In this document: one piece after another, positions 1 through 64,000 of the stretch
Position numbering within the stretch: position 1 is the stretch's first letter
Layout: the number at the start of each line of letters is the position of its first letter
From: Sumerlaeia bacterium
GTDB lineage: Bacteria; Sumerlaeota; Sumerlaeia; SLMS01; JAHLLQ01
DNA: 64,000 nt
Direction of reading: 5' to 3'
Assembly (NCBI GenBank): GCA_040219255.1
Contig: JAVJSW010000060.1
Coordinates: 6,249-70,248, forward strand
Position numbers and translations under genes: made by a program
Notes under the pieces: generated by a model
The model's database searches: none
The model's input: only the letters and a program-made list of their open reading frames with translations
Told to the model about the DNA's origin: nothing

Positions 1-891
1 AAGCCCCGCGCCGAGGAAATGCTCTGCACCAACGAAGGCGGCGAAGACCGCTGGGTGGAAACGACTTACAGTCCGGTCAAGAATGACAAGGGGCAGGTTG
101 AGTTCGTCATCGGCGTGATGCGCGACATCAACGAACGCAAGATCCTGGAAGAGCGCCTCAGCCAGACGGAAAAGCTGGCCGCGCTGGGTCAGTTGACCGC
201 TGGTATCGCCCATGAAATCAAGAATCCGCTGGGGATCATGCTGGCCTCCTGCGAAATTCTGACGGACCCCAGCCGCCCCCGGGAAATGCAGATGGAGGCG
301 GCCCAGTACATCAAGGAAGAGGTGCAGCGGCTCGACGCGCGGTTGCGTTCGTTCCTGGCCTTCGCGCGGCCCCAACCCCTCCATCCCGAGCCCTTCGTGC
401 TGAACGGGCTGGTACGGCGGACGCTGACGACCTTCCAGGCGGCACGGCCGCAGATCGAGATTTCTCTCGAACTCGAATCGCCCGAAGTGATCGTTCACTT
501 CGACATGGATCAGCTCCAGCAGGTGCTGACGAACCTGCTGCTGAACGCCTCGGACGCGATGGACGGCCACGGGAAAATCCGCCTGATCACGCGCAGCACC
601 AAGGACGGTGAGGTGTTCCTGGAAGTCCACGACACCGGCCCCGGCATTCCCGAAACCCACCGCAAACGGATTTTCGATCCGTTCTTCACCACGAAAGCGC
701 ACGGCACAGGGCTTGGCCTGTCGATCAGCCACCGCATCATCACGGCCCACGGCGGCGCGTTTTCCGTGAAGCGCTCGCGGCTGGGCGGGGCGCGGTTCAT
801 CATTCAACTGCCGCTGGCGGGGGTGAAGCCGAACAATGGGAGCGGACTGCCGATGGAGGGCCGCGAGGCGGAGCAGGCTGGTGACGCCTGA
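1..891 (+). CDS. Sensor histidine kinase, C-terminal HisKA+HATPase part; the 5' end lies before the window
   Basis: Frame-1 ORF open from position 1; the H-box 'AHEIKNPLG' and the G-box region 'HDTGPGIPE...GTGLGL' match the two-component kinase core; stop at 889-891. Confidence 0.8.
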   Translation, partial: KPRAEEMLCTNEGGEDRWVETTYSPVKNDKGQVEFVIGVMRDINERKILEERLSQTEKLAALGQLTAGIAHEIKNPLGIMLASCEILTDPSRPREMQMEAAQYIKEEVQRLDARLRSFLAFARPQPLHPEPFVLNGLVRRTLTTFQAARPQIEISLELESPEVIVHFDMDQLQQVLTNLLLNASDAMDGHGKIRLITRSTKDGEVFLEVHDTGPGIPETHRKRIFDPFFTTKAHGTGLGLSISHRIITAHGGAFSVKRSRLGGARFIIQLPLAGVKPNNGSGLPMEGREAEQAGDA

Positions 892-2112
892 TCAGCGAGC
901 CCCCACCCCGGAACCCGCCTCGATGCGATGAAGTTTGCGCCAGGCCCCCGGCGCCAGGCCGGTTTCCTGGGAAAAAATCCCCGACAGGTAAGACGCACGC
1001 CGGAAGCCGCAAGCTTCCGCCACTTCGTCCAGCGGCCATTCGGTGCGGCGCAGCAAGTCCTTGGCTTTGCGCAGGCGCTGCTTGCGGATGCTGTTGTTGA
1101 TCGAATCCTTCACCGTGTGGCGGAAGCGCTGCTCCAGCGTCCGCCGCGACACGCCGGTGGCGTGGGCGATGTCGTCCACGCTCAACGCCGTTCCCAGGTT
1201 CTCGCCAATGTAGGCCAACGCGCGCTGCACCGCTTCGTCCTCCACGGCGGTCACTTCCGTGGACATGCGGGTGACAACGCCTTTGGGCGGGACTTTGCGG
1301 ATGGCGCGGTCGGGGGTTTTGCCTTCCAGGACCTGATGCAGCAGGGCGGCGGCCTGAAAGCCGACGGCTTCCGGGTTGGGTTCGACGCTGGAGAGCGTGG
1401 GGAGTTGGGACTCGCAGATGATCGTGTTGTTGTCCACGCCGAGGATTGCCACATCCGTCGGCACGGCGAGGCCGAGGGTCTCGCAGGCTTCGAGCAGGTG
1501 GAGCGCCCGGCGGTCGTCCGACGCCATCAGGGCCAAGGGCTTGGGGACGGCGTCGAGCCACTCGAGCAAGCGCTCGGCGGTGACGGCGTCCTTGCCATGC
1601 CAGCCGAGGAGGCGGGGCGCGGGGTCGTAGTCGAAGGGTTCGAGGACCTGGGCTCCGGCGGCTTCGGCGGCCCGCTTCAGGCCCTCGAAGCGGCGCACGT
1701 CCCAGGCGTTGCCGAAATGGCCGGCGTAGGCCACGTAGCGGAAACCGCGCTCGAGGAAGTGCTGGGCGCCCATGCGGCCCACTTCCACATCGTCGGTGAC
1801 GACGGCGTGAAATGGTTCGCCGGGGTGCAGGTCGAGGAGCTTGACGGTGGGGGTGTTGGACTCGATGGCGGCGTTGGTGATGGCCGGGTTGTCGGTGGCC
1901 AGGACAATGCCCGCCACGCCCATCTCCGACAGGTTGTCGAAGGAGAAGATGCGGCTGGAGAGGGACAGGCAATCGCCATGGAACATCAGGCGCCAGCGCG
2001 TGTGGCGGCGGGCGTAGTGAATCACGCCGTAGAAGGCGCGGCCTCGGTAGACGTCGGCGAAGCGGTCGTTGTTGGCAATATCCAGGACAATTACAGGGGC
2101 GGCGTCGGTCAT
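892..2112 (-). CDS. XylR-type transcriptional regulator (periplasmic-binding-like sugar-sensing domain plus C-terminal AraC HTH)
   Basis: C-terminal 'SVDDIAHATGVSRRTLEQRFR...RKQRLRKAKDLL' is an AraC-type HTH; N-terminal resembles an LacI/PBP-like domain; ATG (cat on +) verified at 2110-2112; the longer 509 aa ORF start is rejected. Confidence 0.75.
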   Translation of the reverse strand: MTDAAPVIVLDIANNDRFADVYRGRAFYGVIHYARRHTRWRLMFHGDCLSLSSRIFSFDNLSEMGVAGIVLATDNPAITNAAIESNTPTVKLLDLHPGEPFHAVVTDDVEVGRMGAQHFLERGFRYVAYAGHFGNAWDVRRFEGLKRAAEAAGAQVLEPFDYDPAPRLLGWHGKDAVTAERLLEWLDAVPKPLALMASDDRRALHLLEACETLGLAVPTDVAILGVDNNTIICESQLPTLSSVEPNPEAVGFQAAALLHQVLEGKTPDRAIRKVPPKGVVTRMSTEVTAVEDEAVQRALAYIGENLGTALSVDDIAHATGVSRRTLEQRFRHTVKDSINNSIRKQRLRKAKDLLRRTEWPLDEVAEACGFRRASYLSGIFSQETGLAPGAWRKLHRIEAGSGVGAR

Positions 2113-2287
2113 GGATCGTCCTTTCAGGGAGTTCTTTTCTCCGGGATGATTATGACTCTGCAATCTGAAATCGGGATATTGGACAAAAAATGCGCGATTC
2201 CATAATTGAACCGCGTCGCAATTCCGAGTTGTATGGCCGCGTCTCGCGTTTGACGCGAGATCGATACACACTTTCTGGAGTCCCTCT

Positions 2288-4189
2288 ATGATCTCCCACC
2301 ACACATCCCACCGCCGGAAAAGCCGCCGCCTGGCGCTTTCCTTCGCCGCCGCGTTCGGGTTGCTGGCCCTGGTTCCCCTTGCCGCCCAGGTTCCCAGCAC
2401 TCGTGGCGGCATGGGCGTCACGCCCTACAGCAACGGCACCACCTTCCGCGTCTGGGCGCCCGGCGTGGACTCGGTCCACGTCGCCGGTTCTTGGAACAAC
2501 TTCAGCAGCACGGCCCACCCGATGGCCTATGAGGGCGACGAGAAGTGGTCCGTGGACATCGACGGCGCCGTGATCGGCGACCGCTTCAAGTACGTCATCC
2601 GCAACAACGGCGGCGTCCACTGGCGCCAGGACCCCTACTCGCTGGATGTGGTCAGCGACAGCGACGACTCGATCATCGCCGACATGGGCTACAACTGGCA
2701 GAACGGTTTCAGCATGCCGAGCTGGAACGAGTTGGTCATCTACGAGATGCACATCGGCACCTACAACGATACGACCACATGGCAGAACGGGAATGGAACC
2801 TTCGACAGCGCCAAGGACCGACTCGATCACCTGCAGTCGTTGGGGATCAACGCGGTCAAGCTGATGCCCGTGATGGAGTTCCCGGGCCAGACCAGCTATG
2901 GCTACAACCCGCACTCGCAGTTCGCGCCGGAGAGCGACTATGGCACGCCGCGCGATCTCAAGGAATTCGTGGATGCGGCCCACGGCCGGGGCATCGCGGT
3001 CATTTTCGACGTCGTTTACAACCACTTGGGCAACTCGCCGAGCGAGTCCACCATCCCGCTCTGGTGCTTCACCGGGGATTGCCTGGGCAATGGCGGGCAT
3101 TACTTCTACACCGACTGGAAGAAGGAAACGCCGTGGGGCTGGGCGCGGCCGGATTATGGCCGGGGCCAGGTGCGCGAATGGCTGCGCAACAGCGCCTTCG
3201 TCTGGCTCAGCGAATACCGGGGCGACGGCCTGCGCTGGGACTCGACCTCGAACATCCGGGCCAAGACCAACGGCGGCGGCGGGTATATCCACGACGGCAA
3301 AACCCTGATGCAGTGGATCAACAACGACATCGACGCCATCAGCGGCTGGAAGATCTCCATCGCGGAGGATTTGCAGGGCAGCGCGGCCATCACCCGCGAC
3401 ACCAACGATAACGACGGCTACGGCTTCGACAGCCAATGGGACGCGGGCTTCGCCCATGCGATCCGCGACGCCGCCAAGGCGCCCTCGGACAGCGGCCGCA
3501 ACATGGACGCGCTGCGCGACGTGCTCTACGGGCGCTACAACGGCGATGCCTATCAGCGCGTCATCTACACCGGCAGCCACGACGAGGATAAGGAAGGCTA
3601 CGGCCACGGCCGCCTGCCCAGCCTGATCGACGGCGGCAACAGCGAGTCCTTCTTCGCCAAGAAGCGCGGCACGCTGGCCAATGCGTTCATGCTGACGGCC
3701 CCCGGCATCCCGATGATCTTCCAGGGCCAGGAATTCCTGGAAGACGGCCAGTGGGGTGACCGCCAGCCCTTGGATTGGGACAAGCGCAACCGCCTGAGCG
3801 GCATCAACAATATGACCCGCGACCTGATCCGCTTGCGCCGCAACTGGTACAACAACACGCGCGGTCTCCGCGGCCAGAACATCAACGTCCACCACGTGAA
3901 CAACAGCGGCAAGGTCATCGCCCATCATCGTTGGCAGAACGGTGGCAACGGCGACGATGTGATCGTGATCGCCAACTTCTCGAACAATCGCTATTGGAAC
4001 TACGAAGTCGGCTTCCCGAGCGGCGGCGAGTGGAAGGTGCGCTTCAACAGCGACTGGAACGGTTACGACTCGTTCTTCGACAACCACCCGACGGGCAGCG
4101 TCTGGCCGAGCTGGGGTTCGAAGGACGGCATGAGCCACCGGGGCAACGTCAGCATTGGCCGCTACAGCCTGGTGATTCTGTCCAAGTAA
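2288..4189 (+). CDS. Secreted GH13 alpha-glucan-active enzyme with N-terminal CBM48-like domain (branching-enzyme/isoamylase-like)
   Basis: Signal peptide; GH13 regions 'VIFDVVYNH', 'GLRWDSTSNI', 'ISIAEDLQG', 'YTGSHDE'; ATG at 2288. Confidence 0.8.
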   Translation: MISHHTSHRRKSRRLALSFAAAFGLLALVPLAAQVPSTRGGMGVTPYSNGTTFRVWAPGVDSVHVAGSWNNFSSTAHPMAYEGDEKWSVDIDGAVIGDRFKYVIRNNGGVHWRQDPYSLDVVSDSDDSIIADMGYNWQNGFSMPSWNELVIYEMHIGTYNDTTTWQNGNGTFDSAKDRLDHLQSLGINAVKLMPVMEFPGQTSYGYNPHSQFAPESDYGTPRDLKEFVDAAHGRGIAVIFDVVYNHLGNSPSESTIPLWCFTGDCLGNGGHYFYTDWKKETPWGWARPDYGRGQVREWLRNSAFVWLSEYRGDGLRWDSTSNIRAKTNGGGGYIHDGKTLMQWINNDIDAISGWKISIAEDLQGSAAITRDTNDNDGYGFDSQWDAGFAHAIRDAAKAPSDSGRNMDALRDVLYGRYNGDAYQRVIYTGSHDEDKEGYGHGRLPSLIDGGNSESFFAKKRGTLANAFMLTAPGIPMIFQGQEFLEDGQWGDRQPLDWDKRNRLSGINNMTRDLIRLRRNWYNNTRGLRGQNINVHHVNNSGKVIAHHRWQNGGNGDDVIVIANFSNNRYWNYEVGFPSGGEWKVRFNSDWNGYDSFFDNHPTGSVWPSWGSKDGMSHRGNVSIGRYSLVILSK

Positions 4190-4199
4190 CTCCTCACCC

Positions 4200-4268
4200 A
4201 AGGCGGCAAGGGCCGCCAAAAAGGAAGCGCCCCCCGCTCTTACGAGACCGGGGGGCGCGCCATTTTAA
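4200..4268. terminator. Bidirectional rho-independent terminator between the convergent GH13 and TPR genes
   Basis: GC hairpins 4202-4217 and 4227-4258, flanked by a T-run on + (gccatttt) and a T-run on - (ttccttttt). Confidence 0.5.
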
Positions 4269-4299
4269 GGCTGATCGGCTTCAGGGAACCACGTTCGCC

Positions 4300-4722
4300 T
4301 TAGGCTTCGAGTTCGGCGACGTGGCTTTCGATGCGCGAGCGCTCGTCCTCGTTGTCCGATGCGCTGAGGTAAACGTTCCAGGTGGCTTTAGCTTGGGGAA
4401 CGTGGCCGGTTTTCTCGTAGCAGAGGGCGAGATTGTAGTAGGCGGCGGTCATGTCGGGGTCGATATCGACGGCGCGCTTGAAGTGAACGATGGCTTCGCT
4501 CCAGTTTTCTTCCGTGGCGGCGTGGCAGCCGAGGTTGTAGAAATCGATGGCGTCGTTGAGTTCGAAGCCAATGTCGCGAAGGGTGGCGGCACGCTCGGCG
4601 GGGTTGAGGGAATTGAGGAGGGTGAAGCCGTAGCGGTCGAGAGCGGTGGCGGCGCTGGAGCGCAGGGTTTCGCGATAGCGCTCGAGTTCGTAGTTGTAGA
4701 GGTCCTTGTCGTCCTTAGCCAT
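4300..4722 (-). CDS. TPR-repeat protein
   Basis: TPR-like 'AIVHFKRAVDIDPDMTAAYYNLALCYEKTG'; internal ATG at 4722 chosen over the GTG at 4794. Confidence 0.55.
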   Translation of the reverse strand: MAKDDKDLYNYELERYRETLRSSAATALDRYGFTLLNSLNPAERAATLRDIGFELNDAIDFYNLGCHAATEENWSEAIVHFKRAVDIDPDMTAAYYNLALCYEKTGHVPQAKATWNVYLSASDNEDERSRIESHVAELEA

Positions 4723-5135
4723 AGCGAGCTGGTGGGGGTCCTTGGGGAAGAATTCGCCTGCCTTGGAGATAGGGCAGAAACAATGGTTTCCCACCGCGGC
4801 GGGAGCATCGTCGCGGACGGTGTGTCAGAAGGGGGCCTCTGAATGCAAGGGAAGAAGAAAGGCTTGTGTTTTGAGCCAACTTTGGAGATTATGACGCTTG
4901 CTTGTGGGAAGGTGGCCCGGGGCGGGGTTGGAGCCGGGGACGCAGCCGTGACCTTTCTTCGCCTTGACCCAGCCCCCGCTAGCCCATTGGCTGGAGTCGT
5001 ATCCAAGGGTGGTGGGTTTCCCGCCGGCGTTACGGAGTTCCGTCCGGCGGCCGCTTTCCCACCCCATATCGGCTTGGGACCGCGTGTTCCGGCCGTGCCG
5101 ATGCACTGACTCATTGCTTTTCTGGAGAGCACCCC

Positions 5136-8090
5136 GTGATGACCGGTAAGACGTCGAGGGTCTTCAAACCAACCATCGCCGCTTTCGCAGCCCTCGGGCT
5201 CGCTCTATCGCTGCTCGCGGCGTCTGTCATGGCCCAGGGCACGGGCGATGTCCTCTTCCGCGAGGACTTCCAGTCCTTCAGCAATGGCTCGCGCCCCTCG
5301 CAGGAGGACTGGGTCACTGTCGGGGCGACGGCGGACAATTACTGGTACATCGCCGACGGGCGGTTCGACACCGGCGACGCGGATCAATTTCCGTTCCTGG
5401 CCTGGGCCGTGATCGACGCGCCGGACTCGCGCTCCTGGTCCGAAATCTCCGCCAAGGCCGATTTCCTGATGCTGCAGCCCGCTGGCGAGGTCAACCTCGC
5501 GGTGCGCTGGCGCAGTCCCGCCAACTTCTATTACGCCAGCCTGTACGCCACCACCACCCCGGCCTCGCCCCGCGGCGTGGAATTCATCAAGGTGGTCAAT
5601 GGCATTGAGCAGACGCTGGCCCGCGCCGTCCATCCGGCCGATGTGAGCCTGCCGGCCTTTGAATCGAAATCCAATTTTTCGTCCCCGGACACGCTGGAAG
5701 TGCGCGCCGTCGGCAATCAGTTCGCCGTGCTGGTGAACGGCCGGACCGTTCTGACCGCCACGGACTCCGAGTTTTCTTCCGGCCAGGTGGCCATCGGCCA
5801 GCAGCGCAACCAGGTCCAGTTCGACAATATCGTGGTTTCCCGCACCTCCAGCATCGGCAGCAATCTGCCGCCCGGCGGCGGTTCGGCGCCACCCACGGGC
5901 GGCAACTTCTCGCTCCTGGTGGGCTCGGGACTCAATTCTTCCAAGGCCCGCACCCTCGAGAGCCAATTGGTCGGCATTCCCGTCCAACTGGAAGAAACCA
6001 GCCCCGGCACGTACTCCGTGTTTCTCGGCTCCTATCCGACGGCCGCCGCGGCCCAGAGCGCCATCTCCGATTACGAGCAGCAGGGGTTGTTCTTCCCCTA
6101 TGGCTATGAGGTGGTGGACCGGTCGCTGACGCGGCGCAGCCCCTCGGTGGCGAGCGCGGGCAATCAGCCCGCCCCATCGGGCGCGGTGTACCGCGTGGTG
6201 GTGGGCGAGAGCGACGACAAGTCCCTGGCCGATCAGTTGGCGGGCGACTTGCGCAACACGTCCGGCCTGAGCAACGTGGACGTCGCGGAGGTCGACGGCC
6301 GGCATCTGGTTTTCGTTGGCGAGGCCTTTCCCAACGAGCAGGCGGCCCAGCCCGTGGTGGACCAGATGCAGAACGAATACGGCCTGATCGCCGTGCGGTC
6401 CCAGCGCTTTGAGACCGATCCCTTGAACCGGGGCGGGAGCGGCGCGGGAGTGCGGGTTTCGGCTCTGATGAATTCTTTCGAATCGGCACTGGCGCAGAAT
6501 AATTTCGCCGTGGCCGAGAATCTGGCTTACCGCATCGGACGCGAGGACGCGGGCGCGGATGTCGGGGCTCTGATTGAACGCGTGCGGCAGCAGCGCAATA
6601 AGATCGAGCAGGGGGAAAATGAGAGGCGCGAGCGCATCAACAGCTTGAAGAAGGAAGCGGATATCGCGGAGACCGGGGGGAACTACGAGAGCGCGCAGAA
6701 CTACTATCAGCAGTTGGCGCGTCTGGCGGAAGAAGGCTCCGCCGATTACCAGTTGGCGCAGGCGGGTATCGATCGCACCGCGGCATTGATTCGCGGCCGG
6801 GCGGCGCAAGGCGCCACGGAAGGCGGCGGGGGGAATTTCCTGCTGATCGCCGGAATCGGCGCCGGAGTCCTGTTGCTGCTTGGCATCGCCGGTTTCGTGC
6901 TGGTCAGCCGCAAGAAGAACGCGCCGGCGCCCGTCGCCACGCCGATGATGCAGTCCACCAAGCCCTCCACGCCCGCCAAGCCCGCGGCGCCGAAACCCGA
7001 TCGCGCCGCCGCCAAGGCCGCGGCGGCAGCGGCGGGGGGCAACGCCGCCTCCTCCAGGAAGCAGGCCGCTCCTTCGGAAACCCCGGGTGGCCCCGTTCCC
7101 GCGATGTCTTCCGAGGAAAGCGGCAACCCGCTGCGGACGGTCACCGACAACGATCGCATCCGGCCGGGGTCGATCGCTCCGGCGGCCACGCCCGCCGGCA
7201 GCGAAACGGTGGCTCTGCCGCCCATCGGCGCACCCCGCAAACCCTCGTCCCGTGCTGCCAGAGCGCCTCAGGAAGCGGCCGCTTCGGGCGAAGGCAACGA
7301 GTTGGATCTGAAACTGGACTTCCTGACGGAGGAGCCGAAGGCCGAACCGGCGAGGGCTCCGAGCGGTCCGGCGGACGAGTCGGGCGACGCGGTGTCGCAG
7401 GAATTCGAGATCCCGCCGTTGCCGGATCTGGAGCCGGAAGCGAAACCGGCCGATCCGCGCCGCTCGAGCGAAGTGGCTTTGCCGACCGCGACGGTGCATA
7501 AGGCCAAGGCCGATCCGGATGTTTTCTACTTCCAGGATTTCGAGGACGAATCGCTCGGCCAGGCTCCCCAAAACTGGCGCGGCCAGTACGATTACGCCTC
7601 GCTGGAAGTCACCAACGGCGTGGCCGCCCAGGGGTCGTCGAAGTGCCTGCGCTTCGAGAAGAAGCAGGGAGTGGGCAGCGCCCTTTATTCCTGCAAATTC
7701 CCCGACGCGCGCGGCCGTATCGGCGTCGAATTCGACATTCGCTGCGATGACAAGAACAAGTACCTGCTCGGGGTTTACATCGAGAAGGACGGCGATTTCC
7801 GCCAGTCCATCAGCACCATCGTGCACCGCACGAACTCAAACTCGAACCCGACCCTGCGGGTGCAGAACGAGCCGGTCGCCTACGACTTCGGAACGTGGAA
7901 GCGCATCCGCTACGAGATTGATCTGCAACGGCAAATCGTCGACGCGTTCGTCGATGAGCAATCGATCATCATCGGCGCCCGCATGCCTCCCAACGGGCCG
8001 AAGGTCGTCAACACGTTGTCGATCCGCGACAACTTGGCGACGACCGGCATCCTGATGCTGGACAACATCAAGATTTTCCGGCGGAAGTAA
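5136..8090 (+). CDS. Large secreted/membrane protein: signal peptide, N-terminal beta-sandwich (LamG/DUF1080-like) domain, two SPOR-like repeats, one TM helix, Pro/Ala-rich disordered region, C-terminal second beta-sandwich domain
   Basis: 984 aa ORF with GTG at 5136 and ATG at 5139; hydrophobic N-terminus; TM 'FLLIAGIGAGVLLLLGIAGFVLV'; low-complexity 'PAPVATP...AAAAAGG' tract. Confidence 0.7.
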   Translation: MMTGKTSRVFKPTIAAFAALGLALSLLAASVMAQGTGDVLFREDFQSFSNGSRPSQEDWVTVGATADNYWYIADGRFDTGDADQFPFLAWAVIDAPDSRSWSEISAKADFLMLQPAGEVNLAVRWRSPANFYYASLYATTTPASPRGVEFIKVVNGIEQTLARAVHPADVSLPAFESKSNFSSPDTLEVRAVGNQFAVLVNGRTVLTATDSEFSSGQVAIGQQRNQVQFDNIVVSRTSSIGSNLPPGGGSAPPTGGNFSLLVGSGLNSSKARTLESQLVGIPVQLEETSPGTYSVFLGSYPTAAAAQSAISDYEQQGLFFPYGYEVVDRSLTRRSPSVASAGNQPAPSGAVYRVVVGESDDKSLADQLAGDLRNTSGLSNVDVAEVDGRHLVFVGEAFPNEQAAQPVVDQMQNEYGLIAVRSQRFETDPLNRGGSGAGVRVSALMNSFESALAQNNFAVAENLAYRIGREDAGADVGALIERVRQQRNKIEQGENERRERINSLKKEADIAETGGNYESAQNYYQQLARLAEEGSADYQLAQAGIDRTAALIRGRAAQGATEGGGGNFLLIAGIGAGVLLLLGIAGFVLVSRKKNAPAPVATPMMQSTKPSTPAKPAAPKPDRAAAKAAAAAAGGNAASSRKQAAPSETPGGPVPAMSSEESGNPLRTVTDNDRIRPGSIAPAATPAGSETVALPPIGAPRKPSSRAARAPQEAAASGEGNELDLKLDFLTEEPKAEPARAPSGPADESGDAVSQEFEIPPLPDLEPEAKPADPRRSSEVALPTATVHKAKADPDVFYFQDFEDESLGQAPQNWRGQYDYASLEVTNGVAAQGSSKCLRFEKKQGVGSALYSCKFPDARGRIGVEFDIRCDDKNKYLLGVYIEKDGDFRQSISTIVHRTNSNSNPTLRVQNEPVAYDFGTWKRIRYEIDLQRQIVDAFVDEQSIIIGARMPPNGPKVVNTLSIRDNLATTGILMLDNIKIFRRK

Positions 8091-8120
8091 ATCCGTTTGG
8101 GGCGGTGCCCCAGGCAGCGC

Positions 8121-9389
8121 TCAATCGAGGCGCCCGGAGCTGACGGCTTCGAGCGCCTTTTCTTTGTCGTAGCCTGTCAATTCCAGGAGGCGTGCCACCA
8201 CATCGCCGATGGCGCGGTTGGGGGTGCTGGCGCCGGCCGTGATGCCGACGATCATGTCGCCACCGGTGCCGCGGGGCGGCAACCAATCGGATGTGACGAT
8301 CTGATCGTGGCGGGCGCTGGGCTGGTGACGGATGGCGCGGTCGGAGTGCATCTCGGCCACATCGTCGATGTGAAAGGCGCGGGGGCAGTGGGCCTCGGCG
8401 ACTTCCAGCAGATGGCGCGTGTTGGAGCTGTTGTAGCCGCCGACCACGAGGGCCAGGTCCAGGGCGTTGTCGCGCAGAAGGGCCTTCATGGCGTCCTGGC
8501 GGTCTTGCGTGGCCGAGCAGATCGTGTCGAAGCTGCGAACGTTTTCCGCGCCCCGTTCTTCGCCGTCGCGGCGCTGGATCGATTCGGCCAGTCGGCGCCC
8601 GATGGCCAGCGATTCCGTCGCCAGCATCGTTGTCTGGTTCGCGACGCCGATTTTCCGGAGGTGTTTCTCGGGGTCGAAGCCTTCCGAAAAAGCGCCAGGA
8701 TCGAAATCCGCCATCAAGTCCGAGGCGGGCAGCCGCCCCTCGATAAAGTCGCACACGCGCTCGGTCTGGGCCATATTGCGCACCACCAGGAAATGGCCAC
8801 CGTTCGATGTGGCGTTGGAAACGGTGGCGATGGTTTCCTCATGATAGGCTTTGCCGTGGACGACTGAGGTGTAGCCCTCGCGGGCGTAGCGCTCGACGCG
8901 CTTCCAGACGTGGATCACGCTGCCACAGGTGGTATCGACGACGACGCAGCCGATGTCTTTCAGGCGCTGGAACAGCGGATGGGCCGCGCCAAAGGCGGGG
9001 ATCAGCACCACGTCCTCCGGGACGATGTCCTCGATGGTGAGTCCGTCGGCCTGCTGGCCCGAGAGGAAGCGGATGCCGAGTTCGCGCATGCGCCGGTTGA
9101 CGCGTGGGTTGTGGATGATTTCCGTCAGCAGAACGATGCGCCGATCGGGGAATTTGGCGAGGGTCTCGTACGCCATGTCGACGGCCTTGTCGACGCCGTA
9201 GCAGAAGCCGAAGTCCTTGGCCAGTCGGAGCTTGAGGCCGGGGAGGTCGAGGACGCCGCCGTTGGCGCGAATGGCGTCGACGAGGGCGCTGCTGTATTCC
9301 GCCGCCACGATGGGGGCGACGTCCTTCTTGAGGCCGAGGCTGGACTTGTAGTAAGTTTTTTCGCCTTTTGGCGTGGCGCTGGTGGTCAT
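8121..9389 (-). CDS. ispH: 4-hydroxy-3-methylbut-2-enyl diphosphate reductase (IspH/LytB), long form with a C-terminal extension
   Basis: 'FGFCYGVDKAVDMAYE', 'VHGKAYHEETIAT' and 'ANQTTM' match IspH motifs; ATG at 9389 verified; the 624 aa upstream extension is Arg/Pro-rich junk. Confidence 0.85.
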   Translation of the reverse strand: MTTSATPKGEKTYYKSSLGLKKDVAPIVAAEYSSALVDAIRANGGVLDLPGLKLRLAKDFGFCYGVDKAVDMAYETLAKFPDRRIVLLTEIIHNPRVNRRMRELGIRFLSGQQADGLTIEDIVPEDVVLIPAFGAAHPLFQRLKDIGCVVVDTTCGSVIHVWKRVERYAREGYTSVVHGKAYHEETIATVSNATSNGGHFLVVRNMAQTERVCDFIEGRLPASDLMADFDPGAFSEGFDPEKHLRKIGVANQTTMLATESLAIGRRLAESIQRRDGEERGAENVRSFDTICSATQDRQDAMKALLRDNALDLALVVGGYNSSNTRHLLEVAEAHCPRAFHIDDVAEMHSDRAIRHQPSARHDQIVTSDWLPPRGTGGDMIVGITAGASTPNRAIGDVVARLLELTGYDKEKALEAVSSGRLD

Positions 9390-9475
9390 CCGTGTCCCTT
9401 TGATCCGCAAAGCGTTGCGCTCTGGGTCCGGTTGCAAGGGCCGCGCCCGCCGGCGCCCCGGGTGGGGCTTTCGGT

Positions 9476-10042
9476 TTAGAAAACGCCCGAGTCTTCGTCG
9501 CTCTCGTAGGTCACGGCCACCGGCGGAGTAGCGAGGAAGAGGTTGGCCGTCAAGAGGCCGATGAGGTCGTACTGGCCCGATTCGAGGTTTTCCCGCGCGG
9601 AGGGCGGAAAGGCGATCTCGACGGTTTCGGAGATCTGCTGACCGGGATCGAGGCGCACGCGGCCAGTGGCCAGGGTGAACAGGCGTTCGTTGCTCCAGCG
9701 GTGGACCTCGACGCCGCGCACCGTCTGGACGATGACGTCGAAGCGCTGGCCGCTGTTGAAGACCAGGTCCGTGGGACCGGTGGAGACGTTGTCGAGAACG
9801 AGATCGATCTTCACGGTGTCCCCCGCATCGACGTCCGTCTGGTGAACGGTCATGCGCAGTTCGAGGCCCTTCTCGGCGCTCTTGAAGCGTGTGGTGCGGG
9901 CGTCGGACAGTTGGCTGCCGACGTTCTTGACCTGGCAGGCGGTCAGGGAGGCCATCAGGGGAAGGGCGGCCGCCAGAAGGGCCGGAATGAGCCATCCGCG
10001 GCGCGGGCGGATGGCGGAAAAATCGGATCGAAGCGTTCTCAT
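9476..10042 (-). CDS. Lipoprotein with a BsuPI-like (intracellular proteinase inhibitor) beta-sandwich domain
   Basis: Lipobox 'LMASLTAC'; 'DTVKIDLVLDNVSTGPTDLVFNSGQRFDVIV' resembles the BsuPI fold; ATG at 10042. Confidence 0.5.
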   Translation of the reverse strand: MRTLRSDFSAIRPRRGWLIPALLAAALPLMASLTACQVKNVGSQLSDARTTRFKSAEKGLELRMTVHQTDVDAGDTVKIDLVLDNVSTGPTDLVFNSGQRFDVIVQTVRGVEVHRWSNERLFTLATGRVRLDPGQQISETVEIAFPPSARENLESGQYDLIGLLTANLFLATPPVAVTYESDEDSGVF

Positions 10043-10310
10043 AGGGAAAGGGTCCTCCGCGTCATGGCCGGCATCGGCAGTCTTCGGATTGCCGGAGCGA
10101 TGGGTGAATTGGAGCCTTTCCGGGGGCCGGGGGACAAATGGAGTTTTGGTTTCCGGTGGCGAAAAATCCCGCCGCGATAAGCCTTGTGGAAACCCAATTC
10201 GGTTCTGTATCAACTGGCAATCCTTTTCAGGCCGGTCTGAGTCGGCTTGAAGGCGCCGGGTTCGTCCTTGGACTTTCCGGCGTCAGACCCGATGCATCGG
10301 AGGCATCCGC

Positions 10311-13300
10311 ATGTCCCTCAAATCCCGGCCCCTGGCGCTTCCCGGCGCCGCGGCCTTTGTCCTGGCTTCGGCTCTGGCACTGCCCGCCTGGGCTTCCAAC
10401 GAAGAAACGGCCGCCATTCCGGACAACCTGAAGGCCGCCATCGGCGCCATCACCTCCTCGGGCGGTTCTGACAAAGGCAACGATTTCGAAAACGCCGTCA
10501 AAGACCTCGAGAAGCGCGAGGGCTTCATCAACCTGTATATCAGCGAGGAGAAGAACCAGCTCCTGGCGGAAATCCCGGGCAACCTGATCGGCAAGGACCT
10601 GCTCCTCAGTTCTTCCATTTCCCGCGGCCCGAACCAAGGGTTCCAGTGGGGCAGCCTCATGATTCGCTTCGAGAAGCTCGAGGACGAACTCATCGTCGTG
10701 GCGCCCGATCCCTTCTACACCGCGAGCGGCACGCTGAAGGACGTGGTGGAACGGACCTATCCAGACCCGGTGGCGACGACTGTGCGGGTCCGGGCGGAGA
10801 AGGGAAAGAACGTCCTCATCGACCTGATGGATCTGTTCGGCAACAAGGCGTCGGCCCTTGCGGGAACGCGCCCCGCCGCCACGATCATGCAGCCGGGCAA
10901 GGCGAAGGCCTTCCCCAACAACGTCGTGGTGGAAATCGTTTTCCGCAATTCCCGCGGCGCCACGGGCATCACCTACAGCCTGGATCAGTTGCCCAACACG
11001 GGCTACAAGCCCCGCCAGGCGGACCAGCGCATCGGCTACTTCCTGACGGCGCAGAAGGATTTCTCGAAGGACGAGGAACAGCCCGACATCTTCGATCGCT
11101 ACATCAATCGCTGGCATCTGGAGAAAGCGGACCCGAGCCTTAAGCTCTCGCCGCCCAAGGAACCGATCGTCTTCTACCTGGAGGACTCAATCCCGGTACG
11201 TTACCGGCGCTGGGTGCGCCAGGGCGTCGAGGACTGGAACAAGGCCTTCGAGAAGATCGGCATCGTGGATGCCATCGTTGTGCGTCAGCAAACCAGCTCC
11301 AACGAATTCAAGGATCTGGATCCGGAAGACGCGCGCTACAACTTCATCCGCTGGATCACCAGCGAGTCGGCCTTCGCCATGGGTCCGAGCCGCGTCGATC
11401 CCCGCACGGGCCAAATCTACGACGCCGACATCATCTTCGACGAGAGCATGGTGCGGTACTATGTGGACAGCCATGAACTGTTCATCGAGAGCGTGCCGAA
11501 CAGCGCCTCGCTCTCGCCGAGGCTCCGGCACTGGTTGGCGTCCAATCCGTCGGCGCACCCGAATTGGTCGATGGTGCGGCCGGATCTGGCTTTGCGGATT
11601 CAGAACGATGCGGAGATGGCGGCGGCGGGCGTAACGCCGGAAGAACTCTTCGCGCGCGAACTGATAGGGAACCTGGATGGTTTCAAGAACCCGCACTACT
11701 GCTCGCTGGGCGAGCACGTCCGGGGCGAATTGGCGTTGGCCCGCATGGCCGCCATGGGCCGCGACTTCATCGTCTTTGAGCAGATGAAGGACGCGGCGAA
11801 GAAGGAAAAGGAAGCGGAAGAGAAAGCCGAAGCAGCCGCCGAGGACGATGCTTCCAGCAAGACCGTCGAAGTCGCGGAAGAGCTGATCGAGGAATTGGAA
11901 GAAGCCGCGGAAGCCGCGGAGGAAGAAGACGGCGAGGAAACCGCGGACGCCGAAGAGAATGGCTCGAACGGCAAGAAGCCGGAGAAGCGCAACCTGGATG
12001 AGTGGCCCGAGGAATTCATCGGCCCGCTGGTGCGCGAAATCATGGCCCACGAAGTGGGTCACACGCTCGGCCTGCGGCACAACTTCAAGGCCAGCACCTG
12101 GAAGAGCTACGAGGAAATCGTCAACACCGACGATCCGACCACGGCGACCATCGCCTCTGTGATGGACTACAATCCCTATGCGCTGAAGCCCGATGGCTCA
12201 CAGCCCGCGATGTGGATCACGCCGACCATCGGGCCCTACGATTACTGGGCCATCGAGTACGGTTACGCGATCCCCGGTTCGAACGATTATCCGCGCAACG
12301 AGGACAAACTCCTCAAGCAAATCACCGACAAGGTCGCTCAACCCGGTCATGACTACGGCACGGATGAGGATACCTGGGGGCCGGACCCGATGACGGTGCG
12401 GTTCGACCTGGGCAGCGATCCGCTGACCTTCGCCGCGGCCCGCGTGGATCTGGCGGATAAGATCCTCAACAACCTGATCGAGGCGGTCCTTCAGGAGGAC
12501 GATCCCTACAGCAAAGCCCGCGACGCCTTCGATGTGCTGTTCTACCAGCGGTTCAGCGCGGCCTACGCGGCGGCGCGGTTTGTGGGCGGGTACCACATCC
12601 GGCGCGACCAGCGCGGAGACACCGACGCCCGCCAGCCCATCGAAGTGGTGGACGCGGAAACGCAGCGCCGCGCCTTCAACATGCTTCTGGAGAAGGTTTT
12701 CGCCAAGGACGCCATCCAGGTGAAGCCGGAACTGCAGGTCTACCTGGCCGCCGACCGCTGGAGTCACCGCGGTTCCTCTGGCTGGTACCAGCCTTTGACC
12801 TACCCGATTCAGGACCGCATCCTGATGACGCAGAACAATATCCTGTTCATGCTGACCAACCCGGAGCGCGTGCAGTGGATCTACGACTCGGAGTTCACCT
12901 CCGAGGCGGAGGACCTGTTCACGCTGCCGGAAATGATGTCGGGCCTGACGGATTCGATCTGGAGCGAAGTGTTGCAGGCCGAAGGCGAGGGATCGCAGGA
13001 GAAGTACACGACGCGCAAGCCCTTCGTGGACAACCTGCGGCGCAACCTCCAGCGCAGCTACCTGGGCCAGCTGATCAAGATCGCCACCGGGGGCGACGAC
13101 AGCATGTATCCTGCGGTGTCGCGGACGCTGTCGCACGGCGAACTGGCGAAAATTGGCGACGCCATCGGCGGCGTGATGGAAAGCCCGCTGGCTTCTCAGC
13201 TGGACCCCTACACGGCGGCGCACCTGCGCGAGTCCAAGGCGCGGGTCGACGCGGCCCTCGACGCCCAGATCACCGTCGGCGGCAACCGGGGCGGCGGCTC

Positions 13301-13394
13301 GATCATCCTGATGCTGGGCCAGGAGGGGAACAGCGATCCCTCCGCCGGCGCGACCTTCACCGGCGACGCCCCCATGCCCCGCATGCGGCGCTAA
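10311..13394 (+). CDS. Secreted zinc metalloprotease of the DUF5117/DUF4953 family (HEXXH), with an internal acidic low-complexity tract
   Basis: Signal peptide; 'MAHEVGHTLGLRHNF' zincin motif; acidic stretch 'EEKAEAAAEDD...EEEDGEETADAEENG' at about 11800-11990. Confidence 0.8.
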   Translation: MSLKSRPLALPGAAAFVLASALALPAWASNEETAAIPDNLKAAIGAITSSGGSDKGNDFENAVKDLEKREGFINLYISEEKNQLLAEIPGNLIGKDLLLSSSISRGPNQGFQWGSLMIRFEKLEDELIVVAPDPFYTASGTLKDVVERTYPDPVATTVRVRAEKGKNVLIDLMDLFGNKASALAGTRPAATIMQPGKAKAFPNNVVVEIVFRNSRGATGITYSLDQLPNTGYKPRQADQRIGYFLTAQKDFSKDEEQPDIFDRYINRWHLEKADPSLKLSPPKEPIVFYLEDSIPVRYRRWVRQGVEDWNKAFEKIGIVDAIVVRQQTSSNEFKDLDPEDARYNFIRWITSESAFAMGPSRVDPRTGQIYDADIIFDESMVRYYVDSHELFIESVPNSASLSPRLRHWLASNPSAHPNWSMVRPDLALRIQNDAEMAAAGVTPEELFARELIGNLDGFKNPHYCSLGEHVRGELALARMAAMGRDFIVFEQMKDAAKKEKEAEEKAEAAAEDDASSKTVEVAEELIEELEEAAEAAEEEDGEETADAEENGSNGKKPEKRNLDEWPEEFIGPLVREIMAHEVGHTLGLRHNFKASTWKSYEEIVNTDDPTTATIASVMDYNPYALKPDGSQPAMWITPTIGPYDYWAIEYGYAIPGSNDYPRNEDKLLKQITDKVAQPGHDYGTDEDTWGPDPMTVRFDLGSDPLTFAAARVDLADKILNNLIEAVLQEDDPYSKARDAFDVLFYQRFSAAYAAARFVGGYHIRRDQRGDTDARQPIEVVDAETQRRAFNMLLEKVFAKDAIQVKPELQVYLAADRWSHRGSSGWYQPLTYPIQDRILMTQNNILFMLTNPERVQWIYDSEFTSEAEDLFTLPEMMSGLTDSIWSEVLQAEGEGSQEKYTTRKPFVDNLRRNLQRSYLGQLIKIATGGDDSMYPAVSRTLSHGELAKIGDAIGGVMESPLASQLDPYTAAHLRESKARVDAALDAQITVGGNRGGGSIILMLGQEGNSDPSAGATFTGDAPMPRMRR

Positions 13395-13421
13395 GCCCTC
13401 CACCGTCTCCGACAGGACAGT

Positions 13422-13473
13422 CCCCGCCGGCCCCCGCCACTCCGAACCGAGTGGTGGGGGCCGGTTCTTTTTA
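13422..13473 (+). terminator. Rho-independent terminator after the metalloprotease gene
   Basis: Hairpin ccccgccggcccccgccactc...gagtggtgggggccgg followed by ttctttttatt. Confidence 0.6.
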
Positions 13474-14760
13474 TTCCGCCCCCTCCCGGCCACGCATCAT
13501 CCGGATTTTCAGGGGCGAGAGCGTGTCCAGGTGCACGTCGCGTTGCGGGAATGCGATGGTGATGTTGGCTTCCTTGAACAGTTCGTCGATGCGGAATCGG
13601 ATATCGCTCTGGATTTGGCGCTGCTCCATGAAGGATTTCACCCGGGCCCAGAAGAAGCAGGTGAAGCCCAGGGCATTGTCGCCAAAGTCCTCGAACAGAA
13701 CGATCGGCGTGGGAGTTTTGTCGACGCGCGGGTGTTCGTCGATGGCCTGGCGCAAGAGGCGTTCGGCGTCGCGGGTGGGGGAACCGTAGGCGATGCCGAC
13801 CTTGACTTCCGTGCGGACTTGATCGTCGCGGCCGTAGGTCCAGTTGATGAGCTTGTTCTCCACCAACTGCCGGTTCGGCACCAGCATGTCCACATTACCC
13901 GGCAGGCGGATGCGGGTGCGGCGGGCGCCGATTTCTTCGACGCGGCCTTGCTCGCCATCGAACTCGATCAGGTCGTTGGGGCGGATCGGTTTCTCGAACA
14001 GCAGGATCAACCCGCCGATGAAGTTGGCGAGGATTTCCTGGGCGCCGAAGCCCACCGCCAAGGCGACCGCGCCACCGAGGAAGGCGAAAATAGAAAGCGG
14101 AATGCCTGAAAAATCGAGCGCGAAGAACGCGATGATCACCACCAACAGAACCCGCACGAGGCGTTCGAGATAGTCGGACGACGCCCTGTTGAGGCGGAAC
14201 TTCTTGAAAACGCGCTTGCGGGCCCACGCCGACGTCAGCCTGGCCAGCAGCAATCCGATGACGAAAATCAGCAGGGCGATCAGCAGCTTGAACAGCGTGA
14301 TTTTCGAACCGTTCACCACCAGCCCGATGTCGAAGAAAATGTACGCCAGCCAACCGAGGCCGAAGCGTTCGGCGAATTCCTTGACCTCCATCTCGGTTTT
14401 CAAGACCGAGCCTTCCAGAGCCTCGAGGACCGCCGGCCTGGTCGTTCCCAAATCCACCACAAGGGCCGAAGGTGGCAGGGTGGCGGCCGGCGATGCCGTG
14501 GGCGTGGGCGACGGCGGGGCTGTGGCTGTTGGGGTCGTGGGAGCGCTGTCGGTGGCGGCGGGGGCGCCGGCTGGGGCGGCGACGGTCGGGTCCGGCTCAG
14601 CCCGGGGCGCGGGGCTGTCCGGTGGAGGCGCCGCGGCCGTCTCGCTCGATCCGCTGGAGCGGACGGTCTGTCCGGCTTCGTAGAGGGCGCTGTCGGCGAA
14701 GGCCGCGGCGGTCAGCAGGAGGTAAAGGGTGGCGGGAAAAACAAAACGTAGGAGGGGCAT
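13471..14760 (-). CDS. Mechanosensitive ion channel, MscS family, with signal peptide and Pro/Thr-rich N-terminal region
   Basis: MscS core 'GAQEILANFIGGLILLFEKPIRPNDLIEFDGEQGRVEEIGARRTRIR'; ATG at 14760. Confidence 0.8.
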   Translation of the reverse strand: MPLLRFVFPATLYLLLTAAAFADSALYEAGQTVRSSGSSETAAAPPPDSPAPRAEPDPTVAAPAGAPAATDSAPTTPTATAPPSPTPTASPAATLPPSALVVDLGTTRPAVLEALEGSVLKTEMEVKEFAERFGLGWLAYIFFDIGLVVNGSKITLFKLLIALLIFVIGLLLARLTSAWARKRVFKKFRLNRASSDYLERLVRVLLVVIIAFFALDFSGIPLSIFAFLGGAVALAVGFGAQEILANFIGGLILLFEKPIRPNDLIEFDGEQGRVEEIGARRTRIRLPGNVDMLVPNRQLVENKLINWTYGRDDQVRTEVKVGIAYGSPTRDAERLLRQAIDEHPRVDKTPTPIVLFEDFGDNALGFTCFFWARVKSFMEQRQIQSDIRFRIDELFKEANITIAFPQRDVHLDTLSPLKIRMMRGREGAE

Positions 14761-14915
14761 CTTCCGTCCAGACAATCGAAGTCCCTCGAGTTACAGCAAA
14801 ACCCATTCTTGGCGAAGGCGAGGCTTGACGGGACGGGCCGCCTGACGCTTGCTGCTACGCGCTTCGCGGGCGTGAATCCTTACCCAAAAAAACACCGCCG
14901 CCCGCCAGATCGATC

Positions 14916-17444
14916 ATGGATTTCTCCACGCGCGACGCCCTCGGGCTCGACGCCGTTCTCGAACAACTCGCCGATCACGCCGCCTCCACCCTCGGGAGCG
15001 ACTGGGTGCTCGCGCGCGAACCCGCTTCGGATTCGGACGCCGCGCGGGAGCAACTCGCCCTGACGGCCGAGGTCCTCGATCTTATCGATCGGGGCCAGAA
15101 ACCGCCGCTGGGCGGCCTGAGCGACGTCGGCGAGAGCCTGGCCATCGCGGCCCAGGCGCACTCCTCCCTGCCGCCGGAGCGCTGGATGCCTCTCGCCCGG
15201 CACTTGCAGGCGGTCGAGGCGCTCTCGCAATTCGGCGCCAACCGGGCCGAATCGGCGCCGCTGTTTTCCAAGATTTGCGAGCGCCTGAGTACCGAACCAG
15301 ATCTCTCGAGCGCCATCGAACGCACCTTCGATCACGACGGCCGCATCCGCGATAACGCCTCGCCGGGGCTCAGCCGGGCACGCTCGGACCTGCGCCGCGC
15401 GGAAAGCCGCGTCTTCTCGGAAATCAACGGCGCCCTCGGCCGCCTGCGCGGCGACAGCATTCTACAGGACGATTACTCGACGGTGCGCAACGGCCGCCAC
15501 GTGGTTCCTGTGAAGGCCAATTTTCGTGGCCGCGTCAACGGCATCGTCCACGGCTCCTCGTCCAGCGGCGAAACGCTTTTCATCGAGCCGGCCAACGTGG
15601 TCGAGGCCGCCAACGACGTGGAAATCGCCCGCGAGCGCGAAGCCGAGGAAGTCCGCAAAATCCTGGAAGCGCTCACCGCCCAACTCCGGCCCTTCGCCCC
15701 CGTGGCCAAAGCCGATTTGCCGGCGCTGGCTCTCATCGATGGCACGACAGCCCTGGCCCGCGCGGCGGCCGAGCACGGTTGGCGCATCCCGACCCTGACC
15801 GCCGACGGCAGACCGCTGGCGCTGCTCTCGGCCCATCACCCTCTGCTCCACCTGAGCCAGCGAGATAAGAGCGTCCCCATCACGGTGGAACTCTCGCCCG
15901 ACGACTATTGCGTCATCCTGAGCGGCCCCAACGCCGGCGGCAAGACGACGGCCATGCGGACCCTGGCGTTGAGCGCGGCGCTGGCCCAGTGTGGTTCGGC
16001 GATCCCCGCGGCGATGGAATCGGAACTGCCGGTCTTCCGCGGTTTCTACGCCGACATCGGCGATCAGCAAGACCTCGGCGAAGGCGTCTCCACCTTCAGC
16101 GGCCACATCCGCCGCATGCGCGAAATCCTGGAGGAAGCGGACGATCAATCGCTGGTACTGCTCGATGAACTCGGCACCGGTACGGACCCGACGGAAGGCG
16201 GCGCGCTGGCGCAGGCGATCCTGGAAGAATTGATGGCCCGCGCCCGCCTGACCATCGCCACGAGCCATCTGCAGCCCATCAAGCAGTGGGCCGCCGACAC
16301 GCCTGGCGCCCGCAACGCCAGCTTCACCCTGGACCCGCAGACGCACCGGCCCACGTTCCGCCTGCGGCTCGACCTGCCGGGGGCCAGCGAGGCGTTCTTC
16401 ATCGCCGAGAACGAAGGCTTGGACGCGGTGCTGCTCAAGCGGGCGCGGTCCCTGGTCGGCGAGCAGCAGGTCCGCATGAGCGAGTTGATCGCCCAGGTTC
16501 AGCAAATGGAGCAGGACTTGGCCCGCGAGCGCCGCGACGCGGCCGAACGCGCCGAACGGCTCCGCACGCAGCTCGAAATGGCCGAACAGCGCGCCAACGA
16601 TCTGATCGAAGAGCGCAAGCGCGTGCGGCGCATGGCGCTGCAAGAGCGCGACTCCGCCGCCCGCGAAGTGCGCGAGCAGTTCGAGCGCTTGATCGCCGAG
16701 CTGCCCAGCGAGGAAGCCCTCGAGCAGCGCAAGAAGCTGCTCTCGGAAGGCCGCCGCACCATCGCCGGCGAGCAGGAGCGCGTCCGCGGCGAGCTGCGCG
16801 CCATCGAGCAAGGCGAAGGCGACCCGGTGGAGGAGCTGGCGGAGGGCCAGAAAGTCTTCGTGCGGGCCTTTGGGCGCTGGGGCGTTGTCGTCGATGTGGC
16901 GCACGACGGCAGCAAGGCCCGGGTCGACGTCGGCGGCATCAGCGCCTTCGTCCCCGCCGAGGGATTGCTCGACGCCGAGCCGAAGAAAGTCCTGCCCTTC
17001 GAGCCGGACCCGGAACCGCAGGCCGCCGCCGCCCTGAGCAAAACAAAGAAGAAGCCGAAAAAGAGCAAGAAGCTCAAAGCCGCCCTGGAAAACGCGGAAA
17101 CGCTGCCCGATCCCGAGCCGGTGCGCCGCCCCGTTTCCACCCTCTCGCAGCGCTTTCCCACGAAAGCCACCCAGCGAAAGAAAACCGGTTTCCGCCGCGA
17201 ACCGGTTCCCATGTACCTGGATCTGCACGGCTTCCGCGCCATCGAAGCCATCGAAGCGATCGACCGCTACCTCGACCGCGCGCTGCTTTGCGACTACCCC
17301 TACGTCCGCATCATCCACGGCGTCGGCGAAGGCCTCCTCTACAAGACCGTCCGCGAATTCCTCAACGGCTACCCCTCGGTCAAGAGCTGGCGCCCGGGAA
17401 CGCCGGAAGAAGGCGGGGGCGGGGTGACGGTGGTGGAGTTTTAG
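14916..17444 (+). CDS. mutS2: Endonuclease MutS2 (MutS domain III/V ATPase plus C-terminal Smr domain)
   Basis: Walker A 'GPNAGGKTTAMRTLAL', 'LLDELGTGTDPTEG', and C-terminal Smr 'LDLHGFRAIEAIEAIDRYLD'; ATG at 14916. Confidence 0.85.
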   Translation: MDFSTRDALGLDAVLEQLADHAASTLGSDWVLAREPASDSDAAREQLALTAEVLDLIDRGQKPPLGGLSDVGESLAIAAQAHSSLPPERWMPLARHLQAVEALSQFGANRAESAPLFSKICERLSTEPDLSSAIERTFDHDGRIRDNASPGLSRARSDLRRAESRVFSEINGALGRLRGDSILQDDYSTVRNGRHVVPVKANFRGRVNGIVHGSSSSGETLFIEPANVVEAANDVEIAREREAEEVRKILEALTAQLRPFAPVAKADLPALALIDGTTALARAAAEHGWRIPTLTADGRPLALLSAHHPLLHLSQRDKSVPITVELSPDDYCVILSGPNAGGKTTAMRTLALSAALAQCGSAIPAAMESELPVFRGFYADIGDQQDLGEGVSTFSGHIRRMREILEEADDQSLVLLDELGTGTDPTEGGALAQAILEELMARARLTIATSHLQPIKQWAADTPGARNASFTLDPQTHRPTFRLRLDLPGASEAFFIAENEGLDAVLLKRARSLVGEQQVRMSELIAQVQQMEQDLARERRDAAERAERLRTQLEMAEQRANDLIEERKRVRRMALQERDSAAREVREQFERLIAELPSEEALEQRKKLLSEGRRTIAGEQERVRGELRAIEQGEGDPVEELAEGQKVFVRAFGRWGVVVDVAHDGSKARVDVGGISAFVPAEGLLDAEPKKVLPFEPDPEPQAAAALSKTKKKPKKSKKLKAALENAETLPDPEPVRRPVSTLSQRFPTKATQRKKTGFRREPVPMYLDLHGFRAIEAIEAIDRYLDRALLCDYPYVRIIHGVGEGLLYKTVREFLNGYPSVKSWRPGTPEEGGGGVTVVEF

Positions 17445-17590
17445 GCAGATGGTTGAGTGTGGCTTTTTGGTCACAAAATCTAGCGATTTTTGGCGTCATA
17501 ATGCGTTGTTTTCCATTGTCTCGCAAATCGATGTTAAATTTACTCCGTCCAGCGTTTTCAATGCCCTAACCTTTTCACCCGGAGTTCATC

Positions 17591-18079
17591 ATGAAGTTCC
17601 AGAACATTCTCTTGGCCATGGGTTTCCTGGCAGCTACTTCCATCCCTAATATGACCACCGCTGAGTGCGATACCTGCGGCGGCAAGTGCGAAAAGTCTGT
17701 GTCGGCCAGAGATTACAAGGCTTGCACCAATTGGCTGGGAGGTGGTGGTCAGGTCTACATGACCCGTCACGCGAGCTATCGGTGCGACCGAAACAAGCAG
17801 ATTGAGGGCGGATGCAGCGGCACCACCCCAAGTGGTCCAGCCTATACGATTTTTGGCTACGCCCACAATATCAACGAAAACGAATGCGTCGTGCGCTTCG
17901 AACTGAACGGCACGGTCTCGACGATCATTTCCGATTCAGCCTCGCCCTCATTGCCCGAAGGTTCCGTGGTTCTTTCGGTGACCTGCTATGACCGTGATCA
18001 ATGCATCGTGATCAGTTATGAAGAGCCAACTGAAAGCGGCACTGCGAACGAATGCGCCTACCCGTCCTGCAGCGCCTAG
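17591..18079 (+). CDS. Small secreted cysteine-rich protein (12 Cys), unknown function; low-GC gene
   Basis: Signal peptide 'MKFQNILLAMGFLAATS'; GGAG RBS at 17581; about 54% GC versus about 66% in flanking DNA. Confidence 0.55.
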   Translation: MKFQNILLAMGFLAATSIPNMTTAECDTCGGKCEKSVSARDYKACTNWLGGGGQVYMTRHASYRCDRNKQIEGGCSGTTPSGPAYTIFGYAHNINENECVVRFELNGTVSTIISDSASPSLPEGSVVLSVTCYDRDQCIVISYEEPTESGTANECAYPSCSA

Positions 18080-18174
18080 CCGCCTGCAAGCTTCGGCAAA
18101 TAAACAATGCTTCCATCTCAAACCCCTTGGCTCTCCTATGCCAAGGGGATCTTATCATCTTTAAGGACCGCTTC

Positions 18175-19533
18175 ATGTCATTCAGATACTGGGTCGTCTT
18201 ATTCATCTTTTTATGTCCCCTGATCGCATTTTGTCAAGAGCCTGACATTCGTGATTTTCCCCCTTTGGAAGCCGCAATCGCATGGCCAATCATCGAGCAG
18301 GGGACGTTCGAAGGCGTCGTGGAATCTTCCGGACCTCCTCCGATGACGTCACGCGAGGTGGAAGCAAGTCTAATGGATGTCGAAACCGACTTTCTTGCGA
18401 CTTTAGCGGAGAGTGGTGAGGAGCTGTCGGCGGATTACCGGGAGATACTGGACGAATTCCTTGAGGAGCAAAGAGGTATATTGGAAAAGCTGCTTCTGCC
18501 TACGAATTCAAAAAAGAATTTTACGGTGTCGCTTTCCGGTCACCAGATGCGGCTTGAGTCGAGGATTTACGAGGATGATAGTTCCGTTTCCGAAGAGACG
18601 ATGACGGTGATTGGTCCAGAGGGGAAAAAGATCCTCACATCGAATATCCGATATTCCCGCCCAAGTGCCTACATATTTTTGGACGATGCCAAGAACGCTC
18701 CGGAAGACGCTATTTACGGCAACATCCTGGGTACGATCGGGACGGAGTTAGCCAAGGCGTCCACCCTGAATTTGTCGAGCAAGGATCTGGAAGGCGACAA
18801 GGTCTATTGGTTCGAGGCCACGGACATCAAGACAGACTTTTTCGACATTTACAGGGATGGCGCGGTTTCCTTCACGCGTATTGGCGTACGCTCTCAACAC
18901 GGCAACCGCCTCTCCGTCTATTTCAGCCAAGTTGGCGAAACCTTTCGACTCATCAATCGATATGACGACTTCCGAGAGGTTCCTGGATGGGGGTGGTATC
19001 CGCATGAAATCACGCTCATAACTCAGAATGGCGTCTTTGACAAGGAGGTTCTCCAGCGTATCCGCTCCGGGGCTCTGGCCCCCAACACCGACGAAGCGAT
19101 CGCCGCCTTCGCCCCTCAAGTAGAGAATGTGAAGACGATTACTTTGAGCAAAGTGGACATCGAAACACCGGTGGAAAAAGACGTTTTCGATTTCGAAATT
19201 CCAGTCGGCACCGTAGTCAAAGTCTACACCGGAGATGAGTCCAGCACCTACGTTCAGGGGGACTTTTCCGCGAGAGATGTTGTTACCGGCAGAAAGGTTG
19301 ACATGGCGGCGGGTCTGGAATTGGCCGAGGGAACTTCCCAGACTAAGGAGGAGATTGCCGAAACGCCTACACGTGAAATTGTTTCCGATACGCCCGCCAA
19401 GGTGGAACAGAAGGTAGAACCGCATGTCGTCGAACCAGCGAAGTCCAAGCGAAATGGAATGATCTTCGGCCTTCTTGCCGTTTCCTTCGTTATTGGCTTG
19501 GGACTTGTATTCAAGGTCTTTCGTAAGAAGTAA
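18175..19533 (+). CDS. Secreted protein with a C-terminal TM anchor, unknown function (possible LolA/RseB-like fold); low-GC gene
   Basis: ATG at 18175 with N-terminal signal peptide 'MSFRYWVVLFIFLCPLIAFC'; C-terminal 'GMIFGLLAVSFVIGLGLVFKVFRKK'; about 48% GC. Confidence 0.55.
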   Translation: MSFRYWVVLFIFLCPLIAFCQEPDIRDFPPLEAAIAWPIIEQGTFEGVVESSGPPPMTSREVEASLMDVETDFLATLAESGEELSADYREILDEFLEEQRGILEKLLLPTNSKKNFTVSLSGHQMRLESRIYEDDSSVSEETMTVIGPEGKKILTSNIRYSRPSAYIFLDDAKNAPEDAIYGNILGTIGTELAKASTLNLSSKDLEGDKVYWFEATDIKTDFFDIYRDGAVSFTRIGVRSQHGNRLSVYFSQVGETFRLINRYDDFREVPGWGWYPHEITLITQNGVFDKEVLQRIRSGALAPNTDEAIAAFAPQVENVKTITLSKVDIETPVEKDVFDFEIPVGTVVKVYTGDESSTYVQGDFSARDVVTGRKVDMAAGLELAEGTSQTKEEIAETPTREIVSDTPAKVEQKVEPHVVEPAKSKRNGMIFGLLAVSFVIGLGLVFKVFRKK

Positions 19534-19679
19534 TTTCCCTATCTCCACAGCGAATCTCAGTCTCCACAACGATCCAAATCTGCGCGGCCTTTCCCACGGC
19601 CCCCACCTCCCACTGCCTTTTGCAACGCATCGAAAACGTTGACACCGAAATGTGGTGCAATTAGGAATGCGTTTGGATT

Positions 19680-19985
19680 TTGCGGGCGTACAAAGGAGAA
19701 GTGGAAGGCTATTCCGATCAGCGAATCCTCGCCGACTGCGATCATTTCGGTTTCGAACTCGCCTCGCCTCCGACCCCTTGGCTGCGGGCGATGGCCTCGC
19801 GAACCGTCCGCGAATGCCAAGATGCTCTCCGCGTGGAAGCCACCGCCCAAGGCTGCTCTCCCGAAGTCGTTGAGGAGGAGATCGGCTGGGAAGTGCTCGC
19901 CCAGAAGAACCCGAATCGCTCCGTCCTTACCCAGCCTCCCGATTGGGTTGAGAATGTTTGCGGGCGGTACTTCGGGTCCCGCTGA
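19680..19985 (+). CDS. Possible small protein (101 aa), TTG start; hypothetical
   Basis: GC3-rich codon pattern consistent with host coding; aaaggag motif overlapping the start; no recognisable domain. Confidence 0.3.
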   Translation: MRAYKGEVEGYSDQRILADCDHFGFELASPPTPWLRAMASRTVRECQDALRVEATAQGCSPEVVEEEIGWEVLAQKNPNRSVLTQPPDWVENVCGRYFGSR

Positions 19986-20383
19986 ACTCTGTCAGCCCCG
20001 CACCCGCCACCCCCGACCAAATTAGACCGTGATTTTCAAACGCCTTGGGTCTCGCTCGCCAGGTTACAAAAGTTTTCTTCGCTTTTTGGCGGAATAACGA
20101 GAAGCTGTCCCCGAAGCCGCGTGCCTCATTGCAAGCCCAAAGTGCCAAGATCGGACGGCTTTATCAAAATCTAACCCACGGTCCAGGCTTTCGTAAGACT
20201 CGAAAACAGAGCGTATTGCACCTGTCTCCGAACCGACCCGGGATAAAAACCCATCGGGCCCCCGCAAGCCACCAAGCAACTTTTTGTACTCTCCAAAGCG
20301 AAGAGCTGGATATTTTCGATTTTTTTCTCAATTGTTCACCATTGATTCCTTGCCAACATCCCCCACAAGGCGCCCACCCAACC

Positions 20384-22267
20384 ATGAGATTGAATCGGAC
20401 CATTACCCTCCTTCCCACCCTCTGTTTCGCGCTCGGAGCCCTGCCGGCTCTGGCGATCACCAGCGAATCGGAAAACAACGGCACCATTTCCCAGGCCGAT
20501 GGCCCGGTGAATTCCGGCGTCAACGTGACCGGCTCGATGGGAAGCGGTGACTCCTATGACACCTTCTATTTCGACACGACGTCGAACGGCACGATCAGTC
20601 TCACCCTGACCGAAGCACGCAACAACGCAGACTACGACCTGTTCCTCTACAACAGCTCGGGGAGCCTTCTGACGTCCGCCGAGACCGGCGCCAACCCGGA
20701 GACGCTGTCCTATTCCGGCGCCTCCGCCGGGCGCTACTATGTCGAACTCTATCGCTACAGCGGCAGCGGCAACTATACCCTCCGCGCCACCTTCCCCACC
20801 GGCGGAGCCAGCCCGACCCCGACCCCGACGCCCACGGCAACCCCCACGCCGACCCCGACCCCGACGCCTACGCCCACTCCGACTCCGACTCCGACTCCGA
20901 CGCCGGTGCCGGGCATCACGCCTTTAACCTCGGGCGTTCAGGTCAGCGGCACCGTCGCCCAGGGGGAATGGGACGATTACTCGATCCTCGTCGCCTCTGG
21001 CGCCACGCGGCTCGACATCGTTCAGGGCGGCAGCAGCGGCGACGCCGATCTTTATGTCCGCTTCGGCGCCCAGCCTTCCTCCACCGTCTACGACTATCGC
21101 CCCTACTTGAACGGCAACAACGAGTCGGTCACCGTCAACAACCCCTCGGCCGGCACGTGGTACATCAGCTCGCGGGGCTACTCGGCGGCCAGTTATACCC
21201 TCGTGGCGACAGTCACAGGCTCATCTCCAACCCCAACTCCAACCCCCACCCCCACCCCCACGCCGACGCCCACAGCGACCCCGACGCCGACCCCGACGCC
21301 GGGCGGATGCAACGAAGGCGCACGCCCGTCGAAACCCGGCGGCTTCACCAACTACCTGACGGGCAACGCAGCGGACGTCTGCGTGTCGCCGATGTCGGGT
21401 CCGGGCGTGATGCTGATGGGCGGCAATTTCGACATCGATGAAGCCTTCACCACCCACGTTTCGCCGATCCTGGCGGGCGGCGACGTGGTGGTTCTGCGCA
21501 CCGGCGCGAGCAACGGCTATCAGGATTACCTGTTCGGCCTGCTGGCTCCCGACTCGGTGGAAACGCTGGTGATCGACACGGTGACCAAGGCCAATTCGGC
21601 CTATGCCAGTTGGGTCATCCGCACCGCGGAATTCGTCTACATCGCCGGCGGCGATCAGGCCGAATACCTCAACGCCTGGAAGGGCACCGCCACGGAAGAC
21701 GCCATCCGCTACGTTTACGATAAGGGCGGAGTCGTGGGCGGCATTTCCGCCGGCTGCGCCATCATGGGCGAAGTCATCTACGACCCGGACGGCGTATCGG
21801 GCATCCTGGCCAGCGAGGCGCTGTCGAACCCGTGCCACCCGAACATGGTGCTCAGCAACGACTTCCTGAACTTCCCGCTGACGAACAACATCATCACCGA
21901 CACGCACTTTGCCCAGCGCGACCGCATGGGCCGCCTCGGCACCTTTATGGCCCGCATCGGCCAGTCCGGTTTCACACCCTTCTCGAACCCCATCGTGGGC
22001 GTCGGCGTGGACGAAGACACCTCGATGTTCATCAACAAGAACGGCGTCGGCTTCGTCCAGGGCGACGCGGCGGTGTACGTTCTGAGCGACACCGGCTCGA
22101 CCGTGCGCCAGCGCGTCCAGTGCGGCCAGAGCCTGCAATACCTCAACGTTCAGCGCATCAAACTGACGGTGGGCGACACCTACAACTTCACCAACGGATC
22201 GCACACCGGGGCCTCGGCGACGCTGAGCTTCAGCAACGGCGCCATCACGCCAAGCAACCCGTACTAA
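20384..22267 (+). CDS. Secreted peptidase S51-like (cyanophycinase/dipeptidase E fold) with two N-terminal PPC (pre-peptidase C-terminal) domains joined by Thr-Pro repeat linkers
   Basis: Signal peptide; 'GGDQAEYLNAWKG...GGISAGCAIMGE' S51-like; TP repeats; ATG at 20384. Confidence 0.65.
   Translation: MRLNRTITLLPTLCFALGALPALAITSESENNGTISQADGPVNSGVNVTGSMGSGDSYDTFYFDTTSNGTISLTLTEARNNADYDLFLYNSSGSLLTSAETGANPETLSYSGASAGRYYVELYRYSGSGNYTLRATFPTGGASPTPTPTPTATPTPTPTPTPTPTPTPTPTPTPVPGITPLTSGVQVSGTVAQGEWDDYSILVASGATRLDIVQGGSSGDADLYVRFGAQPSSTVYDYRPYLNGNNESVTVNNPSAGTWYISSRGYSAASYTLVATVTGSSPTPTPTPTPTPTPTPTATPTPTPTPGGCNEGARPSKPGGFTNYLTGNAADVCVSPMSGPGVMLMGGNFDIDEAFTTHVSPILAGGDVVVLRTGASNGYQDYLFGLLAPDSVETLVIDTVTKANSAYASWVIRTAEFVYIAGGDQAEYLNAWKGTATEDAIRYVYDKGGVVGGISAGCAIMGEVIYDPDGVSGILASEALSNPCHPNMVLSNDFLNFPLTNNIITDTHFAQRDRMGRLGTFMARIGQSGFTPFSNPIVGVGVDEDTSMFINKNGVGFVQGDAAVYVLSDTGSTVRQRVQCGQSLQYLNVQRIKLTVGDTYNFTNGSHTGASATLSFSNGAITPSNPY
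20809..20912 (+). repeat. Coding tandem repeat (Thr-Pro linker 1) inside the S51 gene
   Basis: Imperfect ccgac(g/c)cc(c/g)ac repeats encoding TPTPTP... Confidence 0.7.
21223..21305 (+). repeat. Coding tandem repeat (Thr-Pro linker 2) inside the S51 gene
   Basis: Same repeat class encoding SSPTPTPTPTPTP... Confidence 0.7.
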
Positions 22268-22298
22268 AGCGCCGCCTGGAAACCCCAAGGCACCTCTC

Positions 22299-22340
22299 GC
22301 CCCCGGCCCGCCCCAGCGCAGGCCGGGGGCGGATTGCTTA
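22299..22340 (+). terminator. Putative terminator hairpin after the S51 gene
   Basis: gcccccggcccg...cgggccgggggc hairpin; weak U-tract. Confidence 0.35.
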
Positions 22341-22696
22341 AAGGTAGCACGGGCGTCCCGCCCGTGACCCGCCAGCCGCCTGCCACGCCCTATTCTGTTA
22401 TCGCAAACGCACTGTTCGCAGAGGAAGCCGAGAGTCGGCTCTCGGAGAAAAAGCGCTGCTGGGCACGGGCGGGACGCGCCGTGCTACACAGAAATATTAA
22501 ACCATGGTATTACCGAGATAAGAAACACATCCTCCACCACATGGTTGCAACCACCCTCATCCGCGCCATCCGCGCGATCCGCGCGATCCGCAGCAAAAAA
22601 TCCCCCTCCCTCTTGCCAAGCCCCCGCCCCCTGTGCCAGCGTCCCCCGCTCGGCGCGCTTGCGCTTTACACCACAGGACTTACGCCACCGATCCTC

Positions 22697-24319
22697 ATGA
22701 CCACCCTCCAAGAAGAAATCGCCCGCCGGCGCACCTTTGCCATTATCAGCCACCCGGACGCGGGCAAGACGACCTTGACGGAAAAGTTCCTGCTCTATGG
22801 CGGGGCGATTCACCTGGCCGGTGAAGTCCGCGCCCGCCGCACGCGCCGCCACGCCACCAGCGATTGGATGAGCGTGGAAAAGGAACGCGGCATTTCCGTG
22901 ACGACGTCCGTGATGCAGTTTCCCTATGGCGGCCGGCTGTACAATCTGCTGGATACGCCGGGGCACCAGGACTTCAGCGAGGACACCTATCGCACCCTGG
23001 CCGCCGCCGACTGCGCGATCATGTTGATCGACGCGGCCAAAGGCGTCGAGGCCCAGACGCGCAAGCTCTTCGAGGTCTGCCGCCTGCGGGCGATGCCGAT
23101 TTTCACGTTCGTCAACAAGATGGACCGCGAAGGCCGCGAGCCTCTCGATCTGATGGACGAGGTCGAGAAGCTCCTGGGCATTCATTGCGTGGCACGCAAC
23201 TGGCCCATCGGCCAGGGCCCGACCTTCAAAGGCGTTTACGACCGCGACAAAGACATCGTCCACCGCTTTGAACGCGGCACCGACCACGGCTCCACCAAGG
23301 TGATGACCAACGTGACCGGCGGTGCGAAAGACAAGCTGGCGGAGCTGATCGGCGTGGACGGCTCGGCGCGGTTCCGCGACGAACTGGAATTGCTCGACAT
23401 GGCGGGCGAGCCCTTTACGCGCGAGGAATTCCTGACGGGCGAAGTGACGCCGGTGTTCTTTGGCAGCGCCCTGACCAACTTCGGCGTCGAGCCCTTCCTG
23501 GAAGCCTTTGGCGAGTTGGCCCCCACGCCCCGCAGCCGCACCACCAGCGAGGGCGAGGACCGCGAGCCGGAGAACGAAAAGTTCAGCGGCTTTATCTTCA
23601 AAATCCAAGCCAACATGGACAAAAACCACCGCGACCGCATGGCGTTCCTGCGCGTGGTCAGCGGCCATTTCGAACGCGGCATGAACGCCAAAATCGCCCG
23701 CAACGGCGATACCGTGCGGCTCAATAACGCCACGACGTTCTTCGCCCAGGAACGCACAGTGGTGGAAGAAGGCTATCCCGGCGACATCATCGGCCTCTAT
23801 GATCCGGGGATTTACGCCATCGCGGACACCCTGACGGAACCCGCCGAGCAGTTCGAGTTCGAGGGCATTCCGCGCTTCTGCCCGGAACTCTTCAGCCGCG
23901 TCCTCGCGCCGAACCCGATGAAGCGCAAGCGGCTCGACAAAGGCCTGCAGCAGCTCAGCGACGAAGGCACGATCCAGGTTTTCTACCCGGCCGACAACAT
24001 GACGTCGCCCGAGCCCGTGTTGGCGGCCGTCGGCAAACTGCAACTCGAAGTGGTTCAGCAGCGCATGCTGGAAGAATACGACGTCGAGATCAAGCTGGAG
24101 CCGCTGCCCTACACGGCGGCGCGGTGGCTCGACGCGGACCGCGACGAAGTGAACTGGCAGCAGTTCCGCCGCTCCGGCATCAGCGACGTCATCGCCGATC
24201 CGCGCGGGCGGTTGCTCGTCGTCTTCCGCGACGAGTGGACCCTGCAATACGCCATCCGCAACGCCACGGAAAACATCGTCTTCCGCACCACCGCGCCCGA
24301 GCCGAAGGCCATAAAGTAA
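22697..24319 (+). CDS. prfC: Peptide chain release factor 3 (RF3 GTPase)
   Basis: 'RRTFAIISHPDAGKTTLTEKFLL', 'DTPGHQDF', 'NKMDREG'; ATG at 22697; the upstream in-frame extension from 22334 is rejected. Confidence 0.85.
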   Translation: MTTLQEEIARRRTFAIISHPDAGKTTLTEKFLLYGGAIHLAGEVRARRTRRHATSDWMSVEKERGISVTTSVMQFPYGGRLYNLLDTPGHQDFSEDTYRTLAAADCAIMLIDAAKGVEAQTRKLFEVCRLRAMPIFTFVNKMDREGREPLDLMDEVEKLLGIHCVARNWPIGQGPTFKGVYDRDKDIVHRFERGTDHGSTKVMTNVTGGAKDKLAELIGVDGSARFRDELELLDMAGEPFTREEFLTGEVTPVFFGSALTNFGVEPFLEAFGELAPTPRSRTTSEGEDREPENEKFSGFIFKIQANMDKNHRDRMAFLRVVSGHFERGMNAKIARNGDTVRLNNATTFFAQERTVVEEGYPGDIIGLYDPGIYAIADTLTEPAEQFEFEGIPRFCPELFSRVLAPNPMKRKRLDKGLQQLSDEGTIQVFYPADNMTSPEPVLAAVGKLQLEVVQQRMLEEYDVEIKLEPLPYTAARWLDADRDEVNWQQFRRSGISDVIADPRGRLLVVFRDEWTLQYAIRNATENIVFRTTAPEPKAIK

Positions 24320-24486
24320 CATGGCCGTCCCGGCCCTGCCGGCACTCTGGACGCCCACCCGGCTTGGATAATCTAAGCCGCTCGCCCGTGGGCTGGCGGG
24401 TCTGGCCCGCACGGAAACGACTTCGCCGGAACGCCTCCGCCGGCGGGTGAGGACTGACGAATCGATTCGTTCAACGCAAGCACGCT

Positions 24487-24590
24487 CATGGTTCGGGGCT
24501 CCGGTGAGGATGGGGAGAGCCTAGGCGAAGGCATGGCGAAAAGTCAAGCCTCATTCGCAAAAAATTCGCCTTGCGCCGCCGGGGCCGGGG
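24487..24590 (+). repeat. Conserved intergenic motif, copy 1 (about 100 nt, candidate structured RNA)
   Basis: Shares the GGGCTCCGGTGAGGATG...CTAGGCGAAG...GGCGAAAAGTCAA...TTCGCC core with 59583-59680. Confidence 0.4.
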
Positions 24591-24634
24591 TGGGAAGAGT
24601 GGGTTCCTCCTAATCTTCGCGTGAGACCCCAGCC

Positions 24635-26191
24635 ATGCACTCTCGCCTGCCCACCTTCGCCGTTCTCGGGATCGATGCTTTGCCCATCGATGTGGAGGTC
24701 GATTGCCAGGACGCGAACAGTATGGACACGGCGGTGTGGACGATCGTGGGGCTGGGCGACGCGGCGGTGAAGGAAAGCCGCGAGCGGGTGAAGGCGGCTC
24801 TTAAGAACAGCGGGTTCAGCGTTTCACAGCGGCGCGTGACGGTGAATCTGGCGCCGGCGGATGTGCGGAAAATGGGGGCGCATTACGATTTGCCGATCGC
24901 GCTGGGGGTGTTGACGTCGACGGCGCGCATCCCGCCCGAGCGCGCGGCGCGCTACGCGGCGGTGGGCGAACTGGGGCTCGATGGCGGCATCAAAGCGGTG
25001 CCGGGGGCGTTGTCGATGGCGGTGGGTGCGGCGCGGGCGAGGCTGGATGGGCTGATCGTGCCGGAGGACAACGCGCAGGAGGCGGCCTTCGTGGCGGAGA
25101 CGGCGGTCATTCCGGTGCGGTCGCTGGTGGAGGCGGTGGGTTTTCTGCGGGGCGAGCTGGAGATCGCGCCGGCGCGGCCGGCCCCGGCGGCGGAGGGCAA
25201 CGGCGCCCGCGATCCCTGGAACGGGGTGGACATGCGGGATGTGCGGGGCCAGGAAAACGCCAAGCGGGCGCTGGAGATTTCGGCGGCCGGCGGGCACAAT
25301 CTGCTGCTGATCGGCGCGCCGGGCAGCGGCAAGACGATGCTGGCGAAGCGGCTGCCGACGATCCTGCCGGAAATGACGTTTGGCGAGAGCCTGGAGACGA
25401 CGAAGATTTTTTCCATCGCGGGCCAGCTCGACCGGCGCGAGGGCCTGATCCGCCGCCGGCCGTTTCGCTCGCCGCACCACACCGCGTCCTCGGCGGCGAT
25501 CATCGGCGGCACGGCGTCGCCGCGCCCGGGCGAGGTGAGCCTGGCGCACAACGGCGTGTTGTTTCTCGACGAGTTTCCCGAGTTCGACCGGCGGGTGCTC
25601 GAGGTGCTGCGGCAACCGCTCGAGGACGGCGTGGTGCAGATCAGCCGGGCGCAATTGTCACTGTCCTTTCCGGCGAACTTCATCCTCTTCGCGGCGATGA
25701 ATCCGTGCCCCTGCGGGTACTTCGGGGCGGAACGGGGCGAGCGGCGCTGCACCTGCAATCCGATGCAGATCACGCGCTACCGGGGCAAAATCAGCGGCCC
25801 GCTGCTCGACCGCATCGACCTGCACGTGGATGTGGCGCCGGTGGCCATCGAGGATCTGCACCGGCGTGCCGAGGGCGAGCCCAGCAAGACGGTGCGCGCC
25901 CGGGTGCAATCGGCCCGCGCGCGCCAGCAGGAGCGCTTTCGCGACCGCGAGAGCCTGCACTGCAACGCGCAAATGCTGCCCGCCGATATGCGGCGGTTCT
26001 GCGAGCTGGATGGGCCGAGCGAGGCGCTGCTGGAGCAGGCGATGAAAGCGCTCGACCTCTCGGCCCGGGCCTACGACCGCATCCTGAAAGTCGCCCGCAC
26101 CATCGCCGACCTGGACGGCCGCGACGCCATCGCCCCCGAACACATCAGCGAGGCGGTGGGGTACCGGACGTTGGACCGGGGGGTGGGGTGA
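24635..26191 (+). CDS. comM: YifB/ComM family Mg-chelatase-like AAA+ ATPase
   Basis: N-terminal Lon-like subdomain, 'LLLIGAPGSGKTMLAKRL' Walker A, and C-terminal 'ARAYDRILKVARTIADLDG'. Confidence 0.85.
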   Translation: MHSRLPTFAVLGIDALPIDVEVDCQDANSMDTAVWTIVGLGDAAVKESRERVKAALKNSGFSVSQRRVTVNLAPADVRKMGAHYDLPIALGVLTSTARIPPERAARYAAVGELGLDGGIKAVPGALSMAVGAARARLDGLIVPEDNAQEAAFVAETAVIPVRSLVEAVGFLRGELEIAPARPAPAAEGNGARDPWNGVDMRDVRGQENAKRALEISAAGGHNLLLIGAPGSGKTMLAKRLPTILPEMTFGESLETTKIFSIAGQLDRREGLIRRRPFRSPHHTASSAAIIGGTASPRPGEVSLAHNGVLFLDEFPEFDRRVLEVLRQPLEDGVVQISRAQLSLSFPANFILFAAMNPCPCGYFGAERGERRCTCNPMQITRYRGKISGPLLDRIDLHVDVAPVAIEDLHRRAEGEPSKTVRARVQSARARQQERFRDRESLHCNAQMLPADMRRFCELDGPSEALLEQAMKALDLSARAYDRILKVARTIADLDGRDAIAPEHISEAVGYRTLDRGVG

Positions 26192-26218
26192 TGGGCGGTT
26201 GGTCGGACTCTGGAGCGA

Positions 26219-26728
26219 TCACCCCCGGCCCATCCAGCCTTCCACTTCGGCGCGCCACAGTTCGGCGTCGAGGCGGATGGGCAGGAAGGCTTCGAAGAGG
26301 TCGTTGATAAGCATGGCGAGGTGCTGGATGGCCTGGACGCGGAGAGCCATGTATTCGTCGGCGTCGGCGACTTTGGGTACGGGGAGCTTCATGGACTTCA
26401 TGTCGAAGGTTTCGCCGTCGAGGGTGAAGTTCCAGACGGCGTCCTGGGCTTTCATTTCGACCTTGCCGCGGATGAGGCGTTTGCCTTGGCGGAGAGCGGC
26501 TTCGACTTCCGGGGCGGCGCTGGCTTCGTCGCCGGCGAGGGTGACTTTGGTGGCTTCGCCGGTGTCGCTGGCGAAGACCATGGGACCCATGAGGGCGAGG
26601 GTGAGGCCGGGTTCGCTGGCGGGGGGATCGAGAGTGCCCTGGGATGAGCGCACGCACAGATAGGTGAGGAAGTCGGGGCCGAGCGTGGCGTAACGCTCCA
26701 TCACTTCGAGGTTGGACATTTGAGCCAT
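26219..26728 (-). CDS. Hypothetical protein (169 aa)
   Basis: ATG at 26728; coding-like composition; no domain recognised. Confidence 0.45.
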   Translation of the reverse strand: MAQMSNLEVMERYATLGPDFLTYLCVRSSQGTLDPPASEPGLTLALMGPMVFASDTGEATKVTLAGDEASAAPEVEAALRQGKRLIRGKVEMKAQDAVWNFTLDGETFDMKSMKLPVPKVADADEYMALRVQAIQHLAMLINDLFEAFLPIRLDAELWRAEVEGWMGRG

Positions 26729-26780
26729 GGGGAGGGTTTTCGCCTTCTTGAACTGCGGTGGGTGTGACGCCGGGGGCCGG

Positions 26781-28415
26781 CTACTGTCTCGGGTAACCGG
26801 TGACGCCGGTGTTCTTGGGGGGAGTGGGGGCTTCCGGTTCTTGATAGACGGGGAAAAGGAATTGGAGGATGGCGGGAAAGCGGTCGGCCCAGGCGTTTTC
26901 GTTGTGTTTGGCGTGATAGGCGACGTGGTGCTGGAAGCCGGGGCCGATGGCGTAGCCGTTGGCGATCAGGGCGTCGCGGGCTTCGTAGGTTTCGTCCACG
27001 CCGTCGTCCTTGATGTCGGGCGCGGGGAATTGAAATTCGCTGACGGTGCCGCTGTCCATGTAGATTCGGATGTCGCGGGGTTCGTCGTATCGCAGACGGC
27101 GGAGCGTTTCGCCGTCGCCGCGCGAGCCACCGGCCTGGGTGATCCAGTAGGCGGGTGAGACGAAGGCGTGGTGCTTGGCGAAGTCCGGGTGCTCCCAGGC
27201 GAGATAGGTGGAGAAGAGGCCGCCCATGCTGCTGCCGCAGGTGGCGACGTGTTCGCGGCCTTCGAGGAGGCGGTAGTTCTCACGCATATAGGCCATGACG
27301 GTGTCCTGATAGAAGGCGGCCATTTTGTCGGCTTCGCCCTGGCCGATCACGAGGCTGGCGTAGGGAGGCAGGTAATCCTGGAGGCGGCTGGGGCCGCTGC
27401 GCACGCCGACGATGATGCATTCGCGGATAAGGCCGTTGCGCATCAGCCAGTCGGCGGTCTTGTCCGCCTGCCAAGAGGTGCCGGAAATGCCCTCGACGAA
27501 CCAGGTGAAGCTGTTCTCGCCATCGTGCATGAAGAGAACGGGATAGTGTTTGCCGGTGTTTTCTTGGTAGCCGCGGGGTGTGTAGATGTACAGGGGGCGT
27601 TGCAGACCGGGGCGGAAATCGGGGAAGTCGGCGACCTTCGCGACGTGCGACGGGGAAACACTGGCGGGGGGCTCGTAGTTGAAGATCTGGCCGTCCTGGA
27701 GCCAAAGGCTGGCCAGAGCGGTTTCATACCAGCTTTCGCCGGGGGGCGCGTCCATGTTGGCGCCGTCGTTGAGTTCGATGAAGAAGCGCCAGGTCTGACC
27801 GACGGGTGGAAGATCGCGGAGGTGGGCAGTCCAGAGGCGTTCGCCGTCGTGCCGTCCGGGGCCGGAATCGGTCATCTGGATTCGCATCACGACGGCCCCG
27901 CGGCTGTTGAGAATGGCGAGCGCGGGGGACTTGGCGCCACTGTGGTAGCGCAGAAACCCGTCGCGCTTGGCTGGCAGCGGACCCTCGACGGTCATGGCGC
28001 GGGGCCGTCCGTCGAGGAAGGTGGAGTTGCTGCCCTCATAGAGGGACTGCGGTCCTCCGTCGAGGCGCAGGTAACGGTAACTCAACTGCTGCCCGGGCTC
28101 GACCTCGAGTTCGACGAACCAGAGCGGATCGGAGGGCGTATAGCTGGTGGGGGAGAGTTTGAGGGCCTTGAGGAATTCGCCGCCGCCGAGTTCGGGGATG
28201 TTGCCCAGGACGTAGATATTCTGGCCGTAGTCGGTCAGGAAGCGGGCTTCGAGGCGGACGGGCTCGGTGGCCGGGCCGCGGGAATCGGTGGTGGACGTCT
28301 TCGGGGCCGGTGCCTCGGCGGCCGGCGTTTCAGCGGGCGCCAGGCTCGCCAGTGCCAGAAAAAAGAAAACGATCAGTGGGCTAAGGGGAAAGTGCTGCAT
28401 GGGTAAGTGCGTCAT
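26781..28415 (-). CDS. Secreted esterase (PF00756-type alpha/beta hydrolase) with N-terminal CBM20/CBM48-like starch-binding domain
   Basis: 'YPVLFMHDGEN' and 'GSSMGGLFS' nucleophile elbow; N-terminal 'YVLGNIPELGG...WFVELEV...YRYLRLDGG'; signal peptide after the ATG at 28415. Confidence 0.7.
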   Translation of the reverse strand: MTHLPMQHFPLSPLIVFFFLALASLAPAETPAAEAPAPKTSTTDSRGPATEPVRLEARFLTDYGQNIYVLGNIPELGGGEFLKALKLSPTSYTPSDPLWFVELEVEPGQQLSYRYLRLDGGPQSLYEGSNSTFLDGRPRAMTVEGPLPAKRDGFLRYHSGAKSPALAILNSRGAVVMRIQMTDSGPGRHDGERLWTAHLRDLPPVGQTWRFFIELNDGANMDAPPGESWYETALASLWLQDGQIFNYEPPASVSPSHVAKVADFPDFRPGLQRPLYIYTPRGYQENTGKHYPVLFMHDGENSFTWFVEGISGTSWQADKTADWLMRNGLIRECIIVGVRSGPSRLQDYLPPYASLVIGQGEADKMAAFYQDTVMAYMRENYRLLEGREHVATCGSSMGGLFSTYLAWEHPDFAKHHAFVSPAYWITQAGGSRGDGETLRRLRYDEPRDIRIYMDSGTVSEFQFPAPDIKDDGVDETYEARDALIANGYAIGPGFQHHVAYHAKHNENAWADRFPAILQFLFPVYQEPEAPTPPKNTGVTGYPRQ

Positions 28416-28445
28416 GGGCGACCTGCCGAGAGTGTGGAGTGCCAA

Positions 28446-29381
28446 TCACTGGGACGAAAAATCGCGCAGCCGTTCGGCCCGGGCGAGGCCTTCGATGACA
28501 GCGGGATCGACGTCCGGAGCCAATTGTTTCGCCAACCGGATTTCGCGGGCCATATCGAGATCTTCGTTGCTGGCCAGACTGTCCGTTCCCAAGTACACCG
28601 GAACGCCGGCACGAAGCAATCGGGACAATGGAAATTCTTCGCGGCCAAAATAAATGTGCGTTCCCGGGCACAGTACCACGCGGCACCGCGACCGCCTGAG
28701 CACCATGATGTCCATTTCGGAAAGGTCGTTGCAGTGGACCAGCAGGGTGCGCGCCCCGAGCAGCCCGAGCGTCGCCAGATAGCGCACCGGCGACAGCCCC
28801 GGTGGCCTCCACCCGGGAGGCAGCAGATTGCGGTCCGACAGGAATTCGTAAAGCGGCCCGGTGCCGAAGAGGAGCATTTCGGTTTCCTCGGCCGTTTCCG
28901 CGCAGTGGATGCAGATCCATTCGCGCAGCATGGAAGCGGTGGAGAGAGCGCCGAGCAGCAGGGGTTCGGTGGTGGTGTAGGGGGCGTGGGGCGAGAGGCC
29001 GAAGCGCAGACCGCGCGGCAATGGGCCGTGGGCGCGGCGCTTGACGAGCACGTCGCTGAGGTGATGATCCGCGCGGGCGGGATCGAACTGAATTAGTTCG
29101 CGGAAGATGATGCCGGGGATCGGGTCGGCGCGTCGGGCGGCTTCACTGGTGCCCATGCTCTCGATATCCAGCAGGGCCGTGGTGCCGGTTTCGCGGAGGC
29201 GTTTGAGGCCGAACGCCGCTGCGCGCTCGCTTTCGGCCGGCGGGCGTTTGCGTTTGGCGTCGACGATGCGGTCGAGCCATTCGACAAAGTCGAGCCCGGG
29301 GGGAATGGCTCCTCTCAGATGACCAAGCTCCAGGTGGCAATGGGCGTTGAGGTAACCGGTTGTGTCGTTTTCGATAGCCAT
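28446..29381 (-). CDS. Metal-dependent amidohydrolase (aminofutalosine/nucleoside deaminase-like)
   Basis: 'NAHCHLELGHL' metal-binding HxH motif; 'LVHCNDL'; ATG at 29381. Confidence 0.65.
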   Translation of the reverse strand: MAIENDTTGYLNAHCHLELGHLRGAIPPGLDFVEWLDRIVDAKRKRPPAESERAAAFGLKRLRETGTTALLDIESMGTSEAARRADPIPGIIFRELIQFDPARADHHLSDVLVKRRAHGPLPRGLRFGLSPHAPYTTTEPLLLGALSTASMLREWICIHCAETAEETEMLLFGTGPLYEFLSDRNLLPPGWRPPGLSPVRYLATLGLLGARTLLVHCNDLSEMDIMVLRRSRCRVVLCPGTHIYFGREEFPLSRLLRAGVPVYLGTDSLASNEDLDMAREIRLAKQLAPDVDPAVIEGLARAERLRDFSSQ

Positions 29382-29477
29382 TGGCGCTTGCTTTTGTCAT
29401 AGGGTGGTGACGACAGTGAGTTGCAGCAACGAGTTCCGCTTGCCCCGAACTGACACCATGCCTGAACAGAAGCCGTT

Positions 29478-31007
29478 ATGATGACTTCCCACCTGTCACT
29501 TTGTCGCGGCGGCCTTGGCCTGCTCGCAAGCCTTACTCTCATCACAGGAGTATTTGCGACCTTGGAGCCGGAAGAAGAGATCGTTCCCGACGCGCCCGCG
29601 CCGCTGCTCGACCGGCCCACGCCGCCGGGCGCGCCATCGCTACGCGAGTGGTCCGGCAAGAGCATCTACTTTCTGATGATCGACCGATTCGCCGATGGCG
29701 ATCCGACGAACAACGCGGCCCACGGATTCGGGCCTGAGCCCGACAACCCGCGAGGCTGGCGGGGGGGCGATCTGCGAGGCCTCATCGATAAGCTGGATTA
29801 CATCGAGGGCATGGGCTTCGACGCGATCTGGATCACGCCCATTTACCGCCAGAACAAGCCGCAAAGCTACCATGGCTACTGGGCCTGGGACTTCTACGAT
29901 GTCGATGGGCATTTTGGAACCATGCGGGACGTGGTGGAATTGCGCGAGGCGATGCACAAGCGCGGCATGGCGCTGATGATCGATGTGGTGGCGAACCACA
30001 CGGGCGATTTCCGCTACCTGCCCGGCGATTACGAGGAGGGCGCGGCGCCGCCCTTCGACAAGCGCGAGTGGTTCAATCTGAACGGACCGATCAAGGATTT
30101 CAACAATCAGGCGGATGTGGAGAGCGGCGAACTGTCCAGCCTGGACGACATCAACCAGAATCACCCGGAGGCCCGGGCCGAACTGCTCAATACGGTTCGC
30201 TGGCTGCGAGAGCAAACCGGGGCCGATGGCTTCCGCATCGATACAGTGAAGCATGTCCCCAAAGACTTCTGGGCCGAGTACAACGCGGCCGCCGGGGTTT
30301 TCTGTCTGGGCGAAGTGCTCCATGGCGACGCCCGGTATGTGGCGCCCTATCAGGACGTTCTCGATGGGCTGCTGGATTTCGCGGTGTACTACGCCTCCGA
30401 CCGGGTTTTTGGGCGGGATGCTCCGATGACGGATCTCGCGCACGAGTTGTCGAAGGACGAATTGTACCGCGAGCCGCGGCTTCTGGCGCCATTCCTGGAC
30501 AACCACGACGTGCCGCGCTTTTTGTCGAAGGTGCATGCGGAGAAGTCGGAACAGTTGAGACGATTGAAGTTGGGCCTTATGTTCACCTTCACCGTACGCG
30601 GTATGCCCGTATTGTACTATGGGACCGAGCAAGCGTTCTCTGGCGGGATGGACCCCTATAACCGGGAAATGATGGTCTTCGATCCCACTCATCCGGTTTA
30701 CGGGTTCGTGGCGCGGCTCAATGAAACCCGCCGCAAGGTGCCGGCGCTGCGCTGGGGGTCGACAAAGGTGCTGGTGGCGACGGAAACGACGATGGTGATC
30801 GAGCGCGTCACGGACCAGGGAGAGTCCGCCTATGTGGTTCTGAACAACGGCGACACGGAGGCGAGGGTGGCCTTTCCGGTCAAAGTGGCCAATGGACAGA
30901 CGCTCTACGACCACTTCGGCAACGCAACGCCGGCGCGGGTCGAGTACGGGTTCGTGCGGGTCGGCGTGGATCGGCGCTGCGGGGCCGTGTTCGCGCCGGG
31001 AAATTGA
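29478..31007 (+). CDS. Secreted alpha-amylase (GH13)
   Basis: 'IDRFADGDPTNN', 'GFRIDTVKHV', 'LGEVLH', 'FLDNHDVPRF'; signal peptide. Confidence 0.85.
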   Translation: MMTSHLSLCRGGLGLLASLTLITGVFATLEPEEEIVPDAPAPLLDRPTPPGAPSLREWSGKSIYFLMIDRFADGDPTNNAAHGFGPEPDNPRGWRGGDLRGLIDKLDYIEGMGFDAIWITPIYRQNKPQSYHGYWAWDFYDVDGHFGTMRDVVELREAMHKRGMALMIDVVANHTGDFRYLPGDYEEGAAPPFDKREWFNLNGPIKDFNNQADVESGELSSLDDINQNHPEARAELLNTVRWLREQTGADGFRIDTVKHVPKDFWAEYNAAAGVFCLGEVLHGDARYVAPYQDVLDGLLDFAVYYASDRVFGRDAPMTDLAHELSKDELYREPRLLAPFLDNHDVPRFLSKVHAEKSEQLRRLKLGLMFTFTVRGMPVLYYGTEQAFSGGMDPYNREMMVFDPTHPVYGFVARLNETRRKVPALRWGSTKVLVATETTMVIERVTDQGESAYVVLNNGDTEARVAFPVKVANGQTLYDHFGNATPARVEYGFVRVGVDRRCGAVFAPGN

Positions 31008-31079
31008 GTTGGCGCGGCCCGAGGGCTTCGCAATCTTCTTGATTCGAACCAGCTTTGGGGCTCATAGTCGTCCAACCGA

Positions 31080-31164
31080 GCGAGCGTGGCGGAATTGGCA
31101 GACGCACCAGGTTTGCGTCCTGGCGGGGAAACCCGTGGGAGTTCGAGTCTCCCCGCTCGCACCA
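31080..31164 (+). tRNA. Class II tRNA (Leu-type body, 13-nt variable arm, A73, encoded CCA) whose anticodon loop reads UUUGCGU, giving anticodon UGC (Ala) as read
   Basis: Manual fold: acceptor GCGAGCG/CGCTCGC; D-arm GGCGGAATTGGCAGACGC (near-identical to bacterial tRNA-Leu); anticodon stem CCAGG/CCTGG; T-arm GGGAG-TTCGAGT-CTCCC. Confidence 0.7.
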
Positions 31165-31179
31165 TGGCTTCTCGATGTC

Positions 31180-31836
31180 ATGTATTTTGAACTTCCCGGA
31201 CTCTACACGCCGTCCCTCGAGTCGCTCGTTTTCAAGGCGCTGGAGTCCTGGCATTTCGCGGCTCATTATCTCGGTCTGGGCCTGATCGTCTGGCTTTTTG
31301 TACAAGCCGTCCAGCGGGGCTATGACTGCTTGCGCTCGGACGAAGCGCTGGTCACTCCGGCCCACCCCTCGCGTTTTTTCTTTCACGGTTTTCGCCGCGG
31401 ACCGCTGTGGCAACTGGGGCTGCTCTGGCTGCTGATGGTTACTGTCGCCCTCACTCTCCACCAGACCGCCATTGAGCACCAGGACACGACCCGGACCAAG
31501 GACTTGCTGTGCGCGGCCTGGAACGTAGTCCACATGGGCTCGATGCTCCTGTGGGTTCTGGCGGCGGGCATGGTTCTGGTGCCGCGCGTGACGAACCGCT
31601 GGAAGTTGCTCCTGCCGCTGTGGACTGGCATTCCAATTCTGGATATTCTGACGGATCTGATCTTCTGGTATGTTCGGCACCGTGCGCTGGTATTCATCGC
31701 GCCGGACGATCGCGCGGACACGTGGGCCCTCGCCTACAATCCGGCGCTGTTGCTATGGATGGCGGCGGCCGCGGTGACGCTCTTGCTGGCCGTCGCGCGC
31801 CTGAAGCGCATCCCGCCCACGCAGTGGCCACGCTAG
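31180..31836 (+). CDS. Hypothetical polytopic membrane protein
   Basis: ATG at 31180 just after the tRNA; several hydrophobic segments; the upstream part of the 314 aa ORF overlaps the tRNA and is rejected. Confidence 0.4.
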   Translation: MYFELPGLYTPSLESLVFKALESWHFAAHYLGLGLIVWLFVQAVQRGYDCLRSDEALVTPAHPSRFFFHGFRRGPLWQLGLLWLLMVTVALTLHQTAIEHQDTTRTKDLLCAAWNVVHMGSMLLWVLAAGMVLVPRVTNRWKLLLPLWTGIPILDILTDLIFWYVRHRALVFIAPDDRADTWALAYNPALLLWMAAAAVTLLLAVARLKRIPPTQWPR

Positions 31837-33077
31837 CTCTGGTGGGATTTCCTTAGTCTCCGCCACCACCCCCGGTTCCTCCCGAACAGGTAGCTGTGGA
31901 ACAGGAAGATGCCGACGAACACGGCGGTCAGCAGGTCGACGCAGACCGTCAGCAGGATCACGATGACCTTGGTGCCGCTCTTGTGGCGGGGCATCTCGCG
32001 CAGGCGCAGCAGCGTCTTCCAGTCCATGATAGACAGTCCCACCTGGAGCAGCACCGCCGCGAGCACCGCGTTCGGGATGCGGCTGACGATGGGTCCGAAA
32101 CCGATGAGGATGACCAGCAGGATGAGGGCGTGGCTGGCCGCGGCGAGGCGTGTGCGGGCGCCGGAGGTGATGTTGACGACGGTGCAGCTTGTGGTGCCGG
32201 CGCAGGGGACGCCGCCGAAGAGTCCGGCCATCAGGTTGCCAAGGCCTTGGCCCGCGAGGACGCGATTGGGCTGCTGATGGCTGTCGGTCATTTCGTCGGC
32301 GATCAGGGAAGTGATGAGACTGTCGAGGGCTCCCATGAGGCCCAGGATGCTGGCGGAGAGGAGAACCTCGGCGAGGCGGAGGCCGGTCATGGCCTCGGGC
32401 CAGGGAAAGTGCGGCGTGGGAAGGCCGCGGGGGATGGCGCCCACGGTTTCGACGTGGAGACCGAAGCCGATCGCCACGCCGGTTCCCACGATCACGCCGA
32501 GGAGCGGGCCCGGGATCCAATCGGTGACGCGCTTGGGGAAGAAGTAGATGGCGGCGAGGGTCACGAGTCCGAGGACGATGGCGGGAGTGAAGGGATCGGC
32601 GAGCCAGGAGGGCAGGGTGAGAAGGGCGAGGAGGGGCCTGCCCGGTGAGGCGTGGCCCAGGAGCGGGCCGATCTGAAGAAGGACGATGATAAGGCCGATG
32701 CCGGACATGAAGCCGGAGACGACTTCGTGAGGGACGAAGCGAAGGAGGTTTCCGGCCCGGCCGGCGGCCAGAAGCATTTGAATCAAACCGGCCAGCACGA
32801 CGATCAGGAAGCCGATGCCGGGTTTATCCGAGTAGGGGGTGAGGACGGCGAGGAGGACGACGGTCATGGGGCCTGTGGGGCCGGTGACGAGGGTCGGGCA
32901 GCCTCCGACGATGGCGGAGAAGAATCCGGCGGCGATGGCGCCGTAGAGGCCGGCCTCGGGGCCGAGGCCGGAGGCGACGCCAAAGGCGATGGCGAGCGGC
33001 AGGGCCACGACGGCGGTGGTCAGGCCGGCGGTGAGATCGGCTCTGAGCGTTTTCCAGGAGTACGAAAAGGCCAACAT
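31833..33077 (-). CDS. SulP-family anion permease (sulfate/bicarbonate transporter core, no STAS domain)
   Basis: 'LTAGLTTAVVALPLAIAFGVASGL' SulP signature region; ATG at 33077. Confidence 0.75.
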   Translation of the reverse strand: MLAFSYSWKTLRADLTAGLTTAVVALPLAIAFGVASGLGPEAGLYGAIAAGFFSAIVGGCPTLVTGPTGPMTVVLLAVLTPYSDKPGIGFLIVVLAGLIQMLLAAGRAGNLLRFVPHEVVSGFMSGIGLIIVLLQIGPLLGHASPGRPLLALLTLPSWLADPFTPAIVLGLVTLAAIYFFPKRVTDWIPGPLLGVIVGTGVAIGFGLHVETVGAIPRGLPTPHFPWPEAMTGLRLAEVLLSASILGLMGALDSLITSLIADEMTDSHQQPNRVLAGQGLGNLMAGLFGGVPCAGTTSCTVVNITSGARTRLAAASHALILLVILIGFGPIVSRIPNAVLAAVLLQVGLSIMDWKTLLRLREMPRHKSGTKVIVILLTVCVDLLTAVFVGIFLFHSYLFGRNRGWWRRLRKSHQS

Positions 33078-33127
33078 GTGTCCTTTGGAAAGACGGGGTT
33101 GGCTGGCGATTTCCCGGCGGCGCGTGA

Positions 33128-35080
33128 TTACCCGTTCGACAAAGCGGCGATGCCTTGTCGTTTGTAGCGGCAGAGAGCCTGCACGAGAGAGGCGCTTGTG
33201 GGCTGAGAAGCCACCACCTGCGCTTCCACGCCGAGCGTTCCCAATGCCTGGGCGACACCGTCGCTGATCGCGGCCAGCACGACGCCCGATAGCAAGTCAC
33301 GTGCGTCTTCTTCCTCTAAGACACGGGCGAAGGCGTCGACGGCGGAGATGGAGAAGAAGGTGACGGCGTCGACCTCCTCGTCGCGCAGGGCGTGGGCGAG
33401 GCGCAGGGCCTGGGAAGCGTCGGGAACGCTCTCGTAGAGGGGAAGAATGAGGACGCTGGCGCCACGGTTTTCGAGTTCCTCGGCGAGGTCGCCGTGCTCG
33501 CCGACACTTTCCACGATGGTGACGCGGGAGACGGACAGATCGGGGCCGAAGATGTCGCGCATGGCTTTGGGGGTGAAGGGCGGGTGGATCGCATGGGCCA
33601 CCACGTTGCGTTCGCGCAACGCGTCGAGGGTCGCTCCACCGGCGGCGAGGATGCGGGCGCGGGAGGAAAGAACGCGCAGGTCGAGGCCGACGCTCCAGAG
33701 GGCGTCGAAGAAACTCTGTACCCCACGGGGACTGTTGAAGACCAAGTGTGTCGATTGGGCCAGGTCGTCCTGGAGGGCTTCGAGTTCGGAGGAGAGGCCC
33801 GCCACGGGGCTGTGGGTGGTCAGGGGGAAGGCGCGGGCTTCAGCGCCGCCTTCGCGCAATTGGAGCAGGGTTTCCTCGGCTCGGTGGCGCGAACGGGTCA
33901 CGGCCACGCGCCATCCGAAGAGGGGTTGGCGCTCGAAAAAGTTGAGTTCTTCGCGCAGGTTGACGACTTCGCCGACGACGAGGAGGGCGGGGGCTTCGAC
34001 GCCTTCGCCGCGGATGCGTTCGGGAAAGTCGGCGACGGTGGCGACACAGACGCGCTGGCGGCTGGTGGTGCCCCATTGGATGCAGGCGACGGGCTGGCCC
34101 TGGGGCCGGCCGCCGGAGAGCAGGCCATCGCGGATGTCGTCGAGAGTCGCCATGGGCATGAGAATGACGAGTGTATCGGCGGCGGCGCAGACCGCTTCCC
34201 AGTCGACCTCCGAGGTGAAAAGGGCGCCTTGGGGGGCGTCGACGCGGGCGGCGCCGAAGGGGGCGCTGGTGCCGGTGTCTTCGTTGGTGGTTAGAATGGG
34301 GGTGGGGGGTCGCTCGGTGGCTTCCTCCACTTCCACGTTTTCGTTGGAGAGAAGGCGCATGATGGCGCTTTCGCCCGATTCGTGGTCACGGGCGTGGCGG
34401 CGGCGGATTTTGATACCGGGTTTGCGGCGCTTCATCATCTCGGCGGTCCGGGCGCCCGACGCCATGGCCTCCATGATGGCGGCGTGGGAGATCTTGGAGG
34501 TCGCCCGCGAGCCGTCTTCCTCGTGCATGCGGGGCGAGGAATCGGGCGCGCCCGGGCGTTGCGGCGTCAAAGCGCCGGAGGGGGGGAAGTCTTCGCCGTG
34601 TGGCGCCTGCTGGTGGCGAGGCAATTTGTGAACGGGTTCGACGCGGCCGTGGAGGACGAGGACGCTGCCGGCGAGGCCCCGCTGAAGGACGGGGATTCCG
34701 GCGTAGGCGGGGACGGCGAGGACGCTGCTGATTCCTGGGACGACCTCGACGGGGATGCCGGCTTCGCGGCAGGCGAGGGCTTCTTCGCCGCCCCGGCCGT
34801 AGAGGTAAGGATCGCCGCCTTTGAGGCGGACGGTGCGTTTGCCGCCGCGGGCGTGCTGGATCAGAGCCTCGTTGATTTCCGTCTGGCTCATGGAGGGTTT
34901 TCCGCCGCGCTTGCCAACGTAGATGCGCTCCGCGTCAGGGGGCGCGAGATCGAGCAAGTCCTGGCCGATCAAGGCGTCGTAGAGAACGACGTCGGCACCG
35001 ACGAGGATGTCGCAGGCTCGGCGTGTGAGAAGACCCGGATCGCCGGGACCTCCTCCCACAAGAAAGACTTTTCCCGCCAT
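33128..35080 (-). CDS. cobA: Uroporphyrinogen-III C-methyltransferase / uroporphyrinogen-III synthase fusion (CobA-HemD) with an unusual low-complexity insertion of about 140 aa in the methyltransferase domain
   Basis: 'VFLVGGGPGDPGLLT' and 'GGDPYLYGRGGEE' match CobA; 'QWGTTSRQRV' also matches; C-terminal HemD-like; insertion maps to about 34211-34645; ATG at 35080. Confidence 0.8.
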   Translation of the reverse strand: MAGKVFLVGGGPGDPGLLTRRACDILVGADVVLYDALIGQDLLDLAPPDAERIYVGKRGGKPSMSQTEINEALIQHARGGKRTVRLKGGDPYLYGRGGEEALACREAGIPVEVVPGISSVLAVPAYAGIPVLQRGLAGSVLVLHGRVEPVHKLPRHQQAPHGEDFPPSGALTPQRPGAPDSSPRMHEEDGSRATSKISHAAIMEAMASGARTAEMMKRRKPGIKIRRRHARDHESGESAIMRLLSNENVEVEEATERPPTPILTTNEDTGTSAPFGAARVDAPQGALFTSEVDWEAVCAAADTLVILMPMATLDDIRDGLLSGGRPQGQPVACIQWGTTSRQRVCVATVADFPERIRGEGVEAPALLVVGEVVNLREELNFFERQPLFGWRVAVTRSRHRAEETLLQLREGGAEARAFPLTTHSPVAGLSSELEALQDDLAQSTHLVFNSPRGVQSFFDALWSVGLDLRVLSSRARILAAGGATLDALRERNVVAHAIHPPFTPKAMRDIFGPDLSVSRVTIVESVGEHGDLAEELENRGASVLILPLYESVPDASQALRLAHALRDEEVDAVTFFSISAVDAFARVLEEEDARDLLSGVVLAAISDGVAQALGTLGVEAQVVASQPTSASLVQALCRYKRQGIAALSNG

Positions 35081-35302
35081 GCTCCACAAACCTCGGCGTA
35101 GGGATCTCGCTCGTCCCGATGGATGACGAGGTTTGACATAGAAGAAGACGCGCATGTGCGCAAGAGGCATCCCGGGGCTTTGCGAGCCTTTCGGAAGCGG
35201 TGCGGCGCGCGCGGCGCATGGACCGCCGAAAAAGCTCGCGCGGGTCTGGCCTTTGCTGTAGGAAGACAGGCAGATGATTCTTCGAAAAGGACCCGACCCA
35301 AC

Positions 35303-35545
35303 ATGACCAGTGAGACCCCGCCCCAAGGCTATACCCTGATCCATGTGGCCGAGATGCCGGAGATGGCCCACCTGTTCCGCGATGTTCTGTCGTCCCAGGG
35401 CTTCGACGTGTACGAGACGGACAATGACAGCAACGGACTCTTCCGGACGGAATGGGGATCGCGGATTTACGTGCGCGACGCCCAGGCCACCAAAGCCACC
35501 GCGGCTCTGGACGAGTACCGTAACGAGAATCAGCCGAGCGCCTGA
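35303..35545 (+). CDS. Small DUF2007-like protein (80 aa), hypothetical
   Basis: ATG at 35303; about 80 aa, in the size range of DUF2007 proteins. Confidence 0.4.
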   Translation: MTSETPPQGYTLIHVAEMPEMAHLFRDVLSSQGFDVYETDNDSNGLFRTEWGSRIYVRDAQATKATAALDEYRNENQPSA

Positions 35546-35580
35546 GACGAAGAAAACCCCGCTCTGGAGAGAGCGGGGCG
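35546..35580 (-). terminator. Rho-independent terminator downstream of rplY
   Basis: Hairpin ccccgctctggagagagcgggg followed on the minus strand by gttttcttcg. Confidence 0.5.
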
Positions 35581-35617
35581 AAAAGAGGCTTAAGCGATTT
35601 GGAGGAGGGCTTGGGGT

Positions 35618-36262
35618 TTAGGCTTCGCCCTCGGTGCCCAGGCCCGCCTGGCCCGTCTCGGGAGAGGCGGCTGTGGCGGTGTCTTTGTCCTTGGGAACGA
35701 CAGAGATCACGGTGGCACTGGCTTCGTTGATGTAGGTAACGCCCTCGAAGCGAGGCAAGTCGCTGACGTGGATCGCCTGATTGAGCTGGATGTCGGTCAT
35801 GTCGATTTCGATGTGACCGGGAATGTCGCGGGGGAAGCCGGAGACTTCGACTTCGTGGAGGACCTGCTCGATGAGGCCGCCGGCCTTGACGCCAGCGCAC
35901 TTCTGGCGGTTCTCGATGTGGATCGGAACGGACAGGTAGATGGTCTCGCCGCGGGTGATGCGGAGCAAATCGACGTGAAGGATCTTGTTCTTCACGGGTT
36001 CGCGTTGAACGTCCTTGATGTAGGCCTCGGCGGATTCGCCGCCTTCGACTTTGACGTCGATGACGGAGGTGTCGCCATGGAGCGCCTGGAGGAGGACGAC
36101 CATCTCATGCTCACTGAGGGTGAGGGAGACGGGCTCGGCGTGCCCGCCATACATGATGGCGGGGACTTCCCCGGCGGCGCGGAGTTTCTTTGCTTTTTCT
36201 TTGCCCGTATTCTGGCGAAGCGTGGCGTTGAGAGTGAAACTTTGGGTGGCGGTTGCGGCCAT
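35618..36262 (-). CDS. rplY: 50S ribosomal protein L25 / general stress protein Ctc (long form)
   Basis: 'LRQNTGKEKAKKLRAAGEVPAIMYGG' L25 N-terminus; ATG at 36262. Confidence 0.85.
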   Translation of the reverse strand: MAATATQSFTLNATLRQNTGKEKAKKLRAAGEVPAIMYGGHAEPVSLTLSEHEMVVLLQALHGDTSVIDVKVEGGESAEAYIKDVQREPVKNKILHVDLLRITRGETIYLSVPIHIENRQKCAGVKAGGLIEQVLHEVEVSGFPRDIPGHIEIDMTDIQLNQAIHVSDLPRFEGVTYINEASATVISVVPKDKDTATAASPETGQAGLGTEGEA

Positions 36263-36356
36263 ATCCTCTTGTCCTTTCCCCTGCACGGAGCCGGTTCGGT
36301 TCCGTTTGACACATGCTGGATTCAGTCAGCGGCCGTGGGCCGTTCGCGGAAATCGC

Positions 36357-37322
36357 TTAGCCGATTTCGTCGCGGAACAGGGCGCTGACAGAAGTGTGCC
36401 GATGGATGCGGTCGATCGCCGACGCGAGGAGCGGAGCGATGTTGAGCAGTCTCACCTTCCCGGACAGGGCGCTCTTGTCTTGAGCGATGGAGTTTGTGAC
36501 AATCACTTCCTTGAACGGGGCTTCCGCCAGACGCTCAAGAGCGGGGCCGGAGAACACGCCGTGGGTCGCGATGGCGTACACGTCGCGGGCACCGGCGTCC
36601 CGCAAAGCCCGGGCTGCATTACAGATTGTGCCCGCCGTGTCAATCATATCGTCGAAGATTACCACGTCGTTGTTTTCCACGTACACCTTGCCGATGATCG
36701 CCATGACCTCGCTCTCGTTGGGGCGGGGCCTGCGTTTGTCGATAATCGCCAGCGGCGTTTTGATCATGTCGGCGAAGTTGCGGCTGCTCTTCACGTTGCC
36801 CACGTCGGGGCTGACGACGCAGGCGTTCTTGAGACCGAGTTCGCGGATGCACTTGACCAGAATCGGGTCCGCTTCCAGGTGATCGAGGGGCAAATCGAAG
36901 AAGCCCTGAATCTGGGCCGAATGCAGGTTTAGCGCCAGCACGCGGTCGGCGCCGGCGGTGGCGATCATGTTGGCGACGAGCTTGGCGGAGAGGGCGACAC
37001 GGCCCTGGCTCTTGCGATCCTGACGCGCGTAGCCGTAGTACGGGATGACCGCCGTGATGCGGTCGGCGCTCGCGCGGCGGGCGGCGTCGATGGTCAGCAG
37101 CAACTCCATCAGGTTTTCGTTCACCGGGTTCGAAGTGCTCTGGACGATGAACACGTCGCGGCCGCGCAGGTTGTTGCCGATCTTGACGAATGTTTCGGCA
37201 TCGCTGAAGCGTTCCACCATCAGATCGCCCATGGGAACCGCCAGTTCGTGGCAGATATCCATCGTCAGCGACCGGGAGGCGGAACCCGGCAGGATTACGG
37301 GGGGATCGTTGTAGGTGCTCAT
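36357..37322 (-). CDS. prs: Ribose-phosphate pyrophosphokinase
   Basis: 'VIPYYGYARQDRK' and the 'DDMIDTAGT' PRPP-binding loop; ATG at 37322. Confidence 0.9.
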   Translation of the reverse strand: MSTYNDPPVILPGSASRSLTMDICHELAVPMGDLMVERFSDAETFVKIGNNLRGRDVFIVQSTSNPVNENLMELLLTIDAARRASADRITAVIPYYGYARQDRKSQGRVALSAKLVANMIATAGADRVLALNLHSAQIQGFFDLPLDHLEADPILVKCIRELGLKNACVVSPDVGNVKSSRNFADMIKTPLAIIDKRRPRPNESEVMAIIGKVYVENNDVVIFDDMIDTAGTICNAARALRDAGARDVYAIATHGVFSGPALERLAEAPFKEVIVTNSIAQDKSALSGKVRLLNIAPLLASAIDRIHRHTSVSALFRDEIG

Positions 37323-37423
37323 AATAACCGCTGGCGCCCATCGCCTGAAGTCGAAGTCCGGGAGGGACGCCACCACGACCGCGCGCCGGTGCGCAATGGG
37401 GCTTTTTGAGTTTTTCGTTACTT

Positions 37424-37737
37424 GGATGAACCACAGAGATGACACAGAGGAGCGAGGTTGCACAGAGGTCGGGTGCAGTCAGGATCGGAGCATTCCAGAA
37501 AACGGACACACAGCTCAAAGAATCGCGAAGGCTGAGGGTGGATAGAATCAGTGGTTCGCGGGTAAGGAACGGGATTTGACTTGTTATCCAAAAACCAAAG
37601 AAAACTCCTGGTTTGTTCCTTGTAATCTGCGTGAGCTTTCTGATTTCCGAGTTTTTTCTCTGAAAAAGCAGCCCGTAGGCTCCGAAGGTTTTCTGATTTT
37701 CTGCGAAAACTCTATCCTCTGCGTCCTCTGTGGTTAT
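37424..37737. repeat. Intergenic element of about 310 bp with imperfect terminal inverted repeats (CACAGAGG-repeat arm), copy 3, upstream of prs
   Basis: Left arm 37424-37475 (ccacagagatgacacagaggagcgaggttgcacagagg) and inverted right arm 37700-37737; AT-rich interior; related copies at 60884-61197 and 63594-63903. Confidence 0.45.
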
Positions 37738-38693
37738 GCCGGGCGCCGGCCCAGGAAGTCGAACTGGTGTGCGATATAGACCAGTTCGCCGCGGTCGAGC
37801 TGGGCGTGGCGCTCGGCCATCCAGCGCGCGAGCCGGTCGGGCGGAAAGACGTCCGAGCGCTTTGCCAGTTCGCTTTCGAGATAATGCAGGATGCAGCGGA
37901 TGAAGTAGGCTTCCTCCGCCGGATAGGCGCCACCGGCGCCGGCATAGACAATCCAGTCGCTGCTCTCCGCCGCCAGGATTTCCGCCCCGGCGCGGCGGGC
38001 CTGGGCGAAGAAATGGCGCCCGGCGCGGCTGTCGCCTGACAGACGTCCCGCGATCCGGCGCTGGTCCATGGATTCGTGATAGAGGCGGATCGCGAGGGTG
38101 TCGTCCTCGGGGTCGCTGGTGGCGGGCTCGAGGGCCGTCTCGCCATCGAAGGTGATGGGGAAGTAGAAAAACCAGCCGGGCTCGAGCAGCTCGAGCCACC
38201 GGGGCAGCACCGCGTCCACATCGAAGAGGTCGAGCACGGCTTGCCCCATCAGGCCATGCACTCGGGGCGCGTTCGCGGGCCGGGCGGCGATCCAGTCGAG
38301 GATATCGACCTGGTGGAACTCGACTTCGACGCGCTTCATCTCGTGGCGATTTTCGAAGAGAACGAGCGTTTCGTCAAAGGGGCAGACACTCCAGCCCTCG
38401 CCGCGAGCCCAGGCCATGAGGCCTTCGCGCCCGGCGGCCAGGGCTTCGCCATCGATTTCCACCACCGTATAGTGGGCGTTGATTCCGGGCAGGGCCATCA
38501 CGCGGCGCAGCAGCGCCCCCGTGCCGCCGCCGATTTCGAGCAGGCGCCGCAAGCGGCCTCCGCCCTGGGGCCCGAAGATTTCGCCAACGAACCGGCCCCA
38601 GACGGCACGGCTGAGCGCGCGGTTGTCCACCGTCCGTTTGGATTCGAGGTAGCGGGGAAAAGAGAATTCGAAGGACGCGGCGGCGGCGGACAT
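37734..38693 (-). CDS. Class I SAM-dependent methyltransferase
   Basis: 'LLEIGGGTGALL' motif I; ATG at 38693. Confidence 0.65.
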   Translation of the reverse strand: MSAAAASFEFSFPRYLESKRTVDNRALSRAVWGRFVGEIFGPQGGGRLRRLLEIGGGTGALLRRVMALPGINAHYTVVEIDGEALAAGREGLMAWARGEGWSVCPFDETLVLFENRHEMKRVEVEFHQVDILDWIAARPANAPRVHGLMGQAVLDLFDVDAVLPRWLELLEPGWFFYFPITFDGETALEPATSDPEDDTLAIRLYHESMDQRRIAGRLSGDSRAGRHFFAQARRAGAEILAAESSDWIVYAGAGGAYPAEEAYFIRCILHYLESELAKRSDVFPPDRLARWMAERHAQLDRGELVYIAHQFDFLGRRPA

Positions 38694-38761
38694 GGGAAAG
38701 GGTTCCGAGGGAGAAATGGCGTACCCACCCTGAGCAAAATGGGCACCGGACGCCGCGGCGG

Positions 38762-39499
38762 CTAGACGACCGGTTTGGGGTGAACCAGCAGGAGGTTGGC
38801 GTCGTAAGTGACGATTCCCAGCAGAATCGCCGCGATAGCGTGTTCCGTGGCGACCCAGTAGAAGTGGTCGTTTTCGGCGTAGGGGTTGGTATGGAGGGGA
38901 TCGGCGACCAGGACGCGGCGGCGTTCGCTGTCCATGCCGCAGAGGACGACGAAATGGCCGGCGACTTCGCCGGCGACGTCGTCGAGAATCGCGACGCGGC
39001 CCTCGAAACGCTCGCGCGCCGAACGATACAGGAACGTCGCGTTCAGGCCCGTGAGCAGCGGCATGCCATCCTCGACGATGTGCTCGGCGAGGAGTTCGTG
39101 GGAGAGGTCGCGCATGCGCAAGCGGCCGCCCATGGTGAGAAACTTCAGGTAGCCGGCGGTGGCATCGAGAAGTCTCTCGTTATTGGACTTGGAATCGCGC
39201 TGCTGACGTAGTTTTTCGCCGATGTCGACCTGGGGGCGATGGTTTTCGCCGAACCAGGTGGGGTCGAAAACGTGGACGTTGTGGGTATAGATGGTCGCGT
39301 CGTAGCCGCGTTCGAGCGCATGGCAGCCGAGAAAGACCGCCAGGGTGCCGCCCTCGGGGAATTGAGGGGCCTGCGCGATCACGTCCTTCAAACTGATTTC
39401 GTCGCCGTGATAGGCGTAAATGGCCTGGAGGCACGTCGGACCACAGGTCACGTCGTCTGGTTGGCGGTGGATTTTGAGGGGACGGGGAATAACGAGCAT
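38762..39499 (-). CDS. Papain-like cysteine peptidase domain protein (C39/BtrH-like)
   Basis: 'DDVTCGPTCLQAIYAYHG' resembles the C39 Cys active-site motif; ATG at 39499. Confidence 0.45.
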   Translation of the reverse strand: MLVIPRPLKIHRQPDDVTCGPTCLQAIYAYHGDEISLKDVIAQAPQFPEGGTLAVFLGCHALERGYDATIYTHNVHVFDPTWFGENHRPQVDIGEKLRQQRDSKSNNERLLDATAGYLKFLTMGGRLRMRDLSHELLAEHIVEDGMPLLTGLNATFLYRSARERFEGRVAILDDVAGEVAGHFVVLCGMDSERRRVLVADPLHTNPYAENDHFYWVATEHAIAAILLGIVTYDANLLLVHPKPVV

Positions 39500-39794
39500 C
39501 TCGGCGGTTTCTCCTTAGAAACCAACCAGAGAGGATGGCGCAGCCAGGCGCCGAAAATCAAGCACTTGTATGAGGGCTTGATAAAACCTTGGAGCGCAGA
39601 GGGGAAAAGTGGCCGGGAGGACAAAGTTGCCACGGATCGGCACGGATGGGGATTCAGATAAACAGAACTAAATGAATATTCTCCCGCATCCGTGCCCCGT
39701 TCAGGATCGAGAGACCCAGGCGGCTCCAAGCCGCGCCGGAGCGATCCCCCTCAGTGAAGCCTCTCTCCTCTGTACCCTTCTGTGGTTATTGAGT

Positions 39795-40217
39795 TTACCC
39801 CACCAGCTCCGCGTCCGAGAACCAGAGCGCCAGTTCGCGCGCGGCGCTTTCCGGGCTGTCGCTGCCGTGGACGATGTTTTCGGTGACTTCGGTGCAGTAG
39901 TCGCCGCGGATGGTGCCGGGCAGGGCGTCGGCGGGCTTGGTGGCGCCCATCATCTTGCGGGCCAGCGAAATCGCGTCCGGGCCCTTGACCGCCAGGGCCA
40001 CCAGCGGGCTGCCGGTCATGAAGGCCTTCAGGTCGGCGAAGAACGGCTTGCCGACGTGCTCGGCGTAGTGCTTGTCGGCCAGTTCGCTGCTCATTTTCAT
40101 CATCTTCAGGCCAGCGATGGTGAGGCCTTTGGCCTCGAAGCGGCCGATGACTTCGCCAATCAGGCCGCGCTTCACGCCGTCGGGCTTCACAAGAATCAGG
40201 GTGGTTTCAACTGCCAT
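39795..40217 (-). CDS. ndk: Nucleoside diphosphate kinase
   Basis: 'TLILVKPDGV' and 'NIVHGSDS' active-site His region; ATG at 40217. Confidence 0.9.
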   Translation of the reverse strand: MAVETTLILVKPDGVKRGLIGEVIGRFEAKGLTIAGLKMMKMSSELADKHYAEHVGKPFFADLKAFMTGSPLVALAVKGPDAISLARKMMGATKPADALPGTIRGDYCTEVTENIVHGSDSPESAARELALWFSDAELVG

Positions 40218-40383
40218 GGGTCGGGGTCTCCCGGGTATTCGGTAAGGTGCTCAAATGCGGTGGGAGCTTGCCCGGGGCCGGGGGGCGCGGGTCAACCTTG
40301 TCTTTGGGGGCTGCGGGGGATGAGAGGCGCCTCGACAGGAGAAGGATGCGCGTGGACGAGCGCTTAGCACAAAACCATTTTAT

Positions 40384-41139
40384 CTAGTTGTAAATAAACA
40401 GTCCTGCTTGACATCTCGGATTTTGTGGGAAATCCTTCAGCCATGCTCCCCTTGCGGTAGAACCGCAGGGCTGACGTCCGCCTCTTCGGAGGCGGCGTCT
40501 TTTTTTTAGCGCCACTTTGCCGGCTTTGAAATCGAGACACCAGGAACCAGGAGCGACCTGGATAATATCGGGCATCTGCGACGCCTTCAGTGTGGATTTC
40601 CAGATATCTCTCTTAGAGTCAGCAACCTGCTCGAGGTCGAAAGATTTCCTCTTCGGTGGAAAAGCGACTCGAATCTCTTGTTCGATTTTTCGGCGCTTGA
40701 TGAAACGAATTGGAGGAACCAAATCGCTATCGGCGGAGATCAAGAGTGTCACATCGCACTCTTCGTCGTATGCATCGGTCAGCATTTGCACTGCGATGTT
40801 AACATCCGTCATTTTCTCTTCCGCCCGAACAAAGGGGTAAGAACAGCGAAAGCACTTGCTCTTCTTGTGAAGAAAGTTGCCGTAAACCACAGTACAATCC
40901 CGCAAGGTCTCCACAGCCTCCAAGTAGGCGTTTTGCCTTCGCTCCTTTTGCGGATCAGCGGCAGAGGCGGAAACTCGCGATGTAAAATAATATGTGTGTG
41001 ACAGAGCTTCGTCGGATTTGACGAAGGCGGACGCCAACTTCACAAAATCCAACCAATAATACCTGCGAAATGAAGCACTCTTCATTCCGTAGTACAGGTT
41101 GAATCCATCGATGTATGCAATAACCCTTTTCTGTTCCAT
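40384..41139 (-). CDS. NYN-domain (LabA/DUF88-like) predicted ribonuclease; low-GC gene overlapping the nrdJ stop (TGATG)
   Basis: 'VIAYIDGFNLYY' NYN N-terminus and 'LISADSDL' acidic motif; about 50% GC; ATG at 41137-41139 shares its A with the nrdJ TGA. Confidence 0.6.
   Translation of the reverse strand: MEQKRVIAYIDGFNLYYGMKSASFRRYYWLDFVKLASAFVKSDEALSHTYYFTSRVSASAADPQKERRQNAYLEAVETLRDCTVVYGNFLHKKSKCFRCSYPFVRAEEKMTDVNIAVQMLTDAYDEECDVTLLISADSDLVPPIRFIKRRKIEQEIRVAFPPKRKSFDLEQVADSKRDIWKSTLKASQMPDIIQVAPGSWCLDFKAGKVALKKRRRLRRGGRQPCGSTARGAWLKDFPQNPRCQAGLFIYN
40473..40508 (+). terminator. Orphan plus-strand intrinsic terminator, antisense to the 3' part of the NYN ORF
   Basis: Hairpin gacgtccgcctcttcggaggcggcgtc followed by T9; a TTGACA hexamer lies at 40408-40413. 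Confidence 0.55.
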
Positions 41140-44100
41140 CAACTACACCCCGTCGTCCCCCCGCACGTTTCGCATTTCAGGCAGGTGCCGTTGCGCACGA
41201 GGGTGAAGCTGAAGCAGGACGGGCAGGGGTCGCCTTCGTAGCCTTTCAGGCGGGCGATGCGGATTTGTTCGTCGCGGGTCATGGAGGGCTCCTGGGTGGC
41301 GGCCGTCGAGGCGGACGGCGCGGCGGCGGCCTTGGGGCCTTGGGGCTGGCGGGCGGAGTCGCCGTGGTTCACGGAGGCAGGACTCGGCGAGCCGGGGCGG
41401 AAGTGCTCGCTGACTGGCGGGCGGGCTTCCGAAGGCCGCGGCGTGTCGATGGAGACGACCCGTTCGCTGACGAATTCTTCGCCGTCGAAGTCCGGCGCGG
41501 CCTGGGCCGCCGAGCCCATGGCGTCGTGGCGCAGGTCCTCGGGGCTGACGTGGGCCAGATCGTAGCGGCCCAGGTAGCTGATCGCCAGCTCGCGGAAAAT
41601 GTAGTCGATGATCGACGTCGAGCGTTTGATGTGCGGGTTGCCGCGGACGACGCCGCTGGGCTCGAAGCGCGTGAAGACGAAGCTCTCGACAAACTTCTCC
41701 AGCGGCACGCCGTGCTGCAAACCCATGCTGACGGAAATGGCGAAGCAGTTCATCAGGCTGCGGAAGGCGGCGCCTTCTTTGTGCATATCCACGAAGATTT
41801 CGCCCAGGCTGCCGTCCTCGTATTCGCCGGTGCGCAGGAAGACCTTGTGGCTGCCGATGACGGCGCGCTGGGTATAGCCGCTGCGGCGTTCGGGCAGCCG
41901 GCGCCGGCGGCTGATGTAGCGGTAAATCAGGCGCTCGGCGATCTGCTGGGGCGAGGCGTCGGCGGTGATGGGCGCGAGCGATTCCTCGGCCACTTCCTCC
42001 GCCTCTTCCTCGTCGAGGAAGGCGAGGTCGCTGGCGGAAATGTTGAGCGGCTGGCTGAGCTTCGAGCCGTCGCGATAGAGCGCGACGGCTTTGGTCATCA
42101 GCTTCCACGCCGACATGTAGGCGTTCTTGATGTCGTCCACGCCGACTTCGTTGGGCATGTTGATGGTCTTGCTGATGGCGCCGCTGATAAAGGGCTGGGC
42201 CGCGGCCATCATCTTGATATGGCTGGGATAGGACAGGAAGCGCTTGCCGTACTTGCCGCATTTGTTCGCGCAATCGAACACCGGCAGGTGCTCGTCGCGC
42301 AGCTCGGGTGAGCCTTCGACGGTCATGCGGCCGCAGATGTGATCGTTGGCGGCGGCGATTTCTTCCTTCGTAAAGCCAATGCCCTCAAGGACGCTGAAGC
42401 TCCAGTCGTTGAGCTGCTCGTCGCTCAGGTGCAGGTACTTGCGGCAGTTCTCCTCGCCCAGCGTCCACTTGTTGAACACGAAGGCGATGTCGAACGCCCC
42501 GTGCAATTGGGCCTCGACGGCGTCGAGCATGGCGGGCGTGAAGCCTTTTTCCTCCAGCGTGGCGCGATTGACGAAGGGCGCGCCCTCCAGCGTCAGCGAC
42601 CCCCGCGCGAAAGCGATGATGCGGTCGATCTGGCGGTCGGTATAACCCAGGTGGCGCAGCGCCGCGGGCACGCTCTGGTTGATGATTTTGAAGTACCCGC
42701 CACCGGCCAGCTTCTTGAACTTCACCAGGGCGAAGTCGGGTTCGATGCCGGTGGTGTCGCAATCCATGACGAGGCCGATGGTGTTGTGAGAAATGAACCC
42801 GTTGGCGATGTAGGTGACGTTCTCCGGCACGGAAATGTCGTAGGTCAGTTGCTCGCCGCCGTCTTCGTTTGTGGCGACGGCGTCGTAGAAGAATTGCAGC
42901 GCATGGCCGAGGCGCGGGTCGCCGCTCTCGCGGTAGAGGGTTTCCGCCGCGCGGCGCGTGATGGCGCCGCCGTGGCGCTTGCGCGCGAGGGCGATGGCGT
43001 TCTTCAGCCCGGCGCCGGCGGCCACCGGCGCCAGCTCTTCCAGGACCTCGGGGGCGACGAAAACGTAGTCTTTGCGCGCGGCTTGTTCGTTGTCGGCGGA
43101 GCGCACGGCGGCGGACTTGCGTTGGCCCATGAATCCGATCCAGCGCTGGAACGCCGCGTTGTAGGACAGGTTGCGCAGGCGGCTGACGAACAGATCGCTC
43201 TGGCCCCAGCCGCTCGTGTCCACCTTGGTGGTCGTCGGCAGGCCGAGCGTCAGCAACAGCGTCTTCACCTCTTCGCAGAACTCGCGGTGCGACGTGCTCC
43301 AGCACGGAACGTCCTGGGTCACGGTGCCATCGGCCTCATAGAGCCCGCGCAGGAACGCGCCGTAAACCAACGGATCGTTCGCGCCCAGCACGGCATCGGG
43401 GATGCGGGGCAGGTAGCCTTTGCCGGAATGGCCGGCGCTGGGGGCGGCCTTGGTGAACCCGCAGGCTTCCCACCAGAGCGTCAGCGGCACGCTGTGCAGC
43501 GAAACGCCGGTGTAGCCCTTTTCCTGGGTCACGATGGCGTCCAGGTTGAAGAGGCTCTTGGCGAGGGCGCAGAGGCGCTCGGCGACGTCCCTGTCCCCGG
43601 GCGCGACGCACAGGCGCAGGCCCTTGGCGTGGAGCGACCCATCGCCCATGAAGTACCCGACGAATTCCGCCAGATCGGCCGACATGTGGCGCGGCACGCG
43701 CGTCGTGTAATCGCCGGTCCAGTATTCCTCGCCCAGCGGCGGCAGGTTCACCGCCACCGGATCGCCCGCCAGCGCCCCCATCATCAGAGGCACCACATCG
43801 CCCGGCTGCACGTCGGCGAACCGGCGCCAGACGTGCTCGCCGGTGGCGGCGTCCACGACTTTGATGCGGTGCTTCAGGGTGCCCTGAATCGCGTAACCGG
43901 CGTCGGTGCGCAGGCGCCGCGTGTCCTCGACGCCGTTGACGAAGAACTTCGTGGCGTCGCGCTCGCCTTCGTCGGTCATGACGCTGAAGTCCGCGTCCTG
44001 CCAGCGGTCGCCGTTCACATCGCCGAGACGATTCAGCCGCATCAGGCCGCGATTGGTCGAAACCATCGATCCCGCCACCAGGCATCCTGTCGGCGCGATC

Positions 44101-47100
44101 ACCGTGGTCTGCGCGTTCCGGTATCCGTGCCGCTCGCCCATGTCCAGGGCCTGGTCCCAGGCTTCGCGGGCGGCTTCCAGGAGGGGGGCGGGGCAGTGCT
44201 CCGCCGCGATGCCCATGGGCGTCACGGTCAGGTCCTCGTAATCCGAGGTGTGGGCGTCGTAGGCGGCGCGGCGGTGGTTGCGCATGACGCGAAGCATGGG
44301 CTCGCGGTTGGGGGCGAAGCTGGGGAAGGGGCCCTTCTCGGCGGCGATTTCGGCGCTCGTGGCGTAGGACGTGCCGGTCATCAGCGACGTGATCGCGCCG
44401 CAGACGGCGAGGCCCTGGGGGCTGTCGTAGGGAATGCCGCTGACCATCAGCAGCGTCCCCAGATTCGCGTAGCCCAGGCCCAGCGTGCGGAACTCATAGG
44501 ACAGGCGGGCGATGTGCTCGCTCGGGAATTGGGCCATCATCACGCTGATTTCCAGCGTCAACGTCCACAGCCGGCAGCCGTGGCGGAAGTCCTCGATGGC
44601 GAAGGCGCCGGTTTCCGGATCGCGGAATTTCATCAGGTTGAGCGACGCGAGGTTGCAGGCGGTGTCGTCGAGGAACATGTACTCCGAGCAATTGTGAACC
44701 ACGATGCCGTTGGCGACGAAGTGGCTGGAGACGGGCTCGGTGAGGTCGAAAACGTCCTCGGTGCCGCAGGGGGTGAGGGAGGCGACGCGGTCGTAAGGCT
44801 TGTCTTCGTAGGCTCTCACGGTGGCATTCAGCTCTTTCAGGCGCGCGTTCTTTTCACTGCCTTCCAGGAAGCCGATTTGCTCCTGGAAAACGACACGCGA
44901 GGACCGCGAAATCCGCATCGAATGCATTTGCGCGACCGCGTATTCCTTCAGCCCGCCCTTACCATCGGGCAGAAGTGCGGTCTCCTGACCGAGGGCGCGG
45001 CGGTTCTCGTAGATCTTGGCCTTGATGCCAAAACCGAGCAGAATCATTTGGACTTGGCGCAGCAACTCCAGGCTCGTGCTGTCGAGCGCCACGTACTGGC
45101 TTTTGTCGCCATAATTCGCGACAGTGCCATCGGCCGTGAAGAGGCCCCGCAGAATGGCGGCCTGGCTGATGCTGTCGAGGGCGTAAACCTGATCGGTGAA
45201 AGCCTTGGCGGCGGAGCCTTGATCGAGGTGGGCGTACTTGCGCAATTCCTTCAGCACCGCGCTCACCGACGTTCCGACGCGCAGGCCAGTCTCCGTCTTG
45301 GTGATGAGGGCCTGTCGCACTCCGCGCTGATCGCCGGTGCTCAAGGTTTCCTTTGCCTCGCTCAGCGCGGCGTTCAGGTGGGCCGCGACCCGCTCTTCCG
45401 CCTCGCCGACGGTCAGGAACAGGAACTCCTGGCCTTTCGCGCCGGTGGTGATGCAGCCATCGCCGACCGCGGCACCGAGCACCTCGCCTAGGCAAACCGG
45501 CAGCGCCTCCCTTCCAAACCCGCTCCCCTCCAGAATCACCCGGTCATCCGCCGTCAGCTCGCACGCCGGCACATCGCCGCGGTTCGCTGTCAGGACCTTG
45601 TGGTCGGCGGTCAGGCGGAGGCGATAGCCGCTCGCCGTCTTCAATTCGTAGATCGGCTTGTGGCCCGTGGGGAAAATCTTGTCCACCCAGACCGCGTCGC
45701 CGTTGCCGTTGATGATTTCCGCGCGCTCGCCCACCATGTCGGCGATGCGGCGCAGACCGCTCGTGGTGGCGACGAGGGTGTCGCCGGTGACGCACGGGTT
45801 ACTCGCATTGATCCGCCCGCTCGCCGGGCAGGTGTGCCATTCGTTGATGGTGGTGTCGTACTGCACGCCGGGATCGGCGCAGGACCACGCGGCGTAGGCG
45901 ACTTTGTCCCACAGCTCCCCAGCCGGGACGGTGCGCGCCGTTTTGCCGTTCGTGCGGTTGATCAGCGCCCAGTCCGTCTCCGCTTCCACCGCTTCCAGGA
46001 AGGCGTTCGAGAGGCGGACGCTGTTGTTGCTGTTCTGGCCCGACACCGTGAAGTACGCTTCCGAGTCCCACCCCGTGTCGTACTCCTGGAATTCGAGCTT
46101 GGTGTAGCCCTCGCGGGCCAATTGGATGACGCGCTGGATGTAATTGTCCGGCACTCCAGCGTCGCGGGCGTCGCGCACGGCGCGGCGCAGAACCTTGTTC
46201 TCGCGGGGGTTGTAATTGTCGCCGAAGAGATCCGCGTCGGCGTCGTTGCACGCCGTCATGACGGCGTTCAGGTGGCGGTTGCACAGGCGCGAGCCGCTGA
46301 CCAGGGCGGCGACCTTTTGCTCCTCGCGGACCTTCCAGTCGATGAAGGCTTCGACATCCGGATGGTCGATATCCAGGACCACCATCTTGGCGGCGCGGCG
46401 GGTCGTGCCGCCACTCTTGATGGCCCCGGCGGCGCGGTCGCCGATTTTCAGGAAACTCATCAGCCCACTGGACTTGCCGCCGCCCGAGAGCGGTTCGCCC
46501 TCGCCGCGGATGCGCGAGAAATTCGACCCCGTGCCCGACCCGTACTTGAACACCCGCGCCTCACGCGTCCACAGGTCCATGATGCCGCCGTCGTTGACGA
46601 GGTCGTCATCCACCGATTGGATGAAGCAGTTGTGGACGAGGATGCCGTTGGCAAGGAAATAGTGGTCAGCCGTGGTCAGATCATAGACCTCGTGCTCACC
46701 ATCCAACTCCAATATACCTCTAACCTGTCGAACAGTGAAGTCTTCAGAAATGTCCTCATAGCCGGAGATTTCTTGACCAAAGTATAGATTTCTGGTATTT
46801 CGCAAATACTTTGCAGCGCACAAATAGTGGCCCACTTGCAGCGACTTTGCTTGGCAATCGTGGCGTACGTTATTTTCATAGGTCTGAACCACGTGGTCGT
46901 GAGTGACTCTTACCTTGCCAAAGTTTTCTGTTGCTATAACTTCATGAGAAAATGTTATTTCAACAAGCCGCTTCTTTGTAGGTTGCTTGACTACGTATCT
47001 AATATCTTGGAGCACCCGCTGATCACGAGAAGCTATTTTGTATTTGCCAATTGGCAGTTTGATGCCTCCTTTTTCATCTACATGAGTTGAATGCTCTTGA

Positions 47101-47807
47101 ACGCAATAAGCATAAAACTGATCTATGCGAATTCCACTGTGCTCGGCGGTCGAATCATCTTCGGCTCTCAGTTGCTCCCAACGTGAAGAGTTAGTGGGCT
47201 GAACATATATCTGTACATACGTATCCCCCGCCACACACGCGTGCGGCTGCGGGTGCTCGTAGGCGTTCGCCGACTTCTCCAACTCGCCCGTGAAGGGATT
47301 GACGAAGCTGTGGCCTTGGGCCGGGCCGGTGATGCCGTAGGCCCAGTGGAGCCCCGTGTTGAACCATTGGGGCGAGTTCGGCGCCGCCTTCTGAGCCGCC
47401 AGCATGTGGCACATTTCGTCGTAGTAGGCGCGGGCGTCGGCTTCGGAGGCGAAGTAGCCGCCGCGCCAACCCCAATAGGTCCAGCAGCCCGCGAGGCGAT
47501 GGAAGACGGCGCGGGCGTCGCGCTCGCCGCCCATGGCGGTGCCGGGGGCGGGCACGCGGCGTTGCAGCCATTCGGGCACGCCGTCCTCGGCCACGGGCAC
47601 CGATTCGGCGGGGATGCCGGCTTTGCGGAAATACTTCTGGGCCAGGATGTCGACGGCGATCTGGCTCCAATGATCGGGCACGGCGATGTCCTTGGCCTCG
47701 AACACCACCGAGCCGTCGGGGTTCACGATGCGGCTGGTGCGGGTGGAGAAGGGAATGGCGGCGTAGGGGTCGTTACCGGCGTGGGTGAAGCGGCGGGTGA
47801 TGTTCAT
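41139..47807 (-). CDS. nrdJ: Adenosylcobalamin-dependent ribonucleoside-triphosphate/diphosphate reductase (class II, NrdJ) interrupted by three in-frame inteins; C-terminal Cys-rich tail
   Basis: Extein motifs '[10 protein letters not shown]', 'GGGKSSG', '[11 protein letters not shown]', '[22 protein letters not shown]' and 'CPSCF...CLKCETCGG'; ATG at 47807; 2222 aa, of which about 1217 aa is extein. Confidence 0.9.
42783..44084 (-). mobile_element. Intein 3 (434 aa) with LAGLIDADG homing-endonuclease domain, inserted at APTG|TIGL of NrdJ
   Basis: Starts 'CLVAGSMV', ends 'NGFISHN' followed by the +1 Thr; '[10 protein letters not shown]' and '[11 protein letters not shown]'. Confidence 0.8.
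44691..45794 (-). mobile_element. Intein 2 (368 aa) with LAGLIDADG homing-endonuclease domain, inserted at NPC|SEY of NrdJ
   Basis: Starts 'CVTGDTLVA', ends 'NGIVVHN' followed by the +1 Cys; LAGLIDADG-like '[10 protein letters not shown]' and '[11 protein letters not shown]'. Confidence 0.8.
46629..47237 (-). mobile_element. Intein 1 (203 aa mini-intein) inserted before the Cys of the ACFI motif of NrdJ; AT-rich
   Basis: Starts 'CVAGDTYV', ends 'GILVHN' followed by the +1 Cys; DNA is visibly AT-rich relative to its flanks. Confidence 0.8.
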
Positions 47808-48425
47808 GGTCGGGGTCCTTGCGGCGGAGTGGGAGTGGATCGGAGCGGCGTGCGGGGACGGCCATGCCTTCGCTTTTCGTTCGTCGAGGCCAATGGGCCT
47901 CCGGCGGCTGGTTTGGCGGCGGAAGTTCCCATTTGGTTTTTGGAAAAGAGGGGAGGGATACCCCGGACTTTTCCACAGCTTCCAGCAAAATCGGCACAAC
48001 GCGGGGATCAGACGCGTTCCCCTAGATGTTGTACCGTGGTTGTGTAGAAGCGCTAGATATGGCGACTGCTGCAAACAAAAAAACGCCTCGCCAGCAACCC
48101 GAGTGAACTCAGAGGGATGGCGTTTTTTCGGATTTCCGATAGAAATGGTGTGGAAAACTGGAAGCCTTGAAATCCTTCGCTTTGCCGCCCAAGCCAGCGG
48201 ACCGCCCGGCTTCTGTCAAGGAGCAATAAATTTCCGATTTTTGGAACGTGAGGGACCGCGACGGGGGGCCGGCCGCCGTGGCCACGACCGGCGGCGCCAT
48301 TTCTTCAAGAGCCAACCTTCCTCCCACGCCCCCGCAAGTCCGCTCAAACCGGAAACCCGGAGCCGCCGAACTCAACGGCCCCGGTCTTTCAAGAGACGCC
48401 GCGGGTCACGGGCGGGACGCCCGTG

Positions 48426-50192
48426 TTACCTTTCGGCTTCCAAGTCGTGGGGCGCCAGTCGTCCCTCCGCCCAGGCCACCAGCCGCTCCTTGCGCCACGT
48501 GACGACGACCGCCACCGCGAACACCGCCAGCGCCGCCGCCACCATCAGCAGCGACGCCGGGACCTCGCGGACGAGGCGCCACGTTCCCCAGCCCGCCACG
48601 AGCAGTGCCTGCGCCGCGCCGGCCGTCTTCAGCGCCATCTCGTGGCGCCAGAATCCGATGACGAGGAACCCGGCGATTTCCGCCGCCAGGAACAGGCCGC
48701 CGACCCAGCCGGGGTGCGCCGCCGCCTGCCACAACCCCAGCCCCGCCAGGACCCAGGCCCCGCACCATCGCTCGGCGTCCGGGCGGTCTTGGAACACGAA
48801 CAGGTCCATCAGCAGGTAAATCGCCAGCGCCGCCTGCATCAGCTCGGGAATGTGGGTCCGGTACGGCCCCGGCAGCCATGAGCCCGCCAGGAAAACCGTC
48901 AGCCACGCCGCGCCGGTCCAGGCCCAGAACGTCTGCCGGAACGCCGCCACCGCCAGCCACAGGACCCACACGCCCCAGACCAGGGCCAGCGGATGGCCCA
49001 CGACCCACAGGAACACGCGCTCGAGGGCATCGATCACCACCGCCCACGTAAAGCCTGCCGCCCCAGTCGTGTACAAACCACCCACGACCGCTAGCCCACC
49101 CAGGACCGCGAGGCGCTTGAGGAACAGCGTCTCGCGCCAGCGCAGCCACCCCGCGATGTACGTGACGCAGACCGCCGCTCCGCACGCGATCAGCGGCAGA
49201 CTGCCGGCCAGCACCGGCGGCGCGGCCAGGGCGCTGTGGCTCGACATCTTGCCTGTCACGTCATAGGGCCCGCCCGAGACGATCAATGCCCCGACCGCCA
49301 GCGCGTCCAACGCGAACACGCGCCCGGCGAGACCTTCGCGATCGCGGGCCGTGTTCACCAGGAACCAACCGAGCCCCAGCAGCGCCGGCGCCACATAGAG
49401 CGCGTAGAAGTAGATGTCGTGGATCTTCGCCGACTCGACGTGGTGGGCGATCATCAGGGCGAAGGGCACCAGAGCGATCCAGCGCGGCAGCCACCATTGC
49501 TGGGCCCTGGTGGCGTAATCGGGGCGGCCGTCGCCGATCTTGAGAACGCCGGTCAGTGCCGGCATCGCCAGCATGTAAAGCAAAGGAATCCAACCGATGG
49601 CGTAGTAATACTCGACCCGCGGGAATTCGCGGCCGCGGTTCAGGGACTCGGGCAGCAGATAGATGAACGCCGCCGCCATCACAAAGCCGAGGAACGCCCT
49701 CGGCGACAGCCGCAACTTCACCAGCATCATCAGGATGAAAAGTTTCAGCGGCGCCGCCAGGAAGCAGAACACCGCCCAGCGCAGCGTGTCGCCCCGCTCG
49801 AAGGTCAGCAGCGCGTTGGCGAAAAAGGTGGGGTCGAGAAGGAGCAGCACCTCGATCTGAAAGAGCACGTAGGCGTCACTCAGCTTGCGGAATCGCCGCA
49901 CGATGGCGATGGCTGTCGCGATGACCAGCAATTCGTACAGGTGCAGGATGCTCATGGCCTGCAACGTCGGCCCCGGGTCCTGGTTCTCGAACGTCGTGGC
50001 GGCCATGATCTTGTAGCAGCCGACGATGATCAGCAGGGCGCTGATGGGGTAGAACACGTTCTGGCGCAGGGCTTCCGCCGTGGATTTCCAGAACAGTTCG
50101 CGGACGTTCGAGGGCGGCGGGGCTTGGGGCTGGAAGACGGTGGAAGTGGGGTCTGGGGGGAATTCGGAGGCGGGAGAATTCGTTGTGCTCAT
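48426..50192 (-). CDS. Hypothetical polytopic integral membrane protein (over 12 predicted TM segments)
   Basis: ATG at 50192; long hydrophobic segments throughout; no domain recognised. Confidence 0.6.
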   Translation of the reverse strand: MSTTNSPASEFPPDPTSTVFQPQAPPPSNVRELFWKSTAEALRQNVFYPISALLIIVGCYKIMAATTFENQDPGPTLQAMSILHLYELLVIATAIAIVRRFRKLSDAYVLFQIEVLLLLDPTFFANALLTFERGDTLRWAVFCFLAAPLKLFILMMLVKLRLSPRAFLGFVMAAAFIYLLPESLNRGREFPRVEYYYAIGWIPLLYMLAMPALTGVLKIGDGRPDYATRAQQWWLPRWIALVPFALMIAHHVESAKIHDIYFYALYVAPALLGLGWFLVNTARDREGLAGRVFALDALAVGALIVSGGPYDVTGKMSSHSALAAPPVLAGSLPLIACGAAVCVTYIAGWLRWRETLFLKRLAVLGGLAVVGGLYTTGAAGFTWAVVIDALERVFLWVVGHPLALVWGVWVLWLAVAAFRQTFWAWTGAAWLTVFLAGSWLPGPYRTHIPELMQAALAIYLLMDLFVFQDRPDAERWCGAWVLAGLGLWQAAAHPGWVGGLFLAAEIAGFLVIGFWRHEMALKTAGAAQALLVAGWGTWRLVREVPASLLMVAAALAVFAVAVVVTWRKERLVAWAEGRLAPHDLEAER

Positions 50193-50309
50193 CGGGGGGA
50201 ACTCCTACGGTTGGGGTCGAGGGTTCGGAGCCATTTACCGAGGTGGGTATTTTCCTGCCGCATCGGTGCAACGAAACCGGACGTGTCTGCATCGCGGAGG
50301 CGGGGTTGA

Positions 50310-51416
50310 ATGACTTCAGGGATAAATAAATCACGGATCGGGCCAGATTACGCCCCGGAGCCACCGCCCGCGTCGAATTCCGCGCCGCGCTATGTAATCT
50401 TCTTCACAGGCCTTACCGCCGCCGCTTCGGCGATCCTTGCGGCGGCCTATCTTATCGTTAGCGACCGCACCGCCTGGGGCGAGTTCCTGACGATCTGGCC
50501 GCCGGTGCTGTGGCTGTTCGGCTTGCTGCCGCTGGCGTTGCTTTCGTGCCACCGGCGCCGCGGACGCCTCGGTGTTCTCGCTTTCGCCTGTCCGATCCTG
50601 TTCCTCGCCCTCGCCGGCGAGTGGCGGTCTTTAGTGAATCTTGTCTATTTTGCTCCCGAAGCGCCTTTTGTCTTACAAGTCGGGACATGGAACATGGGTT
50701 CGGGGTACAGTGATTCCACCAAACAGCTCCGCGAAATGGCGGCACACGAGGTGGACCTATGGCTCTTACAGGAAACTCCCGATCATTCCGATGCGTTCAG
50801 CTCGGAAACCCTGACCCAGGCTGGCTTGGCCGGCTTTCACGCGATCGACGCGGGCGATTGCGCGGTGCTCTCGCGCTGGCCGGTGCGGCGGCTCGAGAGC
50901 CAGCGCGTTGGCCCATGGGAGGCGCCGCTCGCCGTGGCGGTGGATCTGTCCGCCAGCCGGACGCTGGTGGTCGTGAACGCGCGGCTGATGCTGCCCTCGC
51001 TCGAACTCAACCCATTTTCATCGCGCGCGAGGGACCGCCTCGCCGCGGACCATGCCCAGCGCATCGCCCAATTCCCCCGCCTGGTGGAGTTGGCGAACCG
51101 TCACGCCGAAAAGGAAAACGCCCAGGCGGCGATCGTGGGCGGCGATTTCAACACGCCGGGCCGCATGTGGTCCGTGCGCGCCCCCCTGCGCGGCGCGGGT
51201 TTCCGCGATGTCTGGCGCGAGGCCGGCGCGGGCTGGCCCGGCACCATGACCGCCGATTTTCCCGTGGCCCGCATCGACCAGCTCTGGGCGCGGGGTGCCC
51301 TGCGCCCCACGCTCGCCCGCGTCCACCCGGCCGATGGCCTCTCCGACCACCGCCCGCTGCTCGCCGAGCTTGCCTGGGAGGGCGAAACCTCGGCATCCCC
51401 CGCGCCCCAGCGGTGA
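50310..51416 (+). CDS. Membrane-anchored endonuclease/exonuclease/phosphatase (EEP) family protein
   Basis: N-terminal TM helices; 'VGTWNMGSG', 'GGDFNT', 'SDHRPL' EEP catalytic motifs; ATG at 50310. Confidence 0.65.
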   Translation: MTSGINKSRIGPDYAPEPPPASNSAPRYVIFFTGLTAAASAILAAAYLIVSDRTAWGEFLTIWPPVLWLFGLLPLALLSCHRRRGRLGVLAFACPILFLALAGEWRSLVNLVYFAPEAPFVLQVGTWNMGSGYSDSTKQLREMAAHEVDLWLLQETPDHSDAFSSETLTQAGLAGFHAIDAGDCAVLSRWPVRRLESQRVGPWEAPLAVAVDLSASRTLVVVNARLMLPSLELNPFSSRARDRLAADHAQRIAQFPRLVELANRHAEKENAQAAIVGGDFNTPGRMWSVRAPLRGAGFRDVWREAGAGWPGTMTADFPVARIDQLWARGALRPTLARVHPADGLSDHRPLLAELAWEGETSASPAPQR

Positions 51417-51493
51417 TTTAATCGAGCCCCCGCCGCCCCAGTCCGAAAACCCGCTTGTTCTCGCGCGGTCGAATCAGGCAGGACTGCGGCGCT

Positions 51494-51829
51494 ATGGCGA
51501 CGGAACGGTTCTCTACACTGCCGAAGGGCGACGACGTGCGATGGGTGACGCTGCCGGTGACTCTACCGGCGGAGTGCATCCAACGCGTCTGCGTTCTGAT
51601 GGAAGGCTACGACAACCTGGCCGTCGTCCGCACGCCGGTTCCCGGCGTGGGCCTGCTGCACGTTTACGTGTGGAGCGGCCACGAAGCCCTTGCGCGGCGG
51701 GTCCTGGCGGACATCGGCCGCGAATTTCCCCTCCACATCGGCGAAGCCATCGCCGGCATGGTGGGCCAGGATGAAACCTGGATCGATCACGACAAGAAGC
51801 CGAACCGATCGGCTGCGGATACCCCATGA
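51494..51829 (+). CDS. Small hypothetical protein (111 aa)
   Basis: ATG at 51494; ends overlapping the start of the next gene at 51826. Confidence 0.35.
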   Translation: MATERFSTLPKGDDVRWVTLPVTLPAECIQRVCVLMEGYDNLAVVRTPVPGVGLLHVYVWSGHEALARRVLADIGREFPLHIGEAIAGMVGQDETWIDHDKKPNRSAADTP

Positions 51830-54513
51830 GCGATCACGACCTGAGAGAAAACGAACGCGAGCCCCAGGATGCGGAGGCAACCGCCAGCGAGGACGGCTTC
51901 TGCGAAGACCGCCTGCCGACAAGAACGGTCATGGCGTCCAGTCTGCTCCTGGGCGCGTTGGCGTTGGCGCATTTCCTGGCGCTGACGCCTTTCACGCACA
52001 ATCTGGACGACGTCAAGTACCTGACGATGTGGAGCGGGGGCGCCATCGCGCTGATGGTTTATTGCGCGATGGTGGCCTTTGGCCGCGCGGCGCTTCCGCC
52101 CCGGATCATCTTCATCCCCTACGTCGGCTACGTTCTGACCCTCGTGGTCTCGACGCTTTTCGCCTCCGAGTCCTACTCGAAATGGATCGGTTGGGAGATG
52201 GTGACATTCCACACGTCGCTGGCCGGGTGGTTCCTGCTGGGAACCGCCACCGCCGCCACGATGCGCTCCGCCCGCTGGACGGCCCGCTATTGGGTCGTGG
52301 TGGCTCTGGTCACTTGCGGCTTCGGCATCTTCCACTTCTTCGGGGGGTTGGAGTGGATTTACGACAAGCTGCCGCCGTTGACGCCGGGGCAGGAATCGCC
52401 CCCCATGCGCGCCTTGATCTTCACCTTCGCCCAATCGCGGGACATGCTCTCCACGATCCTCAACAAGCAGTTCTTCGCCAACTTCCTGGCGGTCATGTTG
52501 CCCGTCTGCCTGGCGGCGGTGGTGCTCAATTTCCACAGCCTGAACGAGAACCTGCGCAAGGGATTGCCGATCACCAATCCGGCAGCCTGGGTCCTGGCCT
52601 CCAGCCTGGGCGTCGTCTTCTGCGCGTTCTGCATTTTCCAGACGTTCTCCAAGGCGAGCCTGTTCGGCCTGCCCCTGGTCTTCCTGGCCTTCGCGATCCT
52701 GGTGCCGCTCTGCACCAGCTATCGCATCCGCATTCCCGCCTGGCCCTTGGCGGCGAGCTTGCTGGCGATCATGATTCTGTCCACGCTGGCGGTGGCCTGG
52801 GCCGAACTGGTGGATCAGTTCCGGTCCGTTTCCACCTCCATGGAATCGCGCGAGATCATCTGGCAGGGCGCCATCAACATGTGGAAGGACAACCCGATTC
52901 TGGGCGCCGGCCCCGGCTCCTTCCGCCTCGAATTCCCCAAGTACCGCTCGCCCGACTACCACCTCTACGACATCAGCAACGTCACCCTCTACGCGCACAA
53001 TCGCTTCCTCGATCTCCTCGCGGAAAACGGCATCGTGGGCTTCGGCTTCTATGTCGCCTTCCTGGGGGCCATCGGCTGGCTCGGTTTCCGGGTCATTCTC
53101 CGCTGCCCATCCCAGAACATGCGCGTTCTGATGATCGGGTATCTTCTGGGTCTGGGGTATTTCTATCTGGGCAATCTGGCTACGCCGATGATGCGCTGGC
53201 CCGTGGGCGCCGTAACGGCGCACCTGGTGCTGGGTATCACGACGGGTCTGATCATGACGGGTCTGCGGGGCAATCTGCCGCCGCCGCAGGAAATGCCAGG
53301 CGTCGCCGTACCCGGTCCGCAGCGCCAGAACTTCCAATGGACTCGCCTAAGCATCGCCGCCGCCACCGCCGCGGTTCTGGCTTTCGGCTATCTGCTCTAC
53401 ATCCACGATCGCGGTAAGCACTACTTCGCCGCCAGCGTCGCCAACAACCAGGGCGTCCTGATCATCAGCCGCACGCCGATGAGCGAAAAGGGCCTGGGCA
53501 TTTCCAAGGCGCAGTTTATCAACTACGCGGGCAACGAGATGGAAAAGGCTCGCAAGCTGTTCGATACGGCGATGGAAGAAAATCCGAATTTCATCACATC
53601 GTACTATAAGCAGGCGCACGTCTATAACCGGCTGGCAAGCCTCTACGAAGCCGCCGGCAATCGGGAAAAGAGCGAGGAGATGCAGCTCAAGGGGCTGGAG
53701 GTCTACGCCGACCTGCGGGAGCTGGCGCCCGATTATTCGGAGATTCACTACAACCTGGCAGTCATCAACGCGGACCTGGCGGACGACTACAAGCAGCAGG
53801 CGCAAGCGATGCCGGCGGGCTCGGAGCAGCGTCAGGCCATGATGGAGAAGGCCCGAGCCACGATGGAGGAAGCCATCGTCTCCGTCGACCGCGCCGCCGA
53901 ACTGAGCAACAAGATCAACGTGTACTACATCCGCGGCCTGTTCTACGAACGGCTTGCAGCGATGCACCCAGAGGGCTCGGAGAAGTATCTGACCGCCATC
54001 GCCAACGCGGCCCGGTCCTATGAAACCGCTCGCGACGCTCCCTTCGCCCGAGTGTTGCAGGACGAAAATCAGCGCGAAACGGAAGAGGCGCAGAAGCGCC
54101 TGGCCGCGGGGAAGGCCGCCGGCCTCTACAACCTGGCCAAAATGTATCCGGAAGCGGGCGAGGCGTACTGGAAAGTGTACCAGGAAAACCCGAACGACAG
54201 CCAGCCCCTCAATCGCGCCATCGTGTCCTTTGTGTTGGCCAAGGACCTGGATCGCGCCGAGGAATTGGTGAAGGAAGGTTTGCGCCGCAACCCGCTCAAC
54301 CCCGATTTCCAACTGGTGTACGCCGAGCTGTTGGCCGAGCAGGCGGCCTCGCGGGAGAATCAGGACCTGGCCTGGAAGGCGCTCGAGCAGGCCCTGTTCG
54401 TCAGCGAAGTGGCCGAGCGCGTTCCCGATTACCTCGACAAGCAGCAGCAAGAACGCCTGACCCGTATCATTCAGCGGGGCCATGGATTGGCCCGCCAATT
54501 GAACCAATCTTGA
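51826..54513 (+). CDS. O-antigen ligase/polymerase-like (Wzy_C) polytopic membrane protein with C-terminal TPR-repeat domain
   Basis: 'YAHNRFLDLLAENGIVGFGFYVAFL' Wzy_C signature region; C-terminal TPR-like repeats; ATG at 51826. Confidence 0.7.
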   Translation: MSDHDLRENEREPQDAEATASEDGFCEDRLPTRTVMASSLLLGALALAHFLALTPFTHNLDDVKYLTMWSGGAIALMVYCAMVAFGRAALPPRIIFIPYVGYVLTLVVSTLFASESYSKWIGWEMVTFHTSLAGWFLLGTATAATMRSARWTARYWVVVALVTCGFGIFHFFGGLEWIYDKLPPLTPGQESPPMRALIFTFAQSRDMLSTILNKQFFANFLAVMLPVCLAAVVLNFHSLNENLRKGLPITNPAAWVLASSLGVVFCAFCIFQTFSKASLFGLPLVFLAFAILVPLCTSYRIRIPAWPLAASLLAIMILSTLAVAWAELVDQFRSVSTSMESREIIWQGAINMWKDNPILGAGPGSFRLEFPKYRSPDYHLYDISNVTLYAHNRFLDLLAENGIVGFGFYVAFLGAIGWLGFRVILRCPSQNMRVLMIGYLLGLGYFYLGNLATPMMRWPVGAVTAHLVLGITTGLIMTGLRGNLPPPQEMPGVAVPGPQRQNFQWTRLSIAAATAAVLAFGYLLYIHDRGKHYFAASVANNQGVLIISRTPMSEKGLGISKAQFINYAGNEMEKARKLFDTAMEENPNFITSYYKQAHVYNRLASLYEAAGNREKSEEMQLKGLEVYADLRELAPDYSEIHYNLAVINADLADDYKQQAQAMPAGSEQRQAMMEKARATMEEAIVSVDRAAELSNKINVYYIRGLFYERLAAMHPEGSEKYLTAIANAARSYETARDAPFARVLQDENQRETEEAQKRLAAGKAAGLYNLAKMYPEAGEAYWKVYQENPNDSQPLNRAIVSFVLAKDLDRAEELVKEGLRRNPLNPDFQLVYAELLAEQAASRENQDLAWKALEQALFVSEVAERVPDYLDKQQQERLTRIIQRGHGLARQLNQS

Positions 54514-54527
54514 CGAACGAGCCCTCC

Positions 54528-55517
54528 ATGACCTTCTCCGCCACCCAAGGCGCGCTTCACATCCGCGTCCCCGCTTCCACCTCCAACCTCGGCCCCGGCT
54601 ACGATGTGCTGGGCTGCGCGTTCCAGCTTCACAACGAGTTCCTCGTGCGCCTCCTCGAGGGCGAAGGGGACTCGGAGATCGCCTTCACCGGGCCCCAGGC
54701 CAAGGGGCTGACGCCGTCGCCGGACAACGTGTTCTTCACCAGCGCGGCCCGGCTGTTCCAGTTTCTCGGCCGCCCCGTGCCCCGGCTGGAAGTCACCGCC
54801 GTCTGCCACGTGCCCAACGCGCGCGGCCTGGGCAGCAGTTCCACCGCCGTGGTGGCGGGCTTGCTAGCGGCGGATGCGATTTGCGGGGGGATGCTGGAGG
54901 ACGGCGGCCAATCGTTTTTCGCCGCGGCTCCGGTCGGCGTCTCCGGCTTGCTGGACCTGGCCAGCCAGATCGAAGGCCATCCGGACAATGTGGCCCCGGC
55001 GCTGCTCGGCGGATTGACCTGCGCGATGATGGCGCCCGACGGCCATGTGGTGGCCAGCCGCTCGCGCCCCCACCCGGCGCTGGGTTTCGTCGTCTACTCG
55101 CCCGATTACGAGGTCCGCACGGAAGACGCCCGCAACGCCCTGCCCAAGACCATCGCCCACAGCGACGCCGTGGCGAACCTGGCGCGGTTGCCTCTCCTGA
55201 TCGACGCGCTGACCCGGGGCGACGCCAGCGAGTTGGCGCTGCTGACCATCGACCGGTTGCACGAACCCTATCGCAAGCCCCTCTATCGGCAGTTCGAGGA
55301 ATTGAAGGCGGTGGCGCGGGAAGCCGGCGCGGCGGCCGCGTGCCTCAGCGGCGCGGGGCCATCGATGTTGGCCATCGGCGTGGTGGAGGACCTGCCGCGG
55401 GTGGCCCAGGCATGGAAAAAAGCCGCCGAAGACTTCGGTCTCGGCGGCGAGGTGCGGGTGTTGGAGGTGGAATACGAAGGCGCTTCGGTTCAATCCTACG
55501 AAAGCGCCCCGTCCTGA
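54528..55517 (+). CDS. thrB: Homoserine kinase
   Basis: 'VPASTSNLGPGYDVLG' GHMP motif and 'GSSSTAVVAG'; ATG at 54528 preferred over the TTG at 54510. Confidence 0.85.
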   Translation: MTFSATQGALHIRVPASTSNLGPGYDVLGCAFQLHNEFLVRLLEGEGDSEIAFTGPQAKGLTPSPDNVFFTSAARLFQFLGRPVPRLEVTAVCHVPNARGLGSSSTAVVAGLLAADAICGGMLEDGGQSFFAAAPVGVSGLLDLASQIEGHPDNVAPALLGGLTCAMMAPDGHVVASRSRPHPALGFVVYSPDYEVRTEDARNALPKTIAHSDAVANLARLPLLIDALTRGDASELALLTIDRLHEPYRKPLYRQFEELKAVAREAGAAAACLSGAGPSMLAIGVVEDLPRVAQAWKKAAEDFGLGGEVRVLEVEYEGASVQSYESAPS

Positions 55518-55559
55518 CGAAAACTCAGGACCTGATCGAGAGCAGCCCCCCGGAAGTCT

Positions 55560-56255
55560 CTAGCCGGTGATGCGGCTGGCCACCTCCATGCCACAGGGAA
55601 CGGGCGGAGCCTCGCCGCCGTAGCGGCCGATGTCGCCTCCGCTGATGGCGCCGTTGGTGGGATCGTAAACGCTGTTCACGCCGAGGTAGTCGGGCTGGAT
55701 GGTGGCGCATCCGGCGCCGTCCCAGCCGTACATGTGGATGTAGCCGAAGAGCTGGTCGGGTCCGGCGCTTTGCAACATGAAGGCGCGGCGGTAAGGCGTC
55801 CCCGGCCCGAAGGCGTTGCGCGAGGCCCAGGTCAGGGGCTCGCCCGGGTTCGTGGACTCGGCGTAGTTATAGAAGAAAATGCTGCCTTCCCACGATCCGA
55901 TCGTCGTGCCGTCTTCCGTGACGAGCTTCGTTTCCTTGCCGAGGAAAGGATCCTGCCAGGGAATGGTGCTGAGGTAAACGGTCGGTGTGGTCAACGCGTG
56001 CAGGCCGTTGCGCGCTTCCACGTCGCGATTGTCGACCGGGTACCGGTTGTGATCGACGACGTAGGATTCCAGGGCGACGGCGATGGTGCGGAAATCCATC
56101 TTGGCGCGGCTGACCTTGGCCCGGGTCTGCGCCTGCAGGAAATTGGGAACGGCAATGGCCGCCAGAATGGCGATGATCGCCACGACGATGAGCAGTTCGA
56201 TCAATGTGAATGCGGGGGCAATACGGCTGAATTTCTGAATTCTGGAAGGGCGCAT
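55560..56255 (-). CDS. Prepilin-type N-terminal cleavage/methylation domain protein, DUF1559 family
   Basis: 'FTLIELLIVVAIIAILAAIAVPNF' type IV pilin-like N-terminus; ATG at 56255. Confidence 0.75.
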   Translation of the reverse strand: MRPSRIQKFSRIAPAFTLIELLIVVAIIAILAAIAVPNFLQAQTRAKVSRAKMDFRTIAVALESYVVDHNRYPVDNRDVEARNGLHALTTPTVYLSTIPWQDPFLGKETKLVTEDGTTIGSWEGSIFFYNYAESTNPGEPLTWASRNAFGPGTPYRRAFMLQSAGPDQLFGYIHMYGWDGAGCATIQPDYLGVNSVYDPTNGAISGGDIGRYGGEAPPVPCGMEVASRITG

Positions 56256-56464
56256 AATCGTCACCTGGAAAAATTGTTTCGCGGTGATCTTTATTGTTAC
56301 CAGACCTGTGCCACTTCTTGACGCTCTTCCAAGTCGAGTCATACCAGTGCGGAACATTTCACTGGTCAGGGCGTCTTGAGTAAGGCCGTTCTCCCTCTTG
56401 TCTCGATTGGAGACTGGGTGTGAAACGGAGTTTCCCTATTATACGGGGGAAAAGACTATTCGCT

Positions 56465-56528
56465 TTAAAATAGAAAATCCCCCGGAGTGAGGGCGCGGCG
56501 ATCCGCAACCATTCTCACTTCCGGGGGA
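56465..56528 (-). terminator. Rho-independent terminator downstream of the O-methyltransferase gene
   Basis: Hairpin tcccccggagtgag...ctcacttccggggga followed on the minus strand by ttttctattttaaag. Confidence 0.5.
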
Positions 56529-56543
56529 ATTCGGCTGTATTTC

Positions 56544-57617
56544 TTACTTGGTGGAAACGTACCAGTAATTCTGAATGTCGTGCTCGAGTTCGTGCACCTC
56601 GGTGCCGAGGAAGCCGGCGTCCTCGAGCATTTCCACGGCCAGTTCCTTGCCCCACGCGGCGCCCAGTCCCATGCCGCCTTGCGCCAGCGAAACGCTCATG
56701 CAGTGCAGGCAGGAAATGGCGTAGATGAACGGGGCGACGGGGTGGTCGAGGTTGTTTTCCAGGTGGCTGCTGGCGCGGATGTCCTGCATCAGGAAGGTCC
56801 CGCCGGGCTTGAGCGCGCGGCGGATGTTCGCCAGCACCAGGTCCGGCCGGGCCTGATCGTGGATCGCGTCGAAAGCCGTGATGACATCGAAGGCGTCTTC
56901 TTCGTCCCAGGCGGCGGCGTTGCGTTCCGCGAACTCGATGTTGGTCAGGCCGCGGGCTTCGGCGGTGGCGCGGGCGCGCTCGACCGCTTCCTCGCACAGG
57001 TCGTAGCCGGTGAAGTGGCTGGCGGGGAAAAGTTCGGCCAGACGGCACAGAGTCAGGCCGCTGCCGCATCCGACGTCGAGGAGGCGGACGCCGCGCTCGA
57101 GGTCGCGCACCAATCCGGGCACGAGCGGCAGGATGTGCTCGGTCAGGGCCGAGCCCACGGTCTGGCTGCTTTCCTCGGCCATGACCGGGTGAAAGCGGGC
57201 GTAGCGTTCGTAGGGAACGCCGCCGCCCTCGCGGAAACAGCGCACGATTTCGTCCTCCACGCCGCCGAGAACGGCGAAGAACTGCATCGGCGAGGCGAAG
57301 TTGTTGGGCCCGGCGGCACGGGTCAGGTAAGCGGCGTGCTCGGCGGGCAGGCGATAGGTCTTGGAAAGCGGTTCGTAATCCACGATGCCGGCGGTGACGA
57401 AGCAGCCGAGGGCTTCGCGGACGTAGCGTTCATTGAGGCGGGCGGCTTCGGCGATTTCCGCCGACGTGCTGTGCGAAAGGTTGGCCATCGTGTCGAACAG
57501 GCCGGTGCGATGGGCGACGGAGATCATGAGGGCGATGGAGCCATGGTTCAGGACGGAAAGCATCTGGCCGGCGAAGGCTTCGGCTTTATCGGTGTTGACG
57601 GTGCATGCGGTACACAT
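56544..57617 (-). CDS. SAM-dependent O-methyltransferase with N-terminal winged-helix/dimerisation domain
   Basis: 'LLDVGCGSG' motif I; about 350 aa, typical of plant-type/bacterial OMTs. Confidence 0.75.
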   Translation of the reverse strand: MCTACTVNTDKAEAFAGQMLSVLNHGSIALMISVAHRTGLFDTMANLSHSTSAEIAEAARLNERYVREALGCFVTAGIVDYEPLSKTYRLPAEHAAYLTRAAGPNNFASPMQFFAVLGGVEDEIVRCFREGGGVPYERYARFHPVMAEESSQTVGSALTEHILPLVPGLVRDLERGVRLLDVGCGSGLTLCRLAELFPASHFTGYDLCEEAVERARATAEARGLTNIEFAERNAAAWDEEDAFDVITAFDAIHDQARPDLVLANIRRALKPGGTFLMQDIRASSHLENNLDHPVAPFIYAISCLHCMSVSLAQGGMGLGAAWGKELAVEMLEDAGFLGTEVHELEHDIQNYWYVSTK

Positions 57618-57942
57618 AGTGAAGGAGTCCTCTGAAGTATAAGAGAAGTAGGAGAGAAGTGAAAGGAAATGTAGGGAAACAATAGGGTCCCGGCGTCTCT
57701 GGTCTCGGGCCGGGCCGGAGCGGGGGAGAACCGGCCCCCGCGGTGAAGGGCGGGAGCATAGTCAGGACGGCTCGCCGGTAAAGTGGAAATGGTTGCAGGC
57801 AACGGAAGTGTCCGCTGGCGGACAAGGCCCGGCGCCTTCGGGCTTGAAATCCCGCGGGCCAGGCCTTACCCCAACGGGCCGGCCGGGCGGGAGGCTTCTT
57901 GCGCCCCCGCCGGCAATCCGCTCCGAAGAGCCCCCACGCCCC

Positions 57943-58575
57943 ATGTCCGCACCCCTCGCCACGAACGATCTTTGGTACGAAACATTCCCCGAATTGGTCG
58001 CCCGATGGTTCAACGCCAAGAGTTCGGCCGAGCGGCTGAGGCTGGTGAACAGCGCCCGCATTTCCATCGCGGCGGAGGAGCGATCCCGCACCCTGATGGA
58101 GCACGCGCGTGTCAAGCCGCTGCCGAAGCTGACCACGGCCCGCCAATGGGATGTGCGATGGGAGCCGAAGGCGGCCTGGGAGCACGTGCGCAAGGGCATC
58201 CGGCGCTTCAACTGGGACTGCAAACGCACGAGAACCAGCGTGGTGCGTCAGGAAATGATGATCGCGGCGCAGGAACTCGATACGGGAACGGGGGGGGCGC
58301 CCTTGGTGCTGGTGGAGGACCGGGTGCTGGAGACCCTGGCGGCGAAGGCGAAAGCGGGCGGGCTTCTGTTGAAAGCGTCGCCGGCGGACCTGGCGCCGCT
58401 GGTGCTGGCGCGCGAGTTATTCTGGCTCGCGGCGGAGGCCAAGCCCATGGCCGGCGCGGGCGAGTACCTCGATGAACTCGCCTGCCACGATTTCGTGGAA
58501 CGGCTGCTCGGTCTGCCGTTCAGCCCCATGGTGTTCGATTTTCTGCCCGATCCGCCCCGCCCGCCCCGCGCATGA
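57943..58575 (+). CDS. Hypothetical protein (210 aa); overlaps the tsaC start by 4 nt
   Basis: ATG at 57943; its stop overlaps the tsaC ATG (ATGA). Confidence 0.45.
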   Translation: MSAPLATNDLWYETFPELVARWFNAKSSAERLRLVNSARISIAAEERSRTLMEHARVKPLPKLTTARQWDVRWEPKAAWEHVRKGIRRFNWDCKRTRTSVVRQEMMIAAQELDTGTGGAPLVLVEDRVLETLAAKAKAGGLLLKASPADLAPLVLARELFWLAAEAKPMAGAGEYLDELACHDFVERLLGLPFSPMVFDFLPDPPRPPRA

Positions 58576-59513
58576 CCCGGCTGCTCGACGCGGACGCTGG
58601 CGGAATCGCCGAGGCCGCCGCCCTGCTGCGTGCCGGAGAGGCGGTCGCCATCCCCACGGAAACGGTCTATGGGCTTGCCGCGGACGCCACCAATGCGGCC
58701 GCGGTGGAACGGATTTACGAGGCCAAAGGCCGCCCCGCCAACAATCCCCTGATCGTCCACGTGCCGGGCGCGGAGGCGGCCGCGAGATGGGCGGGCGCTT
58801 GGTCCGAGGACGCCGCCCGCCTCGCCGGGCGGTTCTGGCCGGGACCGCTGACGCTCGTGGTTCCGGCGGGCGAGGGGCTGGCCTCGAACGCCTTGGCCGG
58901 AGGGGCGACGGTGGGTTTGCGGGCCCCGGATCATCCGGTGGCGCTGGAGTTGCTGCGTGCCTGCGGATTGCCCTTGGCGGCACCGAGCGCCAACCGCAGC
59001 GGGTCGCTGTCGCCGACGCTGGCCCGGCACGTCGTCGAGGGCCTGGGGGGCCGTATCGCGGCGGTGCTCGATGGCGGACCGTGCCGGGTCGGGATCGAAT
59101 CGACGGTTCTGGACCTGGCGAGCCCCCAGGCCCCGCGCGTCCTGCGCCCGGGGGACATATCGGCGGAGGCTATCGCCCAAGTCCTCGGGCGCGCCGTGGG
59201 GCGGCTGGCGGCGGAGGCTCCCGCGTCCGGGCCGCTGCTGTCGCCGGGTTTGCTCACACGCCACTACGCCCCCGCGGTTCCGCTGCGGATCGTGGCGGGG
59301 GAATTGCTGGGCGGGGCGCCGGGGGACGCGGCGGTGTTGCGGCTGGGGCGCGACCTGCCGGAGGACCCGCAGGCCTTCGCCAGCGAACTCTATCGCCGGC
59401 TCTGGCTGGCACAGGCGGCCGGCGGGCGCGAGATCTGGCTGGAGAAACCGCCGGAGACGCCGGAATGGAACGCCGTCTGGGATCGGCTGCGGAGGGCCGT
59501 GGCGCGGGATTGA
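58572..59513 (+). CDS. tsaC: L-threonylcarbamoyladenylate synthase (Sua5/YrdC/TsaC family)
   Basis: 'VAIPTETVYGLAADA' and 'KGRPANNPLIVHV' YrdC motifs; ATG at 58572. Confidence 0.85.
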   Translation: MTRLLDADAGGIAEAAALLRAGEAVAIPTETVYGLAADATNAAAVERIYEAKGRPANNPLIVHVPGAEAAARWAGAWSEDAARLAGRFWPGPLTLVVPAGEGLASNALAGGATVGLRAPDHPVALELLRACGLPLAAPSANRSGSLSPTLARHVVEGLGGRIAAVLDGGPCRVGIESTVLDLASPQAPRVLRPGDISAEAIAQVLGRAVGRLAAEAPASGPLLSPGLLTRHYAPAVPLRIVAGELLGGAPGDAAVLRLGRDLPEDPQAFASELYRRLWLAQAAGGREIWLEKPPETPEWNAVWDRLRRAVARD

Positions 59514-59582
59514 GGGAAGACTTGGGCTGGCCGGCCCGCTGGCGGGGGAGGGCGGGCAGGTCGACTCGCTCCAGGAAAAGGC

Positions 59583-59680
59583 GTTCATCGGTCAGGGCTC
59601 CGGTGAGGATGCGCGGAGTCTAGGCGAAGAGAGGGCGAAAAGTCAATGGGTTTTCGTGAAAATTTCGCCCTTTGAGGCCA
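59583..59680 (+). repeat. Conserved intergenic motif, copy 2 (about 100 nt, candidate structured RNA)
   Basis: Homologous to 24487-24590 with a compensatory stem GGGCGAA/TTCGCCC. Confidence 0.4.
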
Positions 59681-59728
59681 ATCGTTGGACCATGGAGGTT
59701 CAGAGAGCGCTCCGGAGGACCGAGCTTT

Positions 59729-60766
59729 CTAGTGCTGGCGCACGAGAATTTCGTCCACCAGTTTGCGCATGATTTGGGCGGCGCGGTTGCTGGGGGGGAA
59801 GTCTTCGAGGGCGGCGATGGCTTGGGTGGAGAAATCGGCGGCCACTTCGAGGGAGGTGTCGATGGCCTTGTATTTGTGGACATAGCCCTGGACAGTGGCG
59901 AAATCGCGGCCATTGCCCAGCACGGCGCGCAGGGCTTCGCGGTCCGGGGCGTCGGCCACGGCGAGGGTTTGAAGGAGCGGAAGGGTCTGCTTGCCTTCCT
60001 TGAGGTCGGCTCCGACGCGTTTGCCCCAGTTGTCGGTCTGGGCTTCGTAATCCAGGGTGTCGTCGGTGATTTGATAGGCCATGCCGAAGGAGAGGCCGTA
60101 TTGGGCGGCGCGTTCGACGTCTTCGTATTCGGCGCCGGCGATCATGGCGCCGAGGCCGGAGGCGGCGCTGAAGAGAATGGCGGTTTTGCGCTCGATGATG
60201 GTCATGTAATCGTCGACGGTGAGCCAATCGCCGCGGCGCTCGATCTGGAGCATTTCGCCCTCGGTCATTTTTTGCGTCGTCTGGGCCAGGAGGCGGAGCG
60301 TGGCGGGGTTGAGCGTCGAGAGGGCGAGGTCGAAACTGGTGGCGTAGAGGAAATCGGCCATGAGGATGGCGACGTCGTCGCCCCACTTGGCGTTGACGGT
60401 TTCGCGGCCTCGGCGCAGGGGGGCTTTGTCGATGACGTCGTCGTGCAAGAGGGTGGCGACGTGGAAGAGTTCGATGGCGGCGGCGAGGGCGATGTGGCCG
60501 TCTTCGCGGTCGGCGTCGTAGCCGTGGGCGCGGGCGGCGAGGCAGACGAGGGCGGGGCGGAGCATTTTGCCGCGGCCTTGGCGGACGTAGGCGGCGACAT
60601 CGCGCATCAGGTCGCCCTGCACGTCATAAGCCCGGTCGATGGCGCCGCGGACGCGCTCCAAATCCGCACCGATGTAGTCGTACAAATAATCCACGAGGTG
60701 AAGGCTCTCCGTCTGCTCCGTTCCGGCGATTGTGCTTTTTTTCACAAGCCCGCCGGTCTCGAGCAC
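59729..60766 (-). CDS. ispB: Polyprenyl diphosphate synthase (octaprenyl/heptaprenyl-type trans-isoprenyl diphosphate synthase)
   Basis: 'LLHDDVIDKAPLRRG' first DDxxD and 'DDTLDY' second DDxxD; GTG start at 60766. Confidence 0.8.
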   Translation of the reverse strand: MLETGGLVKKSTIAGTEQTESLHLVDYLYDYIGADLERVRGAIDRAYDVQGDLMRDVAAYVRQGRGKMLRPALVCLAARAHGYDADREDGHIALAAAIELFHVATLLHDDVIDKAPLRRGRETVNAKWGDDVAILMADFLYATSFDLALSTLNPATLRLLAQTTQKMTEGEMLQIERRGDWLTVDDYMTIIERKTAILFSAASGLGAMIAGAEYEDVERAAQYGLSFGMAYQITDDTLDYEAQTDNWGKRVGADLKEGKQTLPLLQTLAVADAPDREALRAVLGNGRDFATVQGYVHKYKAIDTSLEVAADFSTQAIAALEDFPPSNRAAQIMRKLVDEILVRQH

Positions 60767-60883
60767 CGGAGCCGAATCCGGGCCAATCCCGAGCGAGCGC
60801 TTCCGCGCCGCCAGTCTCGGACAATTCAGAGCGAAAACCGGGCGCGGTCAAGCGCATCATTTCCGCCACCGCCACTCCTTGCG

Positions 60884-61197
60884 ATCCTTCACCACAGAGG
60901 ACGCAGAGGACAGAGGTTTCACAGAGGTCAGTTGGAAGGGGTGGTTGGAATAGAGGCTTTCTCCAGGCAAGTCCATGAAAATAAGTGATCTGTCAGTCTG
61001 GTGATGATCTCTCGTTCTTGTGAATGAACAAGAAGGTGCGGTGATCTTGGCGACTTGACGCCTTGCTGATCTCTATTCTGAACGAACGAGTTGTCATTTC
61101 GCAGCCAGCGAGCCCGGGATCGGGACTTGCCGATGGGTGCCGTTGACTTGAAACCCAGTGATTCTCTCAGCGTTCCGTGCGCCTCGGCGGTGATTTC
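60884..61197. repeat. Intergenic element of about 310 bp with imperfect terminal inverted repeats, copy 1, upstream of ispB
   Basis: Left arm ttcaccacagaggacgcagaggacagaggtttcacagaggt (60886-60930); inverted right arm cgtgcgcctcggcggtgat (61176-61194). Confidence 0.45.
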
Positions 61198-61224
61198 TTG
61201 AACCCTCAGGCGCCTCTCTCCGGT

Positions 61225-61275
61225 TCAAAAAGAAAAGGGACCCCGCCGCACCCAGCGAGGCCCCTTTCTTCCGGA
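61225..61275. terminator. Putative bidirectional terminator downstream of the 61308-62714 gene
   Basis: A-run, then GC hairpin (gggaccccgccgcacccagcgaggcccc), then a T-rich tract. Confidence 0.4.
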
Positions 61276-61307
61276 TGGCGCCAGCGGCGGACGGAGCCCT
61301 GCTCCGC

Positions 61308-62714
61308 CTACTGTGCCGTCACCCGTAAGAAGTATGGCAGCGACGCCGTGCCCAGCACCATGGTGCGCAGGCTGACAGTTTTCGATTCGCCGGGTTCGAG
61401 CGTCAGGGGCCCGGCGGCCTCCAGCATCGATTCGTCGTAGTCCGGCTCGACGGAGCCTTCCGCCGACTTGCCGGCCCAGCCGATGATCGTGGGCAGCTTC
61501 TCCAGTTCGGTGAGCGGCATCGCTTCGTCCGCCACCGCCATCTGCCAGACGAGGCCAACGCGGGCGTCTTCCTTGCCGTAACGAAGGTCGACGGTCTTTG
61601 GCTCGGCTCCGCCGTTCATCAGCGTCATCGTGACGTAGTATTCCATGTGATAGTTGCCGATGGAATCGGGCCGCACATAGGGCGGATGGAGCAGCAGGGG
61701 CAGGGTCTGCTGGGCCTGGCGGCAGCCGGCCGACTGGATTTCCGGCAGCGTCATGGGGAACGTGACGCGGCCGCCGTCCTTTTCCGGCAGCGCGGCCACA
61801 TCGATCACGACCGGGTCGCTCTGCCAGAGGACGTTGCGGGCCGTGCCGACGACGCGCCGCAGGTGGCAGTCGGGCGGCGGAATGAGCAGGTCCATGTAGG
61901 TCTCGCCCGAGTCCGCGCCGGTCCCCATCAAAGCCGCCACGGCGTCATCGTAACGCGCCGGGTCGGTGCTGCCGGGCAGGGAGAGCACGGTCACTTCAAG
62001 CTTTGGCCGCCGGTGCACGCCCTGCGGGGCCGACACATCGGCGCGGACGATACCGGTGACAAAGGTGGCGGCGGTATTGTTGTCGTCCTGCAGTTTGCTG
62101 TTCAGCTTTTTGGTCATGCCGATGACCGCGCCCTGGCCGGGCTCCAGGGTCAGTGATCCGACCGGCGTGTCCCAGTCTTCTTCGAAGACGGCGCGGCCCA
62201 GTTGGCTTTCCACGCTGGTTGGCGTTCCCGCGTTCCCGCCGTGGAACATGGCCTGGCGGGGTTCGATGCGGGCGGCGATATCCCCGATGTTCTCGACATA
62301 GACGACGATGCGGCGGGTTTCGTCCGGCGAGAGTTGCTTGGCCAGATGGTAGAGGAACACCTCGAAGGAGTCGTCGATCCCGCGAAAGCCCTTGTTGACC
62401 TGGGTTCGCATTTCCTCGGGCACCGGCTCGCCCTTGTCCGTCTTGAACGGGGGCAGGACCGTCTTGGTCGAGTAGAGGACACCGTTGGTGTAGTAGATTT
62501 CGGGCAGGTCCGAGTCGATGCGGTAGTAGGTGCGGGGGCTGTTGACATGGCGGCCGGGCAGCAAATGACCCACGCAGCGCTCGCAGTCTTCCTCGCTCGC
62601 GAGGGGTTGGAGCGGGGTCGGTTCCGCCGTGGAAAGGGGGGCAAAGGTGAAGAGGTTCAGGAAGGCGCAAAGGCCAATCCAAGCGGCGGACCGGGCAATG
62701 GGTCGGGGGGGCAT
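61308..62714 (-). CDS. Secreted hypothetical protein (469 aa)
   Basis: Signal peptide 'AAWIGLCAFLNLFTFAPLSTA'; ATG at 62714. Confidence 0.55.
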   Translation of the reverse strand: MPPRPIARSAAWIGLCAFLNLFTFAPLSTAEPTPLQPLASEEDCERCVGHLLPGRHVNSPRTYYRIDSDLPEIYYTNGVLYSTKTVLPPFKTDKGEPVPEEMRTQVNKGFRGIDDSFEVFLYHLAKQLSPDETRRIVVYVENIGDIAARIEPRQAMFHGGNAGTPTSVESQLGRAVFEEDWDTPVGSLTLEPGQGAVIGMTKKLNSKLQDDNNTAATFVTGIVRADVSAPQGVHRRPKLEVTVLSLPGSTDPARYDDAVAALMGTGADSGETYMDLLIPPPDCHLRRVVGTARNVLWQSDPVVIDVAALPEKDGGRVTFPMTLPEIQSAGCRQAQQTLPLLLHPPYVRPDSIGNYHMEYYVTMTLMNGGAEPKTVDLRYGKEDARVGLVWQMAVADEAMPLTELEKLPTIIGWAGKSAEGSVEPDYDESMLEAAGPLTLEPGESKTVSLRTMVLGTASLPYFLRVTAQ

Positions 62715-62979
62715 AGTATCGTCTCCTCCGGCAATATGAGTCGCTTTCTGGACTCTAAGAGTCATAACGTAGGAGAGCGGATTGGCCATGACAAGAGTTT
62801 TCGGCAAGTAGTTGCGCCGGAAAGTCGAATCGGTGCAGGAAACTGTGTAAAGAGTGACAGGCCCGGATATGGGAGGTCGCATTTCTCTCGAGGTTCGGGC
62901 GCAGAAAAAAGGGCCGGGAGAGCATACGCCCCCGGCCCTTCGACTGATTCTTCGCTGCCTGTTTGGCCGAACGGGCCTC

Positions 62980-63450
62980 TTAGCCCGCCGCCGCTCCCGC
63001 CATGGCGGGCTCGGCTTTCCTGGCCTTCTTCTTGGAGCCGCAGGACCCGCAGCCGCCGCAGCTCTTGATCTTTTCGGTCAGCACGGCGATCTTGAGTTGG
63101 CCGATGAATTCGGTGCCTTCGGTGTCGCAGGTGATGGATTGGGCGACGCATTCGCTGCCGATGCTGCCGCATTCCCGGCCGGTCAGCACGGCGAGACCCG
63201 CGCGCACGGCGAAAAAGTGTTTCAAGTACAGGAATTCGAGCGTTTCATCCTCGTTCGGATACGCTTCCAGGAATGCCTCCACATCGTCGTTGAGAAGGTC
63301 GTCTGCCCGCCGTCCGCGAATCCAGGAGAGGATCAGTGAGCGCTCGCCCACGGCTTTGCCGCAGGAGCGCTTGATGAGGGAATAATCGAGGACGTTGTCG
63401 TCCAGGTCGAGCACGAGACGCACGGTCTCTGTGATGTCATTGCAAGGCAT
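62980..63450 (-). CDS. Small Cys-rich hypothetical protein with C-terminal CGGCGSCG motif
   Basis: ATG at 63450; 156 aa; C-terminal CxxC cluster. Confidence 0.45.
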   Translation of the reverse strand: MPCNDITETVRLVLDLDDNVLDYSLIKRSCGKAVGERSLILSWIRGRRADDLLNDDVEAFLEAYPNEDETLEFLYLKHFFAVRAGLAVLTGRECGSIGSECVAQSITCDTEGTEFIGQLKIAVLTEKIKSCGGCGSCGSKKKARKAEPAMAGAAAG

Positions 63451-63593
63451 AAAGGAGGAAAAGAATCCTTCTGAGAATGATGTCGCATCCCGCGCACCCC
63501 CCGGTTTCCGGGACTGCCGAGACGCACCGAAGAGGAGCACAAGGCGCGCCAACTGGCAAACGATTTCGCACGGCGTAACGGAAAGCTGTTGGA

Positions 63594-63903
63594 TTCTTCA
63601 CCACAGCGGGCACAGAGGACAGAGTTTGCACAGAGGTTGCCAGAATAGCGGTTGAGGGGGATAGCAAGAAAAGCAGTAAGTCCAGTGGGGAGAATAATCG
63701 GTCGCTGCTTCTGGATTTTTCAACTTCCTGTTCGTCAGAAAAGGAGTCTCGATCTTCGAGGATGTGTCTCGAACTTTTGGGAATATCAAGAAAAACCAGG
63801 CTCCCGCGTTCCGTACGCGAAGAATTCGACAAACGCCAGAATCCCTGTGCAACCTCAAGAACTCCAAACTTCTCAGCGCTCTCCGCGTCTCTGCGGTGAT
63901 CAC
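63594..63903. repeat. Intergenic element of about 310 bp with imperfect terminal inverted repeats, copy 2, upstream of the Cys-rich protein gene
   Basis: Left arm ttcaccacagcgggcacagaggacagagtttgcacagaggt (63596-63640); inverted right arm ctctccgcgtctctgcggtgatcac (63877-63903). Confidence 0.45.
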
Positions 63904-64000
63904 TTAGAGGAACCCCGGGCCGCCAGCGCCGCCTCGTACACGGCGATCATTTCCCGGGCGAGGCGTTCGGGGGCGTAGGTTTCGGCGACGGCGGCGCGGG
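63900..64000 (-). CDS. 3' end of a minus-strand CDS that extends beyond the window (unidentified)
   Basis: Open frame ending '...ERLAREMIAVYEAALAARGSSK*' with TGA at 63902-63900. Confidence 0.3.
   Translation of the reverse strand, partial: RAAVAETYAPERLAREMIAVYEAALAARGSSK

Follow-up and report, generated by a model that had tools for sequence, protein, structure and literature searches.

The tract examined here lies between mutS2 and a gene for an S51/PPC peptidase, within a window of 64,000 nt (the whole stretch of Sumerlaeia DNA that was analysed). It carries two genes, A and B, on the forward strand, and its features are as follows:

17445-17590, + strand: AT-rich leader running from the mutS2 stop to gene A, GC 0.43, carrying a GGAG ribosome-binding site at 17581-17584
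17591-18079, + strand: gene A, 162-aa secreted protein (ORF list; annotated as hypothetical protein RLY93_14860)
18123-18148, + strand: hairpin with a perfect 9-bp stem and an 8-nt loop, CCCCUUGGC...GCCAAGGGG (fold prediction)
18175-19533, + strand: gene B, 452-aa type-I membrane protein (ORF list, gene caller start 18175; hypothetical protein RLY93_14865)
B residues 1-20: signal peptide
B residues about 55-110: predicted acidic helical region (secondary structure from a low-confidence model only)
B residues about 111-360: predicted beta-rich region (secondary structure from the same low-confidence model only)
18901-19218, + strand, B residues 243-348: conserved core of B (phmmer, BLASTP and shuffle test against the homologue P0124)
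B residues 361-428: charged stalk of roughly 65 residues (regional composition)
B residues about 429-447: transmembrane (TM) helix, then an RKK tail (hydropathy)
19534-20383, no strand: 850-nt spacer ahead of the S51/PPC peptidase gene, GC 0.56, within the intergenic range
19680-19985, + strand: uncalled 101-aa ORF in the spacer (ORF list)

The GGAG site assigned to the first gene in the original prediction was found 6 nt ahead of the ATG. The product of gene A has a signal peptide at approximately residues 1-24 and an acidic mature part of ~138 aa (pI 4.8); it is indeed a small, Cys-rich secreted protein of 162 aa as proposed, with 11 cysteines rather than the 12 first counted. Hydropathy analysis of B located hydrophobic segments at residues 1-25 and 426-451, the latter followed by the basic tail RKK, and so bore out the expected 452-aa product, exported by a signal peptide and anchored through a TM segment at its C-terminus. 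Two motifs mark the B core, WYPHE and F-[DE]-x-E-x-P-x-G-T, with a spacing of 59 residues.

The hairpin sits in the 95 nt that separate A from B, with a moderately U-rich stretch on its 3' side; the terminator scan made no call at this position. More generally, Rfam, promoter and terminator scans of 17300-20500 yielded no matches, and no sigma-70-like promoter was found on the + strand of the leader. The spacer and its 101-aa ORF were both present as originally described. The ORF was not called as a gene and had no family match; across the spacer there was no called gene and no Rfam match, and the ORFs on either strand gave no matches to Pfam.

As had been supposed, neither protein matched a recognised family: A and B gave no significant match in Pfam, NCBIfam, PHROGs, PADLOC or PDB sequences, and a search of B against PDB profiles returned nothing. 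Sub-threshold noise in the family scans of A, B, the 101-aa ORF and the homologues of A and B (Anthrax-tox_M, E = 0.032; HbpS-like, E = 0.055) was discarded, as were the fragments of XPB and spike proteins obtained for A from PDB profiles (E > 0.02), which were attributed to chance. The sole sign of a phage spanin (Rz/Rz1) was a PHROG match of A (E = 0.014) over the signal-peptide region, which was rejected; neither phage genes nor any likeness to phage DNA turned up that would supply a lysis-cassette context. AlphaFold2, run on A and B as single sequences, gave unusable models with a pLDDT of just 39-40, and Foldseek on these models, to which no weight was given, produced no match at E ≤ 0.001, with TM-scores of 0.1-0.3 against PDB for the B model (pLDDT 39). 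The latter, low-confidence model comprised about 11 beta strands plus helices.

Base composition of the tract

Plotted in 300-nt windows, GC fell from 0.64-0.71 in mutS2 to 0.48-0.56 over 17400-19650, and the lowest 1-kb bin of the whole 64 kb window was 18001-19000 (GC 0.511). The abrupt low-GC tract reported directly after the mutS2 stop is therefore real at both scales. Its reported recovery near 19560 is not, as GC stayed at 0.51-0.60 after this position up to about 20400-20550. The spacer has a GC content (0.56) that is normal for intergenic DNA of the window (0.48-0.72), and for this reason the coding islet was taken to end at 19533; inclusion of the spacer in the cassette is uncertain. 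At the other end, the GC of the leader was the minimum among intergenic stretches of the window.

The k-mer atypicality expected for this tract was observed, with 17501-20500 ranking first in the window as a tetranucleotide outlier (raw chi-square, z of 7-10). After correction for base composition the outlier signal was gone and tetranucleotide usage was host-like, so that the tract amounts essentially to a GC shift. GC skew showed nothing specific across it.

At third codon positions (GC3), gene A had a GC content of 0.66 and gene B of 0.60, versus 0.76-0.91 in host genes. Of the flanking genes, mutS2 stood at 0.81 over its final 300 nt and the S51 gene at 0.79 over its opening 300 nt, and the resulting GC3 steps of ~0.2 coincided sharply with both gene borders. 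The NYN gene at 40384-41142 is another gene of low GC3. Because the deficit lies at synonymous sites, amino-acid composition cannot account for the drop in GC, an explanation that the original prediction had singled out as fatal to its own.

A related gene pair on a metagenome contig

Searching 1.84 billion proteins exhaustively with phmmer brought up one relative of B, P0124 (E = 2.5e-4), which resides on L017, an 8-kb metagenome contig of 37% GC from run SRR26038644 whose proteins all fall into singleton clusters. BLASTP aligned the B core with residues 260-365 of P0124 at 27% identity over 106 aa, ungapped (shuffle z = 22.6), and the two proteins are alike in length class, N-terminal signal, C-terminal TM segment and basic tail. 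Phmmer matches P0123 and P0125 were short, involved long internally repetitive proteins, and were dismissed.

Directly upstream of P0124, the same contig encodes P0126, a secreted protein of 163 aa. Overall similarity between A and P0126 was weak (global z = 2.3, BLASTP E = 6.8). All 11 cysteines of A recurred in P0126 in the same order and within 3 residues, a result matched by 0 of 200,000 random placements, and both proteins contained three motifs: C-D-x-C-G-K-C-E where the mature protein begins, PEG-x-VV, and C-x(2-4)-C at the C-terminal end. A 17-bp hairpin (2199-2236 of L017, z = -5.5) occupied the same relative position as that in the window, after the small gene. The recurrence of gene order, Cys scaffold and hairpin identifies the A-B pair as a conserved, very rare cassette (n = 2, the two copies being ~25% identical to each other). 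Taken with the preserved protein sizes and export signals, it speaks for a functional unit of two proteins that is under selection.

GC3 of the cassette on L017 (0.33-0.36) was close to that of its neighbours (0.29-0.34); the cassette is thus compositionally native there and foreign in the Sumerlaeia window. The neighbouring genes on L017 encode a spermidine-synthase/TPR protein, a DUF1573 protein, UbiA and a squalene-cyclase-like protein, all of them unlike the neighbours in the window.

No further cassette members were recovered by a scan of JGI metagenomes (B alignment), a scan of IMG/VR (A and B alignments), tblastn on plasmids or blastn on phages. Searches of A and B against 5.8 billion proteins returned self-matches only (for A, by an insensitive word-index search), and a two-motif degenerate DNA pattern of the B core, verified on both loci, matched the window and L017 only.

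N-terminal signal, C-terminal TM helix and basic cluster give B the outline of PEP-CTERM/LPXTG sorting-signal proteins. B differs from these in having no conserved motif ahead of the helix: alignment of B and P0124 revealed none common to both, and neither B nor the L017 protein had an NCBIfam match to a sorting signal of this type.

Origin and possible role of the cassette

Within the host lineage, the nearest sequenced relative by MutS2 was about 52-56% identical (among 5.8 billion proteins). No relatives of B were detected in other Sumerlaeota; the databases searched contain more than 100 MutS2 relatives from this phylum. The cassette was likewise missing around mutS2 in three further Sumerlaeota. 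Since L001, L014/L015 and L016 have no gene downstream of mutS2 in common with the window, their synteny is uninformative on the cassette. Its spread is accordingly patchy, with a B relative in a 37%-GC contig amid unrelated neighbours and none in the (distant) Sumerlaeota.

Among the called genes there was no integrase or transposase, and the cassette showed no phage or plasmid similarity. The att-like direct repeats sought in the flanks were not significant, the best pair being equalled or beaten in 246 of 500 shuffles, which is chance level. A 31-nt repeat pair at 17484/20080 was rejected as an att candidate, shrinking to a 9-mer seed at chance level. The sole tRNA of the window is at 31080.

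In several respects the locus resembles orphan genomic islets, with a drop in GC and GC3 over a few co-oriented genes that are placed between conserved housekeeping genes, missing from relatives and without a family. It departs from the usual islets in having no integrase, tRNA target or direct repeats and in measuring only 2-3 kb, and from most of them in that A and B are conserved together in another genome, unrelated to this one.

The genes are real, their pairing is conserved, both products carry export signals and their composition is foreign to the window. The explanation we prefer is that A and B form a coding two-gene accessory cassette, most likely acquired laterally from a donor of lower GC and since then only partly adjusted to the composition of the host; to this reading as a whole we would give about an even chance. 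The horizontal acquisition originally suggested gains from the low GC3, the lack of B relatives in Sumerlaeota and the 37%-GC homologue, and loses from the missing mobility gene, tRNA and repeats.

The alternative of native, lineage-specific genes would have them evolving fast, reaching a low GC without transfer (through weak selection or young age) and appearing as orphans through sparse sampling. The sampling is consistent with this, as the best MutS2 match among 5.8 billion proteins was 52% identical and mutS2 synteny was scrambled in all available relatives; the absence of a mobility signature and the host-like tetranucleotide usage after GC correction also fit. Native origin does not, however, sit well with a GC3 drop of ~0.2 exactly at the gene borders, nor with a homologous cassette in a 37%-GC contig among wholly different neighbours. 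Furthermore, because the B core is detectable even across the distance to L017, Sumerlaeota orthologues, if they exist, would be expected among the matches, and none was found. On balance we regard native origin as unlikely, if still a serious contender.

As to function under the favoured reading of an acquired cassette, both products would leave the cytoplasm via Sec signal peptides. A would be a small, acidic, beta-rich and soluble protein in which around five disulfides lock the fold and a single cysteine is left over. B would be anchored in the cytoplasmic membrane by its C-terminal helix, presenting an ectodomain (acidic helical plus beta-rich) on the charged stalk. The intergenic hairpin may cause A to be made in excess over B, and B may act as the membrane-tethered partner of A in the cell envelope, whether as receptor, holder or neutraliser. 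A physical interaction between A and B is an inference, as is any biological role of the pair; our guess has a tethered membrane partner, B, holding the soluble and disulfide-rich A.

A bolder version, in which the cassette is a new, deeply diverged envelope system and a self-contained mobile unit of two genes, with A as a disulfide-knotted ligand and B as its stalk-tethered receptor, strikes us as quite unlikely. If true, it would add a protein with a conserved unpaired cysteine (A) and one with a new beta-rich domain marked by the WYPHE / FxFExPxGT core (B). The unit would move between distant bacterial lineages and serve, for instance, in cell-cell recognition or as a secreted toxin-immunity module of a new kind.

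The families of A and B are described nowhere. Taken alone, the locus is a small orphan islet of a type present in most genomes, and it rises slightly above that level through a pair kept together in two genomes that otherwise share nothing. It lends itself to testing a new pair of extracytoplasmic proteins in a clean and minimal setting, and may be one of the rare signs of gene flow into Sumerlaeota, a phylum that is still poorly known. With two members only, such significance is speculative.

We take the layout of A, hairpin and B to resemble that of bacteriocin-type operons, where a structural gene, a leaky hairpin and an immunity or accessory gene follow one another; the order kept in both loci is that of a small secreted gene, a stem-loop and a gene for a membrane protein. 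A bacteriocin-like pair would cast A as a disulfide-stabilised antibacterial made in excess and B as the protector of the producer's membrane, and the cassette is accessory, rare and compositionally foreign, as such a pair might be. It nevertheless differs from bacteriocin-type operons in having no leader peptide of their type. Searches of Pfam, NCBIfam and PADLOC linked neither A nor B to a family of toxins, bacteriocins, immunity proteins or defence proteins, and no ABC transporter, C39 peptidase or other export or processing gene is nearby at either locus. The putative partner B, at 452 aa, is much bigger than usual immunity proteins and mostly extracytoplasmic, and the acidic A (pI 4.8) is atypical for membrane-active bacteriocins. 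We consider this reading distinctly improbable, and the original idea of an effector/immunity-like or surface module drew no support from family, structure or context tests.

Also weighed was the reading of B as a membrane-tethered carrier of hydrophobic ligands akin to LolA or RseB, with A as its cargo or an unrelated neighbour. Like LolA/LolB/RseB-like carriers (clan CL0048), B would be extracytoplasmic, with a beta-rich domain of ~250 residues that includes helices, judging by the strands and helices of its low-confidence model. The end of its core, hydrophobic-x-F-x-F-x-x-P-x-G-x-x-V, presumably recalls the C-terminal strand of LolA-like domains, a likeness of use as a lead only, and UbiA and the squalene-cyclase-like gene are found among the L017 neighbours. 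Typical LolA-like proteins, however, are without the acidic helical N-terminal region, long charged stalk and C-terminal TM anchor of B. Full-length B had no Pfam match in the clan (LolA, LolA_like, DUF4367, MucB_RseB, LppX_LprAFG), and no clan member scored with P0124, the extended L017 protein or, with the cutoff relaxed to E = 10, residues 101-375 of B, NCBIfam being equally empty. The PDB profile search was empty as well, and Foldseek gave no LolA-like match, though from an unusable model (pLDDT 39). The LolA-like fold raised at the outset gained no support, and a carrier role appears very improbable.

Finally, that a low-GC fragment of another organism was misjoined into the Sumerlaeia contig during assembly or binning, as the abrupt GC change in a metagenome-assembled genome might suggest, has a close to negligible probability and is largely refuted. 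Host-type sequence flanks the tract to its left and right in a single contig of 332 kb, and a Logan assembly made independently from run SRR26147846 agrees with window positions 8175-22365 (14,191 bp), across both junctions, at 100% identity, so that these are no chimera of binning or assembly.

Composition and gene content of the islet

The original prediction of a low-GC islet behind mutS2 was confirmed, with two small corrections. In 300-nt windows, GC ranged from 0.64 to 0.71 within mutS2, dropped sharply after its stop codon as had been described (0.50 at 17400-17699) and stayed at 0.48-0.56 to about 19650, while recovery, placed earlier at 19560, came at about 20400-20550. The 1-kb bin 18001-19000 was the GC minimum of the entire 64 kb (0.511; second-lowest bin 0.548). 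ORF scanning gave the following arrangement:

14916-17444, + strand: mutS2
17591-18079, + strand: gene A, 162 aa
18175-19533, + strand: gene B, 452 aa (gene-caller start)

The 146-nt leader 5' of A had the lowest GC among the window's intergenic stretches (0.43), and the 850-nt spacer after B (0.56) lay within the range of the others (0.48-0.72). By raw tetranucleotide chi-square, windows covering 17501-20500 ranked first (z 7-10). They were no longer outliers once tetranucleotides were normalised for base composition, which makes the anomaly a GC shift without a distinct oligonucleotide signature.

GC at third codon positions (GC3) was 0.66 in A and 0.60 in B (0.55-0.64 in 300-nt steps), compared with 0.81 in the final 300 nt of mutS2, 0.79 in the initial 300 nt of the S51 peptidase gene beyond the spacer and 0.76-0.91 in well-supported window genes. 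Since both genes fall below their flanks and host genes at this position, amino-acid composition alone does not account for the low GC; at the amino-acid level, GC1 was also under host values (A 0.47, B 0.55 vs 0.62-0.72). The source run was also assembled independently by Logan, and that assembly was identical to the window across 8175-22365, which shows that the islet junctions are real. This run, SRR26147846, is a metagenome of non-axenic Coleofasciculus sp. WW12, a mat-forming cyanobacterium (PMC11785472).

Gene A, which carries the predicted GGAG ribosome-binding site 6 nt 5' of its ATG, encodes a soluble, cysteine-rich protein with a classic short signal peptide by hydropathy, an acidic pI of 4.8 and 11 cysteines instead of the 12 first counted. 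B, a type-I membrane protein, has almost all of its mass outside the cytoplasm and, like A, carries an export signal: hydropathy bore out both the N-terminal hydrophobic segment and the C-terminal anchor (helix 426-451, then RKK). An alternative longer reading of B from 18052 overlaps A, and the gene caller did not pick that start. Both products exactly match hypothetical proteins (RLY93_14860 and RLY93_14865, respectively) that are encoded on a contig of 332,581 bp in a Sumerlaeia bacterium MAG. Neither had an above-noise match in Pfam, NCBIfam, PHROGs, PADLOC or PDB sequences, nor did the 101-aa ORF in the spacer, and a word-indexed search of A and B against 5.8 billion proteins returned self-matches only. 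A and B belong to no described family and constitute two undescribed ones.

The gene following the islet (20384-22267, + strand) specifies a secreted protein of 627 aa that combines two PPC pre-peptidase domains, an S51 domain and Pro/Thr-rich linkers arising from a 12-nt periodic repeat (20812-20925). Its S51 domain best matched cyanophycinase TIGR02069 (E 1.2e-22; 80.6 bits, under the 126.6 cutoff). Because the MAG derives from a co-culture with the cyanobacterium Coleofasciculus, the product could be an extracellular cyanophycinase-like enzyme feeding on the cyanobacterial reserve polymer. On the 5' side, 8175-14775 (positions 1-6586 of the matching Logan contig) holds many secreted or protease-related genes, including those for an MscS channel, a 1027-aa putative metalloprotease (DUF5117/DUF4953) and a protein with a BsuPI proteinase-inhibitor domain; no link of these genes to A or B was found.

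Conservation of the gene pair at a second locus

Exhaustive phmmer comparison of B with 1.84 billion representatives yielded only P0124 (485 aa) as a credible relative, with E 2.5e-4 over the whole library. P0124 is encoded on L017, an 8,118-bp Logan contig of about 37% GC from run SRR26038644. BLASTP aligned B 243-348 with P0124 260-365 gap-free at 27% identity, a core scoring 22.6 sd over shuffles; beyond it, similarity was marginal in the N-terminal helical part (z 2.1) and undetectable elsewhere. The two proteins are of similar length and share an architecture of acidic helical part, beta-rich part, charged linker, C-terminal TM helix and basic tail. At L017 2329-2415, the P0124 gene was probably called too short, with its start 29 codons further upstream: from an in-frame ATG, the extra codons supply a basic n-region and complete a signal-peptide-like N-terminus, MYKDVRTRYSNRGYARHLINSVNSLSCIA-MIWIC...

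Immediately 5' of P0124, on the same strand, lies the gene for P0126, a 163-aa protein with a signal peptide and 13 cysteines.

Cysteine positions counted from the predicted mature N-terminus
A: 2, 5, 9, 21, 41, 51, 75, 108, 114, 131, 136
P0126: 3, 5, 8, 21, 28, 40, 49, 77, 105, 113, 115, 130, 133

All 11 cysteines of A paired in order with cysteines of P0126 no more than 3 residues apart. Random placement of 13 cysteines gave 11 matches in 0 of 200,000 trials (maximum 10, in 25 trials), the register being set by cleavage sites of our choosing, which amounts to a few implicit extra trials. Motifs found in both are C-D-x-C-G-(G)-K-C-E at the very beginning, P-E-G-x-V-V, and a C-x(2-4)-C placed two or three residues before the end. 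As plain similarity was weak (global z 2.3, BLASTP E 6.8), homology is argued from cysteine scaffold, size and position. The cysteine count is odd in each protein, so one conserved cysteine is probably unpaired.

Both loci have a strong hairpin after the small gene:

Window, 18123-18148: perfect 9-bp stem
L017, 2199-2236: 17-bp stem, z -5.5

The pair and its intergenic hairpin are therefore conserved. On L017 the cassette is compositionally native (GC3 0.33-0.36 vs 0.29-0.34 in its neighbours). The remaining genes there encode spermidine-synthase/TPR, DUF1573, UbiA-family and prenyltransferase/squalene-cyclase-repeat proteins, with no counterparts in the window, and all L017 proteins are singletons.

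Possible roles of A and B

The functional guesses made earlier for A and B found no support. In the periplasm or extracellularly, A might fold into a beta-rich domain locked by disulfides; the hairpin might attenuate or stabilise the transcript, leaving A in excess of B, whose stalk-borne ectodomain would bind A. Direct interaction of this type is a tentative proposal, and it might serve immunity, reception, presentation or assembly. A toxin-immunity pair, for which no test was positive, is unlikely. Similarly unlikely is a LolA-like carrier role for B, suggested by the motif F-x-F-x-x-P-x-G-x-x-V, which we take to recall LolA, and by the strand count of a model with pLDDT 39; LolA-clan sequence tests were all negative. 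Should structures or binding data reveal a new envelope ligand-receptor system, the significance of the cassette would be higher.

Origin and distribution

Horizontal acquisition, as originally proposed, is likely for the cassette. It is favoured by the synonymous-site GC deficit with sharp borders, by the low GC1, by the lack of B relatives in other sampled Sumerlaeota when one is detectable in a very different genome, and by the compositionally native copy on L017. Counting against it, no integrase, transposase or tRNA adjoins the cassette, and no att-like flanking repeat was found, the sole candidate being at chance level. The two cassettes are too divergent to inform on the donor. The islet is otherwise an ordinary small orphan-gene islet of foreign composition that lacks mobility marks, and is unusual only in that A and B stay together as a conserved unit in two genomic contexts with no other relation. 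It is an accessory and probably acquired gene cassette.

No additional family member was found in JGI metagenome contigs scanned with the B alignment, with a two-motif degenerate DNA pattern that matches both known loci, in IMG/VR scans, by tblastn against plasmids or by blastn against phages, and no paralogues of A or B occur in the window or fetched loci. Judged by MutS2 sequences, the host lineage is itself isolated: the closest among 5.8 billion proteins had 52% identity, and the GTDB species set gave at best 56%, over a partial gene. Three relatives examined shared no genes 3' of mutS2 with the window. L001, the one relative from Sumerlaeota that the GTDB scan gave, shows a separate low-GC tract (7000-9200; 0.40-0.45 vs about 0.58) about 6 kb 3' of mutS2, spanning a 711-aa minus-strand ORF (7054-9189) and unrelated to A and B.

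Another compositional outlier, ranking second in the window, is a 252-aa NYN-domain (PIN-like nuclease) gene (40384-41142, - strand; GC 0.49, GC3 0.55), which may be another acquired gene. It lies directly downstream of an intein-interrupted, 2311-aa class II (B12-dependent) ribonucleotide reductase gene (41139-48074, - strand), in whose product Pfam detected three Intein_splicing stretches and two LAGLIDADG homing-endonuclease domains.

Follow-up and report, generated by a model that had tools for sequence, protein, structure and literature searches.

Which kind of element occupies the spacers behind prfC and tsaC on this contig of a Sumerlaeia bacterium, and on which strand would it be read? 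According to the original prediction, a plus-strand motif of about 100 nt with a covarying stem occurs twice in the window, i.e. in the whole 64-kb stretch of DNA that was analysed, and represents a candidate small RNA (sRNA) or a structured untranslated region. The sequence blocks quoted for this motif are all present at their places and two copies were recovered; the conserved unit is, however, longer and comprises 152 nt. By sensitive blastn, 24419-24570 aligns to 59519-59669 with 109 of 152 identical positions (72%), a single gap and an E value of 9e-24, and the two stretches are homologous beyond doubt. They lie 35 kb apart on the same strand. The plus-strand 17-mer GGGCTCCGGTGAGGATG occurs in the whole window at exactly two sites, one in each copy (Table 1), and at zero additional sites if up to three mismatches are allowed; the arrangement CTAGGCGAAG-N4-GGCGAAAAGTCAA is similarly found exactly twice in the window versus 0 times in shuffled sequences. 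No third copy was detected in the 64-kb window using nhmmer with a profile of the two copies, and a weak third match at 37994-38018 is located inside coding sequence and was discarded as a chance match. An independent Logan assembly (run SRR26147846; copy 1 at loci L030/L031, copy 2 at L095) contains both copies without a single base difference, and they are, thus, not assembly artefacts.

Relatives of the element were sought outside this genome. In the genome contigs, the pattern CCGGTGAGGATG-N8-10-TAGNCGAAG had 29 matches in unrelated taxa, none of which has the GGCGAAAAGTCAA block, so that they are regarded as chance matches; the same applies to 6 matches to the 17-mer plus TAG in metagenome contigs and to 53 matches to a 16-mer in viral contigs. 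When the viral matches were searched by nhmmer with the two-copy profile, only the seeded words were confirmed, and blastn gave no match in the plasmid and phage collections. As no homolog was obtained from the genome, metagenome, viral, plasmid and phage collections, the element is considered lineage-specific. ComM itself is 100% identical to a protein of a Sumerlaeia bacterium MAG; its next relatives reach about 69% identity and show no synteny at prfC-comM; in their genomes other genes precede comM and the spacers measure about 60 nt, hence they provide no orthologous intergenic region for comparison. No Rfam 15 family matched either locus, as the original prediction had proposed to check: at gathering thresholds the tRNA at 31080 is the only match in the whole window, and permissive scans of both loci with E values up to 10 returned only noise, of which the best hit, located outside the unit, scored 20.3 bits where the threshold is 41.2.

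The genetic context was described correctly before, with prfC and tsaC upstream and comM starting 45 nt after position 24590. The prfC gene ends at 24319, comM/YifB starts at 24635 and tsaC/Sua5 ends at 59513; copy 2 is followed by a convergent minus-strand gene for a polyprenyl-diphosphate synthase (59729-60766). The distance from the upstream stop codon to the repeat unit is 100 nt in copy 1 (prfC) versus 6 nt in copy 2 (tsaC). The position relative to the genes is not consistent, as copy 1 lies upstream of comM and copy 2 has no plus-strand gene downstream, which makes a role as a 5' UTR shared by both copies, one of the options offered originally, impossible. In the minus-strand direction, neither copy has a minus-strand protein gene downstream. 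The 100 nt that separate the prfC stop codon from the repeat unit harbour a near-perfect palindrome, CGGCTTGGAT-A-ATCTAAGCCG (24360-24380; 10-nt arms, 90% complementary), which is specific to copy 1 and has no counterpart in copy 2. Two further observations concern the surrounding genes. The mechanically called prfC open reading frame (22334-24319) encodes 661 aa, of which RF3 models align only from residue ~123 onwards; translation, therefore, probably begins some 120 codons after the TTG called as start, or else the protein carries an unusual N-terminal extension. The G+C content of the window is 63.7%, and a stretch at ~17500-19600 has a lower one (0.53 versus about 0.64 for the window) and contains two open reading frames unlike their neighbours, one encoding a Cys-rich protein of 162 aa with a signal-peptide-like N-terminus (17591-18079), the other a protein of 493 aa with a hydrophobic C-terminal anchor (18052-19533). 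This stretch may have been horizontally acquired.

Table 1. Coordinates of the features of both repeat copies (window positions; sites and segments on the minus strand are predictions).
Feature	Position	Strand	Description
Repeat unit, copy 1	24419-24570	-	152 nt; inside the 315-nt prfC-comM spacer; nhmmer E 4.5e-49 against the two-copy profile
Repeat unit, copy 2	59519-59669	-	151 nt; between the convergent tsaC and polyprenyl synthase genes
Upstream region, copy 1	24548-24570	-	GGCGAA, TTTTTT, GCGAA: A/T tract in UP-element position and two inverted TTCGCC-type half-sites
Putative -35 hexamer, copy 1	24542-24547	-	TTGACT; inside the invariant block TTGACTTTTCGCC
Putative -10 hexamer, copy 1	24518-24523	-	TAGGCT; 18 nt after the -35 hexamer; block CTTCGCCTAGGCTC, 13/14 conserved
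Invariant 17-mer, copy 1	24496-24512	-	CATCCTCACCGGAGCCC; predicted start A 24511; CCTCACC and GGAG (24499-24502)
Putative transcribed segment, copy 1	24419-24511	-	Conserved, 93 nt; ATG 24487-24489
Terminator-like hairpin, copy 1 only	24323-24335	-	GGCCGGGACGGCC followed by ATGTTACTTT; abuts the prfC stop codon; weak, 1 site versus 0.5 expected in shuffles
Putative -35 hexamer, copy 2	59641-59646	-	TTGACT; consensus match
Putative -10 hexamer, copy 2	59617-59622	-	TAGACT; 18-nt spacer; sole promoter-like site in 59400-59900 versus 0.0 in shuffles
Invariant 17-mer, copy 2	59595-59611	-	Predicted start A 59610
Putative transcribed segment, copy 2	59519-59610	-	Conserved, 92 nt; ATG 59586-59588
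Dyad, copy 1	24523-24571	.	GGCGAA-N5-GGCGAA, 13 nt, TTCGCA-N5-TTCGCC; the stem of the original prediction
Dyad, copy 2	59623-59671	.	GGCGAA-N5-GGCGAA ... TTCGTG-N5-TTCGCC

The conservation between the copies is organized in blocks. On the minus strand, the 5' part consists of GGCGAA (6/6), a TTTTTT or ATTTTC tract, (G/A)CGAA and a stretch in which 0 of 6 nt are conserved; the core is formed by TTGACTTTTCGCC (13/13), a gap with 1/4 conserved, CTTCGCCTAG(G/A)CTC (13/14), a G+C-rich gap with again 1/4 conserved, and CATCCTCACCGGAGCCC (17/17). Past the 17-mer, the similarity continues for ~77 nt at roughly 60-85% identity and ends with AAGTC. The first two invariant blocks of the core contain hexamers as expected of a sigma-70-type promoter at a distance within the range of 16-19 nt (TTGACT-18-TAGGCT in copy 1, TTGACT-18-TAGACT in copy 2, both on the minus strand). 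In both copies, transcription is predicted to start at an A seven bases past the -10 hexamer, which is the canonical start position, and the invariant 17-mer accordingly begins at -1/+1. The combination is rare: TTGACN-N16-19-TANNNT is matched twice in 128 kb (both strands of the window), and both matches are the repeat copies. The relaxed pattern TTGNNN-N16-19-TANNNT has 14 matches in the window, of which four are intergenic and two of these four are again the repeat copies; generic consensus promoter matches otherwise occur at chance level in the window.

The hexamers suit a window of 63.7% G+C: in Streptomyces and other high-G+C bacteria, housekeeping promoters have the consensus TTGACPu / TAGPuPuT. 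The repeat resembles HrdB-type sigma-70 promoters in TTGACT, in TAG(G/A)CT with the key positions T1, A2 and T6 kept, and in the 18-nt spacer, as well as in the A/T tract at about -45 to -55, the purine start 7 nt past the -10 hexamer and the G+C-rich discriminator. It differs from them in an unusually conserved spacer (14/18) and in the TTCGCC repeats, and this consensus may not be that of the Sumerlaeota. Taken alone, matches to a promoter consensus carry little weight. The only tRNA gene of the window is preceded by TTGATT-18 nt-CATAGT, which ends ~12 nt before the tRNA and renders canonical -35 and -10 elements with an 18-nt spacer plausible in this organism. Taken as a whole, the pattern of invariant blocks appears to fit a minus-strand sigma-70-type promoter with the initial transcribed region better than a plus-strand RNA. 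The earlier suggestion of an sRNA may be right in kind, but the minus-strand promoter fits better than the strand to which the sRNA had been assigned.

The tRNA gene itself, located at 31080-31164 on the plus strand, was called tRNA-Ala(UGC) by ARAGORN, and the anticodon UGC reads Ala codons. Its body is that of a tRNA-Leu, with a length of 85 nt, a variable arm of 13 nt, A73 and G37, and with G3:C70 in place of G3:U70; the full-length identity to E. coli tRNA-Leu(UAG) is 78.8%, the anticodon being UGC versus UAG. The Logan assembly SRR26147846 has the normal UAG at this anticodon. Over 13.7 kb, Logan and the window differ by only 7 mismatches (31036, 31037, 31074, 31079, 31115, 31116 and 31129), and a second Logan contig shows 0 mismatches over 10.9 kb. 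In a sample of eight genes of the window, GCG is used at 45 per 1000 codons. The UGC version might stem from a variant strain or a paralogous gene, might be charged with Leu while reading Ala codons, or might be an artefact of the consensus or the assembly.

What would be transcribed from the putative promoters? The conservation of ~93 nt past the predicted start corresponds to a typical sRNA length. The segment of copy 1 contains a palindrome, ACGAATCGATTCGT (24457-24470), and a second C-rich box, CCTCACCCGCC (24442-24452); for copy 2 a long hairpin with a C-rich apical loop, CCCUCCCC, is predicted. The second box, CCUC(A/C)CCCGCC, is situated ~60 nt downstream of the invariant 5' end and is predicted to form an apical loop in copy 2, not in copy 1. 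As a whole, the predicted 93-nt minus-strand transcripts fold no better than shuffled sequences (z +0.87 and -0.28). The weak terminator-like site of copy 1 is located 176 nt past the predicted start, or ~189 nt including the T-tract, and is possibly the 3' end of a roughly 190-nt transcript of copy 1. For copy 2 no intrinsic terminator was found, nor is a canonical one conserved in the unit. Elsewhere in the window, strong intrinsic terminators occur at gene ends, with a 17-bp stem followed by TCTTTTTATT at 13426-13465 and a 10-bp stem followed by TTTCTTCG at 35556-35579, indicating that this genome uses hairpin-plus-T terminators.

The putative transcript might alternatively be a small-protein gene, since both copies have a conserved GGAG followed, at the equal distance of 9 nt, by a conserved ATG that opens a short reading frame (MSVLALNESIRQSSPAGGGVPAKSFPCGPDPPAHGRAA, 38 aa in copy 1), the first 18 residues of which show 7 identities and several conservative changes between the copies. 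We regard this as highly improbable. The substitutions in this frame are spread over the codon positions (5/6/6), an indel of 1 nt disrupts it from codon 18, and the frame is closed by a stop after 38 codons in copy 1 and stays open for 446 codons in copy 2, antisense through tsaC. The GC3 is 0.69, compared with 0.83-0.89 in the neighbouring genes; the peptide had 0 homologs among 1.84 billion protein representatives and no NCBIfam match, and no gene is called at this position in the Logan assemblies. With a frame that looks non-coding in these respects, any RNA made from the unit would most likely be non-coding and at least ~93 nt long.

A further characteristic of both copies is a dyad made of four TTCGCC-type half-sites at 11-bp spacing, which is centred on the -35 hexamer. 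The inverted repeats of copy 1 can be read as 18-nt arms with 72% or 10-nt arms with 90% complementarity; copy 2 has perfect 9-nt arms, AGGGCGAAA/TTTCGCCCT, at 59632-59640 and 59663-59671 (100% complementary). With at most one mismatch, TTCGCC-N5-TTCGCC sites are found in the window solely within the two repeat units. This dyad could be an operator for a regulator or, alternatively, an RNA or DNA hairpin. A putative operator at this position would explain why the promoter spacer is conserved beyond expectation.

Based on these features, our preferred explanation, which we advance tentatively and with somewhat less than even confidence, is that the two copies are paralogous small-RNA genes, each equipped with a promoter and transcribed towards prfC and tsaC. 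Each copy would be a small autonomous minus-strand transcription unit composed of a sigma-70-type promoter and ~93 nt of conserved transcribed sequence. The proposed promoter comprises the A/T tract in UP position, TTGACT, the 18-nt spacer, TAGGCT or TAGACT, and a G+C-rich 6-nt discriminator; if it fires, transcription would start at the A residues listed in Table 1 and approach prfC and tsaC from their 3' ends. Two parts of the RNA, its invariant 5' end, AUCCUCACCGGAGCCC, and the second box, CCUC(A/C)CCCGCC, would serve as functional single-stranded, seed-like regions complementary to ribosome-binding sites of the GGAGG/GGUGAGG type, and the four half-sites around the -35 hexamer would act as operator. 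The minus-strand model is weakened mainly by the missing conserved terminator, by predicted transcripts devoid of a thermodynamic signal, by a consensus that may not be the native one and by a sample of two sequences; the spacer is also more conserved than a plain promoter would require. A further feature runs counter to it: the dyad keeps its complementarity through changes in both arms, and several of the pairs are G.U on the plus strand only.

This last feature belongs to the reading closest to the original prediction, in which the element is a structured plus-strand RNA, either as part of the prfC and tsaC 3' UTRs, as an intercistronic element or as an independent sRNA, with GGGCUCC/GGAG and long GGCGAA/UUCGCC hairpins. 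We consider this reading unlikely. It agrees with the position of each copy behind a plus-strand gene, in particular that of copy 2 directly after the tsaC stop codon, and with G.U pairs that would be A.C on the minus strand. The compensatory stem extension was recovered in so far as GGCGAA/TTCGCC is present in both copies and is lengthened in copy 2 by G:C where copy 1 has T/T; the covariation, however, rests on that one change. RNAalifold consensus structures, for which the alignment columns were shuffled 300 times as the null and the two-sequence alignment gives very low power, contain 34 pairs on the plus strand (6 double-change) and 33 pairs on the minus strand (3 double-change). The shuffles yield 3.9 +/- 1.6 double-change pairs on the plus strand, where 46/300 reach six, and 3.2 +/- 1.5 on the minus strand, where 196/300 reach three. 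The consensus energy is -34.35 on the plus strand versus -26.5 +/- 4.0 in the shuffles (14/300 reach it) and -26.5 on the minus strand versus -20.9 +/- 3.6 (23/300). Thus, the covariation does not exceed chance, and the energies of both strands give a marginal signal. Fold z-scores of the single copies range from +1.06 to -1.8 on either strand, with the exception of -2.84 for copy 2 over the originally predicted span; the corresponding span of copy 1 has -1.76, and over the whole units the plus-strand values shrink to +0.84 and -1.14. The minimum free energy structures agree between the copies only in the GGCGAA hairpin, neither a plus-strand promoter nor a terminator bounding the unit was found, and there is no Rfam match even at the permissive cut-off. 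Moreover, a plus-strand RNA gives no account of why the longest invariant blocks coincide with the -35, -10 and +1 positions of the opposite strand. The support claimed for a plus-strand structured RNA, including the covarying stem, therefore does not hold. Two other candidates were dismissed in this context: a long-range helix between the -10 region and the far end of the unit (two CG/GC swaps) is interrupted by mismatches and stays within the shuffle null, as expected by chance, and a plus-strand mini-ORF, ATG-N9-TAG, present in both copies was rejected because GAGG abuts the ATG without spacing.

Two readings dispense with a transcript, and both appear to us quite improbable. The dyad might be part of a regulatory module at the DNA level, an operator for an oligomeric factor composed of the four TTCGCC half-sites and a TCGA-centred palindrome, that controls or insulates, for example, comM. 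Both copies preserve the arrangement GGCGAA-N5-GGCGAA ... TTCGYN-N5-TTCGCC, its paired half-sites are restricted to the two units, and a block-wise sequence conservation without thermodynamic signal would be in line with such a role; yet copy 2 resides between convergent genes with no promoter there to regulate, the 17-mer and about 75 nt of further conservation fall outside the dyad, and no regulator gene is adjacent. We know of no such TTCGCC half-site operator. The copies could also be a neutral or decaying relic, left by the duplication of a fragment or by a mobile or repeated element of REP/BIME-like or MITE-like type, with blocks that reflect recent common origin instead of function. The occurrence of only two copies, 35 kb apart on one strand, the lack of homologs in the searched collections and the close ComM relatives, in whose genomes prfC and comM are not arranged in this way and comM is preceded by a spacer of only ~60 nt, are compatible with this. 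However, the divergence is strongly non-uniform, with blocks conserved at 13/13, 13/14 and 17/17 beside gaps of 0/6 and 1/4, which neutral decay would not give; the unit ends show neither terminal inverted repeats nor target-site duplications, there is no transposase or RAYT-like gene nearby, and the 35 kb between the copies consist of housekeeping genes of uniform G+C content and not of an att-bounded island. The comparison behind all of these readings covers two sequences. It supports a conserved, non-coding and probably functional intergenic element, and the pair of minus-strand sRNA genes remains the explanation we favour.

How does the element compare with described systems? Paralogous sRNA genes that share promoter and 5' seed are exemplified by OmrA/OmrB, PrrF1/PrrF2 and Qrr1-4. 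The repeat is similar to these in its two intergenic copies in one genome without an open reading frame signature, and in a promoter/operator region and first ~17 nt that are near-identical next to a diverged middle. Unlike a true relative, it shares neither sequence nor an Rfam family with them; the search for a conserved Rho-independent terminator found none, and the copies are 35 kb apart. sRNAs of the RsaE/RoxS type have C-rich seeds that pair with ribosome-binding sites; the repeat likewise possesses two CCUC-containing C-rich boxes, at the predicted 5' end and in the apical loop of copy 2, which are complementary to GGAGG-like sequences. This resemblance is one of logic only, as there is no homology and the loop is not predicted in copy 1. 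With REP/BIME elements and MITEs the repeat shares the nature of repeated intergenic DNA with inverted repeats. In contrast to REP/BIME elements, it is 152 nt long with asymmetric blocks instead of a 20-40-nt palindrome and has two copies in 64 kb; a known REP-type repeat, the finding that according to the original prediction would speak against it, did not turn up. Unlike a MITE or the end of an insertion sequence, it has no terminal inverted repeats, target-site duplication or nearby RAYT or transposase gene, and its neighbours are prfC, comM, tsaC and the polyprenyl synthase gene. Finally, it differs from att sites in that the repeats are only 72% identical and that the interval carries housekeeping genes (comM, amylase, rplY etc.) at even G+C content; the reading as a genomic island flanked by att sites was ruled out by this gene content and composition. 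Judged by its sequence characteristics, the element is not a member of any described family, given the negative Rfam result and the absence of the features that define REP elements, MITEs and att sites.

It might be speculated, although we consider it doubtful, that the two copies belong to a Sumerlaeota-specific sRNA family whose 5' end and C-rich box (CCUCACC) mimic the anti-Shine-Dalgarno sequence and mask the ribosome-binding sites of targets, the promoters being gated by a regulator that binds the dyad of four TTCGCC half-sites over the -35 hexamer. Lineage-specific sRNA paralogs are common in bacteria, and nothing in the two-copy repeat challenges current understanding. The Sumerlaeota (BRC1) are a phylum known only from metagenome-assembled genomes, and among the Sumerlaeota papers listed by a literature search none describes a regulatory RNA from these bacteria. 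Should the minus-strand reading hold, the two copies would be the first candidate sRNA genes, and their promoters would be among the first explicit promoter architectures, for the Sumerlaeota. The more specific scenario of seed-like C-rich regions under control of the dyad, if true, would give this uncultivated phylum its first described circuit based on a regulatory RNA.

Follow-up and report, generated by a model that had tools for sequence, protein, structure and literature searches.

The nev-tRNAs of nematodes are class II molecules with glycine or isoleucine anticodons, conserved across nematodes and leucylated in experiments. They share with the tRNA described here a leucine-type class II body joined to a non-leucine anticodon, and differ from it in being eukaryotic, conserved and of demonstrated leucylation, none of which applies to our gene. 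Among bacterial examples, the tRNAProX molecules are conserved over many species and paired with a dedicated ProRS paralogue. Found in Streptomyces and Kitasatospora (tRNAProA/N/T), they combine the identity of one amino acid with the anticodon of another, alanine included (PMC10404621; PMC11415595), and present unusual bases at position 33 (PMC11415595). The allo-tRNAs of Acidobacteria, Clostridia and Proteobacteria, proposed as missense suppressors, have a long variable arm, an anticodon in conflict with their identity, which is serine (or alanine), and an 8/4 or 9/3 acceptor/T-stem geometry, and frequently occur in association with mobile elements or toxin-antitoxin systems (PMC5389517). 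In humans, anticodon variants of tRNA-Leu, tRNA-Ser and tRNA-Ala are mistranslating variants present in the population (PMC11028032, PMC11415595). A bacterial tRNA with a leucine body and an alanine anticodon is absent from the reviews of natural mistranslating and non-canonical tRNAs (PMC11415595, PMC7609411, PMC5389517, PMC9976931), and our search of the literature on Sumerlaeia returned nothing relevant.

Here we analyse a 64-kb stretch of DNA (hereafter, the window) from a Sumerlaeia metagenome-assembled genome (MAG), which holds a tRNA gene of precisely this composition. At face value, a leucine tRNA reading alanine codons would be a further case among the very few natural mistranslation systems of bacteria, and a preliminary description of the window had proposed it as a candidate of this kind. 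The anatomy and the logic of that proposal were right, namely a leucine body that would read alanine codons; its conclusion, a natural mistranslating tRNA, is left unsupported by a second assembly of the locus, in which the anticodon is UAG.

The tRNA gene and its surroundings

The gene, intact, 85 nt long, of class II and with an encoded CCA, is the single tRNA that ARAGORN calls in the whole window, under the label “tRNA-Ala (tgc)” (Table 1). It matches the Rfam tRNA model RF00005 from end to end (positions 1-71 of 71; E 1.9e-8; gathering score 29). The type of gene in which tRNA-Leu(UAA) is split by a group I intron is ruled out by this contiguous and complete cloverleaf.

The acceptor stem (GCGAGCG/CGCTCGC) has 7 bp, the D stem (GCG/CGC) 3 bp, and the anticodon stem is CCAGG/CCTGG. 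The variable arm, CGGGGAAACCCGT, is 13 nt long and closed by a GNRA loop, the T arm (GGGAG-TTCGAGT-CTCCC) has a canonical loop, and the discriminator A73 is the A at 31161, ahead of the CCA. The D loop, GAATTGGCAGA, departs from that of the Escherichia coli tRNA-Leu only at G13 and C20, which in E. coli are A and U, respectively. With the anticodon loop, TTTGCGT, at 31112-31118, positions 34-36 are T31114, G31115 and C31116; U33 is normal and G37 is present. In all these respects, from the stems to the UGC anticodon and the near-identity of the D arm to that of bacterial tRNA-Leu, the first reading of the gene holds.

Furthermore, all the elements of the LeuRS hinge are present, i.e., A15:U48, G18G19, A20a and, in the T loop, U54, U55, C56 and A58; the contacts considered are G18:U55, G19-C56 and U54:A58, and U48 is the T at 31135, which adjoins the T stem on its 5′ side. 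For the E. coli LeuRS, the anticodon and the variable arm are dispensable, and A73 is the major leucine determinant (PMC9976931). The window tRNA thus carries a body of leucine identity, for which charging by LeuRS is predicted. The alanine determinant G3:U70 is absent, as previously noted (the pair is G3:C70), and so is the class I body with a short variable loop that characterizes tRNA-Ala, the 13-nt variable arm standing in its place. The NGC anticodon is the only trait of tRNA-Ala in the molecule and the sole reason for the ARAGORN label.

The nearest E. coli sequence, found in 5413 of 5426 genomes, is an annotated tRNA-Leu that aligns over all 85 nt with 78.8% identity, has the same type of anticodon arm (ACCAG-UUUAGGU-CUGG) and sits between tRNA-Met and tRNA-Gln; we take it to be leuW, of the metT operon. 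Compared with the canonical tRNA-Leu(UAG) of a Phycisphaerae MAG (JBJXFK010000300; L038 6557-6638), the differences are limited to compensated stem changes and positions 35-36. The class II body, the D arm, the type of anticodon stem, G37, the variable hairpin with a GNRA loop, the T arm and A73 are common to the window gene and to bacterial tRNA-Leu(UAG), in E. coli as in Phycisphaerae, whereas positions 35-36 are AG in these genes and GC in the window.

Table 1. Features of the tRNA locus, in window coordinates.
Feature	Position	Strand	Basis
tRNA gene; tRNA-Leu(UAG)-type body, anticodon UGC in the window	31080..31164	+	ARAGORN; Rfam RF00005, 52.6 bits; alignment with the Logan allele, Phycisphaerae tRNA-Leu(UAG) and annotated E. 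coli tRNA-Leu
Anticodon positions 34-36, TGC in the window; 31115-31116 are GC against AG in the Logan assembly, which gives TAG (Leu)	31114..31116	+	Sequence and assembly comparison
Inverted repeat GACGCA (31101-31106) / TGCGTC (31114-31119), 7-nt spacer	31101..31119	+	Sequence; MFE fold
Patch with all seven differences between the assemblies	31036..31129	.	Base-by-base comparison, 35,574 nt
Substitutions 5′ of the tRNA (Logan>window): 31036 C>T, 31037 G>T, 31074 C>A, 31079 T>A (position -1 of the tRNA)	31036, 31037, 31074, 31079		Base-by-base comparison
Substitutions inside the tRNA (Logan>window): 31115 A>G, 31116 G>C, 31129 C>A (variable-arm tetraloop GCAA>GAAA)	31115, 31116, 31129		Base-by-base comparison
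Alpha-amylase family gene, 509 aa, ending 72 nt 5′ of the tRNA	29478..31007	+	Pfam PF00128, E 9.5e-63
Orphan ORF, 218 aa, starting 15 nt 3′ of the tRNA	31180..31836	+	No Pfam match
Weak promoter-like hexamers TTGATT (31039-31044) and CATAGT (31063-31068), 18-nt spacer	31039..31068	+	By eye, putative
Weak terminator-like hairpin and TATTTTG directly 3′ of the tRNA, overlapping the ATG of the next ORF	31163..31182	+	Scan: 4 such sites against 1.4 expected, weak

The context of the tRNA is one of housekeeping genes. The product of the upstream gene is named [quoted passage not shown] by NCBI and has no relative above 57% identity, and the sole database match of the downstream orphan ORF is itself (RLY93_14915, Sumerlaeia MAG), so that no orthologous locus was obtained for a comparison of synteny. 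The ten surrounding genes are those for RF3, ComM, an esterase, an amidohydrolase, the amylase, the orphan ORF, SulP, CysG/HemD and L25, together with an ORF at 26219-26728 that has no Pfam match; no synthetase paralogue, toxin-antitoxin system, integrase, transposase, regulator or tRNA-dependent enzyme was recognized among them by Pfam. As for transcription signals, a scan of 30700-32000 for sigma-70-type consensus promoters gave no site, the two promoter-like hexamers of Table 1 falling below its threshold.

The UAG allele in a second assembly

The Logan assembly of the SRA run SRR26147846 covers 35,574 nt of the window, which could be compared base by base in two segments (22465-39381, 16,917 nt, and 3709-22365, 18,657 nt). 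The two assemblies are identical at 35,567 of these positions, and the seven substitutions that separate them all fall within 94 nt. The Logan anticodon loop reads TTTAGGT (UUUAGGU), and ARAGORN calls this copy tRNA-Leu(tag). A leucine anticodon has the form NAG or YAA, as UAG in the Logan assembly does and UGC in the window does not; the Logan allele is a member of the tRNA-Leu(UAG) family in every respect. The UGC anticodon is, then, private to one assembly, while an independent assembly of the same strain has UAG. A different loop sequence in other data, TTTAGGT against TTTGCGT, is what the preliminary description had set in advance as speaking against its own proposal.

Since Logan contigs are built from the reads of SRR26147846 alone, the UAG haplotype may be taken as supported by reads. 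Moreover, the exact amylase, amidohydrolase and DUF5117 proteins are each found on one Logan contig only, in this same run and no other, and the MAG therefore probably derives from the same reads as the Logan contig.

The patch extends over the promoter-proximal region, the 5′ leader, the anticodon and the loop of the variable arm, its first two substitutions adjoining the promoter-like hexamer TTGATT. From n(w/L)^(n-1), our own approximation, the probability that seven sites placed at random share 94 of 35,574 nt is about 2e-15; counting adjacent pairs as single events raises it to about 2e-10. It had been argued that two substitutions are too many for a simple error; both in fact belong to this tight cluster of seven private changes. 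All three intragenic changes lie in loops and none in stems or in conserved D-loop bases, as is expected of changes filtered by selection rather than of random noise, and the one at 31129 preserves the GNRA tetraloop. Read from Logan to window, four of the seven are GC>AT, in keeping with a derived window allele, and five are transversions, near the two-thirds expected from random replacement. A donor for the patch, either a paralogue or a template repeat of the diversity-generating-retroelement type, was not found when 31000-31180 was compared with the window by BLAST (matches of at most 13 nt), and a k-mer repeat check for a templated origin of the five substitutions outside the anticodon gave nothing convincing.

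Leucine-type tRNAs with UGC in other phyla

In a collection of 185,579 species genomes and in 241 million metagenome records (JGI), the scans returned 41 and 22 loci, respectively, in none of which the body of the window tRNA carries UGC. The source genome itself is not among the matches, and the genome collection masks a few stretches, so that the missing Sumerlaeia match is no evidence of absence. The 41 genome matches cannot all be read as UGC tRNAs, given that most are intron-split tRNA-Leu(UAA) genes, in which the 5′ exon ends at U34 and is followed by the intron and a distant 3′ exon (shown for L006); Rfam support for the intron in these matches stays below the gathering score.

About a dozen intact leucine-type tRNAs with UGC do occur in other phyla. 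Acidobacteria and peat and soil metagenomes contain a family of leucine-like tRNA(UGC) genes (L002, L045, L047, L054, L055, L058, L060, L062, L064 and L051) with strong covariation and an invariant UGC, whose members have a leucine-type D arm, a long variable arm and A73, and lack G3:U70. Most of them present an unusual UCCGA T loop, with C55, a base that may hinder charging by LeuRS. Each is preceded by a small ORF on the same strand (wHTH-like or DUF5343-like), for which Pfam, PHROGs and PADLOC offered no label beyond a weak DUF5343 match, and several are adjoined by IS1595 transposases. The existence of a maintained family implies that leucine-type tRNA(UGC) molecules can be kept in nature. 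The window tRNA shares with it the D-arm type, the long variable arm, A73, the absence of G3:U70 and the UGC itself, and differs in its T loop (UUCGAGU), in having the 509-aa alpha-amylase gene upstream and in the absence of a transposase nearby; beyond the leucine type, the two are unrelated.

The other systems described above also differ from the window gene. Unlike tRNAProX, it has a normal U33 and no partner gene, and no conservation of its UGC was found; unlike allo-tRNAs, it has a canonical 7/5 leucine body in a housekeeping context. With the human anticodon variants and the classical missense suppressors, on the other hand, it has in common a synthetase blind to the anticodon, a non-cognate anticodon that would arise by point mutation and a gene otherwise normal, and the window allele would likewise be a variant within a population and not a conserved gene. 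It is distinguished from them by the two substitutions needed, by the cluster of seven and by its origin in an uncultured bacterium, where both its presence in cells and its activity are putative.

Possible origin and decoding of the UGC allele

The two changed anticodon bases belong to one arm of an inverted repeat (Table 1) whose complementarity is complete in the window allele (6 of 6) and partial in the UAG allele (4 of 6, with TAGGTC). The minimum free energy fold of the window allele contains the repeat helix, a hairpin in competition with the D and anticodon arms, and reaches -40.2 kcal/mol, versus -39.1 for the cloverleaf; in the ensemble, the cloverleaf has a probability of 0.54 in the UAG allele and of only 0.012 in the window allele. 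The completion of an imperfect inverted repeat is the known signature of quasi-palindrome template-switch mutation (PMC7202029). The AG>GC double change fits such an event, in which the complement of the D-arm strand GACGCA would have been copied into the anticodon loop. By chance alone, a double substitution makes the repeat perfect in 1 case out of 9, and a template switch would account for only two of the seven substitutions; the five changes outside the anticodon need a second cause, for instance the import of a short segment by recombination or a patch of error-prone repair.

We give about an even chance to the reading that the locus is an ordinary chromosomal tRNA-Leu(UAG) gene, equivalent to the E. 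coli tRNA-Leu noted above, with a recent and private UGC allele. The UGC would be a derived two-base change (A35G, G36C), seen in one assembly only, very recent, and probably present in a sub-population of cells or in a second copy collapsed by the assembly. If transcribed and folded, such an allele should be charged by LeuRS, given that leucine identity in bacteria resides in A73 and the corner formed by the D and T loops and not in the anticodon, and the charged tRNA would insert leucine at GCA and GCG codons, possibly also at GCU, as a missense suppressor. TrmD requires the G36-G37 context. Because C36 abolishes this context, the UGC allele would be without m1G37, and it would also misfold more often. 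Were there no other tRNA-Leu(UAG) gene, CUA would go unread with this allele, also at one CUA codon in the PRPP synthetase gene, and the allele should be lethal, an expectation that argues either for an artefact or for an additional gene copy outside our view. A real UGC allele that is kept, as a balanced polymorphism or as a second, tandem copy merged by both assemblers, with a leucine-charged tRNA placing leucine, deliberately or tolerably, at GCA and GCG, seems to us improbable.

The codons of the window bear on these readings. GCA accounts for 77 of the 2082 alanine codons (4%) and CUA for 25 of the 1825 leucine codons (1%) in the window ORFs, where GUA, CCA and ACA make up 2%, 6% and 6% of their families; neither GCA nor CUA is avoided in these ORFs, both being used like other NNA codons. 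When the amylase is aligned with 119 homologues, its 25 GCG codons correspond to alanine in 27% and to leucine in 1% of the homologue residues, whereas its CUG and CUC codons correspond to leucine in 42-52%. Its GCA codons are only two, both in unconserved segments, and the comparison thus bears on GCG, which, to judge from this alignment, behaves as an alanine codon.

An appreciable, though less than even, probability must be assigned to the UGC allele being an artefact of assembly, consensus, polishing or some later alteration, the true gene being the tRNA-Leu(UAG) of the Logan assembly. The only independent assembly of the locus reads UAG, probably from the very reads that produced the MAG; all differences are confined to one 94-nt patch amid 35.6 kb of perfect identity; the proportion of transversions is near that of random replacement; and the loss of a CUA reader is hard to square with viability. 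Nevertheless, we know of no graph-based short-read assembler that invents substitutions, and a noisy long-read consensus would have scattered errors over all of the 35.6 kb, which is free of them. Reads of a foreign-species tRNA recruited to the locus would have brought leucine anticodons with them and would mismatch the unique upstream leader. The sparing of stems and conserved bases inside the gene and the preserved GNRA tetraloop look biological, and for the AG>GC change a specific mutational route can be named. The alternative of an evolved and maintained leucine-charged mistranslator at alanine codons, perhaps conditional, acting beside a canonical tRNA-Leu(UAG) and tRNA-Ala(UGC) located elsewhere or in tandem, is unlikely. 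It can invoke a flawless cloverleaf with an encoded CCA and all the leucine determinants defined in E. coli, the recurrence of leucine-type UGC tRNAs in other phyla, the covarying acidobacterial family among them, and the bacterial precedents of tRNAProX (PMC11415595) and allo-tRNAs (PMC5389517). Against it, UAG is present at the locus in the same strain background, so that UGC is not fixed even within the strain, and a UGC version of this body was found neither in the species genomes nor in the JGI metagenomes. The neighbours, an amylase gene and an orphan ORF, include neither a dedicated synthetase nor a regulator or mobile element; what distinguishes the acidobacterial family (the small upstream ORF, the C55 T loop, IS1595) is missing throughout; GCA is not depleted; and the change to UGC destabilizes the cloverleaf ensemble.

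Two further possibilities appear much more remote. A reassignment of GCA to leucine, with the window tRNA as its legitimate decoder, is the least probable of all, the combination of anticodon and body being its only support; the share of GCA resembles those of GUA, CCA and ACA, the GCG codons of the amylase, which a U34 tRNA could also read, align as alanine and not leucine, and the sister allele is a normal tRNA-Leu(UAG). Hardly more credible is a tRNA devoted to functions outside translation, such as leucine donation to a tRNA-dependent transferase or regulation as a tRNA-like RNA, with an anticodon that would drift freely. The indifference of LeuRS to the anticodon would permit it, and the canonical T loop, relevant to function on the ribosome and with EF-Tu, is compatible with it; nevertheless, no gene for a tRNA-dependent enzyme lies nearby, the canonical allele at the locus points to the role of a normal CUA/CUG decoder, and the drifted anticodon is not conserved. 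Whether the private UGC allele is real or an artefact, there is very probably no evolved mistranslation system at this locus.

Altogether, the sequences compared here point away from a mistranslator, with a UAG allele in the same strain background and nothing conserved in the UGC version. A general lesson is that, when anticodon and identity are in conflict in a tRNA of a MAG, interpretation must wait until reads or another assembly have been consulted. The better lead for natural decoding of alanine codons as leucine is the acidobacterial tRNA(UGC) with its small-ORF module. If the UGC allele of Sumerlaeia is real, it would show a missense-suppressor tRNA at its emergence in a wild population, which is seldom seen, and exemplify a templated double mutation within a tRNA gene. 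If, in addition, it were maintained, it would be the first bacterial leucine-for-alanine mistranslator observed as it emerges from a housekeeping tRNA-Leu(UAG) gene, in parallel with the independently evolved leucine-like tRNA(UGC) genes of Acidobacteria.

Body type and setting of the window tRNA

The only tRNA gene found by ARAGORN in the 64-kb window (sequence GCGAGCGTGGCGGAATTGGCAGACGCACCAGGTTTGCGTCCTGGCGGGGAAACCCGTGGGAGTTCGAGTCTCCCCGCTCGCACCA) is labelled tRNA-Ala (tgc), and the Rfam tRNA model matches it end to end (52.6 bits, for a gathering score of 29), the insertion corresponding to its long variable arm. The preliminary description had reported the UGC anticodon, the folding of each arm and the absence of the Ala identity element G3:U70, and all of these structural details are borne out by the sequence, ARAGORN and Rfam. 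In E. coli, the gene most similar to it is an annotated tRNA-Leu flanked by tRNA-Met and tRNA-Gln; that gene is 78.8% identical over all 85 nt and was found in 5413 of 5426 genomes. A canonical tRNA-Leu(UAG) from a Phycisphaerae MAG (JBJXFK010000300, locus L038) differs from the window tRNA only by compensated stem changes and at positions 35-36. Since the anticodon loop is UUUAGGU in both comparators, the window tRNA has, judged from sequence, the body of a tRNA-Leu(UAG), altered by A35G and G36C; it works like bacterial tRNA-Leu(UAG) and is identical to it in kind apart from two bases. It carries Leu elements defined in E. coli (A73, A15:U48, G18G19, A20a and the T-loop bases U54, U55, C56 and A58), and neither the anticodon nor the variable arm is required by E. 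coli LeuRS (PMC9976931). Because G3:U70 is absent from the body, AlaRS should not charge it.

The neighbourhood is a housekeeping one, in the order RF3, ComM, esterase, amidohydrolase, amylase, tRNA, orphan ORF, SulP, CysG/HemD and L25, and it lacks any synthetase paralogue, integrase or transposase. Of the 2082 Ala codons in 37 window ORFs, 77 (4%) are GCA, and of the 1825 Leu codons in these ORFs, 25 (1%) are CUA, shares that match those of other NNA codons in a genome of about 64% GC; CUA is present in essential genes of the window, e.g., at codon 178 of PRPP synthetase.

The ORF 3' of the tRNA was a complete orphan in the database search. For the amylase, the closest named relatives are proteins of Thermoactinomycetaceae and Ktedonobacteria (41-47% identity), two short unnamed contigs reaching 52-57%; the lack of a close Sumerlaeota protein among the database matches suggests horizontal acquisition. 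In another segment of the window, GC falls to 0.53 (0.60-0.70 elsewhere), and neither of the two Logan gene calls there (162 and 452 aa) belongs to a Pfam family; the segment may be an islet gained by horizontal transfer. A very long ORF of 2311 aa shows coding-like GC3.

Coordinates of the features (window positions unless a locus is named; L-numbers are retrieved loci)
Feature	Position	Strand	Details
Contig_3015 (L001, L065)	22465-39381		Logan assembly
Contig_5775 (L066)	3709-22365		Logan assembly
C>T	31036		Logan>window
G>T	31037		Logan>window
C>A	31074		Logan>window
T>A	31079		Logan>window
A>G	31115		Logan>window; anticodon position 35
G>C	31116		Logan>window; anticodon position 36
C>A	31129		Logan>window; variable-arm tetraloop
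Window tRNA	31080-31164	+	13-nt variable hairpin, canonical T arm, A73, encoded CCA
Acceptor stem			7 bp, G3:C70
D stem			3 bp
Anticodon stem	31107-31111, 31119-31123		CCAGG/CCTGG
Anticodon	31114-31116	+	U34 G35 C36; loop UUUGCGU
Amylase	29478-31007	+	MEQ8821526.1
218-aa ORF	31180-31836	+	MEQ8821527.1, RLY93_14915
Low-GC segment	18001-20000
2311-aa ORF	41139-48074	-
tRNA-Leu(UAG)	L038 6557-6638		intact
tRNA-Leu(UAG) 5' half	L038 5434-5470		duplicate
Acidobacterial family tRNA(UGC)	L002 1946-2035	+
Other family loci	L045, L047, L054, L055, L058, L060, L062, L064, L051
ORF 5' of family tRNA	L002 1438-1914	+
ORF 5' of family tRNA	L045 ~490-930
ORF 5' of family tRNA	L054 ~78-520
ORF 5' of family tRNA	L064 ~1840-2260	-
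ORF 5' of family tRNA	L058, L060, L025/L029, L055
Transposase-adjoining	L002 148-2311
Transposase-adjoining	L047, L062
Transposase-adjoining	L058 1872-2840
Inverted repeats	L002 148-165, 2294-2311		18 nt, imperfect
OZ252114 tRNA(UGC)	L025 178-266	-
OZ252114 tRNA(UGC)	L029 1928-2016	+
Split tRNA-Leu(UAA)	L006 4450-4762
Split, Alphaproteobacteria	L008, L013, L015, L021, L024, L027, L031		similar to L006
Split, Bdellovibrionales	L003, L007, L020, L041
Split, Eremiobacterota	L011, L019, L039
Split, Burkholderiales/Usitatibacter	L032, L033, L036
Split, others	L004, L009, L010, L012, L014, L023, L034, L042

A patch of substitutions between two assemblies

The window locus was also found in the Logan assembly of SRA run SRR26147846, where the anticodon loop of the tRNA reads UUUAGGU and ARAGORN labels it tRNA-Leu (tag). 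Over the 35,574 nt compared, the two sequences differ by seven substitutions, all inside 31036-31129, and are otherwise identical. By a simple approximation of our own, n(w/L)^(n-1), seven random sites would fall within 94 of 35,574 nt with a probability of ~2e-15, or ~2e-10 when adjacent pairs are taken as single events. The UGC anticodon therefore belongs to a narrowly confined patch that is private to one assembly, the background being otherwise clonal.

The three intragenic changes affect loop positions only: anticodon positions 35 and 36, and one base of the variable-arm tetraloop, which passes from GCAA to GAAA and keeps its GNRA type. The other four lie in the 5' leader (-1, -6) and directly 5' of a weak promoter-like TTGATT-18-CATAGT identified by eye; a consensus scan found no promoter near the tRNA. 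As no stem or conserved base is altered, the patch looks more like variation filtered by biology than like random noise, and the direction of change, GC>AT towards the window allele in four of seven cases, suggests a derived state for this allele. Within the window, the patch region has no further copy that could act as donor.

Through the anticodon change, TAGGTC (31114-31119) becomes TGCGTC and now matches exactly the reverse complement of GACGCA (31101-31106), a segment made up of the 3' strand of the D stem and A26. A quasi-palindrome matching at 4/6 positions is thereby turned into a perfect 6/6 one, for which a random double change has a chance of 1 in 9. Such perfecting is a classical signature of template-switch mutation (PMC7202029), and a single event of this kind would yield both adjacent anticodon substitutions. 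In the folding model, this D-arm/anticodon complementarity carries a cost: the predicted minimum-energy fold of the window allele is non-cloverleaf (-40.2 kcal/mol, for -39.1 kcal/mol of the cloverleaf), and the ensemble probability of the cloverleaf falls from 0.54 in the UAG allele to 0.012. Each strand of the anticodon stem is a CCWGG motif, and both lie immediately within the inverted repeat. In E. coli, crosslinking of proteins to Dcm (CCWGG) sites has been reported to stimulate template switching (PMC6357072), and the juxtaposition may be a coincidence.

Leu-type tRNAs with UGC elsewhere

A pattern combining the Leu D arm, six free bases and YTTGCR returned 41 loci in 185,579 species genomes, and a slightly stricter version 22 loci in JGI metagenomes. 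None of these loci has the window body with UGC, an absence that says little for the genome scan because it missed the source genome itself. About a dozen matches are contiguous, intact Leu-type tRNAs with UGC and A73 and without G3:U70, and their distribution among Acidobacteriota, Sphingomonadales, Rhodospirillales, Planctomycetota and unbinned contigs indicates that the combination arises sporadically in nature. In several further matches the acceptor stem is broken, which suggests pseudogenes.

Most genome matches are tRNA-Leu(UAA) genes split by an intron directly after U34, with inserts of ~200-250 nt. The exons of L006 can be picked out by eye and together restore a perfect tRNA-Leu(UAA); the Rfam group I intron model matches its insert at 26 bits (E 1.5e-4), a score lower than the gathering score, and gives no match at the gathering threshold. 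The group I intron of tRNA-Leu(UAA) is classically cyanobacterial and plastid, and the hosts found here may thus be of interest. In L038, the duplicated 5' half of tRNA-Leu(UAG) ends exactly at U34, ~1.1 kb 5' of the intact gene, the two flanking an insert with an apparent ORF; an element that inserted at the anticodon loop seems to have left this scar.

Related Leu-like class II tRNA(UGC) genes occur at ten loci, in Acidobacteria and in metagenomes from peat or soil; they comprise eight distinct sequences, and the literature searched contained no description of them. UGC and A73 are invariant, G3:U70 occurs in none, and most have an unusual UCCGA T loop (C55). All 192 of 192 base-pair cells are paired. 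Compensatory changes occur in all four variable helices and are double-sided in 10 of 24 pairs; 0 of 500 shuffles reach that level and slid controls collapse. These tRNAs look selected, possibly for Leu-for-Ala decoding or a non-ribosomal role. Each has a small ORF on the same strand, the tRNA lying 30-115 nt downstream, and the arrangement looks like a conserved two-gene module. The ORFs are of three kinds: class A (140-160 aa, coiled coil, wHTH-like segment, with an SSB-like tail ...D(E/D)DIPF in three members), class B (232-243 aa, weak DUF5343 match) and the distinct 182-aa, wHTH-like ORF of L055. None matched PHROGs, and PADLOC gave only one marginal match (Cas13a model, E 0.004), which was discounted. 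An IS1595/ISXO2-like DDE transposase adjoins the pair in four loci (three distinct sequences, L062 duplicating L047). In L002, inverted repeats enclose transposase, ORF and tRNA in a 2.16-kb unit; this 2.1-kb block is 86% identical to L047, and the tRNA may be insertion-sequence cargo. The complete Acidobacteriota chromosome OZ252114 bears two identical intact copies ~208 kb apart, each embedded in an inverted duplicate (at least 2,193 nt, 100% identical) in which a DUF5343-like ORF is found as well. Unlike this family, the window tRNA has neither the small ORF, nor the IS1595 neighbour, nor the UCCGA T loop.

Readings of the locus and predicted consequences of the UGC allele

The locus very probably holds the ordinary tRNA-Leu(UAG) gene of the organism rather than a device evolved for mistranslation. 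The preliminary description had proposed a natural mistranslating tRNA, which is not supported, given that the second assembly reads UUUAGGU at the same locus; the genome scan, which missed the source genome, and the metagenome scan gave no Sumerlaeia counterpart with Leu body and UGC. An evolved, maintained mistranslator is unlikely. A non-translational role is highly improbable and codon reassignment extremely so, both being essentially without support. That UGC is a real, recent allele, or possibly a second copy collapsed by assemblers, is about as likely as not: graph assemblers are not known to invent bases, constrained positions are spared by the changes, and there is a specific mutational rationale for the anticodon change. 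Somewhat less probably, UGC came about as an artefact in the source assembly or through some subsequent alteration: it is seen in that assembly only, the proteins that were looked up trace to one sequencing run, and fixation of UGC would eliminate the reader of CUA, a codon that essential genes use.

The window tRNA is unlike the conserved bacterial mistranslation systems, tRNAProX and allo-tRNAs. tRNAProX is paired with a dedicated ProRS paralogue. In the allo-tRNAs, the stem geometry is 8/4 or 9/3 and the identity is that of Ser (PMC5389517), and some natural mistranslating tRNAs show an unusual G33 or A33 (PMC11415595). As a mismatched tRNA, it is closer to anticodon-variant mistranslating tRNAs and to classical missense suppressors (PMC11028032, PMC11415595). 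A bacterial Leu-body tRNA with an Ala anticodon is absent from four reviews of natural mistranslating and non-canonical tRNAs (PMC11415595, PMC7609411, PMC5389517, PMC9976931), and would be a fresh example of a kind already known.

Should the UGC allele exist and be expressed, its leucylation would follow from established rules, as would the decoding of GCA and GCG, and also of GCU if U34 is cmo5U, the modification present at this position in E. coli tRNA-Leu(UAG) and tRNA-Ala(UGC). It would probably lack m1G37, because TrmD requires a G36-G37 context. Such an allele would be a missense suppressor, probably deleterious to the cell.

Follow-up and report, generated by a model that had tools for sequence, protein, structure and literature searches.

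The repeat arms found upstream of prs, of a polyprenyl synthase gene and of a Cys-rich protein gene in the 64-kb window (the whole stretch of Sumerlaeia DNA analyzed) are best explained, with moderate confidence, as a short non-autonomous DNA repeat of the REP/REPIN type, two inverted copies of which, one or both partly decayed, are present in each spacer. What the earlier note had described as a family of elements of about 310 bp is a pair of arms lying around unrelated spacer DNA: the DNA between the arms differs from copy to copy without any relationship, so that no "310-bp element" is conserved as a unit. The more general part of that description, a dispersed and repeated non-coding element with an inverted-repeat architecture, stands.

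Arms and interiors in the window

Each arm is composed of 2–5 tandem 9-nt units with the consensus CAC(A/G)GAGGA, has an outer terminus of the form TT[A/C][A/G]CCAC and ends on the inner side in a run of A/T (Table 1); the outer ends in copies A–C read TTCACCAC, GAACCAC and ATAACCAC, which fit this terminus. The CACAGAGG-repeat left arms previously noticed at three loci were recovered: CACAGAGG occurs 8 times in the window as against 1.64 expected, a number reached in none of 100 shuffles, and seven of the eight occurrences fall inside loci A, B, and C, the left arms of which form a single direct-repeat family (pairwise identity 70–87% across 46 nt). When compared with the family consensus, five arms (A-left, A-right, B-left, C-left and the arm at 39745–39790) gave p<0.0005, whereas the decayed partner arms of C and B gave p=0.002 and a marginal p=0.022, respectively, and two of the eight arms (B-right and D-left) were not clearly above background. 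The units are short and purine-rich, and these last two arms might be taken to favor chance similarity or purine-rich low complexity without any common origin, but this explanation is practically excluded by the shuffles, by the E-values obtained with a profile derived from 133 arms found in other genomes (3.6e-7 and 3.5e-6 for the best two window arms), by the conservation of positions flanking the search pattern, and by a derived inner unit common to the window arms.

Table 1. Arms, interiors and sibling repeats located in the window (positions are those of the window)
Feature	Position	Strand	Sequence or composition	Scores and context
Single dialect arm	22553..22600	-	T-run, then GCTGCGGATCG CGCGGATCG CGCGGATGG CGCGGATGA	CGCGGAT units
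Copy A, start-proximal arm	37427..37470	+	AACCACAGAGATGACACAGAGGAGCGAGGTTGCACAGAGGTC	nhmmer E=0.13; p<0.0005
Copy A, CCAC terminus	37431			Precedes the prs start codon (37322) by 108 nt
Copy A, interior	37471..37699		229 nt, GC 0.47	Dissimilar to the other interiors
Copy A, stop-proximal arm	37700..37736	-	TAACCACAGAGGACGCAGAGGATAGAGTTTTCGCAGA on minus strand	E=3.5e-6
Copy D, possible relic of other arm	39521..39560	+	AACCAACCAGAGAGGATGGCGCAG	p=0.085, non-significant
Sibling dialect hairpin nested in copy D	39630..39700	.	GCCACGGATCGGCACGGATGGGG ... CCGCATCCGTGCC	92% complementary
Copy D, stop-proximal arm	39745..39790	-	ATAACCACAGAAGGGTACAGAGGAGAGAGGCTTCACTGAGG on minus strand	p<0.0005
Copy B, start-proximal arm	60887..60930	+	TTCACCACAGAGGACGCAGAGGACAGAGGTTTCACAGAGGTC	E=3.6e-7; best arm of the window
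Copy B, decayed partner arm	61155..61197	-	ATCACCGCCGAGGCGCACGGAACGCTGAGAG on minus strand	p=0.022, marginal
Copy C, start-proximal arm	63596..63640	+	TTCACCACAGCGGGCACAGAGGACAGAGTTTGCACAGAGGTT	E=0.55; p<0.0005
Copy C, decayed, expanded partner arm	63840..63903	-	GTGATCACCGCAGAGACGCGGAGAGCGCTGAGAAG...GGTTGCACAGGGATT on minus strand	p=0.002

The inverted partner arm proposed for all three loci is solid in copy A, where 33 nt pair with 76% complementarity (left versus right arm, p<0.0005); it is decayed in copy C, where pairing involves 63622–63638 and 63840–63856 (82% complementary), and only marginal in copy B. Loci A, B, and C each lie between co-directional minus-strand genes, upstream of the gene starts as previously stated, the arm terminus being 108 (A), 125 (B; start at 60766) and 150 nt (C; start at 63450) from the start codon. 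It follows that the CCUCUGUG repeats, which had been placed just 5' of the RBS, are actually 100–150 nt from the start codon. The common orientation of the three loci does hold as regards their co-directional genes, but it tells little, since either strand of an inverted pair gives the same reading. The TAA stop of the gene upstream of copy A (37734–37736) belongs to the terminal motif of the stop-proximal arm, which matches the B-left arm at 91%, and in copy C the upstream gene ends in a TAA stop codon directly followed by the partner arm. In copy B, the partner arm comes directly after the intrinsic terminator (61233–61268) that closes the preceding gene, a separate hairpin and the sole terminator near this copy. 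A fourth locus, missed by the earlier note, was identified in the spacer between ndk and a peptidase C39-like gene (copy D, 39521–39790). The ndk stop codon (39795–39797) is 7 nt outside its stop-proximal arm and 9 nt from the CCAC terminus, and 22 nt separate the possible relic arm from the start of the peptidase C39-like gene downstream of it.

The between-terminus spans of copies A, B, and C are alike (303, 299 and 296 nt). The interiors are AT-rich, as had been noted (GC 0.47–0.51, as compared with 0.637 window-wide), and non-homologous, all the pairwise comparisons giving z<2: these stretches of about 220 nt are unrelated spacer DNA. The downstream gene presumably has its promoter there, but the interiors could equally consist of DNA accumulated in a hairpin loop, as illustrated by copy D, where a second element is nested.

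This nested element belongs to one of several sibling "dialects", in which a T-run and RCCRC are followed by 9-mers such as CACGGATGA, CGCGGATCG, and CGCGAAGGA. A single arm of another dialect at 22553–22600, which had also been missed, shows a period of 9 (3.8 copies, 96% match) and lies about 100 nt upstream of the coding start of prfC (RF3). In the same part of the window, a genuine GTAG-tagged REP doublet is present at 22340–22490 (one repeat at 22340–22372); it is a family separate from the arms.

The derived inner unit of the Sumerlaeia arms, AG(A)GGTT[T/G]CACAGAGGT, was found in three window arms and elsewhere in only 2 of roughly 375 arms; judged by this signature, the Sumerlaeia arms are paralogues of one genome-specific subtype. 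In relatives (Prs identity 64–67%), the gap upstream of prs measures 39–90 nt and no such arms occur in 20 kb. Lack of conservation in relatives, which the earlier note had set beforehand as counting against its proposal, was therefore found at prs. This absence is not a clean empty site, since the upstream gene and the synteny differ. It is what would be expected if the arms had expanded in one lineage, rather than of a regulatory site under conservation. No pair of empty and filled sites was found between close relatives, the same-species contigs being 99.95–100% identical to the window. In metagenome scans, neither an inverted junction of copy A nor the window arm subtype gave any match, which is uninformative because the source organism is absent from that collection.

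The family across phyla and phages

The 19-mer CCACAGAGGAYRCAGAGGA occurs at at least 120 genome loci, as compared with about 17 expected by our own arithmetic, and at 96 loci / phage contigs among viral sequences. The family is present in at least 16 phyla (counted from record titles), including complete isolate genomes, and the Gemmatirosa megaplasmids carry 18 and 12 family places. Outside the search pattern, R is conserved at -1 in 133 of 133 arms and T at -3 and -4. Among the loci listed, 40 of the 41 inverted pairs found elsewhere form whole elements of 51–156 nt (hairpins of about 50–156 nt), which is a further reason for abandoning the notion of a 310-bp family; the tail-to-tail pairs have spacers of 7–26 nt, and 65 loci have a single arm. 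The loops of most family members measure 10–50 nt and are unrelated between the other genomes.

Of 138 elements placed by means of ORFs from a crude caller, 97 were intergenic, in all three spacer types, 20 lay in an ORF and 21 could not be placed; convergent, divergent, and co-directional spacers are used roughly as the background predicts. The 9-nt unit, read by eye, is stop-free in six frames, so that it would be tolerated inside ORFs, as RPEs are. Where an arm terminus faces a stop codon, the median distance is 9 nt, and the terminus often lies within about 10 nt of it. No strand bias was detected, either in genomes (15 versus 9) or in phages (32 versus 24), and no neighbor protein was recurrent, any given protein family being present at no more than 5 of the 120 loci listed. 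Given these neighbors and the use of all spacer types, the gene-specific cis-regulatory module previously proposed is unlikely, and the elements of copies A, B, and C are, in all likelihood, passengers rather than a dedicated regulatory module of the genes that follow them.

The other proposal, a MITE-like element, fails on two classical points. Matching 2–5-nt flanks were present in only 1–2 of 37 hairpin elements, which amounts to no target-site duplication, and in its place the palindrome runs 4 nt past CCAC. No parent transposase element was found between arms at the genome loci (about 1.7 Mb sampled), where no inverted pair exceeds 454 nt; at the viral loci, seven neighboring arm pairs span 639–7866 nt. 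In a Pfam scan of about 30 window genes, no transposase, recombinase or invertase was found, nor was a Y1 transposase present among the window genes scanned in these 64 kb, and the single IS detected at one locus (L160) was not recurrent near other arms. The organization is that of REP/BIME/REPIN-type repeats rather than that of transposase-derived MITEs.

Within the REP/REPIN-like explanation, the arms would have spread duplicatively into AT-rich sites at gene boundaries, where their terminal TAA/TAG-like motif would often abut or supply the stop codon. They would do so without any target duplication, presumably with the help of a trans-acting factor recognizing the terminal motif and the 9-bp units, and any effects on the genes downstream of copies A, B, and C (via a long-range stem in read-through RNA, for example) would be a by-product. 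Several findings count against it: filled and empty sites could not be paired between close relatives, and the absence at prs is not a clean case; no mobilizing enzyme was found among about 30 window genes, and none is recurrent near arms elsewhere; the arms are near-identical in at least 16 phyla, whereas REP/RAYT systems are lineage-specific; and the alike spans of A, B, and C are not explained by independent decay.

The arms might instead be arrays of binding sites for a DNA-binding protein (a global regulator, or a nucleoid-associated or partition-like protein), one protomer occupying each 9-bp unit and the inverted arrays about 300 bp apart looping or insulating the promoter region. This is unlikely, but several features are consistent with it, namely the strict 9-bp period, the defined terminal unit and the location of the arms at gene boundaries. 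In addition, no compensatory changes were detected between paired arms (permutation p=0.14), and the consensus of the units is maintained in every arm independently, so recognition seems to bear on the duplex unit rather than on hairpin pairing. Paired tandem-heptanucleotide repeats in G. metallireducens have likewise been annotated as "predicted global regulator binding sites" (PMC2700814). However, there is no common regulon, the neighbors are unrelated, convergent spacers are used too, and the unit number is hypervariable at orthologous sites. The arms are missing from the orthologous prs locus of relatives and from E. coli. Moreover, a protein recognizing the same sites in 16 or more phyla and in phages would have to be just as conserved, and no such protein is known or was found.

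A role at the RNA level is rather improbable. Under this hypothesis, the long-range stem enclosing the spacer in read-through transcripts would serve as an RNase III site, an mRNA stabilizer or an insulator, or the CCUCU repeats of the proximal arm would act as anti-Shine-Dalgarno mimics in the 5' UTR. The MFE fold pairs the terminal arms at all four loci, with z = -5.3 in A and -3.2 in D, but the folds of B and C are no better than shuffled sequences (z = -0.6 and -0.3, respectively). Likewise, arms begin right after stop codons, and the purine strand carries GAGG/GGAGG, at Shine-Dalgarno distance in some phage genes (read by eye), but there is no covariation, the arms favor neither strand with respect to transcription, some of them are located in divergent spacers, and a U-tract follows the hairpin at none of the four loci. 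The window gave only a tRNA in Rfam, both at the gathering threshold and at E<=0.5, and eight compact family members gave only generic, sub-threshold miRNA-hairpin matches at E<=1.

Intrinsic terminators were rejected: no arm-based terminator and no U-tracts are present at the four loci, and arms are equally common in divergent spacers. A DnaA box (TTATCCACA versus TTAACCACA) would account for neither the 9-mer array nor the distribution, and the same is true of half-parS, CIRCE and boxA, of CsrA/TRAP/Hfq sites, of a tRNA-CCA mimic and of sigma-54 promoters.

Recombination between arms

In the gmd-fcl element, the sequences of B. ovatus and B. finegoldii are identical at 50 of 66 positions when read directly and at 62 of 66 when one is flipped, the flanks being identical at 47 of 48: as read from these alignments, one orthologous copy was demonstrably inverted in situ between the two Bacteroides species. 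Among related phages, some carry and others lack a small-gene cassette with a direct arm at either end, and the number of units at one phage site ranges from 3 to 8. To judge from these sequence comparisons, the arms evidently recombine, by inversion of the enclosed segment, by gain or loss of arm-bounded cassettes and by slippage in unit number.

The segments of about 300 bp might accordingly be regarded as invertons, in which site-specific or general recombination flips the AT-rich interior and switches the downstream gene. Inverted repeats do surround an AT-rich segment of 200–230 nt, 100–150 nt upstream of the gene; a short family member was flipped between the two Bacteroides species; and the one sigma-70-like promoter detected, inside copy C only of the four loci, faces the downstream gene. 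This explanation is nevertheless very unlikely, since three independent contigs from the same population (two samples) show one orientation only, the scan of about 30 window genes yielded no recombinase, and the genes that would be switched have housekeeping functions (prs, polyprenyl synthase). In B and C, decay of the partner arm has gone too far to allow efficient recombination, and the 10–50-nt loops of most family members carry nothing to switch.

A broader proposal, which we hold to be possible but not probable, is that the arms and their sibling dialects may be the DNA substrate of one broadly distributed trans-acting system, the candidates being a recombinase, a transposase or a DNA-binding protein, which in at least 16 phyla and in phages would keep the sequence near-identical, seed gene boundaries and promote inversion and cassette exchange. 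If this is so, the promoter-bearing spacers of about 300 bp before the Sumerlaeia housekeeping genes would be recombination-competent modules.

A family of REPs, REPINs, or MITEs is normally confined to one lineage and linked to a cognate transposase of its own, whereas the present arms are near-identical in at least 16 phyla and in phages. If this pattern holds, it would imply either a conserved trans-acting factor that has so far remained unconnected to the repeat, or very effective horizontal spread, possibly by phage. The arms also have practical consequences: they break assemblies (one Logan contig ends within arm C), they mimic regulatory hairpins, and the DNA lying between two of them can be inverted or lost, a point to be considered in annotation and when intergenic variation in metagenome-assembled genomes is interpreted.

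Comparison with known systems

Like REP, BIME, and REPIN sequences, which RAYT (Y1) transposases mobilize, the arms are short, multicopy and intergenic, occur as singletons and as head-to-head or tail-to-tail dimers with a spacing of tens of bases, have no internal gene and no target duplication, carry a conserved terminal tag beside the repeat body, and are often located at the 3' ends of genes. They differ from REPs in three respects: each REP unit of 20–40 nt is an imperfect palindrome, whereas a single arm consists of direct tandem 9-mers and can pair only with a second arm in inverted orientation; the tag of the arms is RCCAC and that of REPs GTAG or CGTC; and the arm sequence is shared by 16 or more phyla, whereas each REP family is confined to its lineage.

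With MITEs (Correia/NEMIS, Nezha, Rickettsia palindromic elements) the loci share TIRs, an AT-rich interior, a length of 100–400 bp, a non-coding nature and dispersal near genes; the TIRs are solid in copy A, decayed in C and B, and general across the family. Unlike MITEs, they show no target-site duplication, their interiors are not conserved, and no same-ended insertion sequence was found at 216 loci. As in invertons (fimS and the Mpi-controlled promoters of Bacteroides fragilis), inverted repeats flank about 200–300 bp upstream of a gene; unlike in invertons, a single orientation was seen in the population, no invertase gene was found among the roughly 30 window genes scanned (a distant master invertase may exist), the downstream genes are housekeeping genes and the loops mostly measure 10–50 nt. 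The units of STRR (short tandemly repeated repetitive) sequences are heptamers restricted to cyanobacteria and without a defined terminal motif, unlike the window arms. Described by Mazel et al. in 1990, the STRR sequences are reportedly dispersed intergenic tandem arrays of very short units, sometimes inverted, with no function assigned.

Reviews of REPs and RepRanger do not contain the motif, and searches with the terms nonamer and nonanucleotide found nothing. In the literature searched by sequence string, the only match, primer coincidences apart, was a supplement on G. bemidjiensis. The "Nonanucleotide repeats" of this species (Gbem_R9001 onward; Aklujkar et al., 2010, BMC Genomics 11:490, Table S6 / Fig. 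S9; PMC2996986) have the consensus TTT[WCCTCTGTG(R)(Y)]nGTGAG and no assigned function; they are multicopy and lie in spacers 3' or 5' of unrelated housekeeping genes, with 1–3 copies per spacer. Their consensus is the reverse complement of the window arm (..CACAGAGGW.., ending (T)CAC-CAC). The term "undescribed" used in the earlier note is therefore accurate as far as Rfam is concerned, but not with regard to this table. Both repeats have tandem CACAGAGGW in at least two copies, a GTG-GTGAG/GTGAA/GTTAA outer end and an intergenic, multicopy occurrence. The G. bemidjiensis repeats were given as a list in one Desulfobacterota genome, the range across phyla and phages not being part of that description, and the Sumerlaeia arms differ from them in having the derived inner unit GGTT[T/G]CACAGAGGT and in forming pairs about 300 nt apart rather than compact hairpins. 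By this correspondence, the window arms are local copies of a little-studied cross-phylum repeat that had been listed, without interpretation, in G. bemidjiensis.

Arms and interiors at the four loci

Loci A, B, and C, singled out in the earlier note, and locus D, which it overlooked and a looser pattern search recovered, carry arms consisting of tandem 9-nt units, CAC(A/G)GAGGA, with the outer terminus TT[AC][AG]CCAC. On the plus strand, (T)TCACCACAGAGGAC[A/G]CAGAGGACAGAGGTT[T/G]CACAGAGGT is present at each of A, B, and C, the left (start-proximal) arms of which form a single direct-repeat family. The window contains CACAGAGG 8 times, versus 1.64 expected from shuffles, none of 100 shuffles reaching 8, and seven of the eight occurrences fall within A, B, and C, which bears out the repeated arms noted at three loci. 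The right (stop-proximal) arm of A matches the left arm of B in inverted orientation (91%). When each arm was scored against the family consensus (2000 shuffles), p<0.0005 was obtained for both arms of A and for B-left and C-left, p=0.002 for C-right, and p=0.022 for B-right; the inverted partner, claimed for all three loci, is therefore solid only in A, a decayed relic in C, and marginal in B. In D, the stop-proximal arm is significant (p<0.0005) and the other is not (p=0.085); this locus also has, nested within it, a sibling-dialect hairpin built of CACGGAT units.

The interiors are AT-rich, as reported (GC 0.47-0.57 vs 0.637 in the window). They are not homologous, all pairwise global alignments in both orientations giving z<2 relative to shuffles, and the proposed element of about 310 bp does not hold as a unit. 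The spans from terminus to terminus (303 nt in A, 299 in B, and 296 in C) are unusual for the family since, among the matches listed, 40 of the 41 inverted pairs that have CCAC on the outside measure 51-156 nt, the remaining one 454 nt. The common orientation of the loci is uninformative because an inverted pair reads identically on both strands; the sole asymmetry is which arm decayed.

All four loci lie between co-directional genes. One arm of the pair begins at the upstream stop codon or a few bases away, and in A the TAA of the upstream gene falls inside the terminal ATAACCAC. From the end of the other arm to the downstream start codon, the distance is 108 (A), 125 (B), and 150 nt (C). A Pfam scan of approximately 30 window genes revealed no transposase or recombinase.

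Other repeats were observed in the window. The CCGAC/CCCAC repeats are coding sequence for Pro/Thr-rich linker repeats and bear no relation to the arms. The two copies of a 134-nt direct repeat are 73% identical, show no match in Rfam, and may represent a leader or promoter common to both sites. CTCCACA[G/A]CGA occurs twice in direct orientation, 19 nt apart, directly past a stop codon (TTTCCCTATCTCCACAGCGAATCTCAGTCTCCACAACGATCC).

Positions of the repeats described (window coordinates unless a contig is named; for loci A-D, strand and setting refer to the neighboring genes)
Feature	Position	Strand	Setting
Locus A	37424-37737	minus	weak methyltransferase-like gene, then prs
Locus B	60884-61197	minus	DUF3370-like gene with its own terminator, then polyprenyl synthase gene
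Locus C	63594-63903	minus	unnamed gene, then Cys-rich 156-aa protein gene
Locus D	39521-39790	minus	ndk, then peptidase C39-like gene
Single dialect arm	22553-22600	minus	T-run, GC, then TGCGGATCG CGCGGATCG CGCGGATGG CGCGGATGA
GTAG-tagged repeat, GGTAGCACGGGCGTCCCGCCCGTG	22340-22372; 22458-22490; 48401-48433		separate family
CCGAC/CCCAC repeats, 12-nt period	20787-20936; 21215-21314		inside 740-aa PPC-domain/peptidase S51 gene
134-nt direct repeat, GGCTCCGGTGAGGATG..GAG.CTAGGCGAAG...GGCGAAAAGTCAA...	24437-24570; 59536-59669		spacer upstream of ComM/Mg-chelatase-like gene; spacer beside polyprenyl synthase gene
CTCCACA[G/A]CGA pair	19540-19590		
Logan contig L131 (SRR26147846)	52980-63899		
66-nt gmd-spacer hairpin	L123:2986-3085; L132:2491-2590		compared between B. 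ovatus and B. finegoldii
Tandem array with arm	L011:147-539		Acidobacteriota MAG

Distribution and anatomy of the arm family

The exact pattern CCACAGAGGAYRCAGAGGA, scanned in one genome per species, was found at 120 or more genome loci, as compared with about 17 expected by chance according to our own arithmetic (596 Gb, both strands, 17 fixed and 2 two-fold positions). At positions not forced by the pattern, the base preceding CCAC is A/G in all 133 arms, the two bases before it are mostly T, and a third unit is usually present. Near-identical arms occur in at least 16 phyla, complete isolate genomes among them; based on record titles, the taxa include Acidobacteriota, Bacteroidota, Cyanobacteriota, Pseudomonadota (alpha, beta, and gamma), Desulfobacterota, Planctomycetota, Verrucomicrobiota, Chloroflexota, Gemmatimonadota, Bdellovibrionota, Nitrospirota, Armatimonadota, Cloacimonadota, Bipolaricaulota, and one Clostridia MAG. 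In the annotated plasmids collection, the megaplasmids of Gemmatirosa kalamazoonensis carry the pattern at 18 and 12 places, and Bacteroides at many. It is absent from 5,426 E. coli genomes. Viral contigs contributed 96 loci; genes for a large terminase and a DnaB-like helicase are present in one contig that was checked (L160).

A profile built from the arms was searched against all the loci. Among the matches listed, tail-to-tail pairs have spacers of 7-26 nt, and 65 loci carry a single arm only. Beyond CCAC, the palindrome runs 4 nt more (TTAA, TTCA/TGAA, TTAG/CTAA, or TTTG/CAAA). The 138 elements comprise 97 placed in intergenic spacers, 20 inside ORFs according to a crude ORF caller, and 21 at locus edges; the intergenic ones (61 co-directional, 19 convergent, and 17 divergent) approximate background proportions. 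In the cases where the terminus faces a stop codon, it lies a median of 9 nt away, and no target-site duplications, one of the checks proposed earlier, were found around the elements. Nor does any protein family recur beside the arms (best 5 of 120 among the matches listed), which speaks against a gene-specific regulatory module.

The arms pair in the predicted folds of all four window loci, as would be expected if they acted in RNA, either as a long-range stem or as an anti-SD-like leader. However, the folds of B and C do not surpass those of shuffled sequence, there is no covariation, and single arms favor neither strand with respect to transcription (15 vs 9 in genomes, 32 vs 24 in phages), so that we regard this role as distinctly improbable. 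The variable inner parts of two arms paired in one hairpin resemble each other no more than those of arms from different elements do (permutation p=0.14), and compensation therefore does not maintain pairing: each arm follows the unit consensus independently.

Arms also occur within larger structures. In an Acidobacteriota MAG, three tandem copies spaced about 187 bp apart have a unit starting with an arm (CTTAAACCACAGAGGACACAGAGGAACACGGAG...); an arm can be a component of a larger tandem array. In Nostoc (L008, L058, L074, L085, and L120), a single arm lies within an element of about 95 nt with the outer inverted repeat AGGACTTACGCA ... TGCGTAAGTCCT, which is composite and MITE-like since its sites differ between species. 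The single dialect arm of the window, which follows the same grammar with a different unit (period 9, 3.8 copies), is located about 100 nt upstream of where the RF3 coding sequence starts, and further 9-mer arrays (CACAGATGA, CGCGAAGGA, and CACAAAGG) were observed in L015, L043, L051, L061, L098, and L138. Together with the CACGGAT hairpin of D, their sequences suggest a superfamily of dialects.

Probable spread and observed recombination

The derived inner unit AG(A)GGTT[T/G]CACAGAGGT is present in three window arms versus 2 of approximately 375 arms elsewhere. This identifies the window arms as paralogues belonging to a single genome-specific subtype and favors duplicative spread within this lineage. 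The Prs protein of the window is 100% identical to an NCBI entry for a Sumerlaeia MAG ("MAG: Sumerlaeia bacterium"); its next relatives show 67% identity. In three Sumerlaeota relatives, the prs locus reads glmU-like, prs, L25, with gaps of 39-90 nt, and no window-type arm is present in 20 kb; one of them (L127) has a single degenerate 9-mer array away from this locus. Because the upstream gene differs, the comparison proposed in the earlier note yields no clean empty site.

In Bacteroides ovatus and B. finegoldii, a 66-nt hairpin occupies the orthologous gmd/GDP-L-fucose synthase spacer, with 47 of 48 flanking positions identical. The element matches at 50 of 66 positions directly and at 62 after reverse complementation, and has evidently been inverted in place. 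Such flipping, and the geometry of the approximately 300-nt segments, would suit invertible promoters, but only a single orientation was seen at the window loci, no invertase was found among approximately 30 window genes scanned, the downstream genes are housekeeping genes, and the partner arms are decayed, which makes this explanation very improbable. No variation was seen within the population: two samples yielded contigs of the same Sumerlaeia population that match the window at 99.95-100% identity and share its orientation. L131, an independent assembly from another sample (100% over 10.9 kb), terminates exactly within the stop-proximal arm of C, which is consistent with repeats breaking short-read assemblies.

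In related phage contigs (L139, L142, L148, L149, L168, L169, L179, and L190), an arm occupies the same gene junction; slippage is apparent in the unit number, which ranges from 3 to 8 at one site. A small-gene cassette of about 230 nt (a gene of about 52 aa) between two direct arms is present or absent among related phages. The 9-mer is stop-free in all six frames, and in several phage genes a good Shine-Dalgarno and ATG lie 5' of the arm; the arm may therefore yield, on translation, an N-terminal M-K-I/L-T-T-E-D-T-E-D-T-E repeat. A DNA-binding protein with its sites arrayed along the arms would fit units conserved one by one, without compensation between arms, but the hypervariable unit number and the fact that no regulon was found make this unlikely.

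The best-supported reading, with about an even chance of being correct, is that the arms are a non-autonomous, REP/REPIN-like DNA repeat. Tandem arrays of 9-bp units with a defined terminus would have been amplified in this Sumerlaeia lineage, presumably with a trans-acting factor, landing at AT-rich gene boundaries, probably neutrally for the adjacent genes, and can recombine with each other. On this reading, unrelated spacer DNA at loci A-C lies between two inverted arms, of which one is intact and the other decaying. The data show that the arms form a family, how it is organized, that it is not linked to particular genes, that the window arms are a genome-specific subtype, and that inversion and slippage occur elsewhere, while the mode of spread, the trans-acting factor, and neutrality are inferred. 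Neither the near-identity in at least 16 phyla nor the similarity of the A-C spans is accounted for by the REP/REPIN-like reading.

Comparison with known systems

In Rfam, the window arms matched no known family even at E<=0.5, in line with what the earlier note had supposed, and compact family members gave only sub-threshold miRNA-hairpin matches. Intrinsic terminators were ruled out: the arms have no U-tracts, and the sole terminator near B is a separate hairpin. Overall, the observation of the earlier note is confirmed in part and its interpretation supported in part: what stands is an element that is repeated, non-coding, and built of inverted repeats. It is not a classical MITE, given that neither target duplication nor a conserved interior nor, in 216 loci, a parent IS was found; a one-off IS, in a single phage, is the only transposase seen close to an arm. 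RAYT-type REPs are self-complementary and carry a GTAG/CGTC tag, whereas the arm has neither feature. The GTAG-tagged repeat of the window is distinct and has the appearance of a classical RAYT-type REP: a pair of inverted copies, separated by 85 nt, gives a very stable REPIN-like hairpin in the spacer upstream of prfC (fold z = -5.1), and the third copy is 97% identical.

Searching the literature with the arm sequence itself returned nothing relevant, and no description of the cross-phylum or phage distribution was found in the literature searched. The family is nevertheless not entirely undescribed, as had been claimed: Table S6 of the Geobacter bemidjiensis paper lists "Nonanucleotide repeats" (Gbem_R9001 onward) with the consensus TTT[WCCTCTGTGR0-1Y0-1]nGTGAG, 1-3 per intergenic spacer, beside unrelated housekeeping genes, the text of the paper stating only that their implications await elucidation (PMC2996986). 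In the window, the feature would be a passenger repeat of an ordinary kind; the family as a whole is under-studied and unusually distributed, and since the G. bemidjiensis consensus is the reverse complement of the window arm, it has been catalogued once, unexplained.
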